From an uncultured Planctomycetaceae bacterium (lineage in GTDB: Bacteria > Planctomycetota > Planctomycetia > Pirellulales > UBA1268): a DNA stretch of 64,000 nucleotides. Positions 1 to 64,000 of the stretch are shown here, piece after piece; position 1 is the stretch's first letter, and every line of letters starts with the position of its first letter. The notes below the pieces were generated by a model. It made no database searches, was not told where the DNA came from, and worked only from the letters and a program-made list of their open reading frames with translations. Location of the stretch: NCBI GenBank assembly GCA_913052575.1, contig CAJXFK010000001.1, forward strand, positions 6,779 to 70,778, given 5' to 3'. A program made the position numbers and the translations under genes.

Positions 1-838
1 CGCACCAGTCTTCTTCTCCAAGTTGCTTTCGTATAACTTCAGTTGATGCAAAGACTGTTTCTTTCAGCAGGTTGTCATAGCAAAAATCACCGTCAGGACC
101 ACTATGGTCAATCGGACTTCCTAGGGTCTTGTGGCAGCAATGCTCGCTCCACGTCTGTGCAATTGTCTCAAGTTCGATTTCAAACGGATCCCGATCAAGA
201 GTATTAAAGTGATCTCGAACGGCATGCAATTCGTTTGCAGTGAGGGCAAGGCATTGTCGGCGGCTGAGTTCTTCGAGGTCGGAGTCACTCAGGCCATTAA
301 GTGGTACTTGTTTGCGATGAAGTTTCCACGCATCACCACCGCTTAGTTTGGTTAGCTCTAGTGCGCCAATCACAACTTCATGAATAGCTTCACTAGCAAG
401 CAACTTCCAGGCAGTCTCTTCGGCTTGTTTTGGTGTGATACAATCTGCTGGTAACCAGTATTTCTTAACGCTTCGAACTGCTGTTGCACGAATTCCGAGA
501 AGGGACATAGCTTCCTTGGCACTTTCAGCGGCCGGGTCGGTGACTCCAGGCTTTGGAAGAACATGGAGAATGAGATTGTTGGCCTCTGATGACCCAGGAG
601 GTTTCGTGATTAATTCTTTATCTCCAACTCGTGCAACTCGACAAACTTCTGTTACCGGATCAGTGAAAAGGCACGCACCTAATTTTTGAACCTCAGTGAG
701 GCTCATGTCTCCCTCAATGAGCCATGCGGTCGCAGTATGAAGCGTATGAATTTTAAGACCAAGATCATTTGCCGCGGCAATAATTTCTTGAGTAGCGGCA
801 TCATTCTGTCGTAGATGTACATCAACTTCCCAGAGCAT
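1..838 (-). CDS. purL: Phosphoribosylformylglycinamidine synthase (PurL), N-terminal part; continues beyond the window edge
   Basis: Hand translation of the minus strand from ATG 838..836 gives MLWEVDVHLRQ... It contains a PurS-like segment (LILHVLPKPGVTDPAAESAKEAMSLLGI) followed by the PurL signature ELETIAQTWSEHCCHKTL. It is open to position 1. It is missing from the ORF track because it runs off the edge. It overlaps the tyrA stop by 17 nt. Confidence 0.85.
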   Translation of the reverse strand, partial: MLWEVDVHLRQNDAATQEIIAAANDLGLKIHTLHTATAWLIEGDMSLTEVQKLGACLFTDPVTEVCRVARVGDKELITKPPGSSEANNLILHVLPKPGVTDPAAESAKEAMSLLGIRATAVRSVKKYWLPADCITPKQAEETAWKLLASEAIHEVVIGALELTKLSGGDAWKLHRKQVPLNGLSDSDLEELSRRQCLALTANELHAVRDHFNTLDRDPFEIELETIAQTWSEHCCHKTLGSPIDHSGPDGDFCYDNLLKETVFASTEVIRKQLGEEDWC

Positions 839-1673
839 CACGGCGTTCCTTAGCGAGCGTTAATAATTTGATGAGCGTAGATCTGTCACCTGCTTCAATT
901 GCGAGTTTTAGCTGACCAGATGCCTCAGTAAATGTTTCTATTTGTGCTGTCACTGCCTTTGCATTGTCAAGCACTATATCAGCCCAAAGTTCAGGGTCAC
1001 CGGCCGCGATACGCGTTGTGTCACGCCATCCTCCTGCAGTGAAGCGGTGTGTTTCGCGTGGCGTTGCCGTAGCCAATGCGGCAGCAATAATATGTGGTGC
1101 GTGGCTCGCAGAGGCAAGTAATAAGTCATGCTCAGGTGGTGAAAGGATACATACTTGAGCACCAATTAGTTGCCAGAAAATGGAGACGGATTCCGTATCT
1201 TTTTTCGGAGTGGATTCTGCTGGTGTGACTACAGCTAGTTTGTTTTCGAAGAGGGCAGAGTCAGCTGCTTGTGCACCGCGTCTGTGGCTCCCAGCGAGAG
1301 GGTGACTGCCAACAAAACGAGCTTTTCGAGTAGATCTGTACTGTTCCCACCCGTCAACAATTGATTGTTTTGTACTTCCAGCATCTGTGATGAGTGTGCC
1401 CGGCCGAACGTATGAGTCAATTTCTTCAAGTTGAGACCCAATAACACCTACTCGAGTGGCTACCAGAACCAAGTCAGCTTCTGCCACACCCTGCTTCAAG
1501 TTTGTGGTACCTTCGCTAATCGCACCACAATTTTGAGCAACACTTAAAGAGGTATCAGACCGCCCGACACCAATAATTTTGTTAGCAACTCCTCGTTTGG
1601 CGAGAGCAAGTCCGGCTGATCCTCCAATAAGGCCAACTCCAACGATCGCGACCGTGTCCCACTGGGCAGTCAT
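822..1673 (-). CDS. tyrA: Prephenate/arogenate dehydrogenase
   Basis: 283-aa ORF. N-terminal Rossmann motif VAIVGVGLIGGS and the TyrA-type FVGSHPLAGS motif. Confidence 0.85.
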   Translation of the reverse strand: MTAQWDTVAIVGVGLIGGSAGLALAKRGVANKIIGVGRSDTSLSVAQNCGAISEGTTNLKQGVAEADLVLVATRVGVIGSQLEEIDSYVRPGTLITDAGSTKQSIVDGWEQYRSTRKARFVGSHPLAGSHRRGAQAADSALFENKLAVVTPAESTPKKDTESVSIFWQLIGAQVCILSPPEHDLLLASASHAPHIIAAALATATPRETHRFTAGGWRDTTRIAAGDPELWADIVLDNAKAVTAQIETFTEASGQLKLAIEAGDRSTLIKLLTLAKERRDALGS

Positions 1674-1843
1674 AATGAAAAGTATTTTGTGTAAAAATGT
1701 CGCAAGGGTAGAAATACATTTACGTATGTAAACAGCCTACGGGTTTTACCAGATGCATACCCTCCTGCGAGTAGGGATGGCCTGTTTGTCGATATTCTAC
1801 CCCCTTGAGACGAGAACGAACCCCTCGATGCGAGAAATAGAGC

Positions 1844-2905
1844 ATGTCTCAGCCACACCAAAACACGAGGATATGGCTTGTGAATCGGAAACTACCGGCC
1901 CGTTTACAGGCAGATCTGCTCGGGCGCTTGGCGATAACACTTCAAGCTGGAATTGATCTACGAAAAGCCTGGGGAAATGAAGTTAAGCGAATGCCAGCTC
2001 GTTGGGGTGCTCAATTATCGCTTGGTACAGATAAGATTAATAATGGAGAAATGCTCTCTGTTGCACTTGCGCACACGGGTCTATTTCCTCCTTTAGTGAT
2101 CGGTATGGTGTCAGTTGGTGATCAAACTGGCAAAGATGTTGAAACGTTGACGCAGTTGTCGCGCGTAATCAATCATGCTGTAGTTACGACGAACCATCTT
2201 CGTTCAGGTCTTATCTGGCCAGCTGTTCAGTTGGTACTTGCCCTACTTGTTGTCGGTGTCCTGATATTAGTAAGTGGAACGATTGAACTCGAGCGAGGAA
2301 AACCACTTGATTTTATCGGCCTTGGTCTCGTTGGTGCCTCAGGTCTTAGGATGTACGGACTGCTCTTGGTTGCGATGTTTTTTATTCTTCTCGGTGTTTT
2401 ACGATTACTTCTTGCCGGGTGGAGATCGCACGGTGCAATTCGTGCACTGATTACGCGTTTGCCACTCATTGGTGCGGCTGCTCGCGCTAGTGAAGCAGCA
2501 AGTTGGAGTCGTGCCGCTTCGTTGGCAGCAGGCGCGGGACTCGATGCTGGCAGGCTTGCTTCACTAAGTGGCTCTGTGGCTCCGGGCTTGGCAATAGATC
2601 CTGTTTGGATACAAGAAAGGTTGCTTGCTGGAGATACTCTCGCCGAAGCACTACAGGCAACCCATCGTTTTCCGTTGGCTTTGCTTGAAGGTTTGGCCGT
2701 AGGTGAAGAATCTGGAGAAGTTTCAGAGGTTCTTGGAAGACTAAGTGATCAATTTGCCGATAATTCCAAAAGGGGTTTTGAAGCTGCGGCAAAGGCTGCA
2801 GGTGGTGGTGTCTGGCTTTTTGTTGCAAGCTTGGTCGTTCTGGTAATTTTCAGAGTCTTTTCTGTGTATGTCGGAATGATTCAAGACGCTGTCAATAAAA
2901 TTTGA
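1844..2905 (+). CDS. Type II secretion system F (GspF/PilC-like) domain membrane protein
   Basis: 353-aa ORF with two T2SSF-type repeats (FPPLVIGMVSVGDQTGKDVETL and FPLALLEGLAVGEESGEVSEVL) separated by hydrophobic TM segments. No GspE ATPase is adjacent. Confidence 0.6.
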   Translation: MSQPHQNTRIWLVNRKLPARLQADLLGRLAITLQAGIDLRKAWGNEVKRMPARWGAQLSLGTDKINNGEMLSVALAHTGLFPPLVIGMVSVGDQTGKDVETLTQLSRVINHAVVTTNHLRSGLIWPAVQLVLALLVVGVLILVSGTIELERGKPLDFIGLGLVGASGLRMYGLLLVAMFFILLGVLRLLLAGWRSHGAIRALITRLPLIGAAARASEAASWSRAASLAAGAGLDAGRLASLSGSVAPGLAIDPVWIQERLLAGDTLAEALQATHRFPLALLEGLAVGEESGEVSEVLGRLSDQFADNSKRGFEAAAKAAGGGVWLFVASLVVLVIFRVFSVYVGMIQDAVNKI

Positions 2906-2921
2906 AAAAACAGGCGGTGAA

Positions 2922-3779
2922 ATGCGATCTATTGTTACGGCCTTATTATCAGTTGGGTTCGTGTTTGGCTCGATTAATATTGGTTTCTCTGATTCGACGA
3001 GTACCCATACGCAGCGAATGGAATCCCATGGCTATCACCGCTATCAAGGATCCTGGAAAACTGAGCAGGAGATCCTTTTATTAAAAAAAGCAGAAACCAT
3101 AACAAAAAAAAAGGTCGAAGCCAGACAGCGGCTTGAGAGGTTACGACGAGATCTTGAAAAATCAGAATCTAGTGAGCAGGTTGCTGAGGAGATTCGTCGA
3201 ATAGAAGATCCCTTTTCGGTGTTGGCTTTACGAGCCGCAATGAATGCCGAGCCTGTCCCCCGTGTGCGATTGCTTTATGTTGAAGCTCTCGGGAATATAG
3301 ATACTGGAGATGCAATTGGAGCTTTATTATCTCTGGTTCTTGATCATCCAGATCCAGAGGTGCGTTGGAGTGCTATTGGCCGGCTTGAAAAGAGAAAATC
3401 TATTCAGGTGGTTCCACCACTTATTGCTGCCTTACAAGGAAATGATATCCAGCGCATCAACCGCGCCGCGTTTGCACTGAAAACGCTTGGTGATGAATCC
3501 GCTGTTCAGCCTCTGATGCGAGTTCTCGTTACGCAGCAAGTCGTTACTACGGGTGTAGGGTCAGGGGGGAAAACATCGGCTACATTTTCACCAACAGGTG
3601 GCGGTCTTGCTCTTGGAAGCAGTCAAAAGAAAAAAATAGTGGTATCGCAGAATGTCCATGTCCTTGAGGCATTGACGACGCTGACAAGTAAGAACTTCGG
3701 TTGGGATCAATCTAGCTGGCTTCTTTGGTTTCAGAATCAAGGTGTTTCACAAACGGCTGACATCCGTCGTGATCCATAG
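2922..3779 (+). CDS. HEAT-repeat protein with N-terminal signal/anchor
   Basis: 285-aa ORF with a hydrophobic N-terminus. Repeated PBS-lyase/HEAT-like units (DHPDPEVRWSAIGRLEK..., VPPLIAALQGND..RINRAAFALKTLGDESAVQPL). Confidence 0.6.
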   Translation: MRSIVTALLSVGFVFGSINIGFSDSTSTHTQRMESHGYHRYQGSWKTEQEILLLKKAETITKKKVEARQRLERLRRDLEKSESSEQVAEEIRRIEDPFSVLALRAAMNAEPVPRVRLLYVEALGNIDTGDAIGALLSLVLDHPDPEVRWSAIGRLEKRKSIQVVPPLIAALQGNDIQRINRAAFALKTLGDESAVQPLMRVLVTQQVVTTGVGSGGKTSATFSPTGGGLALGSSQKKKIVVSQNVHVLEALTTLTSKNFGWDQSSWLLWFQNQGVSQTADIRRDP

Positions 3780-3787
3780 ATGCCTTA

Positions 3788-5146
3788 CTAGGAATTATTC
3801 ATTGAATCCTTTTGTTTGCGACGCCGAATGAACCAATCGGTATCCAACGCTCGCAATGCGACACGATTCTCAAGGTTTGGTCGAAATACAACAAGCAAAA
3901 GAATTGGAAGAAACCAAGCTAGGAAAAGACCGCCATTATGAGATTTCCAGAACTGGCTTCCGAGTAAGATTGCAGCAGAACAGCTCATTAGGGTCCCAAG
4001 GTGTTTTGGAGATGGCCAAATCGCCAGAGTTGCCATCATGACTAAAAATCCTGCAAGTATAGGTAGGCGAAAAACGGGGTCGTAGGAAGGGAGCGCCCAG
4101 AATCCTTCTAGGCTGACACTGCTTGGAAAAATCCATCCGAACATCTGACGTAATTGACCGGCAAAGATTTCGATTGTTGGTGAAGTGAACCAGAGTGCGA
4201 CAACAAGAGCTAATAACGCTGCAGAAACACCAGTGGCAAATCGTCGGACACCACGTTCCCAATAAAAACTGCACCACAAGGGAAGGAGAAAAACAGGGTA
4301 ATAAATTATTCCAATCGCAAGTCCGATGAGGCCGCCTGCTATTACAGGCCTGCGGTATGCTCCGATTGCCCAGACAATTAACGCACCAGGCAATGCATGG
4401 TCGACCCTCCCAGTCATCATGGCTGTATACGGAAGCAGTAAATAGAGAACGGCAGCAGCGATACCAAGTTTTATATTTTCAAAGTGCCGCCATCCTACAA
4501 AAAGTATTCCACTCACAATAAGCAATTGAGAAATGATGGCCATCACTCGTGCTGTTGTTTCATGAACAATCCGTGGAGGCGGTTCGTTTGTATCGCTACG
4601 CACTGCGGAAGTGCTATCAGAGGAGAAAACACGCTGTGTTGAAATATGTGGCAGAAGAAAAAGAAGAGGATACCCAGGTCCAGTTCTGGCTAGCTGATCA
4701 ATATCAACTTCGGCTTCACCTGTCTCGAGTTTTGCTGCGGTTGTGGCCGCTGCAAGGTCGTCTCTTTCTGGTCGGGTGGTGAGAACATTGGCGAGAAGAA
4801 AAACGAGGAGAGATACTCCGAGGAAGACCAATCCACCACTATTGAGATTTGGTTCAAGCATAGGCCTTCGGACCATAAGTGAATCACAGAGCATGCGGAT
4901 TATAAATATTCCGGTGATAACAAATAGCCAAATATAGCCAAGTTGCTGTGCGTCGACGTTGGCTTTGAAACCACCGTATTCGACGGCTAAAAGACCTGGC
5001 GCAAAGAGGATCAAACCGACCAGATCAATATTGCGAATACTCATCGCACGATTGAATTTAAAAAAAACTGCAATCAAAAGAATCGACGCGAGGTAAAACC
5101 AGGTCGTTGGATTAACACGGTAATAATGAAAGAGTATTTCGCTCAT
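3788..5146 (-). CDS. Polytopic integral membrane protein, function unknown
   Basis: 452-aa ORF with many hydrophobic helices throughout. I recognised no diagnostic catalytic motif. Confidence 0.5.
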   Translation of the reverse strand: MSEILFHYYRVNPTTWFYLASILLIAVFFKFNRAMSIRNIDLVGLILFAPGLLAVEYGGFKANVDAQQLGYIWLFVITGIFIIRMLCDSLMVRRPMLEPNLNSGGLVFLGVSLLVFLLANVLTTRPERDDLAAATTAAKLETGEAEVDIDQLARTGPGYPLLFLLPHISTQRVFSSDSTSAVRSDTNEPPPRIVHETTARVMAIISQLLIVSGILFVGWRHFENIKLGIAAAVLYLLLPYTAMMTGRVDHALPGALIVWAIGAYRRPVIAGGLIGLAIGIIYYPVFLLPLWCSFYWERGVRRFATGVSAALLALVVALWFTSPTIEIFAGQLRQMFGWIFPSSVSLEGFWALPSYDPVFRLPILAGFLVMMATLAIWPSPKHLGTLMSCSAAILLGSQFWKSHNGGLFLAWFLPILLLVVFRPNLENRVALRALDTDWFIRRRKQKDSMNNS

Positions 5147-5464
5147 CCGGCTCAGGAGGATGAAGGGTCTAGTATAAAGGCCGATTGCAACCTACTAGAG
5201 TACGTTGCTGGCCATCGGCAAGAAAGGAACGAAAGGCCTTATTCTGAAACAAACGAGTAATCGAAGATGGTTTAGGTCGATCGTAACGATTCCCCGGAGT
5301 TTTTTTGGACTAGTGAGCACAATTTCAAACTGAAATCGTAATCGTCGTGGTTATATGTGATCTCCAATTGCGACAACCGTGACGTTGAATAGTTTGAGCT
5401 ACGAAGCGTCATTCGACTGTAGAAATAGACTGCTTTTGTTGTGCCTGAGAGACGGATTCGATAC

Positions 5465-7258
5465 CTAGAACGGCCAGATCAACGGTGCCAGTAAAATAGT
5501 GATGGCCATCACTATCAAGTTGAGTGGGCCGCCGAAACGTAGGTAATCGCTGAACTTGTACCCACCCGGACCATAAATCATTAGATTTGTCTGATAGCCG
5601 AGAGGGCTCGCAAACCCACAACTAGCTGCCACCGTAATTGCCATGATAAACGGCATCGGGTTGAGCCCAAGATCGGTCGCAGTTTGCCAGGCGATTGGAA
5701 AGATAAGTACAGCCGCAGCATTGTTACTCATTGTTTCAGTAAAAAGCATGGTGACTAAATATATCGCTGCGAGCACAAGATGAGGTCGGTCACCTGCAGC
5801 CCCGATAGTACTCTGCGCAATGAGTTCGTCTAAACCTGTTTTCTCGATAGCTCTTGCAAGTCCGAAACTAGCCGCGATAAGGAGGAGGGTTTCCCATTCG
5901 ATAGATCTTCTTGCTTCATTTGGGCCGATGCATCCTGTCGCAACCATCGCCGCCGCTGCGACAAGTGCGGCTGCAACTATAGGCACAAGCTCGAGTGTGG
6001 CAGCAAGAACCATCGCTGCCAAAATTGTGCATGCAATCCACGCAAGGTCGTGTCGTGGCGGCTTTGCTCCACGGACTTCACTTACTAGATAGAAATCACG
6101 ACTGGTCTTCTGTCTTTTTAGGAACCGGGGGCTGGCTTCTAAAAGTAGTGTGTCGCCAGGTTGAAGAACAATGTCACCAATCTTTTTTCTTAAACGTTCT
6201 CCGTTTCTTGCCACTGCAATAATCACGGCATCGTATGTTGATCGAAACTGACCCTCTCGGATTGTTCGGCCAACAAGCGGGCATGTATTTGAAACAACAG
6301 CTTCTACAAGAGTACGCTCAGATCGCGGCCCATCCAATTGGAAGACTTGTTCAGTCGCTGGCCGAAGTCCTCGTATTTTTTGTAATTCCACGACGGAATC
6401 GACAATACCTACAAAAACAAGTCGATCACCTTCTTCCAGTCGTTCGGTCGGTTCCACTGCCGTGCGTACATGACCAGCACGATCAATTTCCATAAGAAAC
6501 AGTCCATGCAGTCCACGAAGACCAGCTTGTTCAATTGTCCTACCGGCAAGAGGGCTACGAGATTCAACAACCATCTCGAGGGAGTATTCTCGGGGATCAT
6601 CACCAGCACTCACGGCTGGTTTACGGTCTTTTAATAGCCACTGGCTTTTACTGGCAGTAAGAATGTAAGCAAAGCCAACAATCAAAAGAGGCACGCCGAG
6701 CCACGTAATATCAAACATGCCAAGAGATTGCCCCGTTTTTGCATTCAGTAAGCCACTCACGACAACATTGGTGCTCGTACCAATGAGTGTGCAAAGTCCA
6801 CCAAGCACCACAGCAGCATTCATAGGCATTAAAATTTTTGAAATGCTGAGTTGGTGCTTTTGAGCCCATGTTCGTACTGCCGGCACCATTAATGCCACCA
6901 CGGGGGTGTTGTTCATAAAGCCTGAGAGGACTGCGGGTATTGTCATTGTCCGAATCTGGGCCTCATGAAGAGAGCGTGGTCGGCCAAGCCCTCGATCAAT
7001 CACCAGTGACAGTGCTCCTGTCCTATGAACTGCTGCTGCCACAACAAATAATGCTGCCACCGTGAGCATTCCTTGATTACTCATTCCTGAAAGTGCTTCA
7101 GCAGGGCTAAGAATTCCAGCTGCTAGCAAAACGATAACCGCACCAAGCATCGCCATGTCTGGAGCACGGCGGCCTAAGAGCAGTGCGAGCAGCGTTGCTG
7201 CCACCACGAATGAGGTCAGGATCGCCTGCCAGTTTTCGATCCAAAAGCTAAGGTTCAT
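5465..7258 (-). CDS. SLC13/DASS-family anion permease with two central TrkA-C (RCK_C) domains
   Basis: 597-aa ORF. TM-rich halves flank a soluble insert with two repeats of the RCK_C pattern (SPLAGRTIEQAGLR...GDRLVFVG and CPLVGRTIREGQFR...GDTLLLEA). Confidence 0.8.
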   Translation of the reverse strand: MNLSFWIENWQAILTSFVVAATLLALLLGRRAPDMAMLGAVIVLLAAGILSPAEALSGMSNQGMLTVAALFVVAAAVHRTGALSLVIDRGLGRPRSLHEAQIRTMTIPAVLSGFMNNTPVVALMVPAVRTWAQKHQLSISKILMPMNAAVVLGGLCTLIGTSTNVVVSGLLNAKTGQSLGMFDITWLGVPLLIVGFAYILTASKSQWLLKDRKPAVSAGDDPREYSLEMVVESRSPLAGRTIEQAGLRGLHGLFLMEIDRAGHVRTAVEPTERLEEGDRLVFVGIVDSVVELQKIRGLRPATEQVFQLDGPRSERTLVEAVVSNTCPLVGRTIREGQFRSTYDAVIIAVARNGERLRKKIGDIVLQPGDTLLLEASPRFLKRQKTSRDFYLVSEVRGAKPPRHDLAWIACTILAAMVLAATLELVPIVAAALVAAAAMVATGCIGPNEARRSIEWETLLLIAASFGLARAIEKTGLDELIAQSTIGAAGDRPHLVLAAIYLVTMLFTETMSNNAAAVLIFPIAWQTATDLGLNPMPFIMAITVAASCGFASPLGYQTNLMIYGPGGYKFSDYLRFGGPLNLIVMAITILLAPLIWPF

Positions 7259-7416
7259 GGTGGCAGATGAGAATAAGGAGGAAAATAAATTTATCGGATA
7301 TTTCTTTACATACTATTATGGTGATTAATTGAAAACTTGTCGTGTTGGTTTCCAAAACCGTATAGCAGTGTTTCTGATAAAAGCCCTTTTAAACACATTA
7401 TTCTGGAGAATTGACG

Positions 7417-8076
7417 ATGATTGACCGTCTGCTTGAAAGCAACAAGAAGTTTATTAGCGATGAATTTGAGCCTAATTCCAGCCATTATTCGAAGATAGCA
7501 GCTAAACAGACACCAAGGGCGGTTTGGATAGGATGTGCTGATTCAAGAGTGAGCGAAGACATTATAACGGGATCACGCCCGGGTACCATTTTTGTCCACA
7601 GAAATATTGCGAATATGGTCTCGTTTAATGATGTTGGAATTGCCGCACTTTTGGAATATGCACTGGTGCATCTCAAAATCAAGGATGTGATTGTGTGTGG
7701 CCATACACGATGTGGTGGTATTGCTGCTCTTGAGAATGGCGTGAAAGAGAATTACATCGCTGATTGGCTTTGTGTTGGCTCTGAGGCAAAGACTGCAGCA
7801 GACGAAATTGCTCAGAAACAACGGCTTTCCCCTGATGAGAAGTTAGAGCTTCTCACAATGGAAAATGTGCGGGTACAGCTTAATCACCTAAAAAAACTAA
7901 CGCTGATTCGTGATATGTTTCAGAAAGGCAAGACACTTCGGTTACATGGTTGGCTTTATCGTGTCGAGACAGGAAAAATTGATGTTCTTATTGATGGTGA
8001 AACTGGCAGGGAATCAAGTGTGATGCGTCGATTTAAAAAAACGAGTCGAAAGACAACGCCTGCTAAAAGCAAATAA
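7417..8076 (+). CDS. Beta-class carbonic anhydrase (cytoplasmic)
   Basis: Canonical zinc and active-site motifs CADSR and GHTRCGG. ATG 7417 sits 6 nt after GGAGAA; the ORF track's TTG 7411 is an alternative start. Confidence 0.9.
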   Translation: MIDRLLESNKKFISDEFEPNSSHYSKIAAKQTPRAVWIGCADSRVSEDIITGSRPGTIFVHRNIANMVSFNDVGIAALLEYALVHLKIKDVIVCGHTRCGGIAALENGVKENYIADWLCVGSEAKTAADEIAQKQRLSPDEKLELLTMENVRVQLNHLKKLTLIRDMFQKGKTLRLHGWLYRVETGKIDVLIDGETGRESSVMRRFKKTSRKTTPAKSK

Positions 8077-8113
8077 CATTAATTCTGTGCCCGTCGCCAC
8101 TGAATGACAGATG

Positions 8114-8150
8114 AAAAAAGGGGCTCGTATTGGTAAACAATACGAGCCCC
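8114..8150 (-). terminator. Intrinsic-terminator-like hairpin oriented for minus-strand transcription
   Basis: Perfect 13-bp stem (8120-8132 GGGGCTCGTATTG / 8138-8150 CAATACGAGCCCC) with a 5-nt loop. A6 at 8114-8119 gives a U6 tract 3' of the hairpin only on the minus strand. Confidence 0.5.
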
Positions 8151-8201
8151 AACCCCTGATCATTGCAAGTTGGGGTGTTTCCAAATATTTGGAAACTAGT
8201 T

Positions 8202-8360
8202 TCAACCGTTTCGTAATGAACTTTTAAAATCTGCGGCGGTCTCCTTTCGGAATGAGGAGCAGAACCGAGGGCTAGAGTTTTTCTTATGCCTTCCTTGGAA
8301 CACGATGTGCATAATTTGTGCCAAAAGTTTTTTATGGAATGGCTTTTCGTATAGACTCAT
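8202..8360 (-). CDS. Candidate unannotated small ORF (52 aa), basic, no recognised family
   Basis: Hand translation: ATG 8360 ... TGA 8204-8202 gives MSLYEKPFHKKLLAQIMHIVFQGRHKKNSSPRFCSSFRKETAADFKSSLRNG. It is below the 60-aa cut-off of the ORF track. It is followed by a 20-nt palindrome (8177-8196) and by the minus-oriented terminator at 8114-8150. Confidence 0.2.
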   Translation of the reverse strand: MSLYEKPFHKKLLAQIMHIVFQGRHKKNSSPRFCSSFRKETAADFKSSLRNG

Positions 8361-8472
8361 AAAAAGGGATTTTCCTCATGGATTTTCGAGGGTATCCGTG
8401 TTTTCGTGCGTATTTATCAGGCAGTTTGTGTTGATCGATTGAGCATTTTCCTTACCGTGTGGTTCCTAGTCC

Positions 8473-9402
8473 ATGCAGCTTTATCCTTGCGACAAATATC
8501 ACCTTCCCTTGCCAGAGGGTCACCGATTTCCGATCCAGAAGTATGAGATGCTTCGTCACCTCCTTGAGGAGGATGTAAAAGCCGGTGAATCATTTGTCTT
8601 TATTGAGCCGCATGCAGCGAATGATGATGAGCTTCGCCGGGTGCATTGCCTTCAGTATCTGGGTCGAGTTTTTGGTGGAACGCTTACGAAGGCAGAAATT
8701 CAGCGTATCGGTTTTCCGTGGAGTGAAAATCTGATTGAGCGATCACTCCGAAGTACGGGCGCTGCAGTTGATGCAGGAGTGTCTGCCTTGCGAGATGGTA
8801 CCGCAGCAAGTCTTGCCGGAGGCACTCATCACGCTGGAACTAACTGGGGTGAAGGCTTTTGTGTTTTCAATGACGTAGCAGTGGCTACAAGAGAGATACA
8901 GGATCGTGGACTTGTTCAAAATGTATTAGTGATCGACTGCGATGTTCATCAAGGAAATGGAACAGCTGAAATTTTTGCAAATGATGACACGGTCTATACA
9001 TTTTCGATACATGGAGCAAAGAATTTCCCACTACGAAAGTATCCAAGTTCATTAGACGTTCCATTGGCCGATGGTACATCAGACGAAATATACCTCAGTG
9101 AGCTTGATAAGGCTTTAAGTATTGCTTTTTCCAATTTTCGGCCCCACCTTATTTTTTATATTGCAGGGGCAGATCCTTTTGTAGGAGATCGTCTGGGACG
9201 CCTGGATATTTCTCAAGAGGGTCTTCGGCATCGAGACACACTTGTCCTTAAAACAGCACTTCGGCATCGTGTACCTGTTGCGATTGTCTGTGGCGGTGGG
9301 TACTGCAATGACATTGCTACGATCACGGAGATTCATAGAACCACAATGCGGCAAGCAGCGGCTTTGGAGTCGCAATTTGCAATGATTCTAAAAGATAGAT
9401 AG
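8473..9402 (+). CDS. Histone deacetylase-family (arginase-fold) deacetylase
   Basis: 309-aa ORF with HDAC signatures GGTHHAG...GFCVFNDVAVA and DCDVHQGNGT. Confidence 0.85.
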   Translation: MQLYPCDKYHLPLPEGHRFPIQKYEMLRHLLEEDVKAGESFVFIEPHAANDDELRRVHCLQYLGRVFGGTLTKAEIQRIGFPWSENLIERSLRSTGAAVDAGVSALRDGTAASLAGGTHHAGTNWGEGFCVFNDVAVATREIQDRGLVQNVLVIDCDVHQGNGTAEIFANDDTVYTFSIHGAKNFPLRKYPSSLDVPLADGTSDEIYLSELDKALSIAFSNFRPHLIFYIAGADPFVGDRLGRLDISQEGLRHRDTLVLKTALRHRVPVAIVCGGGYCNDIATITEIHRTTMRQAAALESQFAMILKDR

Positions 9403-9415
9403 TTCCGGTCGTGCT

Positions 9416-9985
9416 CTACCAGCCGACCAAAATGTTATACGCTGGTTGATAATTTTGATTGTGGTATTTCCAATGGATTCCTCCAACGTGAACTACACGA
9501 ATTTGTCGACCGCCGTGCCATTCCCAACGCTCACCACTTTCCAAATCAAAGACTCGGCCCTCATTTGATGCTGCATCGAGCTCCCAATGCCCATCCTCTA
9601 ACAGTTTTATCATGGGTCGGGCACCTTGTACCGTGAGGCGTTTGTAGAGTTCTGGTGAGCGATTTTCGAGGAGGCGTAACTGATCGTCTCGCCTCTCGCG
9701 GATATCGAATTTCCACGCCGGTTGGACAGACCCCGGGCCCATTGCGAATTCGAATCTTTTTCCTTCAGTGAAGCGACTCCAGACATGACGCCCGGATATT
9801 GATGAATACCTGAAATAAACGGCACCTTTTTTAAGTTCTTTTTTCAAAGTCGGTTTTAATGATTCGGTGAAAAGGTCAAGTCTATAGACAGTATTCTGAT
9901 CGAGAGCGGTGGTGTTCTGTTGGTCGGCCCGAGTTGGTGTGGAGACCAATAGCACTAGGTGTAAAATTACTACAAATCGAACCAT
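9416..9985 (-). CDS. Secreted hypothetical protein
   Basis: ORF 9416..10021. A start at ATG 9985 gives a classic signal peptide, MVRFVVILHLVLLVSTPTRA. No family recognised. Confidence 0.5.
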   Translation of the reverse strand: MVRFVVILHLVLLVSTPTRADQQNTTALDQNTVYRLDLFTESLKPTLKKELKKGAVYFRYSSISGRHVWSRFTEGKRFEFAMGPGSVQPAWKFDIRERRDDQLRLLENRSPELYKRLTVQGARPMIKLLEDGHWELDAASNEGRVFDLESGERWEWHGGRQIRVVHVGGIHWKYHNQNYQPAYNILVGW

Positions 9986-10263
9986 ACTTTGAGAAACAGA
10001 AAGTGCGTGTGAGTTTGTCATAAAAGTTCCAGTCTTTGCGGTGATTCATTACTTCCTGTGTTAACTTTACGTACGATTCTGTATCAAGCAATTTTTGAAC
10101 CAACACCAATTCCTGAAAACAAGAAAAGTGGCCAAATTAAGGTGTTCAGGATAGAAAATAAGGTTTAGAAGGTTCTTATCAAGAAGTGACTGTTCTTCGA
10201 TGAGTCAGAAATCTCATTGTTGGTCTTCTGGTTTTTGTGAATTTCGTAACGGTTAGAGTGCAG

Positions 10264-12561
10264 ATGAAAGAAAATATTCGGTCGGCCACACTGAAGAACG
10301 ATAACGTGAGTAATGTCTGGGATGATGTACTCGCTGGTGTTGTAGTTTTTCTCGTCGCACTGCCCCTTTGTATTGGCATAGCACTTGCGTCAAACGCTCC
10401 TCCACTTGCTGGGGTTGTAGCTGGTATTGTTGCTGGTCTCATCGTTGGCCCTCTGAGCGGCGCACAAGTCACGATCTCTGGGCCAGCTGCTGGTCTTACC
10501 GCAGTTGTTGCAGCAGAGATTTCAGCAATTGGTTCATTCGAAGGATTGTTGGTTGCGGTAGCTCTTGCTGGAGTGATACAGATTGCGCTAGGGATTCTAA
10601 GGGGAGGGTTTATCAAATCATTTGTTCCAGCAAGTGTGGTTCGTGGATTACTCTCTGCAATTGGAGTCATACTGATTCTGAAACAGATTCCTCACCTGTT
10701 CGGTCATGATACAGACCCTGAGGGTGAGATGTCTTTCTTTCAGCCAGACCGACAAAACACATTTTCAGAACTCTTGGAAATTCTCGGTGACCTGCACCCA
10801 GGTTCTATTGTTGTTGGCTTTGCATCCTTGGCCATTATTTACTTGTGGGGCAGAATCGCTTTTCTGAAAAGAACAAGTGTGCCTGCACCACTTGTCGTCG
10901 TTCTTTTTGGTGTCGTATGTAGCCTTTGTTTTGACCGCATTGGGGGAACTTGGATTATAGGTACGACTCATAAAGTGAATGTGCCTGTTCCCGAGACAAT
11001 ACGCGGTTTTTTTGGCTTACTACAGAATCCAGATTTCAGTCAGCTTATGAATCCGGCAGTTTCCTCTGCAGCGTTTGCGATTGCCATTGTTGGATCATTA
11101 CAGGCACTGCTGACGTTAGAGGCAGTTGACCGGCTTGATCGAGAGAAGCGAAGTACATCGCCGAATCGAGAACTTGTGGCTCAAGGCATTGGAAACATTG
11201 TTTCAGGGATGGCGGGCGGACTCCCTATGACCTGTGAAATTGTTCGATCAAGCGTGAATATCGACGCGGGAGCTCGGACAAAAAAGTCAGCAATATTACA
11301 CGGAGCGCTTCTTGCGATATCAGTTGTGCTGCTCCCTCGCGCTATTAATCTCATACCGTTATCTGCACTCGCAGCGATTCTCATAGCCACAGGTCTCAAG
11401 TTAGCGAGTCCGCAGGTTGTAGCAGAACTTTGGCGAGCTGGTAGGTATCAATTTATTCCATGGTTCGTGACTCTGCTGGCAATAGTTTTAACCGACCCAC
11501 TCATTGGAATCCTCATCGGACTTGCTGTAAGTATCATATTTATTCTTTGGAGTAATCTTCGAAGGCCAATGCGATTGGTAGTGGATCAATATCTTGGGGA
11601 AGACGTCACAAGAATTGAGCTGGCAAGTCAGGTTAGTTTTCTCAACAGAGCAGCATTGCGAAAGACTTTCGATAATATCGAGCCAGGCAAGCATCTTTTA
11701 GTCGATGCACACGATACTGTTTACATTGATCCAGATATCTTGTCTTTGATCAAAGAATATCGTGATGTTATTGGACCTGCTCGTGGAGTTGTCGTCAGTA
11801 CAAGAGGTTTTCGAGATAAGTACGCTATCGAAGATCGGATCGCGTTCGTTGACTTTTCAAGTAAAGAATTACAAGAGAGAATAAAGCCAGAGGAAGCTTT
11901 GAAATACCTTCTCGCTGGCAATCAGCGATTTCGAAATGAACGGCGTCTTAAGCGAGACTTTAGTAGGCAGGTAGTAGCTACTGCGTCAAGCCAGCATCCA
12001 ATGGCAGTAGTACTAAGTGATATTGATTCACGAATTCCCGCGGAAATTATCTTTGATCTTGGCCTCGGTGATATTGTTAGCGTGCGTGTTGCGGGAAATA
12101 TCGTAACGCCGGAAGTTCTCGGCAGCATTGAGTTCGGTTGCGTTGGTGCTGGTTCAAAATTAATTGCTGTCGTTGGCCATAACCGCTGTGTTGCGGTTGA
12201 GTCAGCTATTGATTTCATGCAGGAAAAGCAGGCCCCTGATCTCGACAAGTGCGAATATGTCAAGTCGATCATTAAAAGTCTCGAGTCAGTCGTTCGTGAG
12301 AATAGGAGCAAGAGCCTGCAATCAGTTAACAATAGGGGCAGCGAATCTGTAGTTGAGGCAGATATAGTTGTCAGGCAGAACGTTCAGCGATCTGTGAATG
12401 AAATAGTGCAGAAGAGCGAGGCAATTCGGAATCTCATTGACGCCGGTCACGTAGGTATTATTGGAATGGTCTACGATGTCTCGACTGGTGTTTGTCATGT
12501 GATGAAGGAGACGGCCCATGGCCTTGGGGCGATCCAATCAAATGATACGCAAAGCCAATAA
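10264..12561 (+). CDS. SulP-family anion transporter fused to a STAS domain and a C-terminal beta-carbonic-anhydrase-like domain
   Basis: The ORF opens at GTG 10237; ATG 10264 gives MKENIRS. It has a TM-rich SulP core, a STAS-like segment (VTRIELASQVSFLNRAALRKTFD...) and a C-terminal beta-CA fold. The CA domain aligns residue-for-residue with the CA at 23522-24229 (LLAGNQRF...SDIDSR...VRVAGN...GHNRCVA). Confidence 0.85.
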   Translation: MKENIRSATLKNDNVSNVWDDVLAGVVVFLVALPLCIGIALASNAPPLAGVVAGIVAGLIVGPLSGAQVTISGPAAGLTAVVAAEISAIGSFEGLLVAVALAGVIQIALGILRGGFIKSFVPASVVRGLLSAIGVILILKQIPHLFGHDTDPEGEMSFFQPDRQNTFSELLEILGDLHPGSIVVGFASLAIIYLWGRIAFLKRTSVPAPLVVVLFGVVCSLCFDRIGGTWIIGTTHKVNVPVPETIRGFFGLLQNPDFSQLMNPAVSSAAFAIAIVGSLQALLTLEAVDRLDREKRSTSPNRELVAQGIGNIVSGMAGGLPMTCEIVRSSVNIDAGARTKKSAILHGALLAISVVLLPRAINLIPLSALAAILIATGLKLASPQVVAELWRAGRYQFIPWFVTLLAIVLTDPLIGILIGLAVSIIFILWSNLRRPMRLVVDQYLGEDVTRIELASQVSFLNRAALRKTFDNIEPGKHLLVDAHDTVYIDPDILSLIKEYRDVIGPARGVVVSTRGFRDKYAIEDRIAFVDFSSKELQERIKPEEALKYLLAGNQRFRNERRLKRDFSRQVVATASSQHPMAVVLSDIDSRIPAEIIFDLGLGDIVSVRVAGNIVTPEVLGSIEFGCVGAGSKLIAVVGHNRCVAVESAIDFMQEKQAPDLDKCEYVKSIIKSLESVVRENRSKSLQSVNNRGSESVVEADIVVRQNVQRSVNEIVQKSEAIRNLIDAGHVGIIGMVYDVSTGVCHVMKETAHGLGAIQSNDTQSQ

Positions 12562-12584
12562 ACAATGAGTGGATTCGATACGTA

Positions 12585-13538
12585 TCAATGAGTGATTGTG
12601 GAGTGAATGAAAGTCTCAGTGACTTCCATTGTTGGAGTAAACCAAGGTTCCCAGTTCCACTCACTATGGATTCCACCAGTGAGGTTGAAAATCTCATTCT
12701 GGATTCCCAGTTTATCTAATTTCGAACGTATGATGTTGTGTGCTGATGGGTTGCCTTCGGTAATGAAAAGCATTGGGGGCTCATTTCCAGATACCCAATG
12801 AGCTGGTGATGCCTTCTCGTAGATAGCTGGAATGTTTTCTGGGAGATCGCCCAGAAATAACTGATAGTTTGACTCCGGCTTCCTTGCTTCGAGAAAAGCT
12901 CGTTCATCATTTGTTATTGATGGGCCAGCAACAACGATGCATGCAGCTACAGAATTTGATTGTTTCTGAAATTCTGAGATATCAAGTCCTGCCTCAGGCC
13001 CAGCAGTTGCGGCTAGCGCAACCAGATGAGCACCAGCTGAAAACCCCATCAAGATAATACGATCAGGTTGCCCTCCCCATTCTAAAGCATGTTCTCGTGT
13101 CCAATAGATGGCGTCTTTAAGGTCGTGTATTGCCGCTGGAAACAAGGCCTCTCCTGACAATCGATATTCAGGGCAGACTACTATGAAACCTCGATTGCTG
13201 AACCATTTCGCCTTCGTGTGCTCGTTTGACCTATCACCTTTTTTCCATCCACCGCCGTGTACGAGTATTACAACAGCTTTGAATGAGTTCACGTTGTTTG
13301 GAACAAAGGTGTCAATATGAAGTGGACGATCTTTCCGTCGAGCGTAGACAAGATTATTTGTTTGTTGGACATCTTGAGACAGTTCAATTTTCTTGTGTGT
13401 AATACTCAGGCCTCGGTCTGCGTAATACAAACGCAGCTCTTGAAAGTTTTTTGGTCGTGGGCCCCTATCAAATTGGGGCATTTCAGCATGAATGAATGAA
13501 TGAATTAGGCTGAAACAGACAAAGAACATACGGTTCAT
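12585..13538 (-). CDS. Secreted alpha/beta-hydrolase (esterase/lipase-type)
   Basis: 317-aa ORF with a signal-like N-terminus, oxyanion motif HGGGW and nucleophile elbow GFSAGAHL. Its start lies 3 nt downstream of the stop codon of the sulfatase at 13542. Confidence 0.75.
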   Translation of the reverse strand: MNRMFFVCFSLIHSFIHAEMPQFDRGPRPKNFQELRLYYADRGLSITHKKIELSQDVQQTNNLVYARRKDRPLHIDTFVPNNVNSFKAVVILVHGGGWKKGDRSNEHTKAKWFSNRGFIVVCPEYRLSGEALFPAAIHDLKDAIYWTREHALEWGGQPDRIILMGFSAGAHLVALAATAGPEAGLDISEFQKQSNSVAACIVVAGPSITNDERAFLEARKPESNYQLFLGDLPENIPAIYEKASPAHWVSGNEPPMLFITEGNPSAHNIIRSKLDKLGIQNEIFNLTGGIHSEWNWEPWFTPTMEVTETFIHSTITH

Positions 13539-13541
13539 TAA

Positions 13542-15005
13542 TTAGGGCCCCTTACGAAAAAATAAAGTCGTGGCAGTCTTGTAATGCGGACGATCGATAG
13601 CGTGTTGCTGCCACTCAAGCACAAGATTGTCGTAGTCCTCTTCAAGTTCGAGCCGTATATCTTTTACCGCCGAGTCATTGATTCTGTTATGAAGTTCAAG
13701 AGGGTCTTCTTGAAGGTTGTAGATTTCAGCAGTAGGTTTCATGCCGTCGCCGGTGTATGGCCAGTAGATATATTTCCATTGGTTTTTTACAAATCCAAGA
13801 CTGAATGCCTGCTCCGGCCCCCACACATTGATAAGTGGGATAATACGGTCTCCTTGAGTGCGACTGGTATCATAATGCTTCAGTAAACTTTTTCCTTTTT
13901 TGTGAGTTGGCTTTCCTAGAGCCGCATCAAGAATCGTTGCTGCAATGTCTATGTTGGCAGTTACAGAATGACATCGATCAGATTTTTTGAGCGATCGTGG
14001 GTCATAGATAATAAGCGGTACACGAGAGCTTTCTTCATAGGGAAGTACCTTTGAACCGTACCCATGTGCTCCGCAGAAATATCCATTGTCAGATGTGAAT
14101 ATGATGAGAGTCTTGTGATGTATACCGGAGTCTTTCACGGCGTCACGAATCATTCCAACGGCAACGTCTACAGCGTAAATAAGCTGGTAATATTTAGCCA
14201 TCACGTCATCGTACGAGTCGTTGTAGTGCCAGTCATCAAACCTTTGATACTGTCGTCCGCGTCTCGATTGCTCTGAGAAATGCTCTCCAAATTTACGCCC
14301 AAAATTTGCTGGTTTTGGAAAAGTTTTTCCAGCATATATTTCATCATAAAGTGGGTCAGGTTGTACCGGCCGATGGGGTGCTTTAAAGCTGATTGATAAA
14401 CAAAATGGTTTGCCATGTTTGGCAGATTCCTTAATAAAGTCTCTCCCAAATGCTCCGTAGGAGCGAGTTGCATGAGGGTATTCTTGCGCATAGCGTTTCA
14501 TCGATTTATTTCGTGCCGTGATGAACGATGTCTGTCCACCGCCACCTCCCCAGGTATCAAAGTCGTCTTCAGGGTAGCGACCACTCTTCGATCCATCCGC
14601 AATCGTGAATCCAAATTTCCCAGCAAATGCAGTTTGGTAACCAGCGTTTTGAAGAAGCATTGGATAGCTTTGGCTCCAGTCATCATTTCTCATTTGTCCA
14701 TCACCATCCATGCCAGTTCCAAAATTAACCCCATGCTGGTATTCCAAAAGACCCGTCATGACGGTGGCTCTAGACGCCATACAAATAGCTGTTGTGTCAT
14801 AATGTCGGTCAAAGACGATACCGTCATTGGCGAGGCCATCAATATTAGGCGTGGTGACGCCAGGTGCTCCGTAGCAGCCTAATGATCGTATGTTCTGGTC
14901 ATCAGTCATGAGGAAGATGATGTTAGGACGATCATCAGCACACAGATGATTCATGCTCAAGAAAGTAACAAGAAAAAAAAATGCTCTCATGAATGTATTT
15001 CCCAT
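13542..15005 (-). CDS. Sulfatase (Cys-type, variant C-x-A-x-R motif)
   Basis: Signal peptide MGNTFMRAFFFLVTFLSMNHLCA from ATG 15005, then the sulfatase N-terminus PNIIFLMTDDQ and the FGly motif CMASRATVMTG (14783..14769). The longer ORF reaching 15215 would overlap the divergent cupin gene. Confidence 0.85.
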   Translation of the reverse strand: MGNTFMRAFFFLVTFLSMNHLCADDRPNIIFLMTDDQNIRSLGCYGAPGVTTPNIDGLANDGIVFDRHYDTTAICMASRATVMTGLLEYQHGVNFGTGMDGDGQMRNDDWSQSYPMLLQNAGYQTAFAGKFGFTIADGSKSGRYPEDDFDTWGGGGGQTSFITARNKSMKRYAQEYPHATRSYGAFGRDFIKESAKHGKPFCLSISFKAPHRPVQPDPLYDEIYAGKTFPKPANFGRKFGEHFSEQSRRGRQYQRFDDWHYNDSYDDVMAKYYQLIYAVDVAVGMIRDAVKDSGIHHKTLIIFTSDNGYFCGAHGYGSKVLPYEESSRVPLIIYDPRSLKKSDRCHSVTANIDIAATILDAALGKPTHKKGKSLLKHYDTSRTQGDRIIPLINVWGPEQAFSLGFVKNQWKYIYWPYTGDGMKPTAEIYNLQEDPLELHNRINDSAVKDIRLELEEDYDNLVLEWQQHAIDRPHYKTATTLFFRKGP

Positions 15006-15062
15006 GCTGGTGATAGGCGCACTACTTTTACGTAATACCCTAACAGGTTCGGAGGCAAGAAA

Positions 15063-15611
15063 GTGCATGTAGGTTTGCCGCAAACAATAGACAGTGGTCA
15101 CGGTGAAATTATTCGCTTCAAAGAATGCATCCACGAACCCGGAGGCACTCGTCTCGTATTTGAGGGAATAGTTCAGCCAGGTTGTGGGCCAATTTTTCAC
15201 GTACATCTTTGCCAATCAGAAGGGTTTGAGGTAAGGCAAGGCACCATGGCCTATCAGTTGCCTGGTCTTCCGGTGCAATATCTTGCGGCTGAGGAAAAGA
15301 TTGTTTTTGAGCAAACTGTCCCGCATAAATTTTGGAATGCTGGTGGCACTGAGCTCATTATGAATTCTTGGGCAAAACCTGCTGGTAATTTGCAGCGGTA
15401 TATGACAATCCTTTTTTTATCAACATCGAAGCGTCATTCGAATACCCCGGCGTTGTTTGATGCGGCCTATCTCACAATTCAATACAAGGGCGAGTTCGAT
15501 GTTCTTGAAATTCCACATCTCGTAAAATCCCTAATTTTTCCAGCAGTCTATTGGATCGGTCGAGCATTTGGGATCTATAAAAAGTATGAGGTTGAGACGT
15601 CAAGCAGATGA
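15063..15611 (+). CDS. Cupin-domain metalloprotein
   Basis: 182-aa ORF (GTG start). Cupin motif 1 HVHLCQSEGFEVRQG (HxH-x4-E-x6-G) and motif 2 PHKFWN. Confidence 0.6.
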   Translation: MHVGLPQTIDSGHGEIIRFKECIHEPGGTRLVFEGIVQPGCGPIFHVHLCQSEGFEVRQGTMAYQLPGLPVQYLAAEEKIVFEQTVPHKFWNAGGTELIMNSWAKPAGNLQRYMTILFLSTSKRHSNTPALFDAAYLTIQYKGEFDVLEIPHLVKSLIFPAVYWIGRAFGIYKKYEVETSSR

Positions 15612-15842
15612 TTGCGTACGAACGCGCCGTAAACATTGCGTTCGAGGATGACGCTGACGGATAGAGGTACGCAAAGTACGCTAGAAGATTGAAAAAATTG
15701 TTTTGTCATGGTGAATAAATTATGTGCTGTAAGGCTATCTATTGCTTCGCGACTGTGTAAGGTATTTAGTCTGATCAGTATTATTCAGGGGAACGGTTGC
15801 TGTCCGTACATAGAGAATTTTTGGCATTGAGGATTTTTTGGC

Positions 15843-16829
15843 ATGTCATATCGACTTTTTTTTTGCTGTCTGTTTGTGTCTTGTTGTTTCCAGCTACGTG
15901 CAGAGAATGTAGATAAATCAGGTCCTCCGGGGTCAACTTTTGTATTCGGAGATGAATTCAATGCCGAGGTGCTCGATGCGTCGATATGGGGCCTCGGGAT
16001 TAATGAAAAAAATGTACAGAACACGTCAGTGGACTGTACATATTTAAAGAAAAACATTTCGTTCCGTAATGGTTTCCTCGTTTTTACTCAGCGAAGAGAA
16101 AATCCACCTGTCATTGGAAAGACATGGAGTGCTGAGAAAGCGTTTGAGTATTCTTCTGGAGGTATTCACACCCATGGTGAATTTGCACTAAAGAACAATA
16201 TGTATCTCGAGTTGAGATGTAAGCTTCCGAGTAACAATGGGGGGTATGGTGCATTTTGGACAATGTCTAACAAGGTTGGTGATTGGAAGCCCGAAGACCT
16301 CCTTGAAATCGATATGTTTGAATTTATTGGGAATCGTGAAAAAACTCGTTTTTGGAGTGGGCTGTGGTGGCATGACTTTCGAAAAAATGAAGTGCCCAAG
16401 ACATTAGATGTGCAACACGTTAAGGAGCGATCAGCAGACCATTTTTTTGTGAACGAACAGCGATTCAAGGCACACTTTGGTGAAGGCATCAAGGTTGATC
16501 ACTCACATATTGATTTTTACTCATTCATCACGTTTGGACTGCACGTAACAGACCGTGAGATGAAGTGGTATCTCGTCCAGGACGGTCCAGCCTGGAAGTC
16601 AGAACCGTATCTCGTCTTTCGAGGAGGCACGGTTCGCAACAGATCCTACGGCCAGGTGGCTGATCTTCAGTGGGAGCGAAATGTGCCAGAAAAAATGAAT
16701 GCACGCATCATTCTTAATTACGCCTTGAGAAATGCGGATTGGGCAGGTGGACCAACTGTAGAAAGTCAATTGCCTTCGGAAATGCTGGTAGATTACGTAC
16801 GAGTTTATAGAACAACTGTCGAGCAATAA
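15843..16829 (+). CDS. Glycoside hydrolase family 16
   Basis: 328-aa ORF with signal peptide MSYRLFFCCLFVSCCFQLRA. GH16 catalytic motif LEIDMFEFIG (E-x-D-x-x-E). Confidence 0.8.
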   Translation: MSYRLFFCCLFVSCCFQLRAENVDKSGPPGSTFVFGDEFNAEVLDASIWGLGINEKNVQNTSVDCTYLKKNISFRNGFLVFTQRRENPPVIGKTWSAEKAFEYSSGGIHTHGEFALKNNMYLELRCKLPSNNGGYGAFWTMSNKVGDWKPEDLLEIDMFEFIGNREKTRFWSGLWWHDFRKNEVPKTLDVQHVKERSADHFFVNEQRFKAHFGEGIKVDHSHIDFYSFITFGLHVTDREMKWYLVQDGPAWKSEPYLVFRGGTVRNRSYGQVADLQWERNVPEKMNARIILNYALRNADWAGGPTVESQLPSEMLVDYVRVYRTTVEQ

Positions 16830-16881
16830 GAGACGAGACGTTGTCAGATGCCCACTCAAAAGCAGTTTTGAAAAAATGAAA

Positions 16882-16915
16882 CGGCTTGACGGTGTTTTTG
16901 ACCACCGTCAAGCCG
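16882..16915. other. Perfect 13-bp stem-loop downstream of the GH16 gene
   Basis: CGGCTTGACGGTG (16882-16894) pairs with CACCGTCAAGCCG (16903-16915); 8-nt loop. It is A-rich 5' on the plus strand, so the U-rich tract (TTTCATTTTTTC) follows the hairpin only on the minus strand. Confidence 0.4.
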
Positions 16916-17136
16916 AACCAGGGGCACCTTTGATCAACAACAAGTTGCTCAGAGGTTATGACAACTAGTACGTTTGCCTGTTGAACAAGTTCAGTCACGT
17001 CGGTTTCTATCCAAAATGCGAAATTCTAAAACCGCCATTTTCCCAGTGAAAAAAATGATCCAGAATGTAATTGTCCAAAAAGCGTTTCTATTAAAATTCC
17101 AATCGTAATAGTACATTTCTCCAGGCATCGACCGGC

Positions 17137-18102
17137 ATGAAACCTCTTCTCTCGAATTACCCTTTTGTTGATACAAAAGATATTTATGATGCACGAAAAA
17201 AAAATGCATCTGTTTGGGGTCCGTTTAAAAGTAAAGTTCACGGTAAGAAAAAATATCACCTCGTGCATAACCGCTGCGAGTTGCAACAGTCATCGCTGGA
17301 CTATCTTGCATGCACAGCAGGAGTGCACGCAGAGTCCAGTACTCCTCAAGAGAGATATTTTCTAGTTCTTCCGTTGAATGGGCATCTTGAAGTTGAAGTA
17401 AATGGTAAGGGGTTCATTGCAGATGCAACGAAAGCAGTGGTTCAGGTTCCGTGGGAGCATTACAAGTGGCGTTCAGTTCCTATGCAGGCAATTTTCTATG
17501 GCCTTGATATGGCTCTTGTAAACAAGTCACTCCCTGACGGTTTCCGGGGGCGTTGTGGCTATACGCTGGAAGGTTCTTATAGGAATGTTCTGAAACAGAC
17601 GCTCGTTGGTTTTGCTGAATCATTAGATGATTGGGCATCGGGAACAGTTGGTGCCAAGCGGCTGCCGAATTTTTTCAAGCATATGGAGGCGGCTGTGGCC
17701 GCATGCATTGCCGATGGGATTCGAGAGTGGGGAGCAGGAGGTTTTGAAGCTGGCCGGATCGGTCATATGCCACTCATGACCATTCGCACCTTTATGAGTG
17801 ACAATCTAGAAACAGAAATCACTGTGGGTGACATTGCAGACTCGGTAGGAGTGAGCATCCGAACCCTCCAGAAGGGTTTTGTTGACCACTACTTTATGAG
17901 CCCAAAGCAGATGCTCAAAATAATGCGGCTAGATAAGGCTAGGGAACTACTTAAAGCCAGGAGAAGTCACGTGCATTCTGTGAATGGGGCGTGTAAGGCT
18001 GTTGGCTATGGGCATGCTGGCCGATTCTCGAAAGAGTATGCCGATCGTTTCGGAGAGACTCCGTCAGAGACATTGAAGCTGACAAAAGCATTGTCGCGTT
18101 GA
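17137..18102 (+). CDS. AraC-family transcriptional regulator
   Basis: 321-aa ORF. C-terminal AraC-type double HTH (ITVGDIADSVGVSIRTLQKGF ... ACKAVGYGHAGRFSKEYADRFGETPSETL). Confidence 0.85.
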   Translation: MKPLLSNYPFVDTKDIYDARKKNASVWGPFKSKVHGKKKYHLVHNRCELQQSSLDYLACTAGVHAESSTPQERYFLVLPLNGHLEVEVNGKGFIADATKAVVQVPWEHYKWRSVPMQAIFYGLDMALVNKSLPDGFRGRCGYTLEGSYRNVLKQTLVGFAESLDDWASGTVGAKRLPNFFKHMEAAVAACIADGIREWGAGGFEAGRIGHMPLMTIRTFMSDNLETEITVGDIADSVGVSIRTLQKGFVDHYFMSPKQMLKIMRLDKARELLKARRSHVHSVNGACKAVGYGHAGRFSKEYADRFGETPSETLKLTKALSR

Positions 18103-18158
18103 GCAGAATGTTTCTGGGAACTATCCAAAACCCATTCTTTTCTACGGCCACATGATTT

Positions 18159-19412
18159 TTATTTCCATGTATAGGCGGCAAGGCCATCGAGTCGGCGAAT
18201 GAATATCTGGTTGCCGCTTACAGCAAGATATCCCCAGGTATCGTTTTTTGCGACACGTCGTTTATCGAGCAACTGAAATTCATCAGGGTTTGCGCTGATA
18301 AGAAGTAATTCACCACCTTCATCAAGTGCAAGTATCTTGTCACCGAGGACTGCCATGCTCTGATACTTGCCATACGGTGTTGTTCGCCAACATTCCTCAC
18401 CGGTTTCTAAACGAATGCATGCAATTCGTTGATTCCGCAAATGCAGGTAAATATGCCCATCAACAATAACTGGTGAGGACATGTAGGCCTGTGATTTTCC
18501 TGACCAAATTTCCTCAAGCGACTTACTTTTATTGGTATGTTTCCAGAGTTGTGAGTGGCCAGAATGCGCACTTGTAAAAATCATTTCATTATGAACCGTC
18601 GGTGTCAGTATATTCATGCCACGAAACGCCTCTATGTCCTGTGACCAGAGTTCATTGCCCGACACAGGATCAATTCCTTTAAGAGATTCTCTGGTCTGTA
18701 CCAGGGCCAGTTCTTTATTTTGTAATGTTGTAATAAAAGGAGAGCTGAAAGCACTTCCAAACATACCGCCTCCATCAGTTGCAGTTCTCCAGATAGTTTC
18801 CCCGGTTTTTTTATTGAGTTTCAGAAAGCCACCCCCTGCTTGTACGAAGACTGCATCACCTTGTACTAAGGGTGAGGACGCGAAACCAAAAGCGGGTAAT
18901 GGCGAATCAAAGCGTTTCGTGAAATCCACACACCATGTTTCTTCGCCAGTTTCACAATCGATCGCATGAAGCACATCGCGCATGCCAGCGACATAAAGAA
19001 TCTCGCCGTCACATGCTGGCGTTGCTCGAATCCAGCTTCCGTTTGAAGCTGCGAAAAATGGTACAGACATCGACCCTTCCCATTCAGTTGTCCAGAGTTG
19101 ATCGCCAGTTGTTCGATCATACGCGTAGACAACTTCGTTTGTCTTCTCCTGAGTTGCGGTTGTAAAAACGCGGTCACCAACAACGATAGGGCCGGAGTAA
19201 CTGGGGCCATGCTCGACTTGCCAAGTTAGTTTGAGATGACTCTCGTTCAGAGAATCTGGCCATTGCCCACCAGTAACATGACCGTTGCGTGTTGGGCCTC
19301 GCCATTGTGGCCAGTCGGTTGGCAGCAGTTCTGCTGCAAAAGAAACAGTGCCAAAAAAGCTCAGAAGATAGCCGAGAAGGTTGAGGCCGCAGTATCTTGC
19401 AAAACGTTTCAT
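18159..19412 (-). CDS. PQQ-like beta-propeller repeat protein (secreted)
   Basis: Signal peptide from ATG 19412 (MKRFARYCGLNLLGYLLSFFGTVSFA). WPQWRGPTRNGH motif, then repeated propeller blades of the type ...G..LW.... Confidence 0.75.
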   Translation of the reverse strand: MKRFARYCGLNLLGYLLSFFGTVSFAAELLPTDWPQWRGPTRNGHVTGGQWPDSLNESHLKLTWQVEHGPSYSGPIVVGDRVFTTATQEKTNEVVYAYDRTTGDQLWTTEWEGSMSVPFFAASNGSWIRATPACDGEILYVAGMRDVLHAIDCETGEETWCVDFTKRFDSPLPAFGFASSPLVQGDAVFVQAGGGFLKLNKKTGETIWRTATDGGGMFGSAFSSPFITTLQNKELALVQTRESLKGIDPVSGNELWSQDIEAFRGMNILTPTVHNEMIFTSAHSGHSQLWKHTNKSKSLEEIWSGKSQAYMSSPVIVDGHIYLHLRNQRIACIRLETGEECWRTTPYGKYQSMAVLGDKILALDEGGELLLISANPDEFQLLDKRRVAKNDTWGYLAVSGNQIFIRRLDGLAAYTWK

Positions 19413-19905
19413 GTGCTGCCTTCCCACCCAAGAAAATGAAACCAGAGATTGTTTCAGACTGAGTCTATTTGAATTTTTATAAGCCGAACAGTGACAAGTT
19501 GAGTTGGGATGTATCCGCCTCCTAAAACAAGGGGTCGGCTTTGGTAGTTTTACGATGAGTTCTATTTTGGGTGGAGATCATTCGGCAGGAGGATGTGCTG
19601 TAAGGAGAGTCACGTAGTGGGTATGATGAAAAGATGATTCTGACTGCTGCCATACTTTGTGGTGATCAATGAGTAAGTTGTCGGTGTGAAATTACTCTAG
19701 ACCAACACGAATCTATTGCTTCTAAGATGATGGGGTTCTCGAAATAATGGATGAGTGATGAAGGTAGTCTTAAGGTTTAGGTATAGTCTTTAAGTACAAC
19801 ACGTCATGGATGAATGTCTTTGAGTGTGGCAGTGTTGAAACTGCTGAGATTCTTGGTTTGTCGTTACGGTTCAGCACCGCATCAGTTCTGTTGTCTTTGA
19901 GGTTC

Positions 19906-21645
19906 ATGAGAGTGTGCACGAAAGTTGTACAAATACGTTTTCGTATTTTCTTTTTGTTTTGTGTAGTAGCCGTAAACTGTTCTCCATGTGAGGCAGAGAG
20001 ACCACCGAATATCCTCATCTTTCTTATGGATGATATGGGGTACGGTGATCTTCGCGCACTGAATCCAGATGGATCCGGTTTTGAGACTCCACACCTTGAT
20101 AATCTTTTGGAATTGGGTGTGACATTTACAAATGCTCATTCGTCTGCGTCTGTTTGTGCACCAACACGATATGCGCTGCTTACTGGTAATCACGTCTATC
20201 GCGGTCGTAATCCTGGTGGTACCTGGGGGCATTTTTCGGGGAGTCAGATTCTGCATGATCAACAAACGCTGGCTGACGTACTTCGGCATGCTGGATATAA
20301 AACAGCATTCTTCGGGAAAAGCCATCTGGGTTCAAGGTTTCTGAGGCCAAATGGAATTCAGGCTACTGGGTTTGATGACGCAGATGTAAGTCAGCGTTTT
20401 TATGACGGACCGCTTGATCATGGCTTTGAGTATTCGCTGACACTTCCAGCAGGCATACAGAGTGAGCCCTATGCGTTTTTCAAAAATGATCGTCTTGTGC
20501 GGTGGAATGATCTGCTGAAGTCCTGGCAGTATTTTAAAAATGACTCAAACGCCCGCAAGTTCTTTAAGTCGACCGCGAAAAAAAATAGTAAAAAAACAGC
20601 CTATACCATGGACAATTGGAATACGGAGTCTGTTGGTCCGCTGTTGATGCACGACGCCCTCGGTTTCATCGATCGCCATGTAGCCACTGGTGAAAAAGAT
20701 AAGCCGTTCTTTCTTTATTATTGTTCACAGGCAGGCCATTCGCCCTATGCGCCCCCTGTTTCTTTTAATACACGTGATCCAATGAGCACGAATGATCTTG
20801 GAGTGGCTGAGGCGATTCCAATTGCCGGTACAACGATTAATAAACGAACAGATATGATTCGAGAGGGTGACGTTTCTATTGGTCTGTTCGTGAAAAAACT
20901 GAAGTCACTTGGGTTATTTCAAAACACACTTATTGTTTTTACAAGTGATAATGGTGCTGCTATTGGGCCCGCGTCCTCATGGTCTCAGTCACTGTACAGT
21001 GACGCGAAAGACAATAGTTCGTATGGTGGGGATCGCATTGAAAAAAGTGTCGATGTTCCACGACGCGTCCACTGTAATGCCCAGGGGGTTTCAGAAGACG
21101 GAAGCCCCTTGCGGGGTGAAAAAGGGTTTGTTTATGAGGGTGGGCACCGGGTGCCACTGATTCTTTGTTGGGAAGGAGGCATTCAAGGTTCTCGAAAAAT
21201 ACAAAATCAGATGATAGGTCTCCATGATCTCTATCGAACAATCTGTGGCCTTGCTGGTATTGAGGTACCAATTAATCAAGCATACGACAGTTGTGATTTC
21301 ACTGAAATTTTAAGATCAGATGGCATCGATGGACCACTTGTACGAGATTCACTCTATATTCAATCGAATCGGCCTTGGGAAGGAAATAAAAAGAAGATTT
21401 TCAATACATGGGCAGCATACACCGCTACTGCAACGAACGGCTCTATGAATTGTTGGAAAGCTATACTTGAATACAACACAAAAAAGAAAGGTGGTAGAAG
21501 CGATGCGAGGTGTGTTGAGCTTTTTCACCTCAGCCTAGATCCATCGGAGGCTCAAGATCTTCCTGGAGAGAGAAATCGCCGGGCCGCTTTAGAAACACGG
21601 TTTCATAAAATGGTGGGTGATGAGCGTGCTATTCGAGATGACTAA
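19906..21645 (+). CDS. Arylsulfatase (Cys-type)
   Basis: A start at ATG 19906 gives a signal peptide, then PNILIFLMDDMGYGD and the FGly motif CAPTRYALLTGN. C-terminal motifs FTSDNG and GGHRVP. Confidence 0.85.
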   Translation: MRVCTKVVQIRFRIFFLFCVVAVNCSPCEAERPPNILIFLMDDMGYGDLRALNPDGSGFETPHLDNLLELGVTFTNAHSSASVCAPTRYALLTGNHVYRGRNPGGTWGHFSGSQILHDQQTLADVLRHAGYKTAFFGKSHLGSRFLRPNGIQATGFDDADVSQRFYDGPLDHGFEYSLTLPAGIQSEPYAFFKNDRLVRWNDLLKSWQYFKNDSNARKFFKSTAKKNSKKTAYTMDNWNTESVGPLLMHDALGFIDRHVATGEKDKPFFLYYCSQAGHSPYAPPVSFNTRDPMSTNDLGVAEAIPIAGTTINKRTDMIREGDVSIGLFVKKLKSLGLFQNTLIVFTSDNGAAIGPASSWSQSLYSDAKDNSSYGGDRIEKSVDVPRRVHCNAQGVSEDGSPLRGEKGFVYEGGHRVPLILCWEGGIQGSRKIQNQMIGLHDLYRTICGLAGIEVPINQAYDSCDFTEILRSDGIDGPLVRDSLYIQSNRPWEGNKKKIFNTWAAYTATATNGSMNCWKAILEYNTKKKGGRSDARCVELFHLSLDPSEAQDLPGERNRRAALETRFHKMVGDERAIRDD

Positions 21646-22080
21646 AATCTTGGTTTGTGGGCACGCTACGAATTTCCAAGATTCATGGAATTTGTATTTT
21701 GAAGGTAAGGAGCGGCCTGATCCAGCACCTGATCCAGCATGCACTTCACATAGTGATGTAAAACTTGAAGGACACTCCAAAAAAAAGTGTGCTTCATGAA
21801 TTTGTTTGTTCAAGGGCGTACGACAATTGTCTGTAACAATGGTATATCAGTCTATAAGTAGCTGATTCTGTGCAAAAAAATCAATCAAAATTCAGATGTG
21901 TATATGTTCCGTAGTGCATCACTGTTACGGGCTGGGAGAATGTGTTCGTTACGGAAGTAAGATGTTATTGTCATAATTTAATGGCATGAGATTTTGAATT
22001 GTTTGGTGGCTCGATTGCGGGATCCTCTATTGTGGGATCTATGTTCAACCAACGACACAAGGTAAAAAAGGTTTGGATAT

Positions 22081-23442
22081 ATGATGCGCCAGTGTGTTTG
22101 CGGAAGCCTCAAGAAAAGTATGGTTCTTTCACTTCTTTTTCTGCTGTTTGGCGTTTCTATCCGTGCCGAGAACAGGCTCTCTGAGGTACCAAGAGATGTT
22201 TCTCTTCACCCAGCAGTTTCAGCATTTTTTCATAGCAATGATAGATTTGTTCAAGATGTCATTATTCCAAGCATAGAGCGAGAACGAAAACACGACGTTC
22301 ATATACAGGTTGTTTCGGAACACGGAGTCGCGTTCGAGAGATGTCGGGTTTTTGCAGAATTACAAAGCCATGAATTTCTGTTTGGTCATTGCAATCTAGC
22401 CACAGAAAAAAGTGTGAGAAAACGGAAACAGTTAAATGATATTTTTCACTTTACGTGTCCTGAGAACCTCACAAAGTGGAAGAACTATGCACCACGTTTC
22501 GGCGAATATGACTTCTCAAAAATTGATGCGATGGTTGATTATTGTGGCAACCATGGGATCGGTGTCGAATGGCATTTTCTTTCAGGATACCACCCGGAAT
22601 GGCTTGCTTCTGTTGGTTCGGATGCCGAGAAAGCAGCAATTCAGTTAAAGAACAGCAGGATAGTCCTTCATCGATATCAAGGCGCAGTAAATTTCTTTCA
22701 GGTTTTTAATGAAGATTGGCACACCCATATTCAAAGAGCAAAGGTTTACTCTGATCAGACGTCATATTTTTCAAAATTACGACAAGAGTTTCCGGACGTT
22801 GAACTCGGTGTCTGTGATTGCTGGTCGTTTAATAAAGAAAATCGTTTGCCGAGTGTTATTGAACTCACCGCCCGTTATCCGGGGATAGATTTTGTATCAA
22901 TGCATGCCCATAAGCCACGTCGTCTCTGGGCGAGCCCAAAAGAGATGATTGACACGTTCGATCAGTACAAAAACAGTAAGGTAAAAACACACATTACCGA
23001 ATTCGGGATTATCAAGGGTGAAATTGAGGGTGGTTATCGTTCGGGGCAATGGACTGATGCCAAGCTGGCAGAATATTTCGTTCAAGTAGCCGCAACCAGT
23101 TTTAGTCATCCGGCAGTTCGAGTCCTCAACCTCTGGGCCAATTATGAGAAATTCACTGGTAATCAACTTTTTAGTGAAGGAGGGGAGCCAACATCTCAAT
23201 ACGAAGCACTAAGAAGTCTTTTGAGTGACAAACTAGTTACTCGTGTAGTGGGTGAAACTGATCATCAGGGAGCATGCGTGTTTGACGGGTTTGATGGTCA
23301 ATACAAGTTGTCGTTGAGGACCGAGTCTGGCCAAAATATAACGATGGATGTGAATGCTGGACATCGGCAAACGTACATCAAAATTATCGTGAGTGAAGAT
23401 GAGAGCACTGCCCGTGTTGTCATTGAACAAGAGGAAAGATAG
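22081..23442 (+). CDS. Clan GH-A glycoside hydrolase, GH10-like
   Basis: 453-aa ORF with a signal peptide. GH10-like blocks PENLTKWKNYAPRFGEYDF..., GIGVEWHFLSGYHPEWL, an acid/base-like VFNEDW and a nucleophile-like ITEFGI. Family assignment is by motif only. Confidence 0.6.
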   Translation: MMRQCVCGSLKKSMVLSLLFLLFGVSIRAENRLSEVPRDVSLHPAVSAFFHSNDRFVQDVIIPSIERERKHDVHIQVVSEHGVAFERCRVFAELQSHEFLFGHCNLATEKSVRKRKQLNDIFHFTCPENLTKWKNYAPRFGEYDFSKIDAMVDYCGNHGIGVEWHFLSGYHPEWLASVGSDAEKAAIQLKNSRIVLHRYQGAVNFFQVFNEDWHTHIQRAKVYSDQTSYFSKLRQEFPDVELGVCDCWSFNKENRLPSVIELTARYPGIDFVSMHAHKPRRLWASPKEMIDTFDQYKNSKVKTHITEFGIIKGEIEGGYRSGQWTDAKLAEYFVQVAATSFSHPAVRVLNLWANYEKFTGNQLFSEGGEPTSQYEALRSLLSDKLVTRVVGETDHQGACVFDGFDGQYKLSLRTESGQNITMDVNAGHRQTYIKIIVSEDESTARVVIEQEER

Positions 23443-23521
23443 TTCGTAAACAAACTCATTGAACAGTTAGCATTGAGGTACTTAAACGATATTCTCTGAT
23501 CTATTTAAAATATTTCCTGAT

Positions 23522-24229
23522 CTATTTGATAAGAGATACCGCACCAGATCCAAGGTCGTAATAGGCACCAACAATATCTATTGATCCGTCGTCTTCGAGG
23601 CCTTTGAGGATCGTGCTTTCTTTTCGAATCATTCGTACTGCCATACGGATATTTTCGCGACAGATGTGTGCAACATATTCTGGATTTCCGCTTGTCTTCT
23701 TGCCACGAAACGGTTTCGCAGTTTTAAGGGCAGGACGAATCTTAGCCAACATGGGTGTGATATTTCCAACTTGAACATTATCAATAGCTGCTTGTACAGC
23801 ACCGCAGTGAGTGTGGCCCAGTACAATGATGAGTTTTGCACCTGCAACGTGACACGCAAACTCCATACTGCCAAGAATATCTTCATTGATAAAGTTGCCG
23901 GCGACGCGAGCTACAAAAATATCTCCAACACCACGATCGAAAACATCTTCAACAGGAATTCGACTGTCGAGACACGACAGGACGACAGCCTTAGGGAATT
24001 GTCCAGCGTAGGCTTCTCGAACCTGCTTTGAATGATTTCGTTCGGTCAAGACATTTGATGTGAATCGTTTGTTTCCAGCTATAAGTTCAGTGAGAACACT
24101 CTGTGGCGTAAGCTCGGCTTGTTGTTCTTTGGTAAGAACCTTCGAGGGAAGCGGATCAGCCGCTCGGCTTTGATGAAAAAGTAGGGTGCTGATGATGAGT
24201 GCGGCAGAGGTCAAGGAAAAACGAGTCAT
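23522..24229 (-). CDS. Beta-class carbonic anhydrase with signal peptide (exported)
   Basis: 235-aa ORF with signal peptide MTRFSLTSAALIISTLLFHQSRA. Canonical SCLDSR and GHTHCGA zinc-ligand motifs. Confidence 0.9.
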   Translation of the reverse strand: MTRFSLTSAALIISTLLFHQSRAADPLPSKVLTKEQQAELTPQSVLTELIAGNKRFTSNVLTERNHSKQVREAYAGQFPKAVVLSCLDSRIPVEDVFDRGVGDIFVARVAGNFINEDILGSMEFACHVAGAKLIIVLGHTHCGAVQAAIDNVQVGNITPMLAKIRPALKTAKPFRGKKTSGNPEYVAHICRENIRMAVRMIRKESTILKGLEDDGSIDIVGAYYDLGSGAVSLIK

Positions 24230-24414
24230 GGCAATATATAACCCTTATGTTCGAATGTAATTTTTCTGTAAAGAGCCGTCGGGTCGCGGAGATGTTTGAG
24301 GTTTCTATTCAATGAATAGTCTAGAAGAAATTTAAGGCTTGAAAAATTGAGTTCTGGAAAATATATCCTTAATAATGGGTGTTTGTCTTAAAATATTGGT
24401 TCCGAAATTTTTAA

Positions 24415-25737
24415 TCATCGAGTGCTTGTTTTGTTAGGACGAAAAAAGGACTCGATTTGTTTCCAGGTGCTCTGCCTATGCTCTTTGCCAAGTCCGTGCC
24501 CACGCGCAGGGTAGATTTTGTAGGTCTTTGTTCCGCGAACTCTGTTAAACGCGGCGAAACTTGTGGTCGGTGGGCAGATTTGATCTTGTAATCCGACGTT
24601 CATGATAGTTTTGCAAGTGACTCGGTCACAGAGATTCATTGTATCGAAGTAGCTCATTGTCTTTAGAGTATGTGCCCAAGAGCGATGTTTTTTCTTGTTT
24701 AGCCAGTCGTCCATTTCGTCCCAGTGTGTGAGTTTGAAATAGTTCTCCCAGTTGCAGAGAAATGGTATGTCTGCAACACACAGATCAATTCGGTTATCAA
24801 GCGCCGCGGTTGCGAACGCGAAACCTCCTCCTTGGCTGGCTCCCCATACGGCAATCTTTTGTTGGTCTACTTTGTCGAGAGTGCAAAGGAAGTCAACGGC
24901 GCGGACACAGTCGAGATAGGCTCCACGATAAAAATATGTATTTCGATCGTCGAGTCCTCGAACCCAGTAGTCTTCAGGTTTTCCAGATATGTCATCTTGG
25001 CTATTGCCATGTCCACGTGGATTGAAAGAAAAGACGATCAGGTCTTCTTGGTTACCAACAGGCTTCATGTTTTGGCCATAACCAGGCACTCGAAGAACAC
25101 TAGGAAAAAGTCCATCCTGGTTTGGTATTTCGAGCCAGCCCCGCACGCATATATTATCAAAACTTTGCATGGAGACTTCAAAGACGGAAACCTTTGATTG
25201 TGATTGTGATTGTGATTGTTGTTTGTTGGGTCGTAGTTGAAAATTGGGTGCTGTTGATGCAAGTTGAGCCAATGACTCCTCCCAGAAATTGAAGAAATCG
25301 GCTTCTCTTGTCAGTGGGCATCCAATGTCCTCCACGTGAGATCCAATACGACATCGTGCCGAAACGGTTTTTTCGTTTTTTGATGTAACGAGTTGGCATT
25401 TGATTTCTGCAAATCCTGCACAGGGCATGGAGAAACAAAATGTATGAGCAATCGTTTGTTGCCGCCTCAGAGTAATAGCTTGATGAACCGGGGGAAGTGA
25501 TTGAAAACATGGAGAATTAGCGCTCCACACGACTGTCCCGTTGATAACTTCATCGAGTTTGTTTTTGATTGAAGCTGTCAGAGTAACGGGTCTATTCGTT
25601 TCAATGATGCCATCATGATCGCTGGATGTTAATGTGATCTGTGCAAATCGCTTTTGGGCATAAGATGTTTCTGCATTCGCATAGCAGAGAAGCATAACAA
25701 AACAAATCTTCAGGACATTGAGACAGAGTGAATGCAT
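24415..25737 (-). CDS. Acetyl-xylan-esterase-like carbohydrate esterase (CE7/AXE1-like) with extra N-terminal domain
   Basis: 440-aa ORF with a signal peptide. CE7-like motifs NPRGHG, GASQGGGFA (GxSQGG) and a C-terminal GHG. Contains a (QS)4 linker. Confidence 0.7.
   Translation of the reverse strand: MHSLCLNVLKICFVMLLCYANAETSYAQKRFAQITLTSSDHDGIIETNRPVTLTASIKNKLDEVINGTVVWSANSPCFQSLPPVHQAITLRRQQTIAHTFCFSMPCAGFAEIKCQLVTSKNEKTVSARCRIGSHVEDIGCPLTREADFFNFWEESLAQLASTAPNFQLRPNKQQSQSQSQSKVSVFEVSMQSFDNICVRGWLEIPNQDGLFPSVLRVPGYGQNMKPVGNQEDLIVFSFNPRGHGNSQDDISGKPEDYWVRGLDDRNTYFYRGAYLDCVRAVDFLCTLDKVDQQKIAVWGASQGGGFAFATAALDNRIDLCVADIPFLCNWENYFKLTHWDEMDDWLNKKKHRSWAHTLKTMSYFDTMNLCDRVTCKTIMNVGLQDQICPPTTSFAAFNRVRGTKTYKIYPARGHGLGKEHRQSTWKQIESFFRPNKTSTR
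25195..25218. repeat. Hexanucleotide microsatellite (TGATTG)x4 inside the esterase CDS
   Basis: Direct reading shows four perfect tandem copies. On the minus strand they encode the QSQSQSQS linker. Confidence 0.7.
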
Positions 25738-25816
25738 GTTTTAATTTAAATGTCAGGGTTTTTCGTTTATTAAATACTGCTTAGTATTTCACATGTTGGA
25801 AGTAGTTTTAGCAATT

Positions 25817-27418
25817 ATGAAACAGTGCCTGTTATGTGTCATTTTTATATGTATTCCCAGCTTATGTTTTGCGCTATCCAGCAGCATTGAGCAACCTCCA
25901 AATGTGGTTGTTTTTCTAGCTGATGATATGGGGCTCGGAGATACCAGTGCCTACCAGGATTGGACTCACAATGCAGACATGGTGCAGCTTGCAACACCTG
26001 GCATGGAGAGGCTCGCGGCAGAGGGGGTTCGGTTTACTGATGCCCACTCACCATCAAGTCGGTGTTCTCCAACAAGGTATGCCTTACTCACTGGACGTTA
26101 CTGTTGGAGGACTCGACTCAAACACTGGGTGCTGTTTGGTGTTCAATGTCCTCCTCTTATTGAACGAGAGCGTGTTACATTGCCAGAATTTTTACAATCT
26201 GTGGGTTATCGGACAGCAATGTTCGGGAAGTGGCATCTTGGCCTGACATACCGCAATAAAAAAGGGAATGCAGCAACGGGGTGGGACGATGCTGATCTCA
26301 CCCAGCCACTTGCTGACGGTCCTCTCGACCATGGGTTCGATATTTTTTTTGGGGTGTCCCGAAGTCATGGAACTTCTGGTCCAGATGGACAGAAGAAAAA
26401 CAGCCCGACGCAACGAATTGGCCCGGGCTGGATCGATGGACGCTCGATTCTTGGCGCAACCGGTGATGGGAAAAAATTGGATGGCTCTTATCAGCTTCAT
26501 GAGGTCGGGCAAAGATTAGATGCAATGGCACTCAACTTTTTGGAGCAGGCCGCATCAGAGCCACAACCATTCTTTCTTTATTTTGCGTCTCCTTCGAATC
26601 ACAGCCCATACACGCCATCTAATGCATTAGGAGAAGATCCTATTGTTGGTGCTAGTTTATTTAAAAGTGGCAAATCAACAAACAGTAAGAGACTTGATTT
26701 TGTGTATCAAAATGATGTTCATATTACACGGCTGCTTGATTTTCTTGACAGAACACCTGACCCACGTCGACCGGGATACATGCTACGTGATAATACGTTG
26801 TTTCTCTTTTCGAGTGACAACGGTGCTGAGCAATCATCAAAAGTTTGTACTGGGCCGCTTCGCAGCAATAAGGGGTCAATTTATGAAGGTGGGCATCGCG
26901 TGCCGTTTCTGGCCTGCTGGCCACAAGGAGGCGTAGGGGATGGTCGAGCAGAAACTCTGGGTCGCGACTGTTCAAGGCTGTGTGCTCTCAACGATGTGTT
27001 TGCAACGGTAGCTGAAGCAATTGGTAAATCGCTTCCACCACTTCATGGTCATTCGTATGGAGCAGAAGACAGTATCAGTCAGCTTGCAGCAATGCAGTGT
27101 GCACTGACTGAACCACGCGTGGCAATCTTCCCGAATGATCACAAGGAGGCGTCAAAAAAAACGTCAGACAAGAGGGCCTGGGTTGCGGTACGGTCTAATG
27201 CAGCACCACTTACTGGACAGTGGAAACTTTTTCTTGATCATCGTTATGCATGGCAGCAGGAACTGTTTCCTCAAGAACTATACAATCTTTCAAATGATCT
27301 AATGGAGAGTGAAAATCTTCTTGAAGATTCAAAATATATTGGTGTTGTCGAGTTTCTCCTCGAGCAGGCACGAACTGCTGCAGGAAATGAAGGCCATACA
27401 AGGCAACATGTAAAGTAA
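25817..27418 (+). CDS. Sulfatase (Cys-type)
   Basis: ATG 25817 gives signal peptide MKQCLLCVIFICIPSLCFA, then PNVVVFLADDMGLGD and the FGly motif CSPTRYALLTGR. Also SSDNG and GGHRVP. The ORF track's start at 25793 is an alternative. Confidence 0.85.
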   Translation: MKQCLLCVIFICIPSLCFALSSSIEQPPNVVVFLADDMGLGDTSAYQDWTHNADMVQLATPGMERLAAEGVRFTDAHSPSSRCSPTRYALLTGRYCWRTRLKHWVLFGVQCPPLIERERVTLPEFLQSVGYRTAMFGKWHLGLTYRNKKGNAATGWDDADLTQPLADGPLDHGFDIFFGVSRSHGTSGPDGQKKNSPTQRIGPGWIDGRSILGATGDGKKLDGSYQLHEVGQRLDAMALNFLEQAASEPQPFFLYFASPSNHSPYTPSNALGEDPIVGASLFKSGKSTNSKRLDFVYQNDVHITRLLDFLDRTPDPRRPGYMLRDNTLFLFSSDNGAEQSSKVCTGPLRSNKGSIYEGGHRVPFLACWPQGGVGDGRAETLGRDCSRLCALNDVFATVAEAIGKSLPPLHGHSYGAEDSISQLAAMQCALTEPRVAIFPNDHKEASKKTSDKRAWVAVRSNAAPLTGQWKLFLDHRYAWQQELFPQELYNLSNDLMESENLLEDSKYIGVVEFLLEQARTAAGNEGHTRQHVK

Positions 27419-27494
27419 TAAATAGCTTCCACGTGTCGTTTGAATTTTGTTTCGCAAGTCAACTTTTAAGAATCAAAATCTAATGGGGTGAGTG

Positions 27495-29033
27495 ATGAAA
27501 GTATTGAATCAAAGAGAATCTCTAAGTATTTCTCTCATGGCTGTCTGTGTTGTCTTTTGTTCAGTTTGTGATGCACGTGAGAATAGTGAAGATCGCCCCC
27601 ATATTGTGCTCGTGATGGCAGATGACCAAGGGTGGGGGCAGACAGGCTATTACGGACACCCGTTTCTCAAGACGCCACATCTTGATGATATGGCTGCACA
27701 TGGTCTTCGACTTGATCGTTTTTACGCAGGTGGTCCGGTGTGTTCGCCGACTCGGGCAACGGTACTCACCGGTCGAACACATGAGCGTACTGGAGTAATG
27801 TCACACGGATACCCGTTACGTTTGCAGGAGAAAACGATTCCTCAGGCACTTGCTGAAGTCGGTTATGTTACGAGTCATTTTGGCAAGTGGCATTTGAATG
27901 GAATTCGAGGAGCTGGGGTCCCAATTTTACCAAACGATGAACGCCGCCCAGACGTATTTGGGTTTCAGCACTGGCTTTCGGTAACGAATTTTTTTGATAT
28001 GGATCCATTGATGGGACGTCGTGGTAAGCCTGCCGGTGTTTTTGAAAAAAAGAGAGGGGATTCTTCAGAGGTAGTTGTATCCGAAGCTCTTCGGTTCCTT
28101 GAGGAACAGCTTATGAAAAATCCTAATGCACCAACATTCACAGTGATTTGGTTTGGAACGCCACACGCTCCTTGGGCATCCCTAGAATCAGACAGAGATC
28201 CATTTGCTAAGTTATCTTTTCAGGCTCAAAGGCACTATGGTGAACTTGTCGCAATGGACAGAAGTATTGGTGCGCTTCGTAGTGGTCTTCAGAAGCTTGG
28301 TGTCGCAGATAATACACTGCTCTGGTTTTCATCAGATAATGGTGGGTTGCCGAATAAAGATTTTCAGCCAACGGTGGGTCAATTCAATGACTCGGTCGAC
28401 GGCATGGTTCCATTGCGTGGTTCCAAGGGAACGCTCTACGAAGGAGGGTTGCGAGTCCCGTCTGTTATTGAGTGGCCGTCACGAATTGAGCCAAAAATCT
28501 CCCAATTTCAGGCTGGTGCAGTCGATATATTTCCAACGATTCTCGAGGTTGTGGGGCTTCCTGAAGAAACCATGCTGCCGGTACACGATGGTGTTAGTTT
28601 GTGCCAACTTTTTGATGGTGAGTCCAGTGAACGCAATAAGCCGATGGGTTTTCGCTGGAACGGTGGTGGTGCCTGGATTCACGGGCGATATAAGTTAGTT
28701 GTCTTAAACACATCCAAAAACCCAAAGAAGTCTAAGCAAAATAAAGAGTCTCAGGAACTGTTCGATCTTGTAGCCGATCCCACAGAGTCCAAAAGCATTG
28801 CTCAGGAAAAACCAATTATTTTTCAAAATTTAATGCGTGAGTATGCACTATTCTCTGCATCAATTGATGAAAGCATGCTTGGTCGTGACTATCCCTTGGG
28901 GAGGCTGAAAGCGTCTGACCCAGAGCCCAAACGATGGACATCGGATGAAACAATTTACACTCCTTTTCGCAAGGTATTCGGAGAAGAGCAAAAGCTTTTA
29001 AATGAACTCACCAAACCGATCAAATCTGATTGA
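27495..29033 (+). CDS. Sulfatase (Cys-type)
   Basis: ATG 27495 (GTG 27492 is the alternative). PHIVLVMADDQGWG, FGly motif CSPTRATVLTGR, SSDNGG. Confidence 0.85.
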   Translation: MKVLNQRESLSISLMAVCVVFCSVCDARENSEDRPHIVLVMADDQGWGQTGYYGHPFLKTPHLDDMAAHGLRLDRFYAGGPVCSPTRATVLTGRTHERTGVMSHGYPLRLQEKTIPQALAEVGYVTSHFGKWHLNGIRGAGVPILPNDERRPDVFGFQHWLSVTNFFDMDPLMGRRGKPAGVFEKKRGDSSEVVVSEALRFLEEQLMKNPNAPTFTVIWFGTPHAPWASLESDRDPFAKLSFQAQRHYGELVAMDRSIGALRSGLQKLGVADNTLLWFSSDNGGLPNKDFQPTVGQFNDSVDGMVPLRGSKGTLYEGGLRVPSVIEWPSRIEPKISQFQAGAVDIFPTILEVVGLPEETMLPVHDGVSLCQLFDGESSERNKPMGFRWNGGGAWIHGRYKLVVLNTSKNPKKSKQNKESQELFDLVADPTESKSIAQEKPIIFQNLMREYALFSASIDESMLGRDYPLGRLKASDPEPKRWTSDETIYTPFRKVFGEEQKLLNELTKPIKSD

Positions 29034-29060
29034 TGCTGTTGGGCAGATTGGCTCATTTCG

Positions 29061-29843
29061 TCACATTTCTGAATAAGCTTTTGGTACCAGAACATACTTA
29101 TGAATCGTACTGACTGTCCCTTCATACTTTTCCACCTTACTAAGAACTTTCCAGGCGGGATGTTCTCGGAACGATTTCCAAGCCTGAATTCGTGATTCTT
29201 CACTGGGGTACATTGTCAGATATGTAAGGTTTGGGGTGTATGGGCCAATCACAGCTTGCCCGATAACAATCGGAGTGATTCCACAGTCGAGGAAAATCGG
29301 CACCTCACCGTTATTGAACATGTCCACTTTAAGTTGCCCCAATTTTTCATGTGCACTTTCATACGTTCGTAGTTCATACACACGATTTTTATTTGTGGTG
29401 ACGCCTGATGGAACTTTTACCCTCGGCCAGCAGTCCATAGCAATCAAAAGCTCACTCGAAATCCGCTGGTAGCTTTTGTCCCGATTGCCATGCGAAAAAA
29501 ATGCTGCTGCGTCACCTAGATACTGCTGGTCAGACTGAACAAGTTCACGATTCTGTACCATTGCCAAGGTATCAGTGTGGGGAATGATCACAAAGGTTGT
29601 CTTGGTCCCGGTCTTATCACTCGGAGCATTCGTGAAAGCGCCAATAGGTCCAACACCGTGACGTTTCAGGCAAGGTAACAGGGCATTCGATAGGTACTGA
29701 TCGACTACTGCTTCATCACCATTGTCACCAATGATATATCCTCGAATCTCGTACACCTCAGCCCTTATATCTGAAGGGAAAATATAAAAATTTATACAGA
29801 ATGCAGTAAGTAGTAATGCAGTTTGAAAAAATATCTTGTTCAT
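29061..29843 (-). CDS. NIPSNAP-family protein (two repeats) with signal peptide
   Basis: ATG 29843 gives MNKIFFQTALLLTAFCINFYIF. NIPSNAP-type motifs VYEIRGY and VYELRTYES. Confidence 0.6.
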   Translation of the reverse strand: MNKIFFQTALLLTAFCINFYIFPSDIRAEVYEIRGYIIGDNGDEAVVDQYLSNALLPCLKRHGVGPIGAFTNAPSDKTGTKTTFVIIPHTDTLAMVQNRELVQSDQQYLGDAAAFFSHGNRDKSYQRISSELLIAMDCWPRVKVPSGVTTNKNRVYELRTYESAHEKLGQLKVDMFNNGEVPIFLDCGITPIVIGQAVIGPYTPNLTYLTMYPSEESRIQAWKSFREHPAWKVLSKVEKYEGTVSTIHKYVLVPKAYSEM

Positions 29844-29968
29844 GTAATTACAATTCTGTGCGACTTGGGATAAAAGAATTCGGTAGGACACGATAGTACG
29901 ACAGATTACTTTTTTAATTTTTGGTTTGGTACGTATTCGGGAACGGCGAAACTATGCAAATACGAATA

Positions 29969-31528
29969 TCACTCTCTGTCGATAGTGTTTTCGCAACGGC
30001 TTGGGACTGTTGGACATTCTGTTTCAACCGTATTTTTGTATTTCGACAAAAGCGACTGCATGATGAGCTGATAGTCCGGCATTCCAAGAAGGTCTGCGTC
30101 TTCGTGCGGATCATTTTGTAAATTAAAAAGCTTTAATGGTGTGAAGTGAGTGCGTTTCTGATCACTCTGCATGATTAATTTGTAAGGCGTTTCTCGAATC
30201 ATGACTTCGCACTGTGAGCCTGCCTGCTGCAGAAAGATATTTCTTTTCTTGAAGAGTCCCTTGCCCGTAAATAATGGAAGTAAATTGTTTGAGTCCAAGG
30301 CCTGGTTGTTCGTGAGTTTTGTACCCACTAAGGCGGCTAGTGTTGCGATAATATCCTGATTGCTAACCAGTTCTTCTGTGATGCCGGGAGTGATCTGGCC
30401 TGGCCATACTGCGAAGAAGGGAACGCGATGTCCTCCCTCCAGTGGAGAGTTTTTGTTGCCTTTCCATCCGCCGTTGGATTGATGGCCTTTTTTTCCAGCG
30501 GGCTGATCAGCGAGACCACCATTGTCTGAGGTGATGATGAGCAGGGTGTTGTCGTATTCATCAGTTGCGTGCAGGGCGTCGACAATGCGTTTGATCTGCA
30601 TGTCAAGGTCAAGAAGCATGTCAAGGTGGTTTGTTGGTGTCTGCCCCATAATCTTTTTCCCATCAAAAAATTTTGGGGGACAATGTGGTAGGTGAACCAT
30701 TGGTGAGCAGTAGTACAAAAAGAACGGTCTGCCGCCGTGGCTGGCATCCGTTATGAAGTCGACGGCTTTTGCTGATAGTCGCTGGCCCATTTCACGGGAA
30801 TCCCACTGGGAGTCGCCCAGACCGGGCCCCTTGTCGGTGATGTCTTTCGGATGAATGGCAGTGTCTTCATTGAGATAAATCATTTGTGAGTCAGCAGCGA
30901 GTGGACTCCACGTCTGGTTTTCGTAAAGCAAATAAAGTGGACCTTGAATTCCGCATGGAGATGTAAAGTCATAATCAAAACCGCAATCTTTTGGTCCACC
31001 TGAAATCCACCGAGTTAGATCAACCTTCCCGGTAAGATCACCATTCTTTGGGCCACGATAAAATTCTGTCTGGCCGGGAATGAGGAAGTCACCACCTAAG
31101 TGCCACTTGCCAATAAATCCAGTTTTGTAGCCAGCGTCACGGGCGACAGTTCCAAGCGTTGCATGTCCTGGTTTAAAAGCAGTTTTTCCAAAAGTACTCC
31201 AAACACCCCACGGAGCGTAAGAACGGTAGTTGTTGTTTCCACTCATAACGGCATAACGAGTTGGAGCACAGAGCGACGTGGCTGAGTGCCCGTCAGTAAA
31301 CCAGAGCGAGTTTGAGGCGAGACTATCGAGGGCAGGAGTCTCAACAACCGGCGTCTTATTCTGAATGGTTTGAACGTAGAAGCTGATATCACCAAGTCCT
31401 AGGTCATCTGCCAAGATGACAACAACGTTGGGTCGATTTTCAGTTGCAAAAACGGTGCATGAGCTGAAAAAACTGATTACAGTCAGCAGAATGAGTGGGA
31501 TTCGATGACACTTGATATTCATTGCCAA
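29969..31528 (-). CDS. Arylsulfatase (Cys-type)
   Basis: 519-aa ORF with a signal peptide. PNVVVILADDLGLGD, FGly motif CAPTRYAVMSGN, TSDNGG, GGHRVP. Confidence 0.85.
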   Translation of the reverse strand: MAMNIKCHRIPLILLTVISFFSSCTVFATENRPNVVVILADDLGLGDISFYVQTIQNKTPVVETPALDSLASNSLWFTDGHSATSLCAPTRYAVMSGNNNYRSYAPWGVWSTFGKTAFKPGHATLGTVARDAGYKTGFIGKWHLGGDFLIPGQTEFYRGPKNGDLTGKVDLTRWISGGPKDCGFDYDFTSPCGIQGPLYLLYENQTWSPLAADSQMIYLNEDTAIHPKDITDKGPGLGDSQWDSREMGQRLSAKAVDFITDASHGGRPFFLYYCSPMVHLPHCPPKFFDGKKIMGQTPTNHLDMLLDLDMQIKRIVDALHATDEYDNTLLIITSDNGGLADQPAGKKGHQSNGGWKGNKNSPLEGGHRVPFFAVWPGQITPGITEELVSNQDIIATLAALVGTKLTNNQALDSNNLLPLFTGKGLFKKRNIFLQQAGSQCEVMIRETPYKLIMQSDQKRTHFTPLKLFNLQNDPHEDADLLGMPDYQLIMQSLLSKYKNTVETECPTVPSRCENTIDRE

Positions 31529-31717
31529 AATACCTTTTCGGTGTGCTACTTTCTGCGGTGCTGTATCCGACGGACAATATTAGTGTTTGGAAGGAAAACA
31601 CACCGCACGATGGGTGAAAGATAGAAAAAAATCAAAATCTAGTATAAAGTGAATTTACCAATTTCTTGCGGTGAGAAATGGTTTGTTGTTGCGAATTAAT
31701 TAACCTGGAGGTACCAC

Positions 31718-32260
31718 ATGTTCCGTCATCTGTGTTTTTTAGTTATTGGTATCTGTGCTGTGGCTTCAGTATCTTCTGCGAGTGCCCAGTCGTGGAAGCA
31801 TGCAGGCTCAAAAGCAGCTGGATATTATTCAGAATATCACGGTCATAGTTCTCATAGTCACTTATACGGTGCTCAGTCTCATGCAAAGCACTACAGCAAT
31901 TATCTTTCAACAACCACGACAGTAGATCCATCTGTTGCTCGTATAGCTCATGATTCAATTGGAAATCATCTTAATAAAACACAGCAGCATCTCAGTCAGA
32001 TGAAAAACCAGCTTTCTGCCCATGAAAATAAGGAAGGCGTCGAGTCTATTTCAGAAATAGAGGGTCATTTGCAGGATGCACGATTACACCACGCGGATCT
32101 CAATAAAATCACAATTCAAAAACCGATTGATTCAAAGGCTGCGAAGGCAACTGTTAACAGTCTTCAGTCGTCTATTAACAAAGCGATTGCTGCTCATGCT
32201 AGTCTTCTTGAATCACTTGGTATCAAAGAACCAACACATGACGAAAAAGAGAGCAAGTAG
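31718..32260 (+). CDS. Secreted His-rich hypothetical protein
   Basis: 180-aa ORF with signal peptide MFRHLCFLVIGICAVASVSSASA. A His/Tyr/Ser-rich stretch (YSEYHGHSSHSHLYGAQSHAKHYSNY) is followed by a helical region. Confidence 0.5.
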   Translation: MFRHLCFLVIGICAVASVSSASAQSWKHAGSKAAGYYSEYHGHSSHSHLYGAQSHAKHYSNYLSTTTTVDPSVARIAHDSIGNHLNKTQQHLSQMKNQLSAHENKEGVESISEIEGHLQDARLHHADLNKITIQKPIDSKAAKATVNSLQSSINKAIAAHASLLESLGIKEPTHDEKESK

Positions 32261-32657
32261 TACCTCTTCAGGTGGTTTATTCATCGCTAACATAAGGTTT
32301 GGGAAAGAATTGTTGTGGTCAATGATTCCTTCAGCATTTTCTAGTTACGGCTCGAGATATTTTGTATTGGTACATTGCTAATACAGCTAAGAAAACACTC
32401 GCCTTGTGAGGCGTTTTGCTGAGGCAAATGCGTTCAGCATAAATGTAAGTGATAGAACTGTCGACATGAAGGTTCAGGGGTTTGTTGCCCGAACCGAAGG
32501 AGTCGTAATCCATCAGCTAAACCTATGCGGCCAAAGGATTGTACTTACTCCAATCTTCGAGAGGCGAGTCAATGTCCTTGTGTTCATGAAGGAAGATAAT
32601 TTGCCGATGAGGCTGCGAAGGCTATTTCCGATAATTTATGAACGTTGCTACGCAATG

Positions 32658-33701
32658 TCAGGCACTTCGCTTTAGCTGTATTTTCCGGCGGCGGTGCGGT
32701 CGACTGGTGCGGACATGCCCGTCGTCATATCGAAGGAGACGACTGGAGTTTGAGGAGACTTCATTTGATCTTTGTTCTACTCTAGTTGCCTGGCTTTGCA
32801 TGAGTCCCGAGAGTTCACGAAACCGCGGGATATACATTCCAAATTGCAGGAGTGCTACGAATCTTCCTACTAAAATGGGCAGGGTGCCAAGTGGTGCTCG
32901 TACTATTGCATGGCGAAGAATTTCGACAATGTGTAGCATCAGGCTTTGCATTATCGGTTCAGCTGCAATTGATCGCCAGAAAAGTCTCTCTCCATATAAA
33001 CCAGCTTTGAATGCTGGTTGCGGATGATGTCGCTCAGGCGCTGCTATAACTTTTGATGTTGGTTCAAAAATAACACGGCCGCCTGTTGCGTGTAACGATA
33101 TCGCCATATCAGCGTCTGCATATTCATCGCCACACGCAGGACAAAAACCAAACAAGAGTCGGTCAATCATTTGGCGACTCCAAAACCCTGCTTCGAGTGT
33201 CGGGCCAGAGGGTGATGGATAATCTTCCTTGTGAAAGCCTTGAACGCGTGAGGTATCACCCCGTGGTCGTAGCATGACGCGTCTGCCACCGCGGCCTACT
33301 TCTATACCAGTCGCCACTATTCGATCGGTGTCATCAGATGCAACTTCAAGTGGAACGACGGCTGCGACTTGCTCGTTATTGAAATGTTCGACTGCTACGT
33401 CAGTCCAGAATGGAGTTGCACGCCATCCGGTTGCTAAAATATGGACAATACGACCAGTACTCGCAGCGAGTCCGAGATTGATACACGCGACACGATTGGA
33501 ACCAATAGGTGCCTGAATAAAGCGGACTTCCTCACCAACGCTCCACGGATCGTGATATCCAAAGCCGAGCACAACAACAATTTCTGAATTCTCGGGTCGA
33601 TTTTCAAGGACGCTCACGAGAGTTTCCTCGAGAGTTGCCTCATCTCCAGGTGCTGGAATGATGATCGATAGCCGCGGTTGTGGTGCTGTAGTGGTCGGCA
33701 T
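32658..33701 (-). CDS. Glycosyltransferase family 2-like
   Basis: A start at ATG 33701 (MPTTTAPQPRLSIIIPAPGDEATLEETLVSVL) gives the typical GT2 N-terminus. The longer ORF reaching 33827 would overlap the upstream small gene. Confidence 0.7.
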   Translation of the reverse strand: MPTTTAPQPRLSIIIPAPGDEATLEETLVSVLENRPENSEIVVVLGFGYHDPWSVGEEVRFIQAPIGSNRVACINLGLAASTGRIVHILATGWRATPFWTDVAVEHFNNEQVAAVVPLEVASDDTDRIVATGIEVGRGGRRVMLRPRGDTSRVQGFHKEDYPSPSGPTLEAGFWSRQMIDRLLFGFCPACGDEYADADMAISLHATGGRVIFEPTSKVIAAPERHHPQPAFKAGLYGERLFWRSIAAEPIMQSLMLHIVEILRHAIVRAPLGTLPILVGRFVALLQFGMYIPRFRELSGLMQSQATRVEQRSNEVSSNSSRLLRYDDGHVRTSRPHRRRKIQLKRSA

Positions 33702-33735
33702 GAGGGCCGTACCCCGTAGAATCAAAGGGACCGCA

Positions 33736-34005
33736 TTATGCGGCAACTCGCTGCGGTTGCAGGTCGTTGAAAAGATTGACCGTATGAAGCATTTCACCAT
33801 CAGCGTTATAAAACTGCACAACGCCACAGTCGATTAGCCACATTGCGAACATTTCTGTTACTCGATAGCACCGTGCAACACAACGGCCTCGATCGATACG
33901 AATGTTTTCTTGCAGATCGACGGCATCTTCAGTTTCTGCACCGAGGTCTACAAACAGACGGCTTACCATGTCTCGCACATCCGCGGCGTTCAAATGTAAA
34001 TGCAT
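33736..34005 (-). CDS. Small hypothetical protein (89 aa)
   Basis: ATG 34005 is preceded by CAGGAGG at 8-nt spacing. It sits immediately upstream of the GT2 gene on the same strand. No family recognised. Confidence 0.5.
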   Translation of the reverse strand: MHLHLNAADVRDMVSRLFVDLGAETEDAVDLQENIRIDRGRCVARCYRVTEMFAMWLIDCGVVQFYNADGEMLHTVNLFNDLQPQRVAA

Positions 34006-34330
34006 TGCAGCAACCTCCTGTTGCGATAAAAACCTGGATGACCTCATGTCATACCGGAAGTTGGAAACCGTAGCGTTGTAACCTGCCCTAGCGGAAGTCT
34101 AGTTTTTGACTAATCTTCTACTCGCCGCTAATTAAAATTCGGCATAGCTGATGAAGTCGAATCACGCTTACAAGCCAAGCCTGATTATTCGCCCTGATCC
34201 CCCATCTCATCCCATCTTCTCACAAGTGATGATAGGGCTTCGAAAATAGGGCTGGACGAACATTTCTGGGGAACTTGATCCACGGAGAGAGCACATGCAG
34301 GGTATTCGAAGGCAATCATTTTTGCAGAAT

Positions 34331-35122
34331 TCAAAGGCGTTCTGTCCAGTCAGATTGTCCGTATCGTGATTCTACGAGTCTATGGACCTGATCACGCGGC
34401 CAGTTTGTTCTGAAAGTCCAAGCGGAAAATGCAGTTTGTACCGCCTTGTTAATTTTTTTGCGACCAATCGAGAGGTTGGCCAAAAATTTGTCATGCTGTC
34501 TTTCCATTCGATATTGCGGTTCTCGAGGCGGATGCTGAAGGAGTTGTCCAACAAGTCCGAGCGGAAATGAATCTAAAAGAGTACCGTGGTAAAGGACGCT
34601 GTGTCTTCGTACGCGGAGAGCATTTCCACTAACTTTTTTAACTCCATCAGCAGTGGAGATGACTAAATCAGAAGTCCCCTCTCGTGCAACAGGTGGCCCT
34701 ATTTCGGAAAGTGCTGCAGCCAGAGGTTCGAGCATGAAGGCATGTATAGCATCAAGTGTCGGTACGTCTTCAAAGGGAGCTATGACAGACCACATAACAC
34801 AGCCAGGACCGAGAATGACCGTTGCACCACCACTCGGCCGGCGTAGCACGGGAATGTTACGTTTGGCACAGACATCAGAATTCACTTCTTTGTGTAATTG
34901 GCTTGATGAGCCGAGAATGACTACGGGAGCACTTGCCTGCCACGTACGCACTACAGGATTCTTCAAATAGCCCAATTCGGCCTCATTTAAGAATGCCTCG
35001 TCGACGGCAAGCTGTTCGGCAGCGGTAATCAGTGGGGGAAGGCTTGATTCATCAAGCCACTGAGCGTTACTTCCGTTTATTTTTGTCACAATACGGCACC
35101 TTCTAGATGGAGAGTCTATCAT
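34331..35122 (-). CDS. Biotin/lipoate A/B protein ligase family protein (LplA/LipB-like catalytic domain)
   Basis: 263-aa ORF. BPL_LplA_LipB-like blocks VLRRPSGGATVILGPGCVMWSV and KKVSGNALRVRRHSVLYHGTLL (candidate catalytic Lys). Confidence 0.7.
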   Translation of the reverse strand: MIDSPSRRCRIVTKINGSNAQWLDESSLPPLITAAEQLAVDEAFLNEAELGYLKNPVVRTWQASAPVVILGSSSQLHKEVNSDVCAKRNIPVLRRPSGGATVILGPGCVMWSVIAPFEDVPTLDAIHAFMLEPLAAALSEIGPPVAREGTSDLVISTADGVKKVSGNALRVRRHSVLYHGTLLDSFPLGLVGQLLQHPPREPQYRMERQHDKFLANLSIGRKKINKAVQTAFSAWTFRTNWPRDQVHRLVESRYGQSDWTERL

Positions 35123-35207
35123 GTTAGGTATTCAGAAGCGTGGCCGTCATTGCCACATCGTCAAAGACCCTTCAGATTTATCCACTCACTTTTCAGATCT
35201 ATAATTC

Positions 35208-36200
35208 ATGGCAACGTCTCAAAATCAACAAATGAATCCTGACGATAGTCTCCCGCCTGTTGAACCTCCAAGTGCCGCTTTCTTGGTCCAGTTATTTCTT
35301 GTTCCAGGAATTATCGTAGCCATTATTGTCTGTGTCTGGTTATCGTTTCATTGGTTAGCTCACCTTGGGAATGACCCGCAGGCGTACGTACGTACGCTTC
35401 GCCGAGCCAATGAAGGCCGGTGGCAGGCAGCACTCAATCTGGCAAATGATCTTCGTGGTCCAAATGGATCTGGGCTTAAGTCAGATACAAAAATGGCCTC
35501 TGAATTGGGTAGCATTCTTGATGATGAAGTTGATAGCGGGCGGATTGGTGAGCAATCAGAAACATTGCGGCTTTATTTGTGTCGAGCGTTAGGAGAGTTT
35601 ACCGTACCGGAGGCAGCGCCCGCACTTGTTCGGCGAGTGAAGGAAACAAATGACGATGCAACGACTCAAGCAGCGGTCGAAGCCTTGGCGGTCCTATCGG
35701 CTAATCTAGAAAACACAGGCCGATCTTTCAGAGAACAGGACAATGTTGTTGATGCAGTTGTAGATGCATCAAGGTCGACCGATTCGGGTGTGCGAAATGC
35801 ATGCAGTTTTACATTAGGTGTTCTCGGGGGAGAAAAAAGCGTTGAGAGTCTATTTCGATTAATGGGGGATCCGGCAAGTGACGTTCGGTCGAATGCGGCA
35901 CTCGGCTTGGCGAGGCTGGGGCAGACAGATGCATATGAGACACTGTCTGAGATGTTGTCGCTTCAAGATGTTGTATTGAGCAACAAGGCATCCGCTGATG
36001 AGATGCAATCAGAGCGGTATAAGCGAGCTCTTGTAGTTGTGAATGCCTTGCGTGGTGTGACAATGCTCGTTGACGCGACAAACCAGCCACCGCCTACAGG
36101 CGTTATCACGCTGATTAAGGATTTAAGGGAAGATCCTGTCGCAGAAATTCGCAGCAGTGCAACTGCAGTCATCAAAAAAATCAACCGAATTACGGGATAA
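35208..36200 (+). CDS. HEAT-repeat protein with N-terminal TM anchor
   Basis: 330-aa ORF with TM segment FLVQLFLVPGIIVAIIVCVWLSF. Repeated HEAT-like units (DSGVRNACSFTLGVLG, DPASDVRSNAALGLARLG, DPVAEIRSSATAVI). Confidence 0.6.
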   Translation: MATSQNQQMNPDDSLPPVEPPSAAFLVQLFLVPGIIVAIIVCVWLSFHWLAHLGNDPQAYVRTLRRANEGRWQAALNLANDLRGPNGSGLKSDTKMASELGSILDDEVDSGRIGEQSETLRLYLCRALGEFTVPEAAPALVRRVKETNDDATTQAAVEALAVLSANLENTGRSFREQDNVVDAVVDASRSTDSGVRNACSFTLGVLGGEKSVESLFRLMGDPASDVRSNAALGLARLGQTDAYETLSEMLSLQDVVLSNKASADEMQSERYKRALVVVNALRGVTMLVDATNQPPPTGVITLIKDLREDPVAEIRSSATAVIKKINRITG

Positions 36201-36234
36201 TTTTGCAGGGTTCTGAAGTGGACGTCACAATCAG

Positions 36235-37071
36235 TTAGTAATCAAGAAACTCATCAAGTGCTTCCCGAAGAGCTTCGGTGTCGGGTTCAATACCTGTTAA
36301 GTCACGATAGTTAATCGCCATCGTAGCAGCAGTAACTTCAAGACCATCAATCTGGCAAGAGTTTGCAGCTGTAGCTTCCTTGATTATTGAAGAGGCTTTT
36401 GGGTCAAGTGATGTGTCGACAACAACGAGATCTTCACGAAATTTTGGTAATTTAAATTCGGTTGGTAAGGGTCGATTTTCTTCTGTGGCAATCACGATAT
36501 CTATAGACTCATAAGACAGAGTCAATGCGTCTTCAACAGTTCTCGCATTGCCTCCTTCAATTGCATTAATAGCGTCTGTTAGGACTGAAGCTTGTGCATC
36601 CCAAGGATCAGCAATCGTAATGCCCAAAGTTCCTGCAAGTGTCAATTCGAGCGCAAGGGAACGTGACAGAAGATTTGTTCCGAGGAGAAGAATATTCGCT
36701 GTTGTTGGGTCGGCGTGCAATCGAATTGAATCTAATGCACCTCGACCAAGTGTGAGATGTCCAATAAGTTGACCATCCTTCGTGCATTCAAGAAGATTGC
36801 AGCCCCCTGCAAACTTAGCGGCCGGGCTTGCTGATGTGGTTAAACCAATTGCAGGCTCTTGTAATGGGGGAGCAAGCATACAGCCGCAAAAGCCCATTGC
36901 TGAAACACCAATGAGCGCGTTTGCGAGACGACTTGGTGCCACCTCGAGAGTTAAAAATTTCCAATCAAGTGAGTCGCGTGCAACAACTCTTTCGAAAAGA
37001 AACTGTGCAGGATTACCCGCCGCCGGATGACCCAGAAGAGCGATGACTTCCTGGAGTGCCGGATTTGTCAT
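36235..37071 (-). CDS. Shikimate dehydrogenase (AroE)-fold protein with degenerate active site
   Basis: 278-aa ORF collinear with AroE along its whole length (GHPAAGNP..., ...GCNLL..DGQLIGHLTLG..., C-terminal DGLEVTAATMAINYRDLTGIEPD). The positions of the catalytic Lys and Asp and of the GxGGxxR loop are substituted. Confidence 0.6.
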   Translation of the reverse strand: MTNPALQEVIALLGHPAAGNPAQFLFERVVARDSLDWKFLTLEVAPSRLANALIGVSAMGFCGCMLAPPLQEPAIGLTTSASPAAKFAGGCNLLECTKDGQLIGHLTLGRGALDSIRLHADPTTANILLLGTNLLSRSLALELTLAGTLGITIADPWDAQASVLTDAINAIEGGNARTVEDALTLSYESIDIVIATEENRPLPTEFKLPKFREDLVVVDTSLDPKASSIIKEATAANSCQIDGLEVTAATMAINYRDLTGIEPDTEALREALDEFLDY

Positions 37072-37173
37072 GACATTCAGAACCGAACTTTCTTTAGCTG
37101 AATGATTGCTTTAGCTGAATAATTGGTGAAGGGGGCTTGCAGAGCAGAAACCATGTATGCTCAACATGAACTG

Positions 37174-37977
37174 TTATACAGTCTGCTCGATCACGGCGAC
37201 AAATTGTGGGTCATTACGAATGGAATCGAAGTCACTTTCGTAACTAGTGAGCGATCGAAAGCGATTATCCGAGGCAATCGCTTTGGTCAAATATTCAACT
37301 GCAGTGCGGACATTGCCGGCGAGTGAGTGATAACAAGACAGATTATACGCAAGTGCCGGCTCCTTATCACAATAATTCATGCCATCAGCAAGTACGTCAA
37401 TCGCCTCCGAGAGTTTCCCCGATCGCTTCAAGCACCAACCAAACCCAAGCCAGCCTGCCACTGAATGGGGGTTTTTGCAAACTAACCGTTGATAGTAGGG
37501 GAGGGCATCAGAAAAGTGACAAAGTGCTCGAAGTGCTTCAGCTCGTAGAATCAGGGCATTTCCTGAGTCGTGTGCCGGCGAGAGTCGATCGAGTAGTTCG
37601 ATAGCATTCTGCAGCAATTTTTTTGCTGGTGGTGAAACACTATTCTCTGGTGTCATGTTGAATTCGGCGAGTTCAATATATCCGGATGCCTGCCTTAGCA
37701 ATGCAGAATCTCTTAGATTTTCAATCGAAGTAAGAGTGCTGTGAGATATGTTCATTTCAGGTCTTCGAATTGAGCGATTTGCTGACCGAAGCATTTTTTT
37801 AGCCAACGGATGGTTTAGGGAGATTTGCCGGGTATTTTCTACGGATTTACTCCTCGTATGGTTCGCCTTCACTGCAAAACCGGTGTTTCCTACGAGGAAG
37901 TAAAAGAAGTTGTGTTTTTTGTACGGATTTCCTCGGGAATCGACACTAATACAAGTAGTGAACACACGTTGTCTCAA
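37174..37977 (-). CDS. TPR-repeat protein
   Basis: TPR-like helical repeats in the C-terminal 170 aa (ALPYYQRLVCKNPHSVAGWLGFGWCLKRSGKLSEAIDVL..., ALAYNLSCYHSLAGNVRTAVEYLTKAI). The start is uncertain: internal ATGs at 37794 or 37755 are plausible. Confidence 0.55.
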   Translation of the reverse strand: MRQRVFTTCISVDSRGNPYKKHNFFYFLVGNTGFAVKANHTRSKSVENTRQISLNHPLAKKMLRSANRSIRRPEMNISHSTLTSIENLRDSALLRQASGYIELAEFNMTPENSVSPPAKKLLQNAIELLDRLSPAHDSGNALILRAEALRALCHFSDALPYYQRLVCKNPHSVAGWLGFGWCLKRSGKLSEAIDVLADGMNYCDKEPALAYNLSCYHSLAGNVRTAVEYLTKAIASDNRFRSLTSYESDFDSIRNDPQFVAVIEQTV

Positions 37978-38070
37978 TTTGAATAACTACCACTATTCGA
38001 ATGATTATTAGCGTAGGGTTCTTCGTTGGTGAAATCTTGCACTACGGCTACCAGATTTGAGGCATTCAAA

Positions 38071-40368
38071 ATGCGATTGACCGTGAGAACTCTCTTGGCG
38101 TGGCGAGATCACATGCTTTCGGAGGCAGATCAGCGAGATCTTAATGAAAAAGTTTTGTCTCATGTAGCTGCCCAAGAAATTGAGCAACGAATTGAAAGAG
38201 TGCTTGGAAATCTTGATATGCCATCACCGCAAGTCGATGCAACTGGTTTGGCTGCAAGCGCAAACAGCATGGCAGAATTCCTAGACAATGCCTTGGCGGA
38301 GGACTGCCTTGGTCCCTTTGAGTCGAATTGTATCGAATCCGATGTGCAGTTGTGTGAGGCAGCCGAGTGCCACCATATTCTTTCAGAGATGCTCGGGCAG
38401 CAAGAGCTAATAGAGGTATTGCCTTTAAACGAGTGTCAGATGTTGGTGGGGTTAACAGAAGCAAAGGCTTCTCTGCTACTAAGCCAGGAAGGGCAGGTTA
38501 CTGACGTATACAATGCTCGTTCGATACGTGAAGAGCTCGACGCAATTGATGCAAAACCACATGCTGAAATATCACAATGTGTAATGGAATCACGGGAAAA
38601 AAAGCAACGCGTTGCACCATTCGCAATTATTGTAGCGGTCACCTTGCTCTTCCTGCTTGTGAGTGTCTTTGGTTTTCAGTTATTTAGCACTTTTGGGAAC
38701 AACGCCGTTCAGCAGCAGGCACTTCAACAGCCGCTGTCACCAGATCTATCAATGCAAGGAATTGATGAGGGCTCTCAAAATGTTGCAGAACCTAGACAGG
38801 CTATTGATGCGAACGAACGTTCTAAAGAATTGTCTGATGAAGTAGCTGTTCAGCCAGCCGTTGAACCGTTGGTCAGTAGTGACAACATGGTAAAGCCTCA
38901 GGCTCCGGAGAATGCAACAGCACAGGAATCAATTCAAGAAGTTCCGATTCAAAAAGAGTCAGCTTCCCCAGCAGTAGGAACGGTTGCGGCATCGAAGTCG
39001 TCAATGGTCACTGATGTCCAGGTGCCTCAGGGGACAGCCATGGCTATAGGAGTGCCTGCGGGTTCAGTACCCAATGTTCCATCCATCTCGGTGGATAAAG
39101 ATGCTGATATGGGTGGTATGAATAGTGATGCCCCCGCTTCAATTCTTGAACAGCCAATTTTAGGGTTTTTGGAGAGTGACGCGAATATTGGATGGGCTGC
39201 TGTTCTTCATCGCAATCGACTTACAAATCGAGATGAGTTGGATGGTTGGCTGGCGTTGCCGGCGGAATCAACGCTTGGGGTTTACGAAGAGATTCAAGTG
39301 CCTCCCGGCTTGAGCCCTGTGCTGGATGTAGGTGGTGTGACCGTTCGGATGAAACCTCGGACACATGCAATCTTTAAACTGGATAGTCTTCAGAAGCCAC
39401 GCATTGAATTGCTTTCCGGAAGTATCATAATCCGCTCGGGAAATGATACCGATCAAATTGGCATCGCTGCTGGTGGACTCAATGGAATCATTTTGTCTGG
39501 CCTATCAGGTAGTGTGGCGATCAATGTTGCTAGAGCCCCAGAAAACATGTTGGCAGCGAGGCAAACAAAGCAGATTCAAGTTGCGAGAGTCATCGCACAA
39601 GAGAGGCCAGTGCTGTGGAGGCAGACACAGCCGGGAGGACTTGCTGTGGCAAGGCCACTCCGGGGGCTCTCCGAGGAATTTCAATTGGCTCCCAAAGAAA
39701 TTCTTGAATGGTCAGAAACCAGTCCGTTAGAAGCAAGTCGTCGGATTGTAGACTCTCTTCCACCGTGGGCAGTATCAATGCGATCACTTACGAGACTTGA
39801 GAAGTCAGCAAGCGAGGCTCTTGCTGAAGCGATCACGCAACCCCAGCCACTTCTGAAGTCATTAATTGAATTGTCGGATAGTTCTCGAATTGAGAATCGC
39901 ATGATTGCTACCGAAACACTTGCTTTACTGGGTTGGTATGATCAAGTCGTAGAACTGTTAGCTGCTTCTCCACGACCAGGTCTTGGTCCATCTGCGGAAC
40001 TGTGGGTACAACTCGAAAGTCAATCCATTCCTGCTGCATTGGCCGACAAGACGTTGTCGCTGGCAGTAAAAAAATCATTGCGAGAGCATGTAAATCCAGA
40101 TCAGGGAGACGTTATCGTCGGCTTAGCGACACGTACACTCCACCTAGAGTCGTTCGATATCCAGACATTAAAGCTCATCGAGTTGCTTGAGGATGACAAT
40201 ATTATTTTTCGAAGATATGCGATCCAGTGGTTGCGTGAACTTTTTGTGGAAACGCCCTCGGATGTAGCAAAATATCGAGCGGACTGGAATGAAGAGCAAT
40301 TGGCTGAGGGTAGCGATTGGTGGCGGCAGAGATATGAGCAGGGACTTCTCGTGCGGCAATCCCTCTGA
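38071..40368 (+). CDS. Large single-pass membrane protein, function unknown (possible FecR-like sensor segment, HEAT-like C-terminus)
   Basis: ATG 38071 (MRLTVRTLLAWRDHML...). One TM segment (FAIIVAVTLLFLLVSVFGFQLF), a low-complexity linker, and a beta-rich segment that loosely resembles FecR domains. No sigma factor is adjacent. Confidence 0.45.
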   Translation: MRLTVRTLLAWRDHMLSEADQRDLNEKVLSHVAAQEIEQRIERVLGNLDMPSPQVDATGLAASANSMAEFLDNALAEDCLGPFESNCIESDVQLCEAAECHHILSEMLGQQELIEVLPLNECQMLVGLTEAKASLLLSQEGQVTDVYNARSIREELDAIDAKPHAEISQCVMESREKKQRVAPFAIIVAVTLLFLLVSVFGFQLFSTFGNNAVQQQALQQPLSPDLSMQGIDEGSQNVAEPRQAIDANERSKELSDEVAVQPAVEPLVSSDNMVKPQAPENATAQESIQEVPIQKESASPAVGTVAASKSSMVTDVQVPQGTAMAIGVPAGSVPNVPSISVDKDADMGGMNSDAPASILEQPILGFLESDANIGWAAVLHRNRLTNRDELDGWLALPAESTLGVYEEIQVPPGLSPVLDVGGVTVRMKPRTHAIFKLDSLQKPRIELLSGSIIIRSGNDTDQIGIAAGGLNGIILSGLSGSVAINVARAPENMLAARQTKQIQVARVIAQERPVLWRQTQPGGLAVARPLRGLSEEFQLAPKEILEWSETSPLEASRRIVDSLPPWAVSMRSLTRLEKSASEALAEAITQPQPLLKSLIELSDSSRIENRMIATETLALLGWYDQVVELLAASPRPGLGPSAELWVQLESQSIPAALADKTLSLAVKKSLREHVNPDQGDVIVGLATRTLHLESFDIQTLKLIELLEDDNIIFRRYAIQWLRELFVETPSDVAKYRADWNEEQLAEGSDWWRQRYEQGLLVRQSL

Positions 40369-40676
40369 TCGCACGGCGGCCCCTATTGATGCAAAATAGC
40401 TAGATTTCTCTTTTTGAACCGGTGAAACAGCAGGCGTTTGTCCCAGTACTCCGGCTGGTTTATGATTTATTGATTAGAAGGACATGGTTTGCGGACGCTT
40501 GGCAGACGCTAACCTCGTCACGACGTGGTTCATCAGATGCCCTGCAGCATATCCTGCAAGGAGAAGACGTCGCTCACGAATATTTGCCTTGGGTGACTTT
40601 AATAAACAAGTGCTATCAGTGATTGAGCAAAAGCATCGCACAATAGCATGGATACTGTTCAGAAGGGATTGATTTC

Positions 40677-40997
40677 GTGCAGATCAACGTTTCCGCTAGA
40701 CATGGCCATCTAAGCGCTGCTTCGCAGTCAAAAATTTCTGCAAAGGTTTCGCGATTGAAGAGGTATTTCGATCGAATTACCTCCTTGGGTGTCACAGTTG
40801 ATCTTGCTAATACATCTCTTCCGGCAGTTGAAATTATTGCATCAGCAGAGCATTTTCATGATCTTGTAAGTCATGAGATCTCACCGAACCTGTGGCGGAG
40901 CGTTGATGGTGCAGTACAGAAATTAGAGCAGCAATTGCGGAAGCATAAAGAAAAAGTGCGTGATCATAAGAACGTTCAAACAGTCCGAAGAAGTTGA
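40677..40997 (+). CDS. hpf: Ribosome hibernation promoting factor (HPF/RaiA family)
   Basis: 106-aa ORF (GTG start). MQINVSARHGHLSAASQSKISAKVSRLKRYFDRI is typical of the sigma-54 modulation/HPF family. Confidence 0.85.
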   Translation: MQINVSARHGHLSAASQSKISAKVSRLKRYFDRITSLGVTVDLANTSLPAVEIIASAEHFHDLVSHEISPNLWRSVDGAVQKLEQQLRKHKEKVRDHKNVQTVRRS

Positions 40998-41024
40998 TCT
41001 CATCGGAGTAGATACAAAACAGCT

Positions 41025-41501
41025 ATGAAATTTTCAGATTTTGTTTCGGTCGAAGCAATTCGCCCAAGTATTGTTGCGGACTCAAAAGAAGGCGTTATTC
41101 GCGAGATGACGCAGTCTTTAGTCGATGCCGAAAAAATTGCAACAAGTGAAATGGACAGTATTGTCAAGGCAATTATGAAACGTGAAGACCTTGGTAGTAC
41201 GGGCATTGGACGTGGAGTGGCAGTTCCCCATACAAAACATCCGAGCGTAAGCCGACTTGTTGGGACAGTTGCAATTAGTGAACGTGGCGTTGATTTTGAG
41301 AGTCTAGACGGAGAACCCGTTCAACTCTTTTTCCTTCTTGTTTCTCCTCCCGATCGACCCGGAGATCACTTAAGAGCTTTGGAAAATATATCTCGGCAAT
41401 TGCGAGATGATGCTTTCTGTAAGACGTTGAAAGAAGCAGGTGGGCCACAGGAGGTGTGGCGTCTCTTAGAAGATGCAGATGCTCAGAGCATAGCCTCGTA
41501 A
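41025..41501 (+). CDS. ptsN: PTS EIIA-Ntr type regulatory protein
   Basis: 158-aa ORF with a PTS_EIIA_2 fold. The phosphorylatable His lies in GIGRGVAVPHTK. Confidence 0.85.
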   Translation: MKFSDFVSVEAIRPSIVADSKEGVIREMTQSLVDAEKIATSEMDSIVKAIMKREDLGSTGIGRGVAVPHTKHPSVSRLVGTVAISERGVDFESLDGEPVQLFFLLVSPPDRPGDHLRALENISRQLRDDAFCKTLKEAGGPQEVWRLLEDADAQSIAS

Positions 41502-41547
41502 TATCGACCCAGAGCAAAGAATTCATTACCTCTGAAGTAGAAAACGG

Positions 41548-41967
41548 ATGACAACAGGACGCACAGAAAACCCGATTGATGAGACTCATTCATGTGAGGT
41601 TATTGTTACCAATGAGCAAGGTTTGCATGCCAGGCCAGCAGATTTGGTGGCAAGAGAAGCCCAGCGGTGGGAGTCACGCATTGAATTCATTGGAAAATCG
41701 CAGCGGGTTGATGGCAAAAGCATCCTGGATCTGCTGACCTTAGCTGCTGAAGAAGGCACGCACCTAGTGGTTGAAGCAACTGGTCCGGATGCTCGTGAGG
41801 CACTTGATGCGATCGGGAATCTTTTTAATAAAAAATTTGCTTCGAACGAATCAAGTACAATAACAAACACTGAAAAGACACAACAGGAAAGACATGTTTC
41901 TGGCAGTTCGGCCAGGATAAATACAGCAACCTGCGAAAGTGTTGCTGAGAGGAATACAAACAGTTGA
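41548..41967 (+). CDS. ptsH: HPr/NPr-family phosphocarrier protein with C-terminal extension
   Basis: Contains GLHARPA (His15 site) and GKSILDLLTL (Ser46 site). At 139 aa it is about 50 aa longer than classic HPr; the tail is Ser/Thr/Asn-rich. Confidence 0.85.
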   Translation: MTTGRTENPIDETHSCEVIVTNEQGLHARPADLVAREAQRWESRIEFIGKSQRVDGKSILDLLTLAAEEGTHLVVEATGPDAREALDAIGNLFNKKFASNESSTITNTEKTQQERHVSGSSARINTATCESVAERNTNS

Positions 41968-42167
41968 TAACGAGCCGGTTCCTACTGGTTTTTTATCTTA
42001 ATATGGTTGACGCCTTCTTGACGGTAGGCGTTGCTGACAAATAAATAACAAAAGGAGACGCGCGACACGAGGCGCCCGAAAAGTAGGATGTTGATCGTTG
42101 TTTGAGGCAATATTGTCGCTAACCGATCTCCCTACGAAAACGGATGTCGCCTTTGTCGCCGGCGCCC

Positions 42168-43907
42168 ATGCTAAAATTACAAGGTATTGCGGTCTCGTCG
42201 GGAGTAACAATCGGCGAGGCACTCGTTCTCGACAGTGAGGGATTTCGTATTCCAAGACGCTTCGTCGCCCGAAGTGCTGTTGATACTGAACTCCAGCGAT
42301 TGTCCAATGCGGTTGCTGAATCTACTGCCGAAATAAAAAAAAACCGTGATGCGGTTCGGGGTGAACTTGGTGAGCAGTATGCCGCTATTTTTGATGCTCA
42401 TCTGGCGATGCTTCATGATCAACGTCTGCAGGAGGAACTTACAAGCGCAGTTCGAGATCGTAATTGGTGGCCAGAATATGCAGTGAGCCGAACACTTCGA
42501 AGATATGCCAAGGTTTTTCAAAAACTTGATAACCATATCGCGCAGCGTGCACACGACATTTATGACATTGAAAAAAGTCTCCTACGAAATCTCTTAGGGC
42601 AGCGAAGAGAAACACTGGCTTCGATTTCTGAGCCAGTTGTAATTCTTGCTCATAATCTGACACCAAGTGAGACCGCAAATCTTGATAGACGATTCGTGAA
42701 AGGTTTTGCGACCGAACTTGGTGGTCCGGGTAGCCACACAGCGATTGTTGCCGAAGGGCTTGAGATACCTGCTGTTGTTGGTATTGGGCCATTCTTGGCA
42801 GATGTTTCTGGTGGTGAGCCTGTCATTCTGGATGGCAACCAAGGTGTTGTTATTCTTCAGCCTGATGAAGAAACCATTGCTCGCTACAGGCTTGAGGCTG
42901 AAGTAGCCGAGACCGTTGCAGCATCCCTCGGACAATTACGAGACTTGCCGGCAGAGACGACTGATGGCGTGAGAGTGCAGATCAGAGGGAATATTGAGTT
43001 TCCCGAAGAAGTAGAGCAGTGTATGCGACGAGGCAGTGACGGAATTGGCCTCTATAGAACAGAATTTCTCTACCTTACGAGCCAGCACGAGCCAAGCGAA
43101 GAAGATCATTATCATGCTTACAGAAAAGTCATAGACGCAATTGATGGTAAGCCGATGGTGGTACGAACGTTGGATCTGGGCTCGGATAAAATGCTCACTG
43201 AAAAAAGTCCCGAAGAGGAAAGAAACCCTTGTCTTGGGCTGCGGAGTATTCGCCTGTCACTACGGCAATTACCCATGTTTCGGACTCAGTTGCGAGCAAT
43301 TCTTAGAGCGAGCGCTCATGGCGACGTGCGAGTCATGTTTCCTTTGGTCTCAACAATTATTGAGTTGCGCCAAGCGAGATTGGTTTTGACAGATGTCATG
43401 GAAGATCTCGCTGAGCATGACATTGATTTTAATCCAAAACTCAAGATCGGAATGATGGTTGAGACGCCTGCTGCTGCAATGATGCTCGATGCGTTCATTC
43501 AGGAAGTTGATTTTGTCTCTGTTGGAACAAACGATCTTATTCAGTACACCTTGGCTGTTGATCGCGGGAATAAAGATGTCGCAGATCTTTACAGTGCGTG
43601 TGATCCAGCAGTGCTTAGGTTATTGAAGAGATCGCTGGATATTGCGGCTCAGGCCGGAGTATCTGCGAGTGTCTGCGGTCAGATGAGTGGAAGTGTTATG
43701 TACACTCAGTTGTTACTTGGTCTTGGGCTTCGTGAACTGAGTGTACCTGCTGCAGCAATACCAGAAATTAAACAGGCGGTTCGAAGCGTATCAATCGCCG
43801 ATTGTCAGGCTGTCGCAAAACGGGTGCTTGAAATGAATAGTGCCCGGGACGTGAAGGCCTTTTTACGTGATCAGAAACGACGTCTTCTTGCGGAGACTAT
43901 CGCATAA
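42168..43907 (+). CDS. ptsI: Phosphoenolpyruvate-protein phosphotransferase (Enzyme I)
   Basis: MLKLQGIAVSSGVTIGEAL from ATG 42168 (ATG 42144 is the alternative). Active-site region GGPGSHTAIVA and the PEP-utilising C-terminal domain (GLYRTEFLY, VGTNDLIQYTLA). Confidence 0.9.
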   Translation: MLKLQGIAVSSGVTIGEALVLDSEGFRIPRRFVARSAVDTELQRLSNAVAESTAEIKKNRDAVRGELGEQYAAIFDAHLAMLHDQRLQEELTSAVRDRNWWPEYAVSRTLRRYAKVFQKLDNHIAQRAHDIYDIEKSLLRNLLGQRRETLASISEPVVILAHNLTPSETANLDRRFVKGFATELGGPGSHTAIVAEGLEIPAVVGIGPFLADVSGGEPVILDGNQGVVILQPDEETIARYRLEAEVAETVAASLGQLRDLPAETTDGVRVQIRGNIEFPEEVEQCMRRGSDGIGLYRTEFLYLTSQHEPSEEDHYHAYRKVIDAIDGKPMVVRTLDLGSDKMLTEKSPEEERNPCLGLRSIRLSLRQLPMFRTQLRAILRASAHGDVRVMFPLVSTIIELRQARLVLTDVMEDLAEHDIDFNPKLKIGMMVETPAAAMMLDAFIQEVDFVSVGTNDLIQYTLAVDRGNKDVADLYSACDPAVLRLLKRSLDIAAQAGVSASVCGQMSGSVMYTQLLLGLGLRELSVPAAAIPEIKQAVRSVSIADCQAVAKRVLEMNSARDVKAFLRDQKRRLLAETIA

Positions 43908-43956
43908 AATTCGTGCCGCCCCTGAATTGGCGGATCAATAGAAGGAAAGAATAGTT

Positions 43957-45564
43957 ATGAAGCAGGAAATGCTTATTAATGTGACGCAGGCTGAAGAATG
44001 CCGCATCGCAATTATCGAGGAGGGTGTACTTGAAGAACTCTATGTTGAACGAACAAGCCAGGAAAACCTTGTTGGCAATATCTACAAAGGAAAGGTCGTA
44101 AATATAGAGCCTTCCATACAGGCTGCATTTGTTGACTTTGGTGTTGGGCGAAATGGATTTCTTCATATCAGTGATATAGAGCCGCAATACTATCGCCAGG
44201 GTGGCCTCGATCCGGATAAAGCTTTTGAATTAACTGATCCGGCCAGACCATCTTCTGAGGGAACGAATAATGGTGGAAGGCCTTCTGATCGACATCGGAA
44301 GCCAAGAATTGGTGACCGCCCACGGGTCAAGCCTCCGATTCAGGATATTCTGAAGCGTGGTGATGAGTTACTCGTTCAGGTGATTAAGGAAGGCTTTGGC
44401 ACAAAAGGCCCTACGCTCTCTACTTATATTTCCATCCCTGGTCGTTACCTAGTGCTCATGCCACCACTTGGCCGTGTTGGAGTATCAAAGAAAATTGATA
44501 ATGAGAAAGAAAGGCGAGTTCTTCGGGGGGTTATGAATGCACTTAAGCCACCTAAGGGAGTTGGATTCGTAGTTCGGACAGCAGGTACAGAACGCACAAA
44601 GTCAGAAATGGCTCGGGACATGGCGTACTTACTTCGGCTTTGGAAGAGCATAGTGAAACGGATGAGAAAGTACTCTGCTCCAATCGATATCTACCAAGAA
44701 AGTGACATGATTATTCGGACGATCCGAGATATGTTTACTGAAGATGTAGGAAGAATCCTTATTGATGATCGAGCTGCGTATGAGCGAGCCAGAGAGTTCC
44801 TTGAGTTAGTCATGCCGAAGTACGCGAGTCGACTGCAGTTTTACGATGGAAAAGAGCCATTATTTTATCGTTATCGATTGGAAGAAGAGATAAGCCGAAT
44901 TCATCAGCATAAAGTTCCTCTCAAAGGAGGGGGATCTATCGTTATAGATACGACCGAGGCGTTGGTTGCTATCGATGTTAATACAGGTAGTTTTCGAACT
45001 GAAAAATCAGCAGAAGAGAACGCTTATCAAATGAATCTGATTGCAGCGAAAGAAATCGCTCGGCAGTTACGCTTGAGAGATCTCGGTGGTGTTATCGTGA
45101 ATGATTTCATTGATATGCGGAGAGAAAAGTATCGGCGTGGAGTTGAAAGAGCTTTGCACGATGCAATGAAGCGAGATAGAGCTCGTACAAAGGTTCTGCG
45201 TACAAGCCCTTTTGGCCTCATTGAAATGACACGTCAACGTATCCGTCCCTCACTTCGAAAAAGTGTTTTCAGGGACTGCCCTACATGCTTAGGCACTGGA
45301 ATGGCTAAGACTGCTGAAAGTATGGCAATTGAGGTTATGCGAATGTTGCAATTGTCAGTAACACGTGACGATATTTCACGTCTGACGATTACGGTACATG
45401 ACGAAGTGGCAACGTGGATAAATAACAGGAAGCGACGAGAGATTGCTCAATTCGAAGACGTTTCTCAAGTCGAACTCCATATCATAGGTCAAGACGCTGC
45501 GTCACCAGAACACCTCGGAATTGAGGCATGGGAAGCCAGTGGGCGAACGGTGCGATTTCCATAA
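43957..45564 (+). CDS. rng: Ribonuclease E/G family protein
   Basis: 535-aa ORF. N-terminal S1 domain (GNIYKGKVVNIEPSIQAAFVDFG), then the catalytic core (ALVAIDVNTG, GGVIVNDFIDM) and a Zn-link-like CPTCLGTG. Confidence 0.9.
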   Translation: MKQEMLINVTQAEECRIAIIEEGVLEELYVERTSQENLVGNIYKGKVVNIEPSIQAAFVDFGVGRNGFLHISDIEPQYYRQGGLDPDKAFELTDPARPSSEGTNNGGRPSDRHRKPRIGDRPRVKPPIQDILKRGDELLVQVIKEGFGTKGPTLSTYISIPGRYLVLMPPLGRVGVSKKIDNEKERRVLRGVMNALKPPKGVGFVVRTAGTERTKSEMARDMAYLLRLWKSIVKRMRKYSAPIDIYQESDMIIRTIRDMFTEDVGRILIDDRAAYERAREFLELVMPKYASRLQFYDGKEPLFYRYRLEEEISRIHQHKVPLKGGGSIVIDTTEALVAIDVNTGSFRTEKSAEENAYQMNLIAAKEIARQLRLRDLGGVIVNDFIDMRREKYRRGVERALHDAMKRDRARTKVLRTSPFGLIEMTRQRIRPSLRKSVFRDCPTCLGTGMAKTAESMAIEVMRMLQLSVTRDDISRLTITVHDEVATWINNRKRREIAQFEDVSQVELHIIGQDAASPEHLGIEAWEASGRTVRFP

Positions 45565-45694
45565 ACACCGACCAAAAGAAGTGAAGAAAGTGTCAAACTC
45601 CCGTGCTCCATGCATGAGGCTGGATTTTTTCACAAACGGATTACACTTAAAAAGCCCGTTATGGGTATTAGACTATACGAATTGAGGTTTTTTG

Positions 45695-46075
45695 ATGGCT
45701 GCTGAATCGACATCCCCAGAGACTCCAACAACAGGCTCTGCTTCTGGTAGTGAACATCACTACTGCATTGTTTCGGATGGAGGACGGCAATACCGTGTTT
45801 CTGAAGGCCAAGAACTCGAAGTTGATTTCCGGCCAATTGATGCCGGTAGTGAACTTGTTTTTGACAAAGTGCTTGCAGTTAGTAAAGAAGGCAAACTGCA
45901 CTTAGGGGCCCCCATGATTGATGGTGCAGTTGTGAAAGCAGAGGTCATCGGTCTTTCTCAGGGTGAAAAAATCTATGTTCAAAAGTTTCGTCGCCGTAAA
46001 AACTATCGGCGAAAAACTGGTCATCGCTCAGTGTCGACACGAGTACGTATTAGCGAGATACCTTCAGGTACATAA
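45695..46075 (+). CDS. rplU: 50S ribosomal protein L21 (with roughly 22-aa N-terminal extension)
   Basis: YCIVSDGGRQYRVSEGQELEV... and ...KFRRRKNYRRKTGHR. ATG 45695 lies 7 nt after GAGG. Confidence 0.9.
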   Translation: MAAESTSPETPTTGSASGSEHHYCIVSDGGRQYRVSEGQELEVDFRPIDAGSELVFDKVLAVSKEGKLHLGAPMIDGAVVKAEVIGLSQGEKIYVQKFRRRKNYRRKTGHRSVSTRVRISEIPSGT

Positions 46076-46133
46076 CAAACAATTTTGAGTTTCTGAAGTA
46101 CATCGTAATCGGTTTAAAATAACTGAGATCCAG

Positions 46134-48029
46134 TCATTCAATAATGCCAGCAAGTGGCCCGTCCTTACTACAAAGGCTGTCAACTTTTGCTACGACAGTA
46201 GGGTCTTCCTCGACAGGTGGCGCGTGATGTGGCTTTAGTCGAGCGTCAATAACAAGTGGTCCGGTGCACCCCCAATGCTTTTGATGTGTTGTCTCTCCAA
46301 TACCGTGAACATCAGTTGCTGGGTTCGAACGGGTAAAAGTGACCCATAAAAAATTCTCTAGATTTGCTGCACTAAATGCACTGTCGTCTGTGACCACAAT
46401 GAGAGGCCACTTCATTATGTCATCAGTCTGGTGAATCAATCTCGTAAATCGTTCGATGTCCTTTGTCCACTGGGCGTGTTGCCCCATTGTGCCCCAAATC
46501 GCTTTCTCGTCAGGAGTTTCAAGCGACGGTCGTGGTTGAATGAGTGGCCCAGTTATGACAAGTACTCCAGGCATGCATACAGTGGGTTTTGAGAAACCAG
46601 AAGGGAGCCGGATGTCCTGAGGAATCTCAGTCGGCAGTTCTCTTACTGGTTGGCCACGAGCGGCCACGACGAGTTTCGATCCGTTATTAAATCCTTTTCC
46701 AGTGTAATCAAGGGTGTCGATTGTCGTTTCCGTGTGGAAATGGCAGTCCCGTCTCCAGTCTACCCGTCGCAGGACATGATTGAAGAAACTTTGGATATCA
46801 CTAGCTTTTATGTTGGGGTCGTCTGATTGATTTGCAATAAATAAATACTTGGCCAGTGAAAGTTGTCCTTGGCCAAGAATAGCTGAAGCTTGGGTGAGTA
46901 GCTCAGCTGGCCGAGAGGAATTTTTCCAAGGTAAATAACGTTCGCTTCCGACTGCAAGAAGAAGTGGATGAACACCTGCGGCGTCGACAGCATGAATGCT
47001 TGAAATTCCCGGTAATACGGTTGGAATGATCGGGCCAGTGATTTCATGTACAAGCCAACCAAACAAGGTGTCTTCTTGAGGCGGCCGGCCAACAACTGTA
47101 ACAGGCCAGATCGCATCTTCTCGTTGCCATACGTTATCGATTCGCATCACCGGAAAATCGTGCTGCCGAGCATAGTATCCAAGGTGATCTCCGAATGGGC
47201 CTTCAGGCTTTGTTAGATCAGGTGTGATTGTGCCTTCGATTACGAAATCAGCGTCAGCATAAATTGATGGACGTCCTTTCCTGTGTATCATCGGAATGCG
47301 ATGACCTGCTAAGGCGCCTGCAAATGCAAGTTCGGAAAGCCCTTCAGGTAATGGCATCATTGCTGAAACCGCCATGGAAGGAGTTCCACCGATAAAGATT
47401 GAGACTTTCAGCGGCTCCCCCTTGGCAATAGCTGCAGCATGGTGAACCCCAATCCCTCTGTGTATCTGGTAGTGCAGACCAACTTCGGTGTTCTCTTCGT
47501 AGCGGTTGCCTCGTAGTTGAACCCGATACATGCCAAGGTTTGAGTTTTTTAGGGAGGGGGCGTCAGGGTGCTCTGAATAAACAGCCGGTAGGGTGATGAA
47601 TGGCCCACCGTCGCCAGGCCAACCGGTGACCCCCGGAAGGCTTGCCAGAGGAATATTACGATTGAGAACCCTTCCTTTACGAACTTGTCGCGGGACCATG
47701 CTTATTGCGTCAAGTGGACTTCGCCAATATCGTAATGGCCTCTGGATAGCAGCTGCGGGATCTATCTTAAGTTCGACGAGTCGCCGAACTCTATCGAGAG
47801 TATCTGAAAATAATCGTTCGACTCGCTTTTGGGTGCCATAGAGATTGATAAGAACTGGATGTTGCGTGCCTAAAACAGATCGGAAGAGAAGTGCTGGGCC
47901 TCCAGACCGAAAGAGCCGCCGCTGAATCTCCGCTATTTCAAGGTGAGGGTTGATTGGGCAATCAATTTCAATGAGTTGCCCTTCCTCCCGAAGAGTTTCG
48001 ACGCATTGACGAAGTGTCCGAAATCCCAT
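46134..48029 (-). CDS. UbiD-family (prenylated-FMN dependent) decarboxylase
   Basis: 631-aa ORF with UbiD-type blocks (GPFITLP, NLGMYRVQL, HHAAAIAKGEPL, IFIGG, EGPFGDHLGYY). Confidence 0.85.
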   Translation of the reverse strand: MGFRTLRQCVETLREEGQLIEIDCPINPHLEIAEIQRRLFRSGGPALLFRSVLGTQHPVLINLYGTQKRVERLFSDTLDRVRRLVELKIDPAAAIQRPLRYWRSPLDAISMVPRQVRKGRVLNRNIPLASLPGVTGWPGDGGPFITLPAVYSEHPDAPSLKNSNLGMYRVQLRGNRYEENTEVGLHYQIHRGIGVHHAAAIAKGEPLKVSIFIGGTPSMAVSAMMPLPEGLSELAFAGALAGHRIPMIHRKGRPSIYADADFVIEGTITPDLTKPEGPFGDHLGYYARQHDFPVMRIDNVWQREDAIWPVTVVGRPPQEDTLFGWLVHEITGPIIPTVLPGISSIHAVDAAGVHPLLLAVGSERYLPWKNSSRPAELLTQASAILGQGQLSLAKYLFIANQSDDPNIKASDIQSFFNHVLRRVDWRRDCHFHTETTIDTLDYTGKGFNNGSKLVVAARGQPVRELPTEIPQDIRLPSGFSKPTVCMPGVLVITGPLIQPRPSLETPDEKAIWGTMGQHAQWTKDIERFTRLIHQTDDIMKWPLIVVTDDSAFSAANLENFLWVTFTRSNPATDVHGIGETTHQKHWGCTGPLVIDARLKPHHAPPVEEDPTVVAKVDSLCSKDGPLAGIIE

Positions 48030-48142
48030 GCAATCCTCCTTGTGTATGGTAGCGTCAAGTACGTTCTGTCGTATGCATAATCTGGTCGGATGAGGTTCTT
48101 ACCAGAATTGTCGTAATTTATGATAAGGATTAAGTGCTCAGT

Positions 48143-49498
48143 ATGCCCGATTTATTTAGTGCGAAGCGAAAAGAGAATGTTGAGCGGGTAGCACCTCTTG
48201 CAGCTCGAATGAGACCTCGACGGTTGGCTGATTATGTTGGCCAAAACCAGATCATTGGCCCGGGGAAACTGTTGAGACGCTTGATCGAGGCAGATAGGCT
48301 TGGATCAATCATTCTCTATGGACCACCTGGGGTCGGTAAGACAACTCTCGGTGAAATTATTGCCACGGAGACGAAGAGGCGATTTGTCGAACTCTCTGCA
48401 ACAGCGTCTGGTGTGAAAGATCTTCGTGATGTCATTGAAAGTGCACGTCGTCGATTGGAGGATGATGCCTGTCGTACATGTCTATTTATTGATGAGATTC
48501 ATCGGTTTAATAAGTCGCAGCAAGATGTTCTTCTGCCGGATGTTGAAAATGGTGTTATAGCCCTGATTGGAGCAACAACTCAAAATCCATTTTTTGCACT
48601 CACTCCTGCGTTGGTAAGCAGGAGTCGTATCTTTGAACTTCAGTCACTGCTTCCGGAAGATATACAAGCGATCATTCGACATGCAATCGTCGACAAGATA
48701 CATGGATTTGGATTGCAAGATATTCAGCTCGATTCGGAGGCCCTCGAGTTTCTCGTGGAAACGGCTGACGGTGATGCTCGCCGAGCTCTTGGTGGGCTTG
48801 AAGTCGGAGTGCTCTCATCAAGTGACCGTCCATTAATCTTTACAAAAGAACTAGCCCGTGAGAGTGTTCAACGTAAAGCAATTGTGTATGACTCTGGAGA
48901 TACACACTATGACTGCGCAAGTGCGCTAATCAAGAGCATTCGTGGTAGTGATGTAGATGCAGGAATGTATTGGCTTGCTCGTATGCTTGAAGGTGGCGAA
49001 GATGTCCGTTTTTTATCCAGACGATTAGTTATTTTGGCGAGTGAGGATATTGGCAACGCAGACCCGCGATCACTGCTTGTAGCAACAGCAGCTATGCAGG
49101 CGATTGAATTTGTAGGTCTACCGGAATGCCAGCTTGCGCTGGCACAAGCTGTCTCATATCTTGCGTTAGCTCCGAAAAGCAATGCGTGTACGAGAGCTAT
49201 TGCAGAAGCGCGACATGATGTTCGTGAAAAATCTGTTTTGCCAGTACCGAGGCACCTGCAGGACAAGCACTATGCCGGAGCAAAAAGATTAGGTCGCGGT
49301 GAAGGATACGCCTATGCGCATGATGCACCTGATGCGATTGCAAAACAAGAATATTTAGGTGTCGAGCGATGTTATTATCGGCCGACGAATCGTGGTTTAG
49401 AGCGAGACCTTGGAGAACGGGTAGCTGAAATTAGGCGGCGTTTGAAGGAGTCTCGTCAGTTGCAAGTGGATGCCTCTGCGAGTGAAGCTCATGAATGA
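48143..49498 (+). CDS. rarA: Replication-associated recombination protein A (AAA+ ATPase RarA/MgsA)
   Basis: Walker A GPPGVGKTT, Walker B LFIDEIHRFNK, the MgsA C-terminal domain (HYDCASALIKSIRGSD.DAGMYWLARML) and RHLQD. ATG 48143 (GTG 48134 is the alternative). Confidence 0.9.
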   Translation: MPDLFSAKRKENVERVAPLAARMRPRRLADYVGQNQIIGPGKLLRRLIEADRLGSIILYGPPGVGKTTLGEIIATETKRRFVELSATASGVKDLRDVIESARRRLEDDACRTCLFIDEIHRFNKSQQDVLLPDVENGVIALIGATTQNPFFALTPALVSRSRIFELQSLLPEDIQAIIRHAIVDKIHGFGLQDIQLDSEALEFLVETADGDARRALGGLEVGVLSSSDRPLIFTKELARESVQRKAIVYDSGDTHYDCASALIKSIRGSDVDAGMYWLARMLEGGEDVRFLSRRLVILASEDIGNADPRSLLVATAAMQAIEFVGLPECQLALAQAVSYLALAPKSNACTRAIAEARHDVREKSVLPVPRHLQDKHYAGAKRLGRGEGYAYAHDAPDAIAKQEYLGVERCYYRPTNRGLERDLGERVAEIRRRLKESRQLQVDASASEAHE

Positions 49499-50279
49499 TC
49501 TCTTGCTGAAGAACTTTTTCAAGATGAGCTAGACTTCTTGCCACGACGGCGCCATCAATAACGCGATGGTCAGCGATAAGGGTAATCAAGCACCTGCCGT
49601 CAGCCTCAATTGGACGATATGAAATGCTGGTTGTGCAAAGTGTTGGATGGAAGTGATTGCTTGCACCGTAGCCTGCGAGTGTCGAGAGGCTAAATGTGCC
49701 AATACGAGAGCAGCGTTTATGAGATCCTGATCGATGATTCCAACGGAGGACGGCTTTTCGGAGAAAACCTGGTAGTAGTTCAAGTTCACGCTGTCGTTTG
49801 AATAGTTCCTCGATTGGCCCCGTACGGCAATTATCGATGAATCGTTGTATTTCAACAAGCGATTTTGTTTCTGGTTGATGAAGACGAGCCCAATAAAGTT
49901 GTTCATGATCATTGTCAGTACGATTCACCGCAAGTGTTGCCACATTGTGCTTTGTTGTTGCAATGCGTGGCCATAAGCCTGGCAAAAACCAGCTTCTTAG
50001 CGCTGGGTTTTCTTGAACAATTTTTCCGTAAGCTTTCAAGAAAATAGCTGCCCAGCCAATGCGGTGTGGACTGGCTAGCCTTGCTTCAGCGAGGTCAGTC
50101 AGATAACAAGACCGATCAACAGGAAATAGTGGGATATCCTTCGCCAACATTGCAATATCTGCAACGCAGCCACGATGCCCGTCACAGGGGCCGACGGTAA
50201 CAGAAGAATGTTGCATGCGGAGAAAACTACCGAATCGTGGCCAGAAAAACAGCAACGGCTGCCGTTTTACAGGGCTCAT
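49431..50279 (-). CDS. Stand-alone 2-oxoacid dehydrogenase E2-type acyltransferase catalytic domain protein
   Basis: 282-aa ORF with the E2/CAT-fold catalytic motif DHRVIDGAVVA. No lipoyl or E3-binding domain. It overlaps the rarA 3' end by 68 nt in convergent orientation. Confidence 0.6.
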   Translation of the reverse strand: MSPVKRQPLLFFWPRFGSFLRMQHSSVTVGPCDGHRGCVADIAMLAKDIPLFPVDRSCYLTDLAEARLASPHRIGWAAIFLKAYGKIVQENPALRSWFLPGLWPRIATTKHNVATLAVNRTDNDHEQLYWARLHQPETKSLVEIQRFIDNCRTGPIEELFKRQRELELLPGFLRKAVLRWNHRSGSHKRCSRIGTFSLSTLAGYGASNHFHPTLCTTSISYRPIEADGRCLITLIADHRVIDGAVVARSLAHLEKVLQQEIIHELHSQRHPLATDETPSNAA

Positions 50280-50386
50280 TGAAACGATTCAGTCGTTCTA
50301 TGGGAATGCCAGATTTTTAAACTGTGAGAAAAGAGGGGGAGTTGGCTGTTTTAAACCGAAAATTTGGTAGAATCAGGACTACACGT

Positions 50387-50461
50387 GGTGGTTGTAGCTC
50401 AGTTGGTTAGAGCGTCGGTTTGTGGTACCGAAGGTCGCGGGTTCGAGCCCCGTCATCCACC
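50387..50461 (+). tRNA. tRNA-His (anticodon GTG) with genome-encoded G-1
   Basis: Hand-folded cloverleaf. G-1 pairs with C73. Acceptor stem GTGGTTG/CATCCAC has one U-U mismatch. D arm GCTC..GAGC. Anticodon stem TCGGT/ACCGA with loop TTGTGGT. T arm GCGGG-TTCGAGC-CCCGT. CCA is not encoded. Confidence 0.85.
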
Positions 50462-50485
50462 CTCTTCCTCTACATGGGTTTAAGA

Positions 50486-50785
50486 ATGCCGAAGCCTATC
50501 TACCGTCCGTGGTTTGATGCAGCCACCGATTCACCTTTGTTAACCGAATATGCTCGTAAACTTGATTCATTCAATGATGTGCTCGCTGATCGAAAGGTGG
50601 AACGTGCTGAACTAGAGTTGCAGGAAAAACGTGTAGTAACTCTTATGAAAGAGGTCGAACCTCTGCTGGAGCCGGATGTCTATGAAAAAGTCACAGAGTT
50701 GCTGTGTGAAATTACTTCATACGACATGATGTCGGCTTTTCATCTTGCTTCAAAAGCTCGTGCCGGACGCACTCTGGACTCATGA
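50486..50785 (+). CDS. Small helical hypothetical protein
   Basis: ORF 50420..50785 starts inside the tRNA. Plausible starts are ATG 50474 or 50486 (MPKPIYRPWF...). No family recognised. Confidence 0.4.
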   Translation: MPKPIYRPWFDAATDSPLLTEYARKLDSFNDVLADRKVERAELELQEKRVVTLMKEVEPLLEPDVYEKVTELLCEITSYDMMSAFHLASKARAGRTLDS

Positions 50786-50934
50786 TTGCAGAGCCAGATG
50801 GCAACATCTCGGGGATTTTGTGTCATTTCATGTTTGTATAGTCTGACAGTCACTGGTGGATCTCGATAGGGTATACAAGTTAATATCTTATCTCACCGGT
50901 ATTTCTTTCCAAGGCAATTCCCTGGCTAGGTATC

Positions 50935-52089
50935 ATGGCAAAAAAAATAACAAAACGAAGTAGTTCCCGTAGCACCAGTACAACTGCCACACTGCCACCA
51001 GTCGATAAGAAAACTCGAAAACTTATTGTTGGCCTGGCAGATGAGGTTGAGAAGGCTGCCGAGAAGCGACGTGACCCACATCTCGATATTCCAACTCGGA
51101 GCCTTTCGAATGTTCGGTTCAATAAGTCACGAAAAATTATTGAAATGGGTGGTCAGAAGAATCGACGACATCTTTTTAATCTCAGCCAAGCAAAGAGCTA
51201 TATGCAAACGCTTCTTGTAGCAACGGGTTGCAAGTCACTTATCGACCAGCAGAAGACAACAAGCATTCGAGGGTTGTACTATCTTCTCAAGCACACTATT
51301 GAGGGGACACGTGAAGAAACGTTTGGCGGACAAGACGAATGTGATCCAATTATCGAAGATCTTGAAGTGACGCTCGAGAGTCTCCGAGAGCAGTTGCACG
51401 TCTATGCAAGTAATCGTGGTGGAATGGTTGGCCCAATTAAGCTGATTGATTCTGGAGATGAAATTGACTGCTCTAGAATGGGCTCAGGTGGGTACAGCAT
51501 TCCTTCAATTGTTGAAGAAGAAGTTATTAGTTTCAAGAAATGTACCGCAAAATTTATTCTTCATGTCGAGAAAGATACGGTGTGGCGACGTTTCAATGAG
51601 GATAAGTTTTGGAGGACGCATAACTGCCTTTTGACCCATGGTGGAGGGCAGCCCCCTCGTGGGGTGCGGCGGATGCTTTATCGACTTCATCATGAACTCA
51701 AACTTCCCGTGTATTGCTTGCTCGATAATGATCCTTGGGGGTATTACATTTATTCTGTGCTGAAGCAGGGTTCAATTAATCTTGCTTATGAGTCAAAGCG
51801 GATGGCAATTCCATCAGCAAAATTTCTTGGGTTGCGATCGATCGACTATGAAAAATGTCAACTTGCTCCGAGCGTTCAAATTGCACTCAGTGACTCAGAT
51901 GTGAAAAGAGCAAAGCAGATTGCCGCGTATCCGTGGTTTGCTGCAAAGAAGGCGTGGCAGAAAGAGATTCACAAGATGCTCTCCAATGGCTTTAAACTCG
52001 AGGTGGAGTCATTGATCTCGAAGGACATTAGCTATGTCACGGAGGTTTATACGCCAGAACGATTAGCTGATCATGACTGGTTAGACTAA
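50935..52089 (+). CDS. top6A: Type IIB DNA topoisomerase (topoisomerase VI) subunit A / Spo11-like protein
   Basis: 384-aa ORF. The 5Y-CAP region carries the catalytic-Tyr motif TTSIRGLYYLLKH. Toprim elements are FILHVEKDTVW (Glu), GGGQPPRGVRRML and LLDNDPWGYYIY (DxD). Length and order match archaeal Top6A. Confidence 0.85.
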   Translation: MAKKITKRSSSRSTSTTATLPPVDKKTRKLIVGLADEVEKAAEKRRDPHLDIPTRSLSNVRFNKSRKIIEMGGQKNRRHLFNLSQAKSYMQTLLVATGCKSLIDQQKTTSIRGLYYLLKHTIEGTREETFGGQDECDPIIEDLEVTLESLREQLHVYASNRGGMVGPIKLIDSGDEIDCSRMGSGGYSIPSIVEEEVISFKKCTAKFILHVEKDTVWRRFNEDKFWRTHNCLLTHGGGQPPRGVRRMLYRLHHELKLPVYCLLDNDPWGYYIYSVLKQGSINLAYESKRMAIPSAKFLGLRSIDYEKCQLAPSVQIALSDSDVKRAKQIAAYPWFAAKKAWQKEIHKMLSNGFKLEVESLISKDISYVTEVYTPERLADHDWLD

Positions 52090-52135
52090 GAAACGGCTTC
52101 TATCACGTGCCAATGCATTGTTTTTCAATTTGTTA

Positions 52136-53407
52136 TTAGCACCGAACGTCGTCAGCACGACCAATAAGCCCAGTTCGTTTAACATGTTGAGGTTGTCCTA
52201 TTGCATCGGAGCCTTTGTCCATGCCTTCGAATTCTTCCGGTACTGGCGATCTGCCAAAGAATTCTGCTATTCGACCAACAACGGTAGCTTGCTCTGCTGG
52301 TGTAAGCTCCGCAAAAATTGGAAGAGCAAGTGTTTCTTTGGCTGCATATTCAGTGATTGGAAGATCACCCATTTTCCAGCCAAAATTATCGAAGCATTTT
52401 TGTAAGTGGAGCGGAACAGGATAATAAATTTCTGTCCCAACACCAGACGCTGTTAAATGCTCTCGCAGGGCATCTCGCTTTCCATCTGCAACACGAATAA
52501 CATATTGGTTCCATACGTGCCTTCCGCGAGTATCAATTTTTGGTGACGTAATAGCATCATGAAGTTCACAATGATTGAACATCTCTGTATATCGAATAGC
52601 ATTTTGTGCTCGTTGATTCGTCCAATCATCCAGAAGCGGGAGTTTAATGCGAAGGACAGCGGCTTGAAGTGAGTCAAGCCGACTATTGATGCCAACAACA
52701 TCGTGATAATAGCGAGGCTCCATGCCATGAACTCGGAGTTTTCGGAGCGATTCAGCGAGATCATCACGTGTCGTTGTGAGAAAGCCTCCATCACCGAATC
52801 CACCAAGGTTTTTTGTCGGATAAAAACTGAAGCATCCTACATCACCGAGTCCACCACTACACTTCCCGTGCCAAGTTGATAGCACTGACTGAGCCGCATC
52901 TTCGATAATCGGAATTCCTGCCTGTTTTGCAATAGGCAGTATCGCATCCATATCCACAGTTTGCCCAAAGAGATGTACGGGGATAATAGCACGCGTTCGA
53001 GAAGTGATTCTGCGGCGAAGATCATCAGGATCAATGAGAAATGTACTTGGATCAATATCAGCAAATATTGGTATACCACCAAGCCGCGTTACTGCGCTTG
53101 CTGTTGCGAAAAATGTATAACTCGGGAGGATGACCTCTTCACCTGGCTGGATGTTGATGGCCATGAGTGCGAGTAAGAGAGAATCGCTCCCTGATGCGCA
53201 ACCGATAACATGCGGGACATCGAGAATCTCTGAGAGCTCTTCCTCCAAAGCTGTTACATCCGGTCCAAGAACAAAGCGACCTGAATCACAGACATCGTCC
53301 ATGACCTGGCGAAACTGCTCTCGAAGCGGGCCATTTTGGCGATCTATGGCGAGGAGAGGAACGTTTGGGAGAAAGCCTGTTGAGTCTGAACTAGGGCCGG
53401 ATGTCAT
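52136..53407 (-). CDS. DegT/DnrJ/EryC1/StrS-family PLP-dependent aminotransferase
   Basis: 423-aa ORF with family blocks GPDVTALEEELSEIL, GSDSLLLAL, PSYTFFATASAV, IIEDAAQS and FSFYPTKNLGGFGDGG (PLP Lys). Confidence 0.85.
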   Translation of the reverse strand: MTSGPSSDSTGFLPNVPLLAIDRQNGPLREQFRQVMDDVCDSGRFVLGPDVTALEEELSEILDVPHVIGCASGSDSLLLALMAINIQPGEEVILPSYTFFATASAVTRLGGIPIFADIDPSTFLIDPDDLRRRITSRTRAIIPVHLFGQTVDMDAILPIAKQAGIPIIEDAAQSVLSTWHGKCSGGLGDVGCFSFYPTKNLGGFGDGGFLTTTRDDLAESLRKLRVHGMEPRYYHDVVGINSRLDSLQAAVLRIKLPLLDDWTNQRAQNAIRYTEMFNHCELHDAITSPKIDTRGRHVWNQYVIRVADGKRDALREHLTASGVGTEIYYPVPLHLQKCFDNFGWKMGDLPITEYAAKETLALPIFAELTPAEQATVVGRIAEFFGRSPVPEEFEGMDKGSDAIGQPQHVKRTGLIGRADDVRC

Positions 53408-53873
53408 TGCTTCATTGTCTCCACTGTTCAGCAGGGCTCATTTCGGCAGAAGATCCGCCGTTTGGTATGTAAATCGTCATGTTTGATCCCGGCTCTCCAG
53501 TTCGAAAAATCGATTTTCTGCCCTGCAGAGCCTTGCGTATTAGTAGGGGGTGAATATTTTGCAAGTGGGTTGAGTGTCAAGACCAAGCTTTGTAGGAGTA
53601 AGAACGGGAAGCTTGGGCAGGCTTGGTGGTTTGACAACGCCACCCATTGCACTCTACATTCATCGGAATAGTCGTGTGGTTTGTTCCGCACCGTACCCTT
53701 GTTCTTTTGTTCCAAAACGTCATCATCAAAATGGTGTTCTGGTCGGGAAGAACAAGATCGCTAGTCTTAGAGTAATTGTTATTTAGGTTGCGGTGAATTT
53801 TTTGAAAATCAGCACTGAATGCCAATTTGCTCGAGGGCTACATTTCTTTACTGTTTGAAAACCGGCGGGGCGG

Positions 53874-56687
53874 ATGGGTTCCACGACCGTCATTGACTTA
53901 GGAAAAATCGCGAAGCGGCTAGGACTGCCCGAGTTGGGTATTCTTGCTGCAGTGCAATTACTCGATGAAGGGAACACTGTCCCCTTCATTACCCGATATC
54001 GTCGAGATCAAACAGGGGGCCTCGATGAACTGCAACTTCGAAGTATCACTGATGCTGTAGGTAGAGCTCGCCAATTAGCTGACCGAAAACAGACTATTCT
54101 CCGAACCATTGATGGGCAGGGCAGACTTACCTCTGAACTGCAAGAGGCAATCGATGCGGCTGAGAGTACAAAAATACTCGAAGATATCTATCTTCCTTTT
54201 AAACCCAAACGCCTCTCCCTTGCAGAGCAAGCAAAACAAAAAAGGTTAGAGCCACTTGCGAACGAGATACTCGCGGCAGATTCTCAGGCGGAAGATTTAG
54301 AGAAAAGGGCAGCAGATTTTGTCGATGACGACTCTGGCGTTGCCTCTGCAGCAGATGCCTTGCTTGGCGTGGGTCATATCATTGCAGATCTTTTTAGTTC
54401 TCGAGCCGATGTAAGGCAGCGTTTGCGGAAGCTTCTGTTCCAGAAAGGGCGACTTCGTAGCCTGCGTATTGAAACACCTGGCAAAGCACTAACTAAAACA
54501 GCGAAACATTTTCGGGATTATTTTGATTTCGATGAGCATCTTCAGAAAGTTCCACCTCATCGTGTTCTGGCAATGAATCGAGGAGAAAGAGCAAAGGTTT
54601 TGCGAGTCCGTATCGAGGGTCCAACAGAAGAAATTCAGAAAATAGCTGACGAATTAGTTATTACTGCGGGTCATCCTCACGTGGAATTTCTCAAAGGTTG
54701 TTGCCGTGATGCGCTTTCACGATTGATTTTGCCGAGTCTTGAACGTGAGGTGCGGCGGGAGATGACTGATGCGTCCGAGGAGCACGCGATTGCAGTTTTC
54801 GCTCGCAACTTAAGAAACCTTTTGTTGCAGCCTATGGTTACCGGCCGAATTGTTCTTGCAATCGATCCTGGCTTTAAGAGTGGTTGCAAAGCAGTAGTGC
54901 TTGATTCTTGCGGCAATCCGTTGGCTCATGACATTCTGCATATCGTTGGTAAAGCAGAACAGAAAAAAGCAGCAGGTTCTCGTGTTATTGAATTGGTTCG
55001 TGAGCACGGTTGTAAGGTGATTGCGGTTGGAAACGGAACGGCGGGGAGAGAAGTAGAGTCCTTGCTGTCAGAGCTCATAGTGGGTGAATTAAAAGAAGAT
55101 GATATTGCGTATGTGATTGTGAATGAGGCAGGAGCGAGTGTCTATTCTACAAGTCAATATGCACGCGAGGAATTACCAGATTTTGAAGCAGCATTTCGGG
55201 GTGCAGTTTCGATTGGTCGTCGATTACTCGATCCGCTCTCAGAGCTTGTAAAAATTGAGCCCGCAAATATTGGAGTCGGTCTGTATCAGCATGACGTCAA
55301 AGCGCGACATCTTCACACATCACTCGATGCAGTAGTTGAAGGTTGTGTTAATTATGTCGGCGTCGATGTGAATACTGCGAGTCCGGCACTGTTACGTTAT
55401 GTGGCTGGTCTTAATCAGGCTGTTGCAAAAGGCATTATTGAATGGCGTGCTGCAAAGGGTCCGTTTACTTCACGAGAACAGTTTCGTGAGGTGCCTGGTT
55501 TTGGTGATGCGGCATTTGTGCAAGCAGTTGGTTTTTTGAAAATAGCTGACGGTATGAATCCACTTGATTCGACACGAATTCATCCGGAAAGCTATCAAGT
55601 TGCCGAACGACTGCTGGAAAAAATGGATACATCGTCGGCTGAATTGGTTGATCGTGATAAACACCAAAAGATTACTGATGCGGTGAGTAAAATTGATCTT
55701 TCTGCAGTGGCCGATGAATTAGGCGTTGGGCGATTATTGCTTGCTGATATTGTTGAGCAATTCGTTCGTCCAGGTCGGGATCCACGTGAGGATCTTCCTG
55801 AGCCTCTGTTTAAGCAGGGTGTGCTTAAGTTTGAGGACCTTGAGGTCGGTATGGAACTACGAGGATCGGTGCTAAATGTTGTTGATTTTGGTGTTTTCGT
55901 TGATATCGGTTTGCACGACAGTGGGCTTGTACACGTCAGTCAGCTTTCAAGCGGGTTCATACGGGATCCACATGCAGCAGTTGTTGTTGGCCAAGCAGTC
56001 AGGGTCTGGGTCCTCGAACTTGATAAAACTCGTCGCCGTGTAGCCTTGACTATGATTAAGCCTGGTACAAAGCCGGTTCATGGAGCAAGTAGAGGCCGGC
56101 AGCAGAATTCTAAAAAGAAATCCGTTGAAGGTACGTCGCAGAACAATTCAGGAGAGTTCAAGAGGAGTGTAAAAAGTGGACGTGGTCATCGAAATTCTAG
56201 TGATAATGAAAGAAAAGGAAGAAAGCAATTTCGTGGACCTCGCACATACACATCTCGTCCGGGTCGTAAGGCAAAGAAAGCTATTACTGCAGAAATGAAG
56301 ACCGGTCAGGAACCATTACGAACATTCGGTGATTTAAAACAGTTTTTTGATATTCAAGCAGGTGCCGATGACACCTCGGATAAAAATCATAAAAAGAAGC
56401 AAAAGAAAGACAATGAAACGCAAGAAACTGCCTTAAAAAAAACGGTAACAAGCAATGCTGACCAAGAAGATCCCGGTACTCCTTCGTCAACAGTATCAGT
56501 AACTGACAGTAAAGAAGAGCAGCCCTCGGCTGTAGAAGTTGTCACAGAAACTATGCCGGCCCAAGATACAACTGGACTTGAAACAGACGGCTCCACACGG
56601 GCGCCTTCGTCCGAAGTTCATGACTCGAATGAGGCATCTCATGAACAACAATCGAGTGAGGGTTCTTCAGAAGAGTCTGCTCAGTAG
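53874..56687 (+). CDS. tex: Tex-like RNA-binding transcription accessory protein with long low-complexity C-terminal tail
   Basis: Tex N-terminus (AAVQLLDEGNTVPFITRYRRDQTGGLDE), YqgF/RuvC-like core (LAIDPGFKSGCK), HhH region, and S1 domain (GMELRGSVLNVVDFGVFVDIG). About 200 Lys/Ser/Glu-rich residues follow. Confidence 0.9.
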   Translation: MGSTTVIDLGKIAKRLGLPELGILAAVQLLDEGNTVPFITRYRRDQTGGLDELQLRSITDAVGRARQLADRKQTILRTIDGQGRLTSELQEAIDAAESTKILEDIYLPFKPKRLSLAEQAKQKRLEPLANEILAADSQAEDLEKRAADFVDDDSGVASAADALLGVGHIIADLFSSRADVRQRLRKLLFQKGRLRSLRIETPGKALTKTAKHFRDYFDFDEHLQKVPPHRVLAMNRGERAKVLRVRIEGPTEEIQKIADELVITAGHPHVEFLKGCCRDALSRLILPSLEREVRREMTDASEEHAIAVFARNLRNLLLQPMVTGRIVLAIDPGFKSGCKAVVLDSCGNPLAHDILHIVGKAEQKKAAGSRVIELVREHGCKVIAVGNGTAGREVESLLSELIVGELKEDDIAYVIVNEAGASVYSTSQYAREELPDFEAAFRGAVSIGRRLLDPLSELVKIEPANIGVGLYQHDVKARHLHTSLDAVVEGCVNYVGVDVNTASPALLRYVAGLNQAVAKGIIEWRAAKGPFTSREQFREVPGFGDAAFVQAVGFLKIADGMNPLDSTRIHPESYQVAERLLEKMDTSSAELVDRDKHQKITDAVSKIDLSAVADELGVGRLLLADIVEQFVRPGRDPREDLPEPLFKQGVLKFEDLEVGMELRGSVLNVVDFGVFVDIGLHDSGLVHVSQLSSGFIRDPHAAVVVGQAVRVWVLELDKTRRRVALTMIKPGTKPVHGASRGRQQNSKKKSVEGTSQNNSGEFKRSVKSGRGHRNSSDNERKGRKQFRGPRTYTSRPGRKAKKAITAEMKTGQEPLRTFGDLKQFFDIQAGADDTSDKNHKKKQKKDNETQETALKKTVTSNADQEDPGTPSSTVSVTDSKEEQPSAVEVVTETMPAQDTTGLETDGSTRAPSSEVHDSNEASHEQQSSEGSSEESAQ

Positions 56688-56717
56688 TGTCATTAAATTC
56701 TTCATGACGACTAGGGC

Positions 56718-56939
56718 CTAGCGTTCACGGAACGTTATTCGGCCCTTTGTGAGGTCGTAAGGAGATAATTCAACCTTAACCTTATCTCCAGGAACGATTC
56801 GAATGAAATTCTTTCGCATTTTTCCAGCCACGTGAGCATTGACGATGTGTCCGCCCTCAATTTGAACTCGGAATCGGGTGTTTGCCAATGCTTGCGTAAC
56901 AACGCCTTCGACCTCAAGAGCTTGTTCTTTTTCCGCCAT
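56718..56939 (-). CDS. infA: Translation initiation factor IF-1
   Basis: The 73-aa [67 protein letters not shown], is unmistakably IF-1. Confidence 0.95.
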
Positions 56940-57019
56940 GTGAATCCTATAGAAATTGAATTGTAGTTAACTCGACTGTATCCTGCCCGAGGAGAAACGT
57001 CTAGTCAGAGTCCGCGGGC

Positions 57020-58142
57020 TCACTCGTCAACAGGGGCAGGAGCCGAATCAGAGGCTTTCCACCGCAGAAAGGCATCAAGGAAACCATCAAGATTACCATC
57101 GAGAACACTCTGGAAGTTGCCCACATAATGCCCTGTTCGCTGGTCTTTTACGCGTTGGTCAGGGTGAAGAAAATAATTTCTAATTTGTGAGCCAAAACCA
57201 GTCTTTGGTTGAAGTTTGTATTTCGCGAGTTGCTCAGCTTCACGTTTTTCTTCTTCGAGTCGAGCGAGTCGAGACCGCAACATTTTGAGGGCAGTGGCTC
57301 TGTTTTTATGTTGACTACGCTCGCTTTGACATTGAACCACAATTCCACTTGGAAAGTGAGTGATCCGGATAGCACTCGACGTCTTATTGACATGCTGGCC
57401 ACCGGCACCACTTGCTCGAAAGACATCCTCTCGGATGTCTTCATCTTTTATTTCAACATCAGGGTCTTCATCGCTTATTTCCGGAGAAACATCCACGGCA
57501 GCAAAACTCGTTTGCCGTTTTCCTTCAGCGTTAAAGGGGCTAATTCGAACGAGTCGGTGAATGCCCATCTCACCACGTAAATATCCATACGCCCATGGCC
57601 CCCTTATTGCAACGGTGGCATTCTGGATGCCAGCTACGTCATCGTCTTGCCTGTCGAGTAATTCAAGACGGAATTCTCTTTTGTTCGCCCAGGCAGAGTA
57701 CATCCGTAACATCATCTCTGCCCAATCATTCGCATCTGTACCGCCATCTCGAGCATGGATTGACACGAGTGCATCGCAAGAATCATGTGGCCCACTTAGA
57801 AGAGAAGTTAATTCAAGCTGATCAATCAGCTGTTCAACACGAGTCACCTCAGCAGACAGTTCGGGCTCTAATGAGTCATCTTCTTTAACAAGTTCTACAA
57901 GTGCTTCCAGATCACCTGCAGCCGAAATTGATTCATCAAGGGGCTTGAGGATGGTGTTTAACTGCTTGAGTTCGGCAACAGTAGCTTGCGCTGTATCACT
58001 GTCGTTCCAGAAATCAGATTGAGACATCTGGTTTTCAAGTTTAGCTGCTGATTTGGTACGACTAGCATAGTCAAAGAGAGTCTCGTAGTTGAAGGAGGCG
58101 GCCACAGACTTCTTCTACACGATGAAAGAGTGTTGTATCCAT
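57020..58142 (-). CDS. prfB: Peptide chain release factor 2, requires programmed +1 ribosomal frameshift
   Basis: The main ORF (57020..58105) carries SPF and GGQ (SGAGGQHVNKT). A short upstream ORF in the other frame (ATG 58142: MDTTLFHRVEEVCGRLLQLRDSL) ends in CTT TGA C. A +1 shift at that site joins it to ...DYASRTKSAAKL, which parallels E. coli ...LRGYL/DYDAKKERL. An alternative in-frame ATG lies at 58166. Confidence 0.9.
58071..58076 (-). other. prfB autoregulatory +1 frameshift site (CTT TGA, followed by C)
   Basis: Forward-strand TCAAAG at 58071-58076 is minus-strand CTTTGA. The in-frame UGA stop is followed by C, as in the classic RF2 recoding site. Confidence 0.8.
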
Positions 58143-58229
58143 GCGGCAGATTGTATGGTGCAGCATGACCTCAGACAAAGAGTTGGTTTGTTTTCTACGG
58201 AGCAGACATGTTTCTTTTGGCTTATGCAG

Positions 58230-59387
58230 TTAACGACGTTTAATTACGTTGCCAGGAAAACGGACAGTAATTCGATGAATTTCGAGGGCAGAGCACGCTG
58301 ATAATACACGGGAAGGTTCCAGATTTGTGTATTCGACAATGGCGTCGATCGTGGTGCTTTTGTTCTGATTTGAGGTGGCATCAATTCCAGCAAGTACAAT
58401 TTGTTCAATTTCATTCAGTTTTTGTTCTGCTGGGTGGTGGACTTCATGCTCACTAGTACAGGTTGCTTTTTTATATAACGGTCCAAGTTCATCAAGAATT
58501 TGATCGACACACGTTACAAGAGTAACTCCATCACGTATGAGGCCATGGCATCCTGCGGACATTCTGCAATCAATGGGACCTGGAATAGCAAAAACATCCC
58601 GTCCCTGTTCTCCTGCCAGTCGTGCTGTTATTAATGCACCAGATCGCTCTGAAGCCTGAATGACAAGAGTGCCAACGCAGAGCCCCGAAACAATCCTGTT
58701 TCGCCTTGGAAAAGCTGCCGCTTGTGGTGGGGTTGAGGGTGGAACCTCACTCATCGCACATCCATGATGAACAATATCCTCAACTAAACGAGCATGCTCG
58801 CGTGGGTAGATATTGCGTAAGCCACTCCCTAAGACTGCAATTGTCCGTCCACTGGCACGGATTGCCTCATGATGTGCGGCTGCATCAATACCTCGGGCAA
58901 GACCACTCACGATAGTTAAACCAGCACGGGCAAGGCCGTTTGCAAAAGTTTTTGCGATCCGGTGCCCTGCGGTAGTAGCGTGTCGAGCACCAACAATAGC
59001 AATTGCCATCCTGTCGCAGGGCTTGAATGTACCACGAATGAAGAGCATGTCCGGTGGGTCAGGAATGTGTGAAAGGAGTTCCGGAAATTCGGGATCGGTA
59101 TCCAACAAAACATCGATGCCATGTTGCTTGCATTCATCAAGAATGCGTGAATGCTTTGTGCTCGTTCTGTTTCTGAAAATGGTAGATGCCAGGTTGTTGC
59201 CAACGCCGCGAACACTTTGGAGTGACGATACGCTTTGCTCAAAAATGCTCGACACTGAGCCAAACTTAGAGATGAGGCGATGCCGGAGGGCTGGCCCAAG
59301 GCCTGGTACCGCAGAGAGTTTGATTCGATCAAGTAAGAGTTGATCACGATGGAGAGCTGTATCTTTCTGAACTTGCAATTCGAACAT
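58230..59387 (-). CDS. dprA: DNA-processing protein DprA (Smf)
   Basis: N-terminal SAM/HhH-like segment (LSAVPGLGPALRHRLISKFGS), then the DprA Rossmann core (AIAIVGARHATTAG, IVSGLARGIDAAAHHEA, TIAVLGSGL, GALITA). ATG 59387 (GTG 59426 is the alternative). Confidence 0.85.
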   Translation of the reverse strand: MFELQVQKDTALHRDQLLLDRIKLSAVPGLGPALRHRLISKFGSVSSIFEQSVSSLQSVRGVGNNLASTIFRNRTSTKHSRILDECKQHGIDVLLDTDPEFPELLSHIPDPPDMLFIRGTFKPCDRMAIAIVGARHATTAGHRIAKTFANGLARAGLTIVSGLARGIDAAAHHEAIRASGRTIAVLGSGLRNIYPREHARLVEDIVHHGCAMSEVPPSTPPQAAAFPRRNRIVSGLCVGTLVIQASERSGALITARLAGEQGRDVFAIPGPIDCRMSAGCHGLIRDGVTLVTCVDQILDELGPLYKKATCTSEHEVHHPAEQKLNEIEQIVLAGIDATSNQNKSTTIDAIVEYTNLEPSRVLSACSALEIHRITVRFPGNVIKRR

Positions 59388-59490
59388 GATGTGACCTAGC
59401 GGCACGAGGAGTGTATTTATGTACACTATACAGCCGTGGTCGAGAATCGCAAAGGAATATCACAATTTGCTGATAGATTTCTAAGCCGGT

Positions 59491-59883
59491 CTATTTCGCA
59501 GCTTTAAGTTCGGCAAGGTGCTGGGCCGTATCGACAAGACGATCCCAATTTTCCTGAACGTATTCTGGTGGCCCACCCATTTCGGCAACAGCAACAGCCA
59601 CTTCCTCGGTAGGCACCATCTCAATTGCATCCCAAGGGCAGACCTTGAGGTCATACGGATTCGTTTTTTTACCAGGAATATGTACACAAACCTCACAACC
59701 AACGCATCGCTCAATATCGATTTCACACCAACTTTGGAGGTTGTGGAATTGGTCGTATTGCTGCACTTTAAAAATGCAATCAACAGGGCAGACTTCGAGA
59801 CAGCTCTCGCAGCCGGTGCAGTTATCCGCATTAATAACCGCAAGTTCCTTCGGAAGCTTTTTTCTAGGACCTTGTTTTGCCAT
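59491..59883 (-). CDS. 4Fe-4S dicluster ferredoxin-like protein
   Basis: ATG 59883 (MAKQGPRKK...). Two cluster motifs: CTGCESCLEVCP and CVGCEVC...CP. Confidence 0.75.
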   Translation of the reverse strand: MAKQGPRKKLPKELAVINADNCTGCESCLEVCPVDCIFKVQQYDQFHNLQSWCEIDIERCVGCEVCVHIPGKKTNPYDLKVCPWDAIEMVPTEEVAVAVAEMGGPPEYVQENWDRLVDTAQHLAELKAAK

Positions 59884-60126
59884 ATGACTTACTATCGGGA
59901 TTTGGTGAGGAAACCTGAACCTCTGTATTGTAGCCGTGAGAAATCCTCCGACCAAATCGAATTATCAGGCATCGAGATTGAGGTGGATTGAGCCACTTAA
60001 AATACTGGATTTTATGAAAATCACCAAAAATATACTGGAGCCAGAGGGGAGGACAAGGTCCCGAATGCCCTTACCATTTCCCGGTGTATCGTGGCTCTTT
60101 ATGTTAGGAATCGACCGAGAGATGAC

Positions 60127-61437
60127 TTATGTCGTTGGGATATATTCTCCAGAAAAAATTTCATCTGCGGTCTGTCGGGCACGCACCAGCTGAGATGAGC
60201 CGCTATCAATAAGTATTTCAGCGGGAAAAGGTTTTGAGTTGTAGTTACTTGCCATGACAAACCCGTACGCGCCGGCTACTTCGATAATAAGAAAGTCGCC
60301 AACACGAGCCGGGGGCAGATCTCGGGTCGAAACAAAACCACCCTCTTCTTGTGTAAAAATATCTCCGGATTCACAAAGGGGTCCACCTACGGCAACCGAC
60401 TCAAGCTCTCGAGGTGGTGTCGTCGAGGTTGGGCACAGACTCATCGGATGATACGATCCATAAAGAACGGGGCGAGCAAGGGTGTGGAAACCAGCATCCA
60501 CTAAAAGATACTTTTTTGAGCCCTGCCGCTTCGTCGCCCTGACTTCGGTTACCAAAATGCCGGCCTCAGCTGTAAGGTATCGACCCGGTTCAATTTCAAG
60601 CCGAATACGATGTCCGAAGGAATCTTCGAGTCGTTTTCGAGTCGTATCCCATAACGTAAAGTAGCCGGAGAGATCAGCTCGGCTTTCATCTTGTTGATAT
60701 GGTACGGGGAGTCCTCCACCGGCACTGATCATGGTGAGTGAACGACCAATATCATGTGCTGTCTTTTCAAGTGACTCGGCTACCGTAGCAAGATGGTCTA
60801 AGTCAGCGCCGCTGCCAATGTGCATGTGCAGACCTGTTACTGCCAGTCCCGCCCATTCCGCCCGTCGAAGAACATCTGGGACAGCCTCGTGCCAGATGCC
60901 GTGTTTGGATCCTTCTCCTCCCGTATTGGTTTTTTGGCTGTGACCATGACCGAAGCCAGGATTTATTCGAAGTGTCACATTTGCCCCTGGGACACGTTCT
61001 GCCAACTGCTCAAGCATGTCTGCGGATCCACAGTTGACATGTATACCGTGTTGCACAACAGCCTCAAGGCTTTCGCGATCAAAAATATCAGCGGTATAAA
61101 CAATTGGATCAGCTGAGGGTAAGCCTTCCTGGTACCCAGCTTTGCCGTGTGGTTGATAGCCTGCAGCCATGGCCCTTGCGATTTCGCCATGGCTTACAGC
61201 ATCGACAAGAACGCCCTCATGTCGCATGAGATTCAGGATGGCTATGTTCGAACATGCCTTTTGAGCGAAACGAACGGTATCCCACTCACTGAGGTCAGCA
61301 CATCGTTGCCGGATCATGTCTGCATCGTAAGCATAAAATGGAGTGCCGTATTTCTTGGCGAGTTCTTCAAGGTCTACCCCAGCAAATTGTCGTCGGATAC
61401 CAGCAGTATCAGCAGTATTTGAGAAAGTATCACTCAT
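60127..61437 (-). CDS. lysA: Diaminopimelate decarboxylase
   Basis: 436-aa ORF of the group IV PLP decarboxylase type: TPFYAYD, the PLP-Lys region RFAQKACSN, HIGSG, EPGRYL and CESGD. Confidence 0.9.
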   Translation of the reverse strand: MSDTFSNTADTAGIRRQFAGVDLEELAKKYGTPFYAYDADMIRQRCADLSEWDTVRFAQKACSNIAILNLMRHEGVLVDAVSHGEIARAMAAGYQPHGKAGYQEGLPSADPIVYTADIFDRESLEAVVQHGIHVNCGSADMLEQLAERVPGANVTLRINPGFGHGHSQKTNTGGEGSKHGIWHEAVPDVLRRAEWAGLAVTGLHMHIGSGADLDHLATVAESLEKTAHDIGRSLTMISAGGGLPVPYQQDESRADLSGYFTLWDTTRKRLEDSFGHRIRLEIEPGRYLTAEAGILVTEVRATKRQGSKKYLLVDAGFHTLARPVLYGSYHPMSLCPTSTTPPRELESVAVGGPLCESGDIFTQEEGGFVSTRDLPPARVGDFLIIEVAGAYGFVMASNYNSKPFPAEILIDSGSSQLVRARQTADEIFSGEYIPTT

Positions 61438-61571
61438 TGTATTTCTTGTTTCAGGCTTTCCAGGGAAGTCACATATATCCTGATATAATTAAAACCATTA
61501 CCTAGATTTTTCAAGGAAATTAGATTCTAGCAGTCAAATTTTGTTCTCAATGGCTATTCTGTACGAGTCCT

Positions 61572-62555
61572 ATGAGAGAATACCCTGCCAATAATCTCGA
61601 GTCTGCTGATTCTGCTGAAACCTTTCAGCTGACTTCTGAGTTATTAACAACTGATGACGAAAAGGAGAGGAATCTGAGTTGCACCGGGACACGGTCTAGA
61701 CGCGCTCGCCTACAAATCTACCTTTATATTGCTACCTGTCTCACGACTTTTGCAGCTGGCACGGTTGGCTGGCAACCAGTTGTCCTCGGTTTGTACGACG
61801 GATTCCTCATTGATGTATCGGAACACTGGTCCCGCGGCCTGATCTATATGATCTCGGTGATGGCAATATTATCAGCACATGAAGCCGGGCACTTTGTTGC
61901 CGCGTGGCAGCATCATATTCCGGCGACGCTTCCATTTTTTCTGCCGCTACCAGTGATGCTCACTGGGACTCTTGGGGCCGTTATCGGCATGGAAGGGTCT
62001 CGAGCAGATAGAAAGCAACTATTCGATATTGCGTTAGCAGGGCCTCTTGCTGGCCTTGTCGTAGCAGTTCCTCTCTTCATCATAGGATTGGTGTGGGCCC
62101 AGCCAGCAGAAGCCAGCATGTTTTCCATGCCACTGCTCGCAACATGGCTTCTAGGGCTTGTTCGACCCGATTGGCCAATAGGGCAGGTACTGAGTCCAAA
62201 TGCATTTTTGATGGCTGGCTGGGTTGGTTTCCTTGTGACGGGGCTGAATATGATCCCGATTAGCCAGCTTGATGGTGGGCATGTGTGCCATGCTCTTTTC
62301 GGTAATCGTTCTCGTGGAGTAGCCCGAGCGGTCCTGCTTGGAGCAATGACCGCTATCATTATTTCGGGCGCGAATCATTGGGTGCTCATGATCGTCATTA
62401 TTACTTTTATGGGTGTCGATCATCCGCCGATTCGGAATGAATCGCAGCCTTTAGGTAAAATAAGAACAGTTTTAGGTCTAGGTTCACTTGTAATCCCGGT
62501 GATTACATTTATGCCAGAACCACTGGTGCTCCCCGGACTCATTTTCATTCGTTGA
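61572..62555 (+). CDS. Site-2 protease family (peptidase M50) membrane metalloprotease
   Basis: 327-aa polytopic ORF with HEAGHFVAAW (HExxH) and a downstream NMIPISQLDGGH (LDG motif). Confidence 0.8.
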   Translation: MREYPANNLESADSAETFQLTSELLTTDDEKERNLSCTGTRSRRARLQIYLYIATCLTTFAAGTVGWQPVVLGLYDGFLIDVSEHWSRGLIYMISVMAILSAHEAGHFVAAWQHHIPATLPFFLPLPVMLTGTLGAVIGMEGSRADRKQLFDIALAGPLAGLVVAVPLFIIGLVWAQPAEASMFSMPLLATWLLGLVRPDWPIGQVLSPNAFLMAGWVGFLVTGLNMIPISQLDGGHVCHALFGNRSRGVARAVLLGAMTAIIISGANHWVLMIVIITFMGVDHPPIRNESQPLGKIRTVLGLGSLVIPVITFMPEPLVLPGLIFIR

Positions 62556-62650
62556 CGACAGGCCATTCTGCTTACACAATAGATTATGATTCGTACGGCT
62601 GGATTGAAACACACTGCTTTGAAAACCATCACAAAACCAAGAGGTGATCT

Positions 62651-63910
62651 GTGAACTTTGTTGAACAAGAAGATCCTGCAGTTTGGTCATCTATTGCTGC
62701 GGAGCAAACCCGACAAGCCGAGGGTTTAGAGATGATCGCGAGTGAGAACTTCACGAGCCCGGCAGTCATGCAGGCAGTCGGTAGTGTGTTGACTAATAAG
62801 TACGCCGAAGGATACCCCGGCCGTCGCTATTATGGTGGTTGTGAGTACGTCGACACAGTTGAAGATCTGGCCAGAGATAGAGCCAAACAACTTTTCGGCG
62901 CGGAGCATGCAAACGTGCAGCCTCATTCAGGAAGTCAAGCAAACTCGGCGGTATACCTTGCCGCTATTCAACCTGGCGATACGGTGCTTGCCTTCGATCT
63001 TTCGCATGGTGGCCACCTTACCCACGGAATGCGTCTCAACAGCTCGGGTATTTTGTATCGTTTTGTTCATTACGGTGTTCGGCAGGATGATCATCTCCTT
63101 GATTTCGATCAGATCATTCGACTTGCTCGCGAGCATAAACCGAAATTGATTGTTGCTGGAGCAAGCGCCTATCCAAGAGAAATTCCTCATGACCGATTCG
63201 CAGAGATAGCGAGTGAAGTTGGAGCAAAACTGTTAGTCGACATGGCGCATTACGCAGGTCTTGTTGCGGCTGGCGTGCATAATAGTCCGGTGCCGTACGC
63301 AGATTTTGTAACAAGCACGACACACAAAACACTACGCGGACCCCGCGGTGGTATTGCTATGTGTCGGGCAGAGCATGCAAAAGATCTTGATCGTGCGGTG
63401 TTCCCAGGAACTCAGGGTGGACCATTGATGCACGTTGTTGCAGGAAAGGCAGTTGCTTTTGCAGAGGCACTCAGGCCTGAATTCAGAGAATATGCGGAGC
63501 AAGTTGTAGCCAATGCTCGTTCACTCGCTCAGTCACTTGCGGCTGGTGGAGTGAAATTGGTGAGTGGTGGCACCGATAACCATTTGATGTTGGTAGATGT
63601 CACACCGCTTGGCCTTGGTGGAAAGTTGGCGGAGGAAGCCCTTGATCGTTGTGGAATTACTTGTAACAAAAACATGATCCCATACGACGAGCGAAAGCCC
63701 GTCGATCCATCAGGAATACGATTAGGCACGCCAGCCCTTACGACACGAGGAATGGGGCCTGACGAGATGGAGCAGGTAGCGACTTGGATTCTTCGAGTCT
63801 TGAAGGCTCCTGAAGATAAGCAGGTGCTGGAGACTACTCGTCGAGAGGTTGCCGAGTTAGCAGAGCAGTACCCAGTTCCCGCTGCAAAGATGGATGAAGT
63901 TGTAGCCTGA
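62651..63910 (+). CDS. glyA: Serine hydroxymethyltransferase
   Basis: 419-aa ORF (GTG start): [40 protein letters not shown] and the PLP site [14 protein letters not shown]. Confidence 0.95.
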
Positions 63911-64000
63911 TAAGTTTGCAAGACGCTGCGTGTTCTTCAGGTGCAAAAATGTAGCAATTGCTGCAGCGACCCGTTGTTTCGACGGCCGGGAATTGTTTTG

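What the first reader, a model, noticed from the sequence alone, without database searches (positions are those of the whole stretch)
50387..52089. Stand-alone archaeal-type topoisomerase VI subunit A / Spo11-like gene next to tRNA-His, with no B subunit
The 384-aa protein has every hallmark of Top6A/Spo11. These are the catalytic Tyr context (SIRGLYYLLKH), the Toprim Glu (HVEKD), and the DxD metal site (LLDNDPWGYYIY). Topo VI is typical of archaea and plants and is sporadic in bacteria, where the A and B genes are normally adjacent. Here the upstream neighbours are tRNA-His and a roughly 100-aa helical ORF (50486-50785). The downstream neighbour is a convergent DegT aminotransferase. No GHKL ATPase (Top6B) is nearby. 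Three explanations are possible: the B subunit is encoded elsewhere (split operon); the enzyme works with a non-canonical partner, the small helical ORF being the only local candidate; or it is an ATP-independent DNA-cleaving Spo11-like protein. The location beside a tRNA hints at horizontal acquisition, but I see no integrase or att-like repeat.
Basis: partly seen in the sequence, partly recalled or inferred. Interest (0 to 1): 0.6.

Follow-up and report, generated by a model that had tools for sequence, protein, structure and literature searches.

The report
Topoisomerase VI A gene, operon split
This is an ordinary catalytic (A) subunit gene of DNA topoisomerase VI in a marine Pirellulales bacterium; its ATPase (B) partner very probably exists and is simply encoded elsewhere in the genome, because one branch of this bacterial order broke up the usual two-gene operon.

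Summary
Window 50935-52089 (+) encodes a 384-aa canonical Top6A beside tRNA-His, and the 64-kb window has no Top6B. It passes three Pfam domains and the NCBIfam equivalog (542 bits, cutoff 465). The YY115/116, E212 and D264/D266 catalytic residues align with solved archaeal Top6A.

The interesting readings do not hold. The organism is a marine Pirellulales planctomycete, an order already published as having topo VI-A, topo VI-B and gyrase but no topo IV. In many Pirellulales genomes top6B is directly followed by top6A. The window's lineage belongs to one subclade where both genes are unlinked, and the unlinked A genes and unlinked B genes each form an exclusive clade.

A canonical Top6B (P0531, 723 aa, all ATP-binding residues intact) is encoded in three assemblies that also encode the window's exact A protein. 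Its tetranucleotide composition matches the window (r 0.92-0.93). The A gene is under strong purifying selection (dN/dS about 0.02).

There is no integrase, att repeat or GC anomaly, and the neighbours are housekeeping genes. The small ORF is conserved, but its position relative to top6A is not.

Verdict: ordinary bacterial topo VI with unlinked subunits. Same-replicon proof is missing. Low interest.

The parts
50935..52089 (+). top6A gene: 384-aa DNA topoisomerase VI subunit A (the stop codon is 52087-52089)
   Evidence: ORF. Pfam PF21180, PF04406 and PF20768. NCBIfam NF003333 at 542 bits against a cutoff of 465. Best solved relative is S. shibatae Top6A 2zbk_A, 246 bits. dN/dS about 0.02 against the sister population.
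50998..51189 (+). N-terminal region (aa 22-85). It aligns with S. shibatae Top6A residues 8-70, the part that contacts the Top6B transducer helix in the solved heterotetramers.
   Evidence: Alignment. It is 95% and 86% identical within the unlinked clade. Its role as the B-binding interface comes from published structures 2ZBK and 2Q2E (established knowledge) and was not tested here.
51196..51402 (+). 5Y-CAP / winged-helix domain (TP6A_N, aa 88-156), containing the catalytic tyrosine pair Y115-Y116 (nt 51277-51282)
   Evidence: Pfam PF04406, 3e-14. The YY pair aligns with LYY of 2zbk_A and 2q2e_A. The R.LYY motif is kept in 111 of 120 homologues. Coordinates verified.
51421..51543 (+). All-beta linker domain (Topo_VI_alpha, aa 163-203)
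   Evidence: Pfam PF20768, 1e-8.
51553..52065 (+). Toprim domain (aa 207-377), with the metal-binding E212 (nt 51568-51570) and D264/D266 (nt 51724-51732)
   Evidence: Pfam PF21180, 1e-56 over the full profile 1-170. E and DxD align with 2zbk_A and 2q2e_A. VEKD is kept in 120 of 120 homologues and DxDP[WY]G in 119 of 120.
50388..50462 (+). tRNA-His(GTG). A neighbour only, not part of the system.
   Evidence: ARAGORN. It is present beside the small ORF in L001 and L011/L012 and absent from L007/L009. No repeat of its 3' end lies within 44-60 kb.
50486..50785 (+). Conserved 99-aa helical protein of unknown function. A neighbour only, with no evidence of a link to topo VI.
   Evidence: No Pfam, NCBIfam or PADLOC hit. 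Orthologues are 49-91% identical, but their position relative to top6A varies. The AlphaFold model is all-helical with low confidence, pLDDT 63.
52136..53407 (-). DegT/DnrJ/EryC1 aminotransferase, convergent. A neighbour only.
   Evidence: Pfam PF01041, 6e-110. It stays next to top6A in relatives, but in the opposite relative orientation in L007, L009 and L011.

Best explanation
The gene encodes the DNA-cleaving A subunit of a canonical A2B2 topoisomerase VI.

**Mechanism (inferred from the archaeal enzymes, not tested here).** Two A subunits form the DNA gate. Tyr115 or Tyr116 attacks the backbone, with Mg2+ held by E212, D264 and D266. Two Top6B subunits form the ATP-operated clamp that captures a second duplex and drives it through the break.

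**Where the partner is.** The Top6B partner is encoded at another chromosomal locus. The best candidate is the 723-aa protein P0531, or a near-identical variant. An ancestor of this Pirellulales subclade broke the ancestral top6B-top6A operon, and both genes were kept under selection.

**Likely role (from the literature).** Pirellulales are reported to have gyrase but no topo IV. Topo VI is therefore most likely their main decatenase and relaxer of positive supercoils during replication and segregation.

**Shown here:** family membership, intact catalytic residues, purifying selection, the operon-linked state in related Pirellulales, one exclusive unlinked clade for each subunit, and an intact Top6B in the same assemblies.

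**Inferred:** physical A-B assembly, enzymatic activity, absence of topo IV in this particular genome, and B being on the same replicon.
For: **A is a bona fide Top6A.**
-.
- PDB matches at E<=1e-5 are archaeal Top6A chains only; no Spo11 chain matches.

**Lineage.**
- The 120 best homologues are 84-99% identical; the handful that carry an organism name are labelled Pirellulales or another Planctomycetota taxon.
- Published work finds topo VI-A, topo VI-B and gyrase, but no ParC/ParE, in Pirellulaceae, Lacipirellulaceae and Thermoguttaceae (PMC11302465).

**The operon is the ancestral state in the order.**
- Of 80 named Top6B loci, 49 have a Top6A within 6 kb.
- These include Lacipirellula limnantheis, Aeoliella, Thermoguttaceae and several Pirellulaceae MAGs, whose A is 68-74% identical to the window's.

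**A single split.**
- 9 unlinked A genes, including the window's, form one exclusive clade nested among linked Pirellulales A genes.
- 16 unlinked B genes form one exclusive clade in the B tree.
- None of the roughly 26 places looked up for B in this clade has an A within the DNA returned (up to 10 kb each side; some contigs are only 3-8 kb).
- None of the A loci has a B.

**Partner in the same population.**
- The exact P0531 protein and the window's exact A protein both occur in ENA ERZ25069786, ENA ERZ27284539 and NCBI MDTC01 / GCA_001757045.1.
- In ERZ25069786 the two B contigs are at 13.25x and 8.59x, summing to 21.8x. The A contig is at 21.48x.
- Tetranucleotide correlation of the P0531 loci with the window is 0.92-0.93. 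Window self-controls give 0.93-0.97, the sister population 0.88-0.89, and unrelated Pirellulales about 0.13.

**The partner is intact.**
- NF003218 scores 667 bits against a cutoff of 274.
- GHKL residues E83, N87, D90, D121, G123, G125, G152, G155 and G157 and the switch Lys575 are all conserved.

**A is still constrained.**
- dN/dS is 0.02, and the N-terminal region is 86-95% identical within the clade.
Against: - I could not place A and B on one contig or in one MAG.
- The metagenome scan was spoiled by a low-complexity search pattern.
- Accession-number pairing failed.
- The exact P0531 sequence lies on contigs other than the 1.9-Mb contig that carries A.
- Co-occurrence is therefore shown only at the level of metagenome assemblies and population, not a single replicon.
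- Absence of topo IV and presence of gyrase were not checked for this genome. They are taken from the literature on cultured relatives.
- No biochemical data exist for any planctomycete topo VI, as far as the searched library shows.
Confidence: 0.9

Rival explanations
1. The A protein works alone or as a homodimer, as an ATP-independent Spo11-like DNA-cleaving enzyme, and has lost its dependence on Top6B in this clade.
For: No B lies within 64 kb, or within the DNA returned in any relative of the clade. Recent work shows that Spo11 complexes can cleave DNA in vitro without ATP-driven strand passage (titles and abstracts; not read in detail).
Against: - An intact, conserved Top6B is kept in the same clade and in the same assemblies.
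- The N-terminal region of A that contacts B in solved structures is as conserved as the catalytic domains.
- A passes the Top6A equivalog cutoff.
- No Spo11 chain in the PDB matches at E<=1e-5.
Confidence: 0.03
2. The A protein has swapped partners and works with the adjacent 99-aa helical protein (50486-50785) instead of Top6B.
For: The small ORF is a real, conserved gene (49-91% identity). It lies immediately upstream on the same strand in the window and in the sister population.
Against: - Its linkage to top6A is not kept. It is downstream in L011/L012 and 5 kb away beside an AAA ATPase in L007/L009.
- It has no ATPase, GHKL or transducer features and no family hit.
- A 149-nt gap separates it from top6A; whether the two are co-transcribed was not tested.
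- Top6B is retained in the clade.
Confidence: 0.02
3. The gene is a recent horizontal acquisition: a small island inserted next to tRNA-His, Mini-A-like or mobile-element-borne.
For: It lies 472 nt downstream of a tRNA gene. Type IIB relatives (Topo VIII, Mini-A) are known to ride on mobile elements (PMC7671362).
Against: - GC is flat at 0.45-0.49 across the region.
- The neighbours are core genes: L21, RNase E/G, MgsA, Tex, IF-1, a release factor and DprA.
- There is no integrase and no repeat of the tRNA end.
- The same neighbourhood is kept in many samples and in relatives at 85-95% identity.
- The A tree follows Pirellulales relationships.
- The protein is full length with the B-binding N-terminus, unlike Mini-A.
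Confidence: 0.02
4. It is the nuclease of a Wadjet/JetD-like or other Toprim-based defence system rather than a topoisomerase.
For: A weak PADLOC hit to JetD, 24 bits, E 4e-6. This is expected because JetD is a Top6A relative.
Against: - The score is 24 bits against 542 bits for the Top6A equivalog.
- No JetABC or SMC-like genes are nearby.
- The setting is housekeeping genes.
Confidence: 0.01

Closest known systems
Bacterial (Pirellulales) DNA topoisomerase VI, as catalogued in PMC11302465 (Pirellula staleyi, Lacipirellula parvula, Thermogutta terrifontis)
   Same: Same order and same family. The A subunit has 5Y-CAP and Toprim domains. The partner B subunit has GHKL, H2TH and transducer domains, plus the extra helical module in the transducer that the paper reports for Pirellulales. 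The reported genomic background of gyrase without topo IV suggests a decatenase role.
   Different: In this subclade the two genes are not adjacent. In Lacipirellula, Aeoliella, Thermoguttaceae and several Pirellulaceae MAGs, top6B is directly followed by top6A. The paper does not discuss gene order.
Archaeal topoisomerase VI (Saccharolobus shibatae 2ZBK; Methanosarcina mazei 2Q2E)
   Same: Alignment is end to end with 2zbk_A (246 bits) and 2q2e_A (160 bits), with identical placement of the catalytic YY, E and DxD. The partner B is 35% identical to S. shibatae Top6B, with every ATP-site residue and the switch lysine kept.
   Different: The host is bacterial and the genes are unlinked; in archaea they are typically adjacent. 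The A subunit has a basic, low-complexity N-terminal tail of about 21 aa. The B subunit has N- and C-terminal Lys-rich tails and a second H2TH domain.
Eukaryotic Spo11 / Top6BL meiotic double-strand-break complex
   Same: The A-subunit fold and catalytic chemistry are shared (Pfam PF21180 and PF04406 cover both).
   Different: No Spo11 chain in the PDB matches at E<=1e-5. The partner here is a full ATPase-competent Top6B with an H2TH domain, which the Top6B-like proteins lack (PMC11302465).
Topo VIII and Mini-A (type IIB relatives on plasmids, integrated elements and viruses; PMC7671362)
   Same: They are Top6A-like 5Y-CAP plus Toprim proteins found in bacteria, some of them without a B subunit.
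   Different: Those are carried on mobile elements. Topo VIII is a B-A fusion, and Mini-A proteins are notably different from Top6A. The window's gene passes the Top6A equivalog cutoff, sits among housekeeping genes and is inherited vertically.

Membership tests
DNA topoisomerase VI subunit A (Top6A) | 5Y-CAP / winged-helix domain carrying the catalytic tyrosine | tested here: met
   PF04406 at 3e-14, above its gathering score. Y115/Y116 align with the LYY of 2zbk_A and 2q2e_A.
DNA topoisomerase VI subunit A (Top6A) | Toprim domain with an acidic metal-binding triad (E ... DxD) | tested here: met
   PF21180 at 1e-56, covering the full-length profile. E212, D264 and D266 align with the solved structures.
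DNA topoisomerase VI subunit A (Top6A) | Curated equivalog score for the whole protein | tested here: met
   NCBIfam NF003333 at 542 bits against a cutoff of 465.
DNA topoisomerase VI subunit A (Top6A) | N-terminal segment that binds the Top6B transducer helix is present | tested here: met
   aa 22-85 align with residues 8-70 of 2zbk_A. The segment is 86-95% conserved within the clade. That it is an interface is taken from published structures.
DNA topoisomerase VI holoenzyme (A2B2) | A canonical Top6B (GHKL + H2TH + transducer) in the same lineage or population | tested here: met
   P0531 scores 667 bits on NF003218 against a cutoff of 274, with an intact ATP site. It is encoded in three assemblies that also encode the window's exact A. 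Composition matches at r 0.92-0.93. The clades are congruent.
DNA topoisomerase VI holoenzyme (A2B2) | A and B shown on one replicon or in one genome | tested here: inconclusive
   No shared contig or MAG was found.
DNA topoisomerase VI holoenzyme (A2B2) | top6B and top6A adjacent (the usual operon) | tested here: not met
   No B in the 64-kb window, or within the DNA returned around A in relatives of the clade. Adjacency is usual but does not define the enzyme.
DNA topoisomerase VI holoenzyme (A2B2) | ATP-dependent strand passage (relaxation and decatenation) | not testable with these tools
   This needs purified proteins.
Topo VIII / Mini-A (mobile-element type IIB relatives) | Carried on a plasmid, integrated element or virus; B-A fusion (Topo VIII) or a divergent short A-only protein (Mini-A) | tested here: not met
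   384 aa with no GHKL part. The neighbourhood is housekeeping genes, with no integrase or att repeat and flat GC. The gene is inherited vertically.
Spo11 (eukaryotic meiotic nuclease) | Membership of the Spo11-1/Spo11-2 clades, partnered with a degenerate Top6B-like protein that lacks H2TH | tested here: not met
   Only archaeal Top6A chains match in the PDB at E<=1e-5. The partner B has a complete GHKL site and two H2TH domains. No tree including eukaryotes was built here.
JetD (Wadjet nuclease) | JetD profile match together with jetABC neighbours | tested here: not met
   Only 24 bits to JetD. No SMC-like or kleisin genes in the window.

The most novel reading that the evidence does not exclude
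The physical uncoupling of top6A from top6B in this Pirellulales subclade might be more than neutral genome shuffling. It could allow separate regulation of the cleavage and ATPase subunits, or a B-independent side activity of A, such as Spo11-like break formation or a role with other partners. A separate possibility is that the second H2TH domain in the Pirellulales Top6B changes how the enzyme senses DNA crossings.
Probability: 0.04. Interest if true: 0.45.

Novelty: already known. Interest (0 to 1): 0.12.

Why it matters
It matters little on its own. Topo VI in Pirellulales is already published, and public sources already name this protein correctly as topo VI subunit A; NCBI's label "topoisomerase IV subunit A" is a naming quirk of its models.

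The useful outcome is negative. A lone Top6A gene in a planctomycete should not be read as a stand-alone Spo11-like nuclease, because scattered operons are normal there and the B gene is elsewhere.

Two small by-products may interest topoisomerase specialists:
- The split of the top6BA operon maps to a single Pirellulales subclade.
- The "unique helical bundle" of the Pirellulales Top6B appears to be a duplicated H2TH domain inserted in the transducer.

Tried and rejected
1. **Plasmid collection.** I searched it with the A protein for a bacterial A-B pair. It returned only three haloarchaeal megaplasmids, too distant to use.
2. **Long Top6B representatives.** I guessed that the ~800-aa group in the representative search were the Pirellulales proteins. 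Their acidic N-termini suggested they were haloarchaeal instead, so I dropped the guess without confirming their origin.
3. **P0249 as a Pirellulales B.** I picked it on its insertion and composition. The genome scan showed it is myxobacterial, Haliangium-like. The scan still returned the Pirellulales loci I needed.
4. **NCBIfam sub-models.** They do not split the B lineages; a single general model covers them all.
5. **Source names of cluster members.** They did not label lineages.
6. **Metagenome scan for B on JGI contig Ga0073579_1191409.** The result is uninformative.
7. **Pairing A and B by neighbouring NCBI accession numbers.** No pair was found among the 40 members that could be read per cluster.
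8. **P0421 and P0429 B loci.** They turned out to be from GC 0.60 organisms, not the window's lineage.
9. **Fold search on the small ORF.** I skipped it because the single-sequence model is low confidence, pLDDT 63.
10. **Promoter and terminator scan.** It gave no signal above shuffles.
Full report
**What is there**

Window 50935-52089 (+) is a 384-aa ORF. It matches all three Pfam domains of topoisomerase VI subunit A above their gathering scores:
- TOP6A-Spo11_Toprim, 1e-56, over the whole profile
- TP6A_N, 3e-14
- Topo_VI_alpha, 1e-8

It also passes an NCBIfam equivalog model for this subunit, NF003333, at 542 bits against a cutoff of 465.

Against solved structures it aligns end to end with archaeal Top6A:
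- S. shibatae 2zbk_A, 246 bits
- M. mazei 2q2e_A, 160 bits
- M. jannaschii 1d3y_A, 157 bits

The tyrosine pair Y115/Y116, the Toprim glutamate E212 and the DxD pair D264/D266 sit in the aligned catalytic positions. No Spo11 chain matched at E<=1e-5.

- tRNA-His(GTG) at 50388-50462
- a 99-aa ORF at 50486-50785
- a convergent DegT aminotransferase at 52136-53407

**No B subunit in the window**

Of the 41 ORFs of 200 aa or more, I scanned 27 (all those of 360 aa or more, plus 61572-62555 and 49431-50279) against Pfam, and none is a GHKL protein.

I recalled the S. shibatae Top6B sequence and checked it against the PDB, where it is essentially identical to 2zbk_B and 1mx0_A. With it I ran tblastn and phmmer over all six frames of the window and over the flanks of relatives. 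Nothing scored better than E = 0.3. A much closer planctomycete Top6B probe also found nothing.

**Whose genome, and is it an island?**

The 120 best homologues are 84-99% identical; the few that carry an organism name are labelled Pirellulales, Planctomycetaceae, Planctomycetia or Planctomycetota. The exact protein occurs in 88 blocks of the public collection, on contigs up to 1.9 Mb, all from marine metagenomes.

The setting argues against an island:
- The neighbourhood is ribosomal protein L21, RNase E/G, UbiD, MgsA, Tex, IF-1, a release factor and DprA.
- GC is flat at 0.45-0.49.
- There is no integrase, and no repeat involves the tRNA 3' end.
- The same block is kept in the sister population at 95% identity. 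It is also kept, with a local inversion of top6A relative to DegT, in relatives at 85-88%.

This is core chromosome, not an island.

**What is already known**

A 2024 survey (PMC11302465) lists Pirellulaceae, Lacipirellulaceae and Thermoguttaceae among 17 bacterial families with both topo VI-A and topo VI-B. All 17 have gyrase, and the PVC members lack ParC/ParE. The paper also notes that the Pirellulales B subunit has an extra helical bundle in the transducer. It says nothing about gene order.

**Finding the partner**

1. The locus finder turned up a 62%-identical A on an IMG/VR contig (L013). A canonical 685-aa Top6B sits 0.5 kb upstream of it. That gave me a planctomycete B to search with.
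2. Through the representative search and the genome scan I obtained 80 named Top6B loci.
3. In 49 of them a Top6A lies within 6 kb. These include Lacipirellula limnantheis I41, Aeoliella straminimaris, Thermoguttaceae and several Pirellulaceae MAGs. There the A gene is 68-74% identical to the window's and starts 0.2-0.4 kb (2.2 kb in one Thermoguttaceae locus, L028) after top6B. The operon is therefore the common state in the order.
4. A group of B loci lack A. Their B proteins are 71-84% identical to one another and at most 71% identical to any operon-linked B.

In neighbour-joining trees the unlinked B genes (16 tips) form one exclusive clade. The unlinked A genes (9 tips, the window included) form one exclusive clade nested among linked Pirellulales A genes. 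The simplest reading is a single operon split in the ancestor of this subclade, with both halves retained.

**The partner in this population**

The B-alone locus L073 comes from a marine Pirellulales MAG and matches the window's tetranucleotide profile (r 0.88). A search with its B protein led to two large clusters of marine low-GC sequences.

One member, P0531 (723 aa), is encoded in the same assemblies as the window's exact A protein:

| Assembly | B (P0531) | A (window's exact protein) |
|---|---|---|
| ENA ERZ25069786 | ctg49154 at 13.25x; ctg49635 at 8.59x | ctg50791 at 21.48x; ctg47618 at 3.98x |
| ENA ERZ27284539 | k141_121504 | k141_366120 |
| NCBI MDTC01 (GCA_001757045.1) | source tag MDTC01 (no contig given) | MDTC01106808.1 |

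The 22-kb P0531 loci correlate with the window at r 0.92-0.93. For comparison:
- window self-controls: 0.93-0.97
- the sister population: 0.88-0.89
- unrelated Pirellulales: about 0.13

P0531 is a canonical Top6B, at 667 bits on NF003218 against a cutoff of 274. All GHKL ATP-site residues and the switch lysine are intact.

In the roughly 26 places where B genes of this clade were looked up (10 of them for P0531 itself), the context is similar and no top6A lies within the DNA returned, which is up to 10 kb each side and less on the shorter contigs. In the low-GC members (P0518, P0521, P0531) the context is two small genes and a PSCyt/PSD1/DUF1501 pair upstream; methyltransferases lie downstream in most of them.

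**Is the lone A still a topo VI subunit?**

Against the sister population's gene there are 167.5 synonymous and 26.5 non-synonymous differences, giving dN/dS of about 0.02. The N-terminal segment that contacts Top6B in the solved heterotetramers is 95% and 86% identical within the clade, as conserved as the catalytic domains. The catalytic motifs are kept in 111-120 of the 120 homologues.

**The small ORF**

It is a real, conserved gene, 49-91% identical among orthologues. It has no family match and only a low-confidence all-helical model.

Its position relative to top6A is not conserved:
- upstream in the window and its sister population
- downstream in L011/L012
- 5 kb away beside an AAA ATPase in L007/L009

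It tends to stay near tRNA-His rather than near top6A. Nothing ties it to topo VI.

**Limits**

I did not place A and B on one contig or in one MAG. The only metagenome scan was spoiled by a low-complexity pattern. Accession pairing failed. The absence of topo IV and the presence of gyrase in this genome are taken from the literature on cultured relatives.

**Verdict**

It is already known in kind and in lineage. Confidence is about 0.9 and interest is low.

Two side observations lie outside the window:
- The top6BA operon split maps to one Pirellulales subclade.
- The Pirellulales-specific helical bundle of Top6B is a second H2TH domain. P0531 residues 435-507 align ungapped with its own H2TH at 307-376 (score 72 against 32 +/- 4.7 for shuffles, z = 8.5). 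Two copies are present in 51 of the 80 B loci: every locus named Pirellulales, Pirellulaceae, Thermoguttaceae, Lacipirellula or Aeoliella, plus loci with broader or doubtful labels. Only one copy is present in the Phycisphaerae, Nitrospira and myxobacterial loci and in S. shibatae.

Noticed in passing
Outside the window: P0531 residues 435-507 (also L073, L020, L030 and others): The Pirellulales-type Top6B has a 73-aa insertion in the transducer domain. It aligns ungapped with the protein's own H2TH domain (residues 307-376; score 72 against 32 +/- 4.7 for shuffles, z 8.5) and with the S. shibatae H2TH domain. Two H2TH copies occur in 51 of the 80 named B loci: every locus labelled with a Pirellulales family or genus, whether operon-linked or not, plus loci with broader or doubtful labels. 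Only one copy occurs in Phycisphaerae, Nitrospira, Myxococcota and S. shibatae. PMC11302465 calls it a 'unique alpha-helical bundle' and does not mention duplication.
   Followed up: partly
L016-L095, with the A and B trees: The top6B-top6A operon is intact in many Pirellulales (Lacipirellula, Aeoliella, Thermoguttaceae, several Pirellulaceae MAGs). It is split in one exclusive subclade that includes the window's lineage. A few other B loci with full flanks also lack A (L031, L046, L051, L071, L072, L088, L095), so further independent splits are possible.
   Followed up: partly
window 50486-50785 (+): A conserved 99-aa all-helical protein with no family match lies 23 nt after tRNA-His. Its orthologues are 49-91% identical and tend to stay near tRNA-His rather than near top6A.
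   Followed up: partly
L013 2576-11149 (IMGVR_UViG_3300037657_000197): On a Phycisphaerae-like contig filed as viral, a PD-(D/E)XK_3 nuclease gene sits between top6B and top6A. A large serine recombinase lies about 3 kb upstream of top6B. The neighbouring transketolase and topo VI genes point to host chromosome rather than a virus.
   Followed up: no
P0248, P0251, P0252, P0261, P0266, P0269, P0273, P0291 (cluster representatives): Several Top6B representatives of 1000-1150 aa carry insertions of about 500 aa inside the GHKL domain, around position 209-232 of the L013 protein. Others (P0258, P0272) have a similar insertion in the transducer. These are probably inteins. I did not check.
   Followed up: no
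L130 (ENA ERZ26869290 ctg275321) 1532-3703 and 5534-7705: Two identical top6B genes lie in inverted orientation on one 8.7-kb contig, with mirrored neighbours. This looks like a long-read assembly palindrome rather than biology.
   Followed up: no
window 13542-31528: A cluster of five sulfatase genes with a GH10 xylanase-like gene and an acetyl-xylan esterase, typical of the sulfated-polysaccharide degradation loci of marine Pirellulales.
   Followed up: no
window 49431-50279 (-) and 48134-49498 (+): A 282-aa ORF has only a short C-terminal match to the 2-oxoacid dehydrogenase acyltransferase catalytic domain. It overlaps the 3' end of the convergent MgsA gene by 68 nt. Gene callers in other assemblies call it at 261-282 aa.
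   Followed up: no
window 38026-40368 (+), 3788-5146 (-): Two large ORFs (780 and 452 aa) have no Pfam match even at E = 1.
   Followed up: no
NCBIfam NF003333 and source names: NCBI's models and many MAG annotations name this protein 'DNA topoisomerase IV subunit A', which is misleading for a topo VI subunit in a lineage reported to lack topo IV.
   Followed up: no
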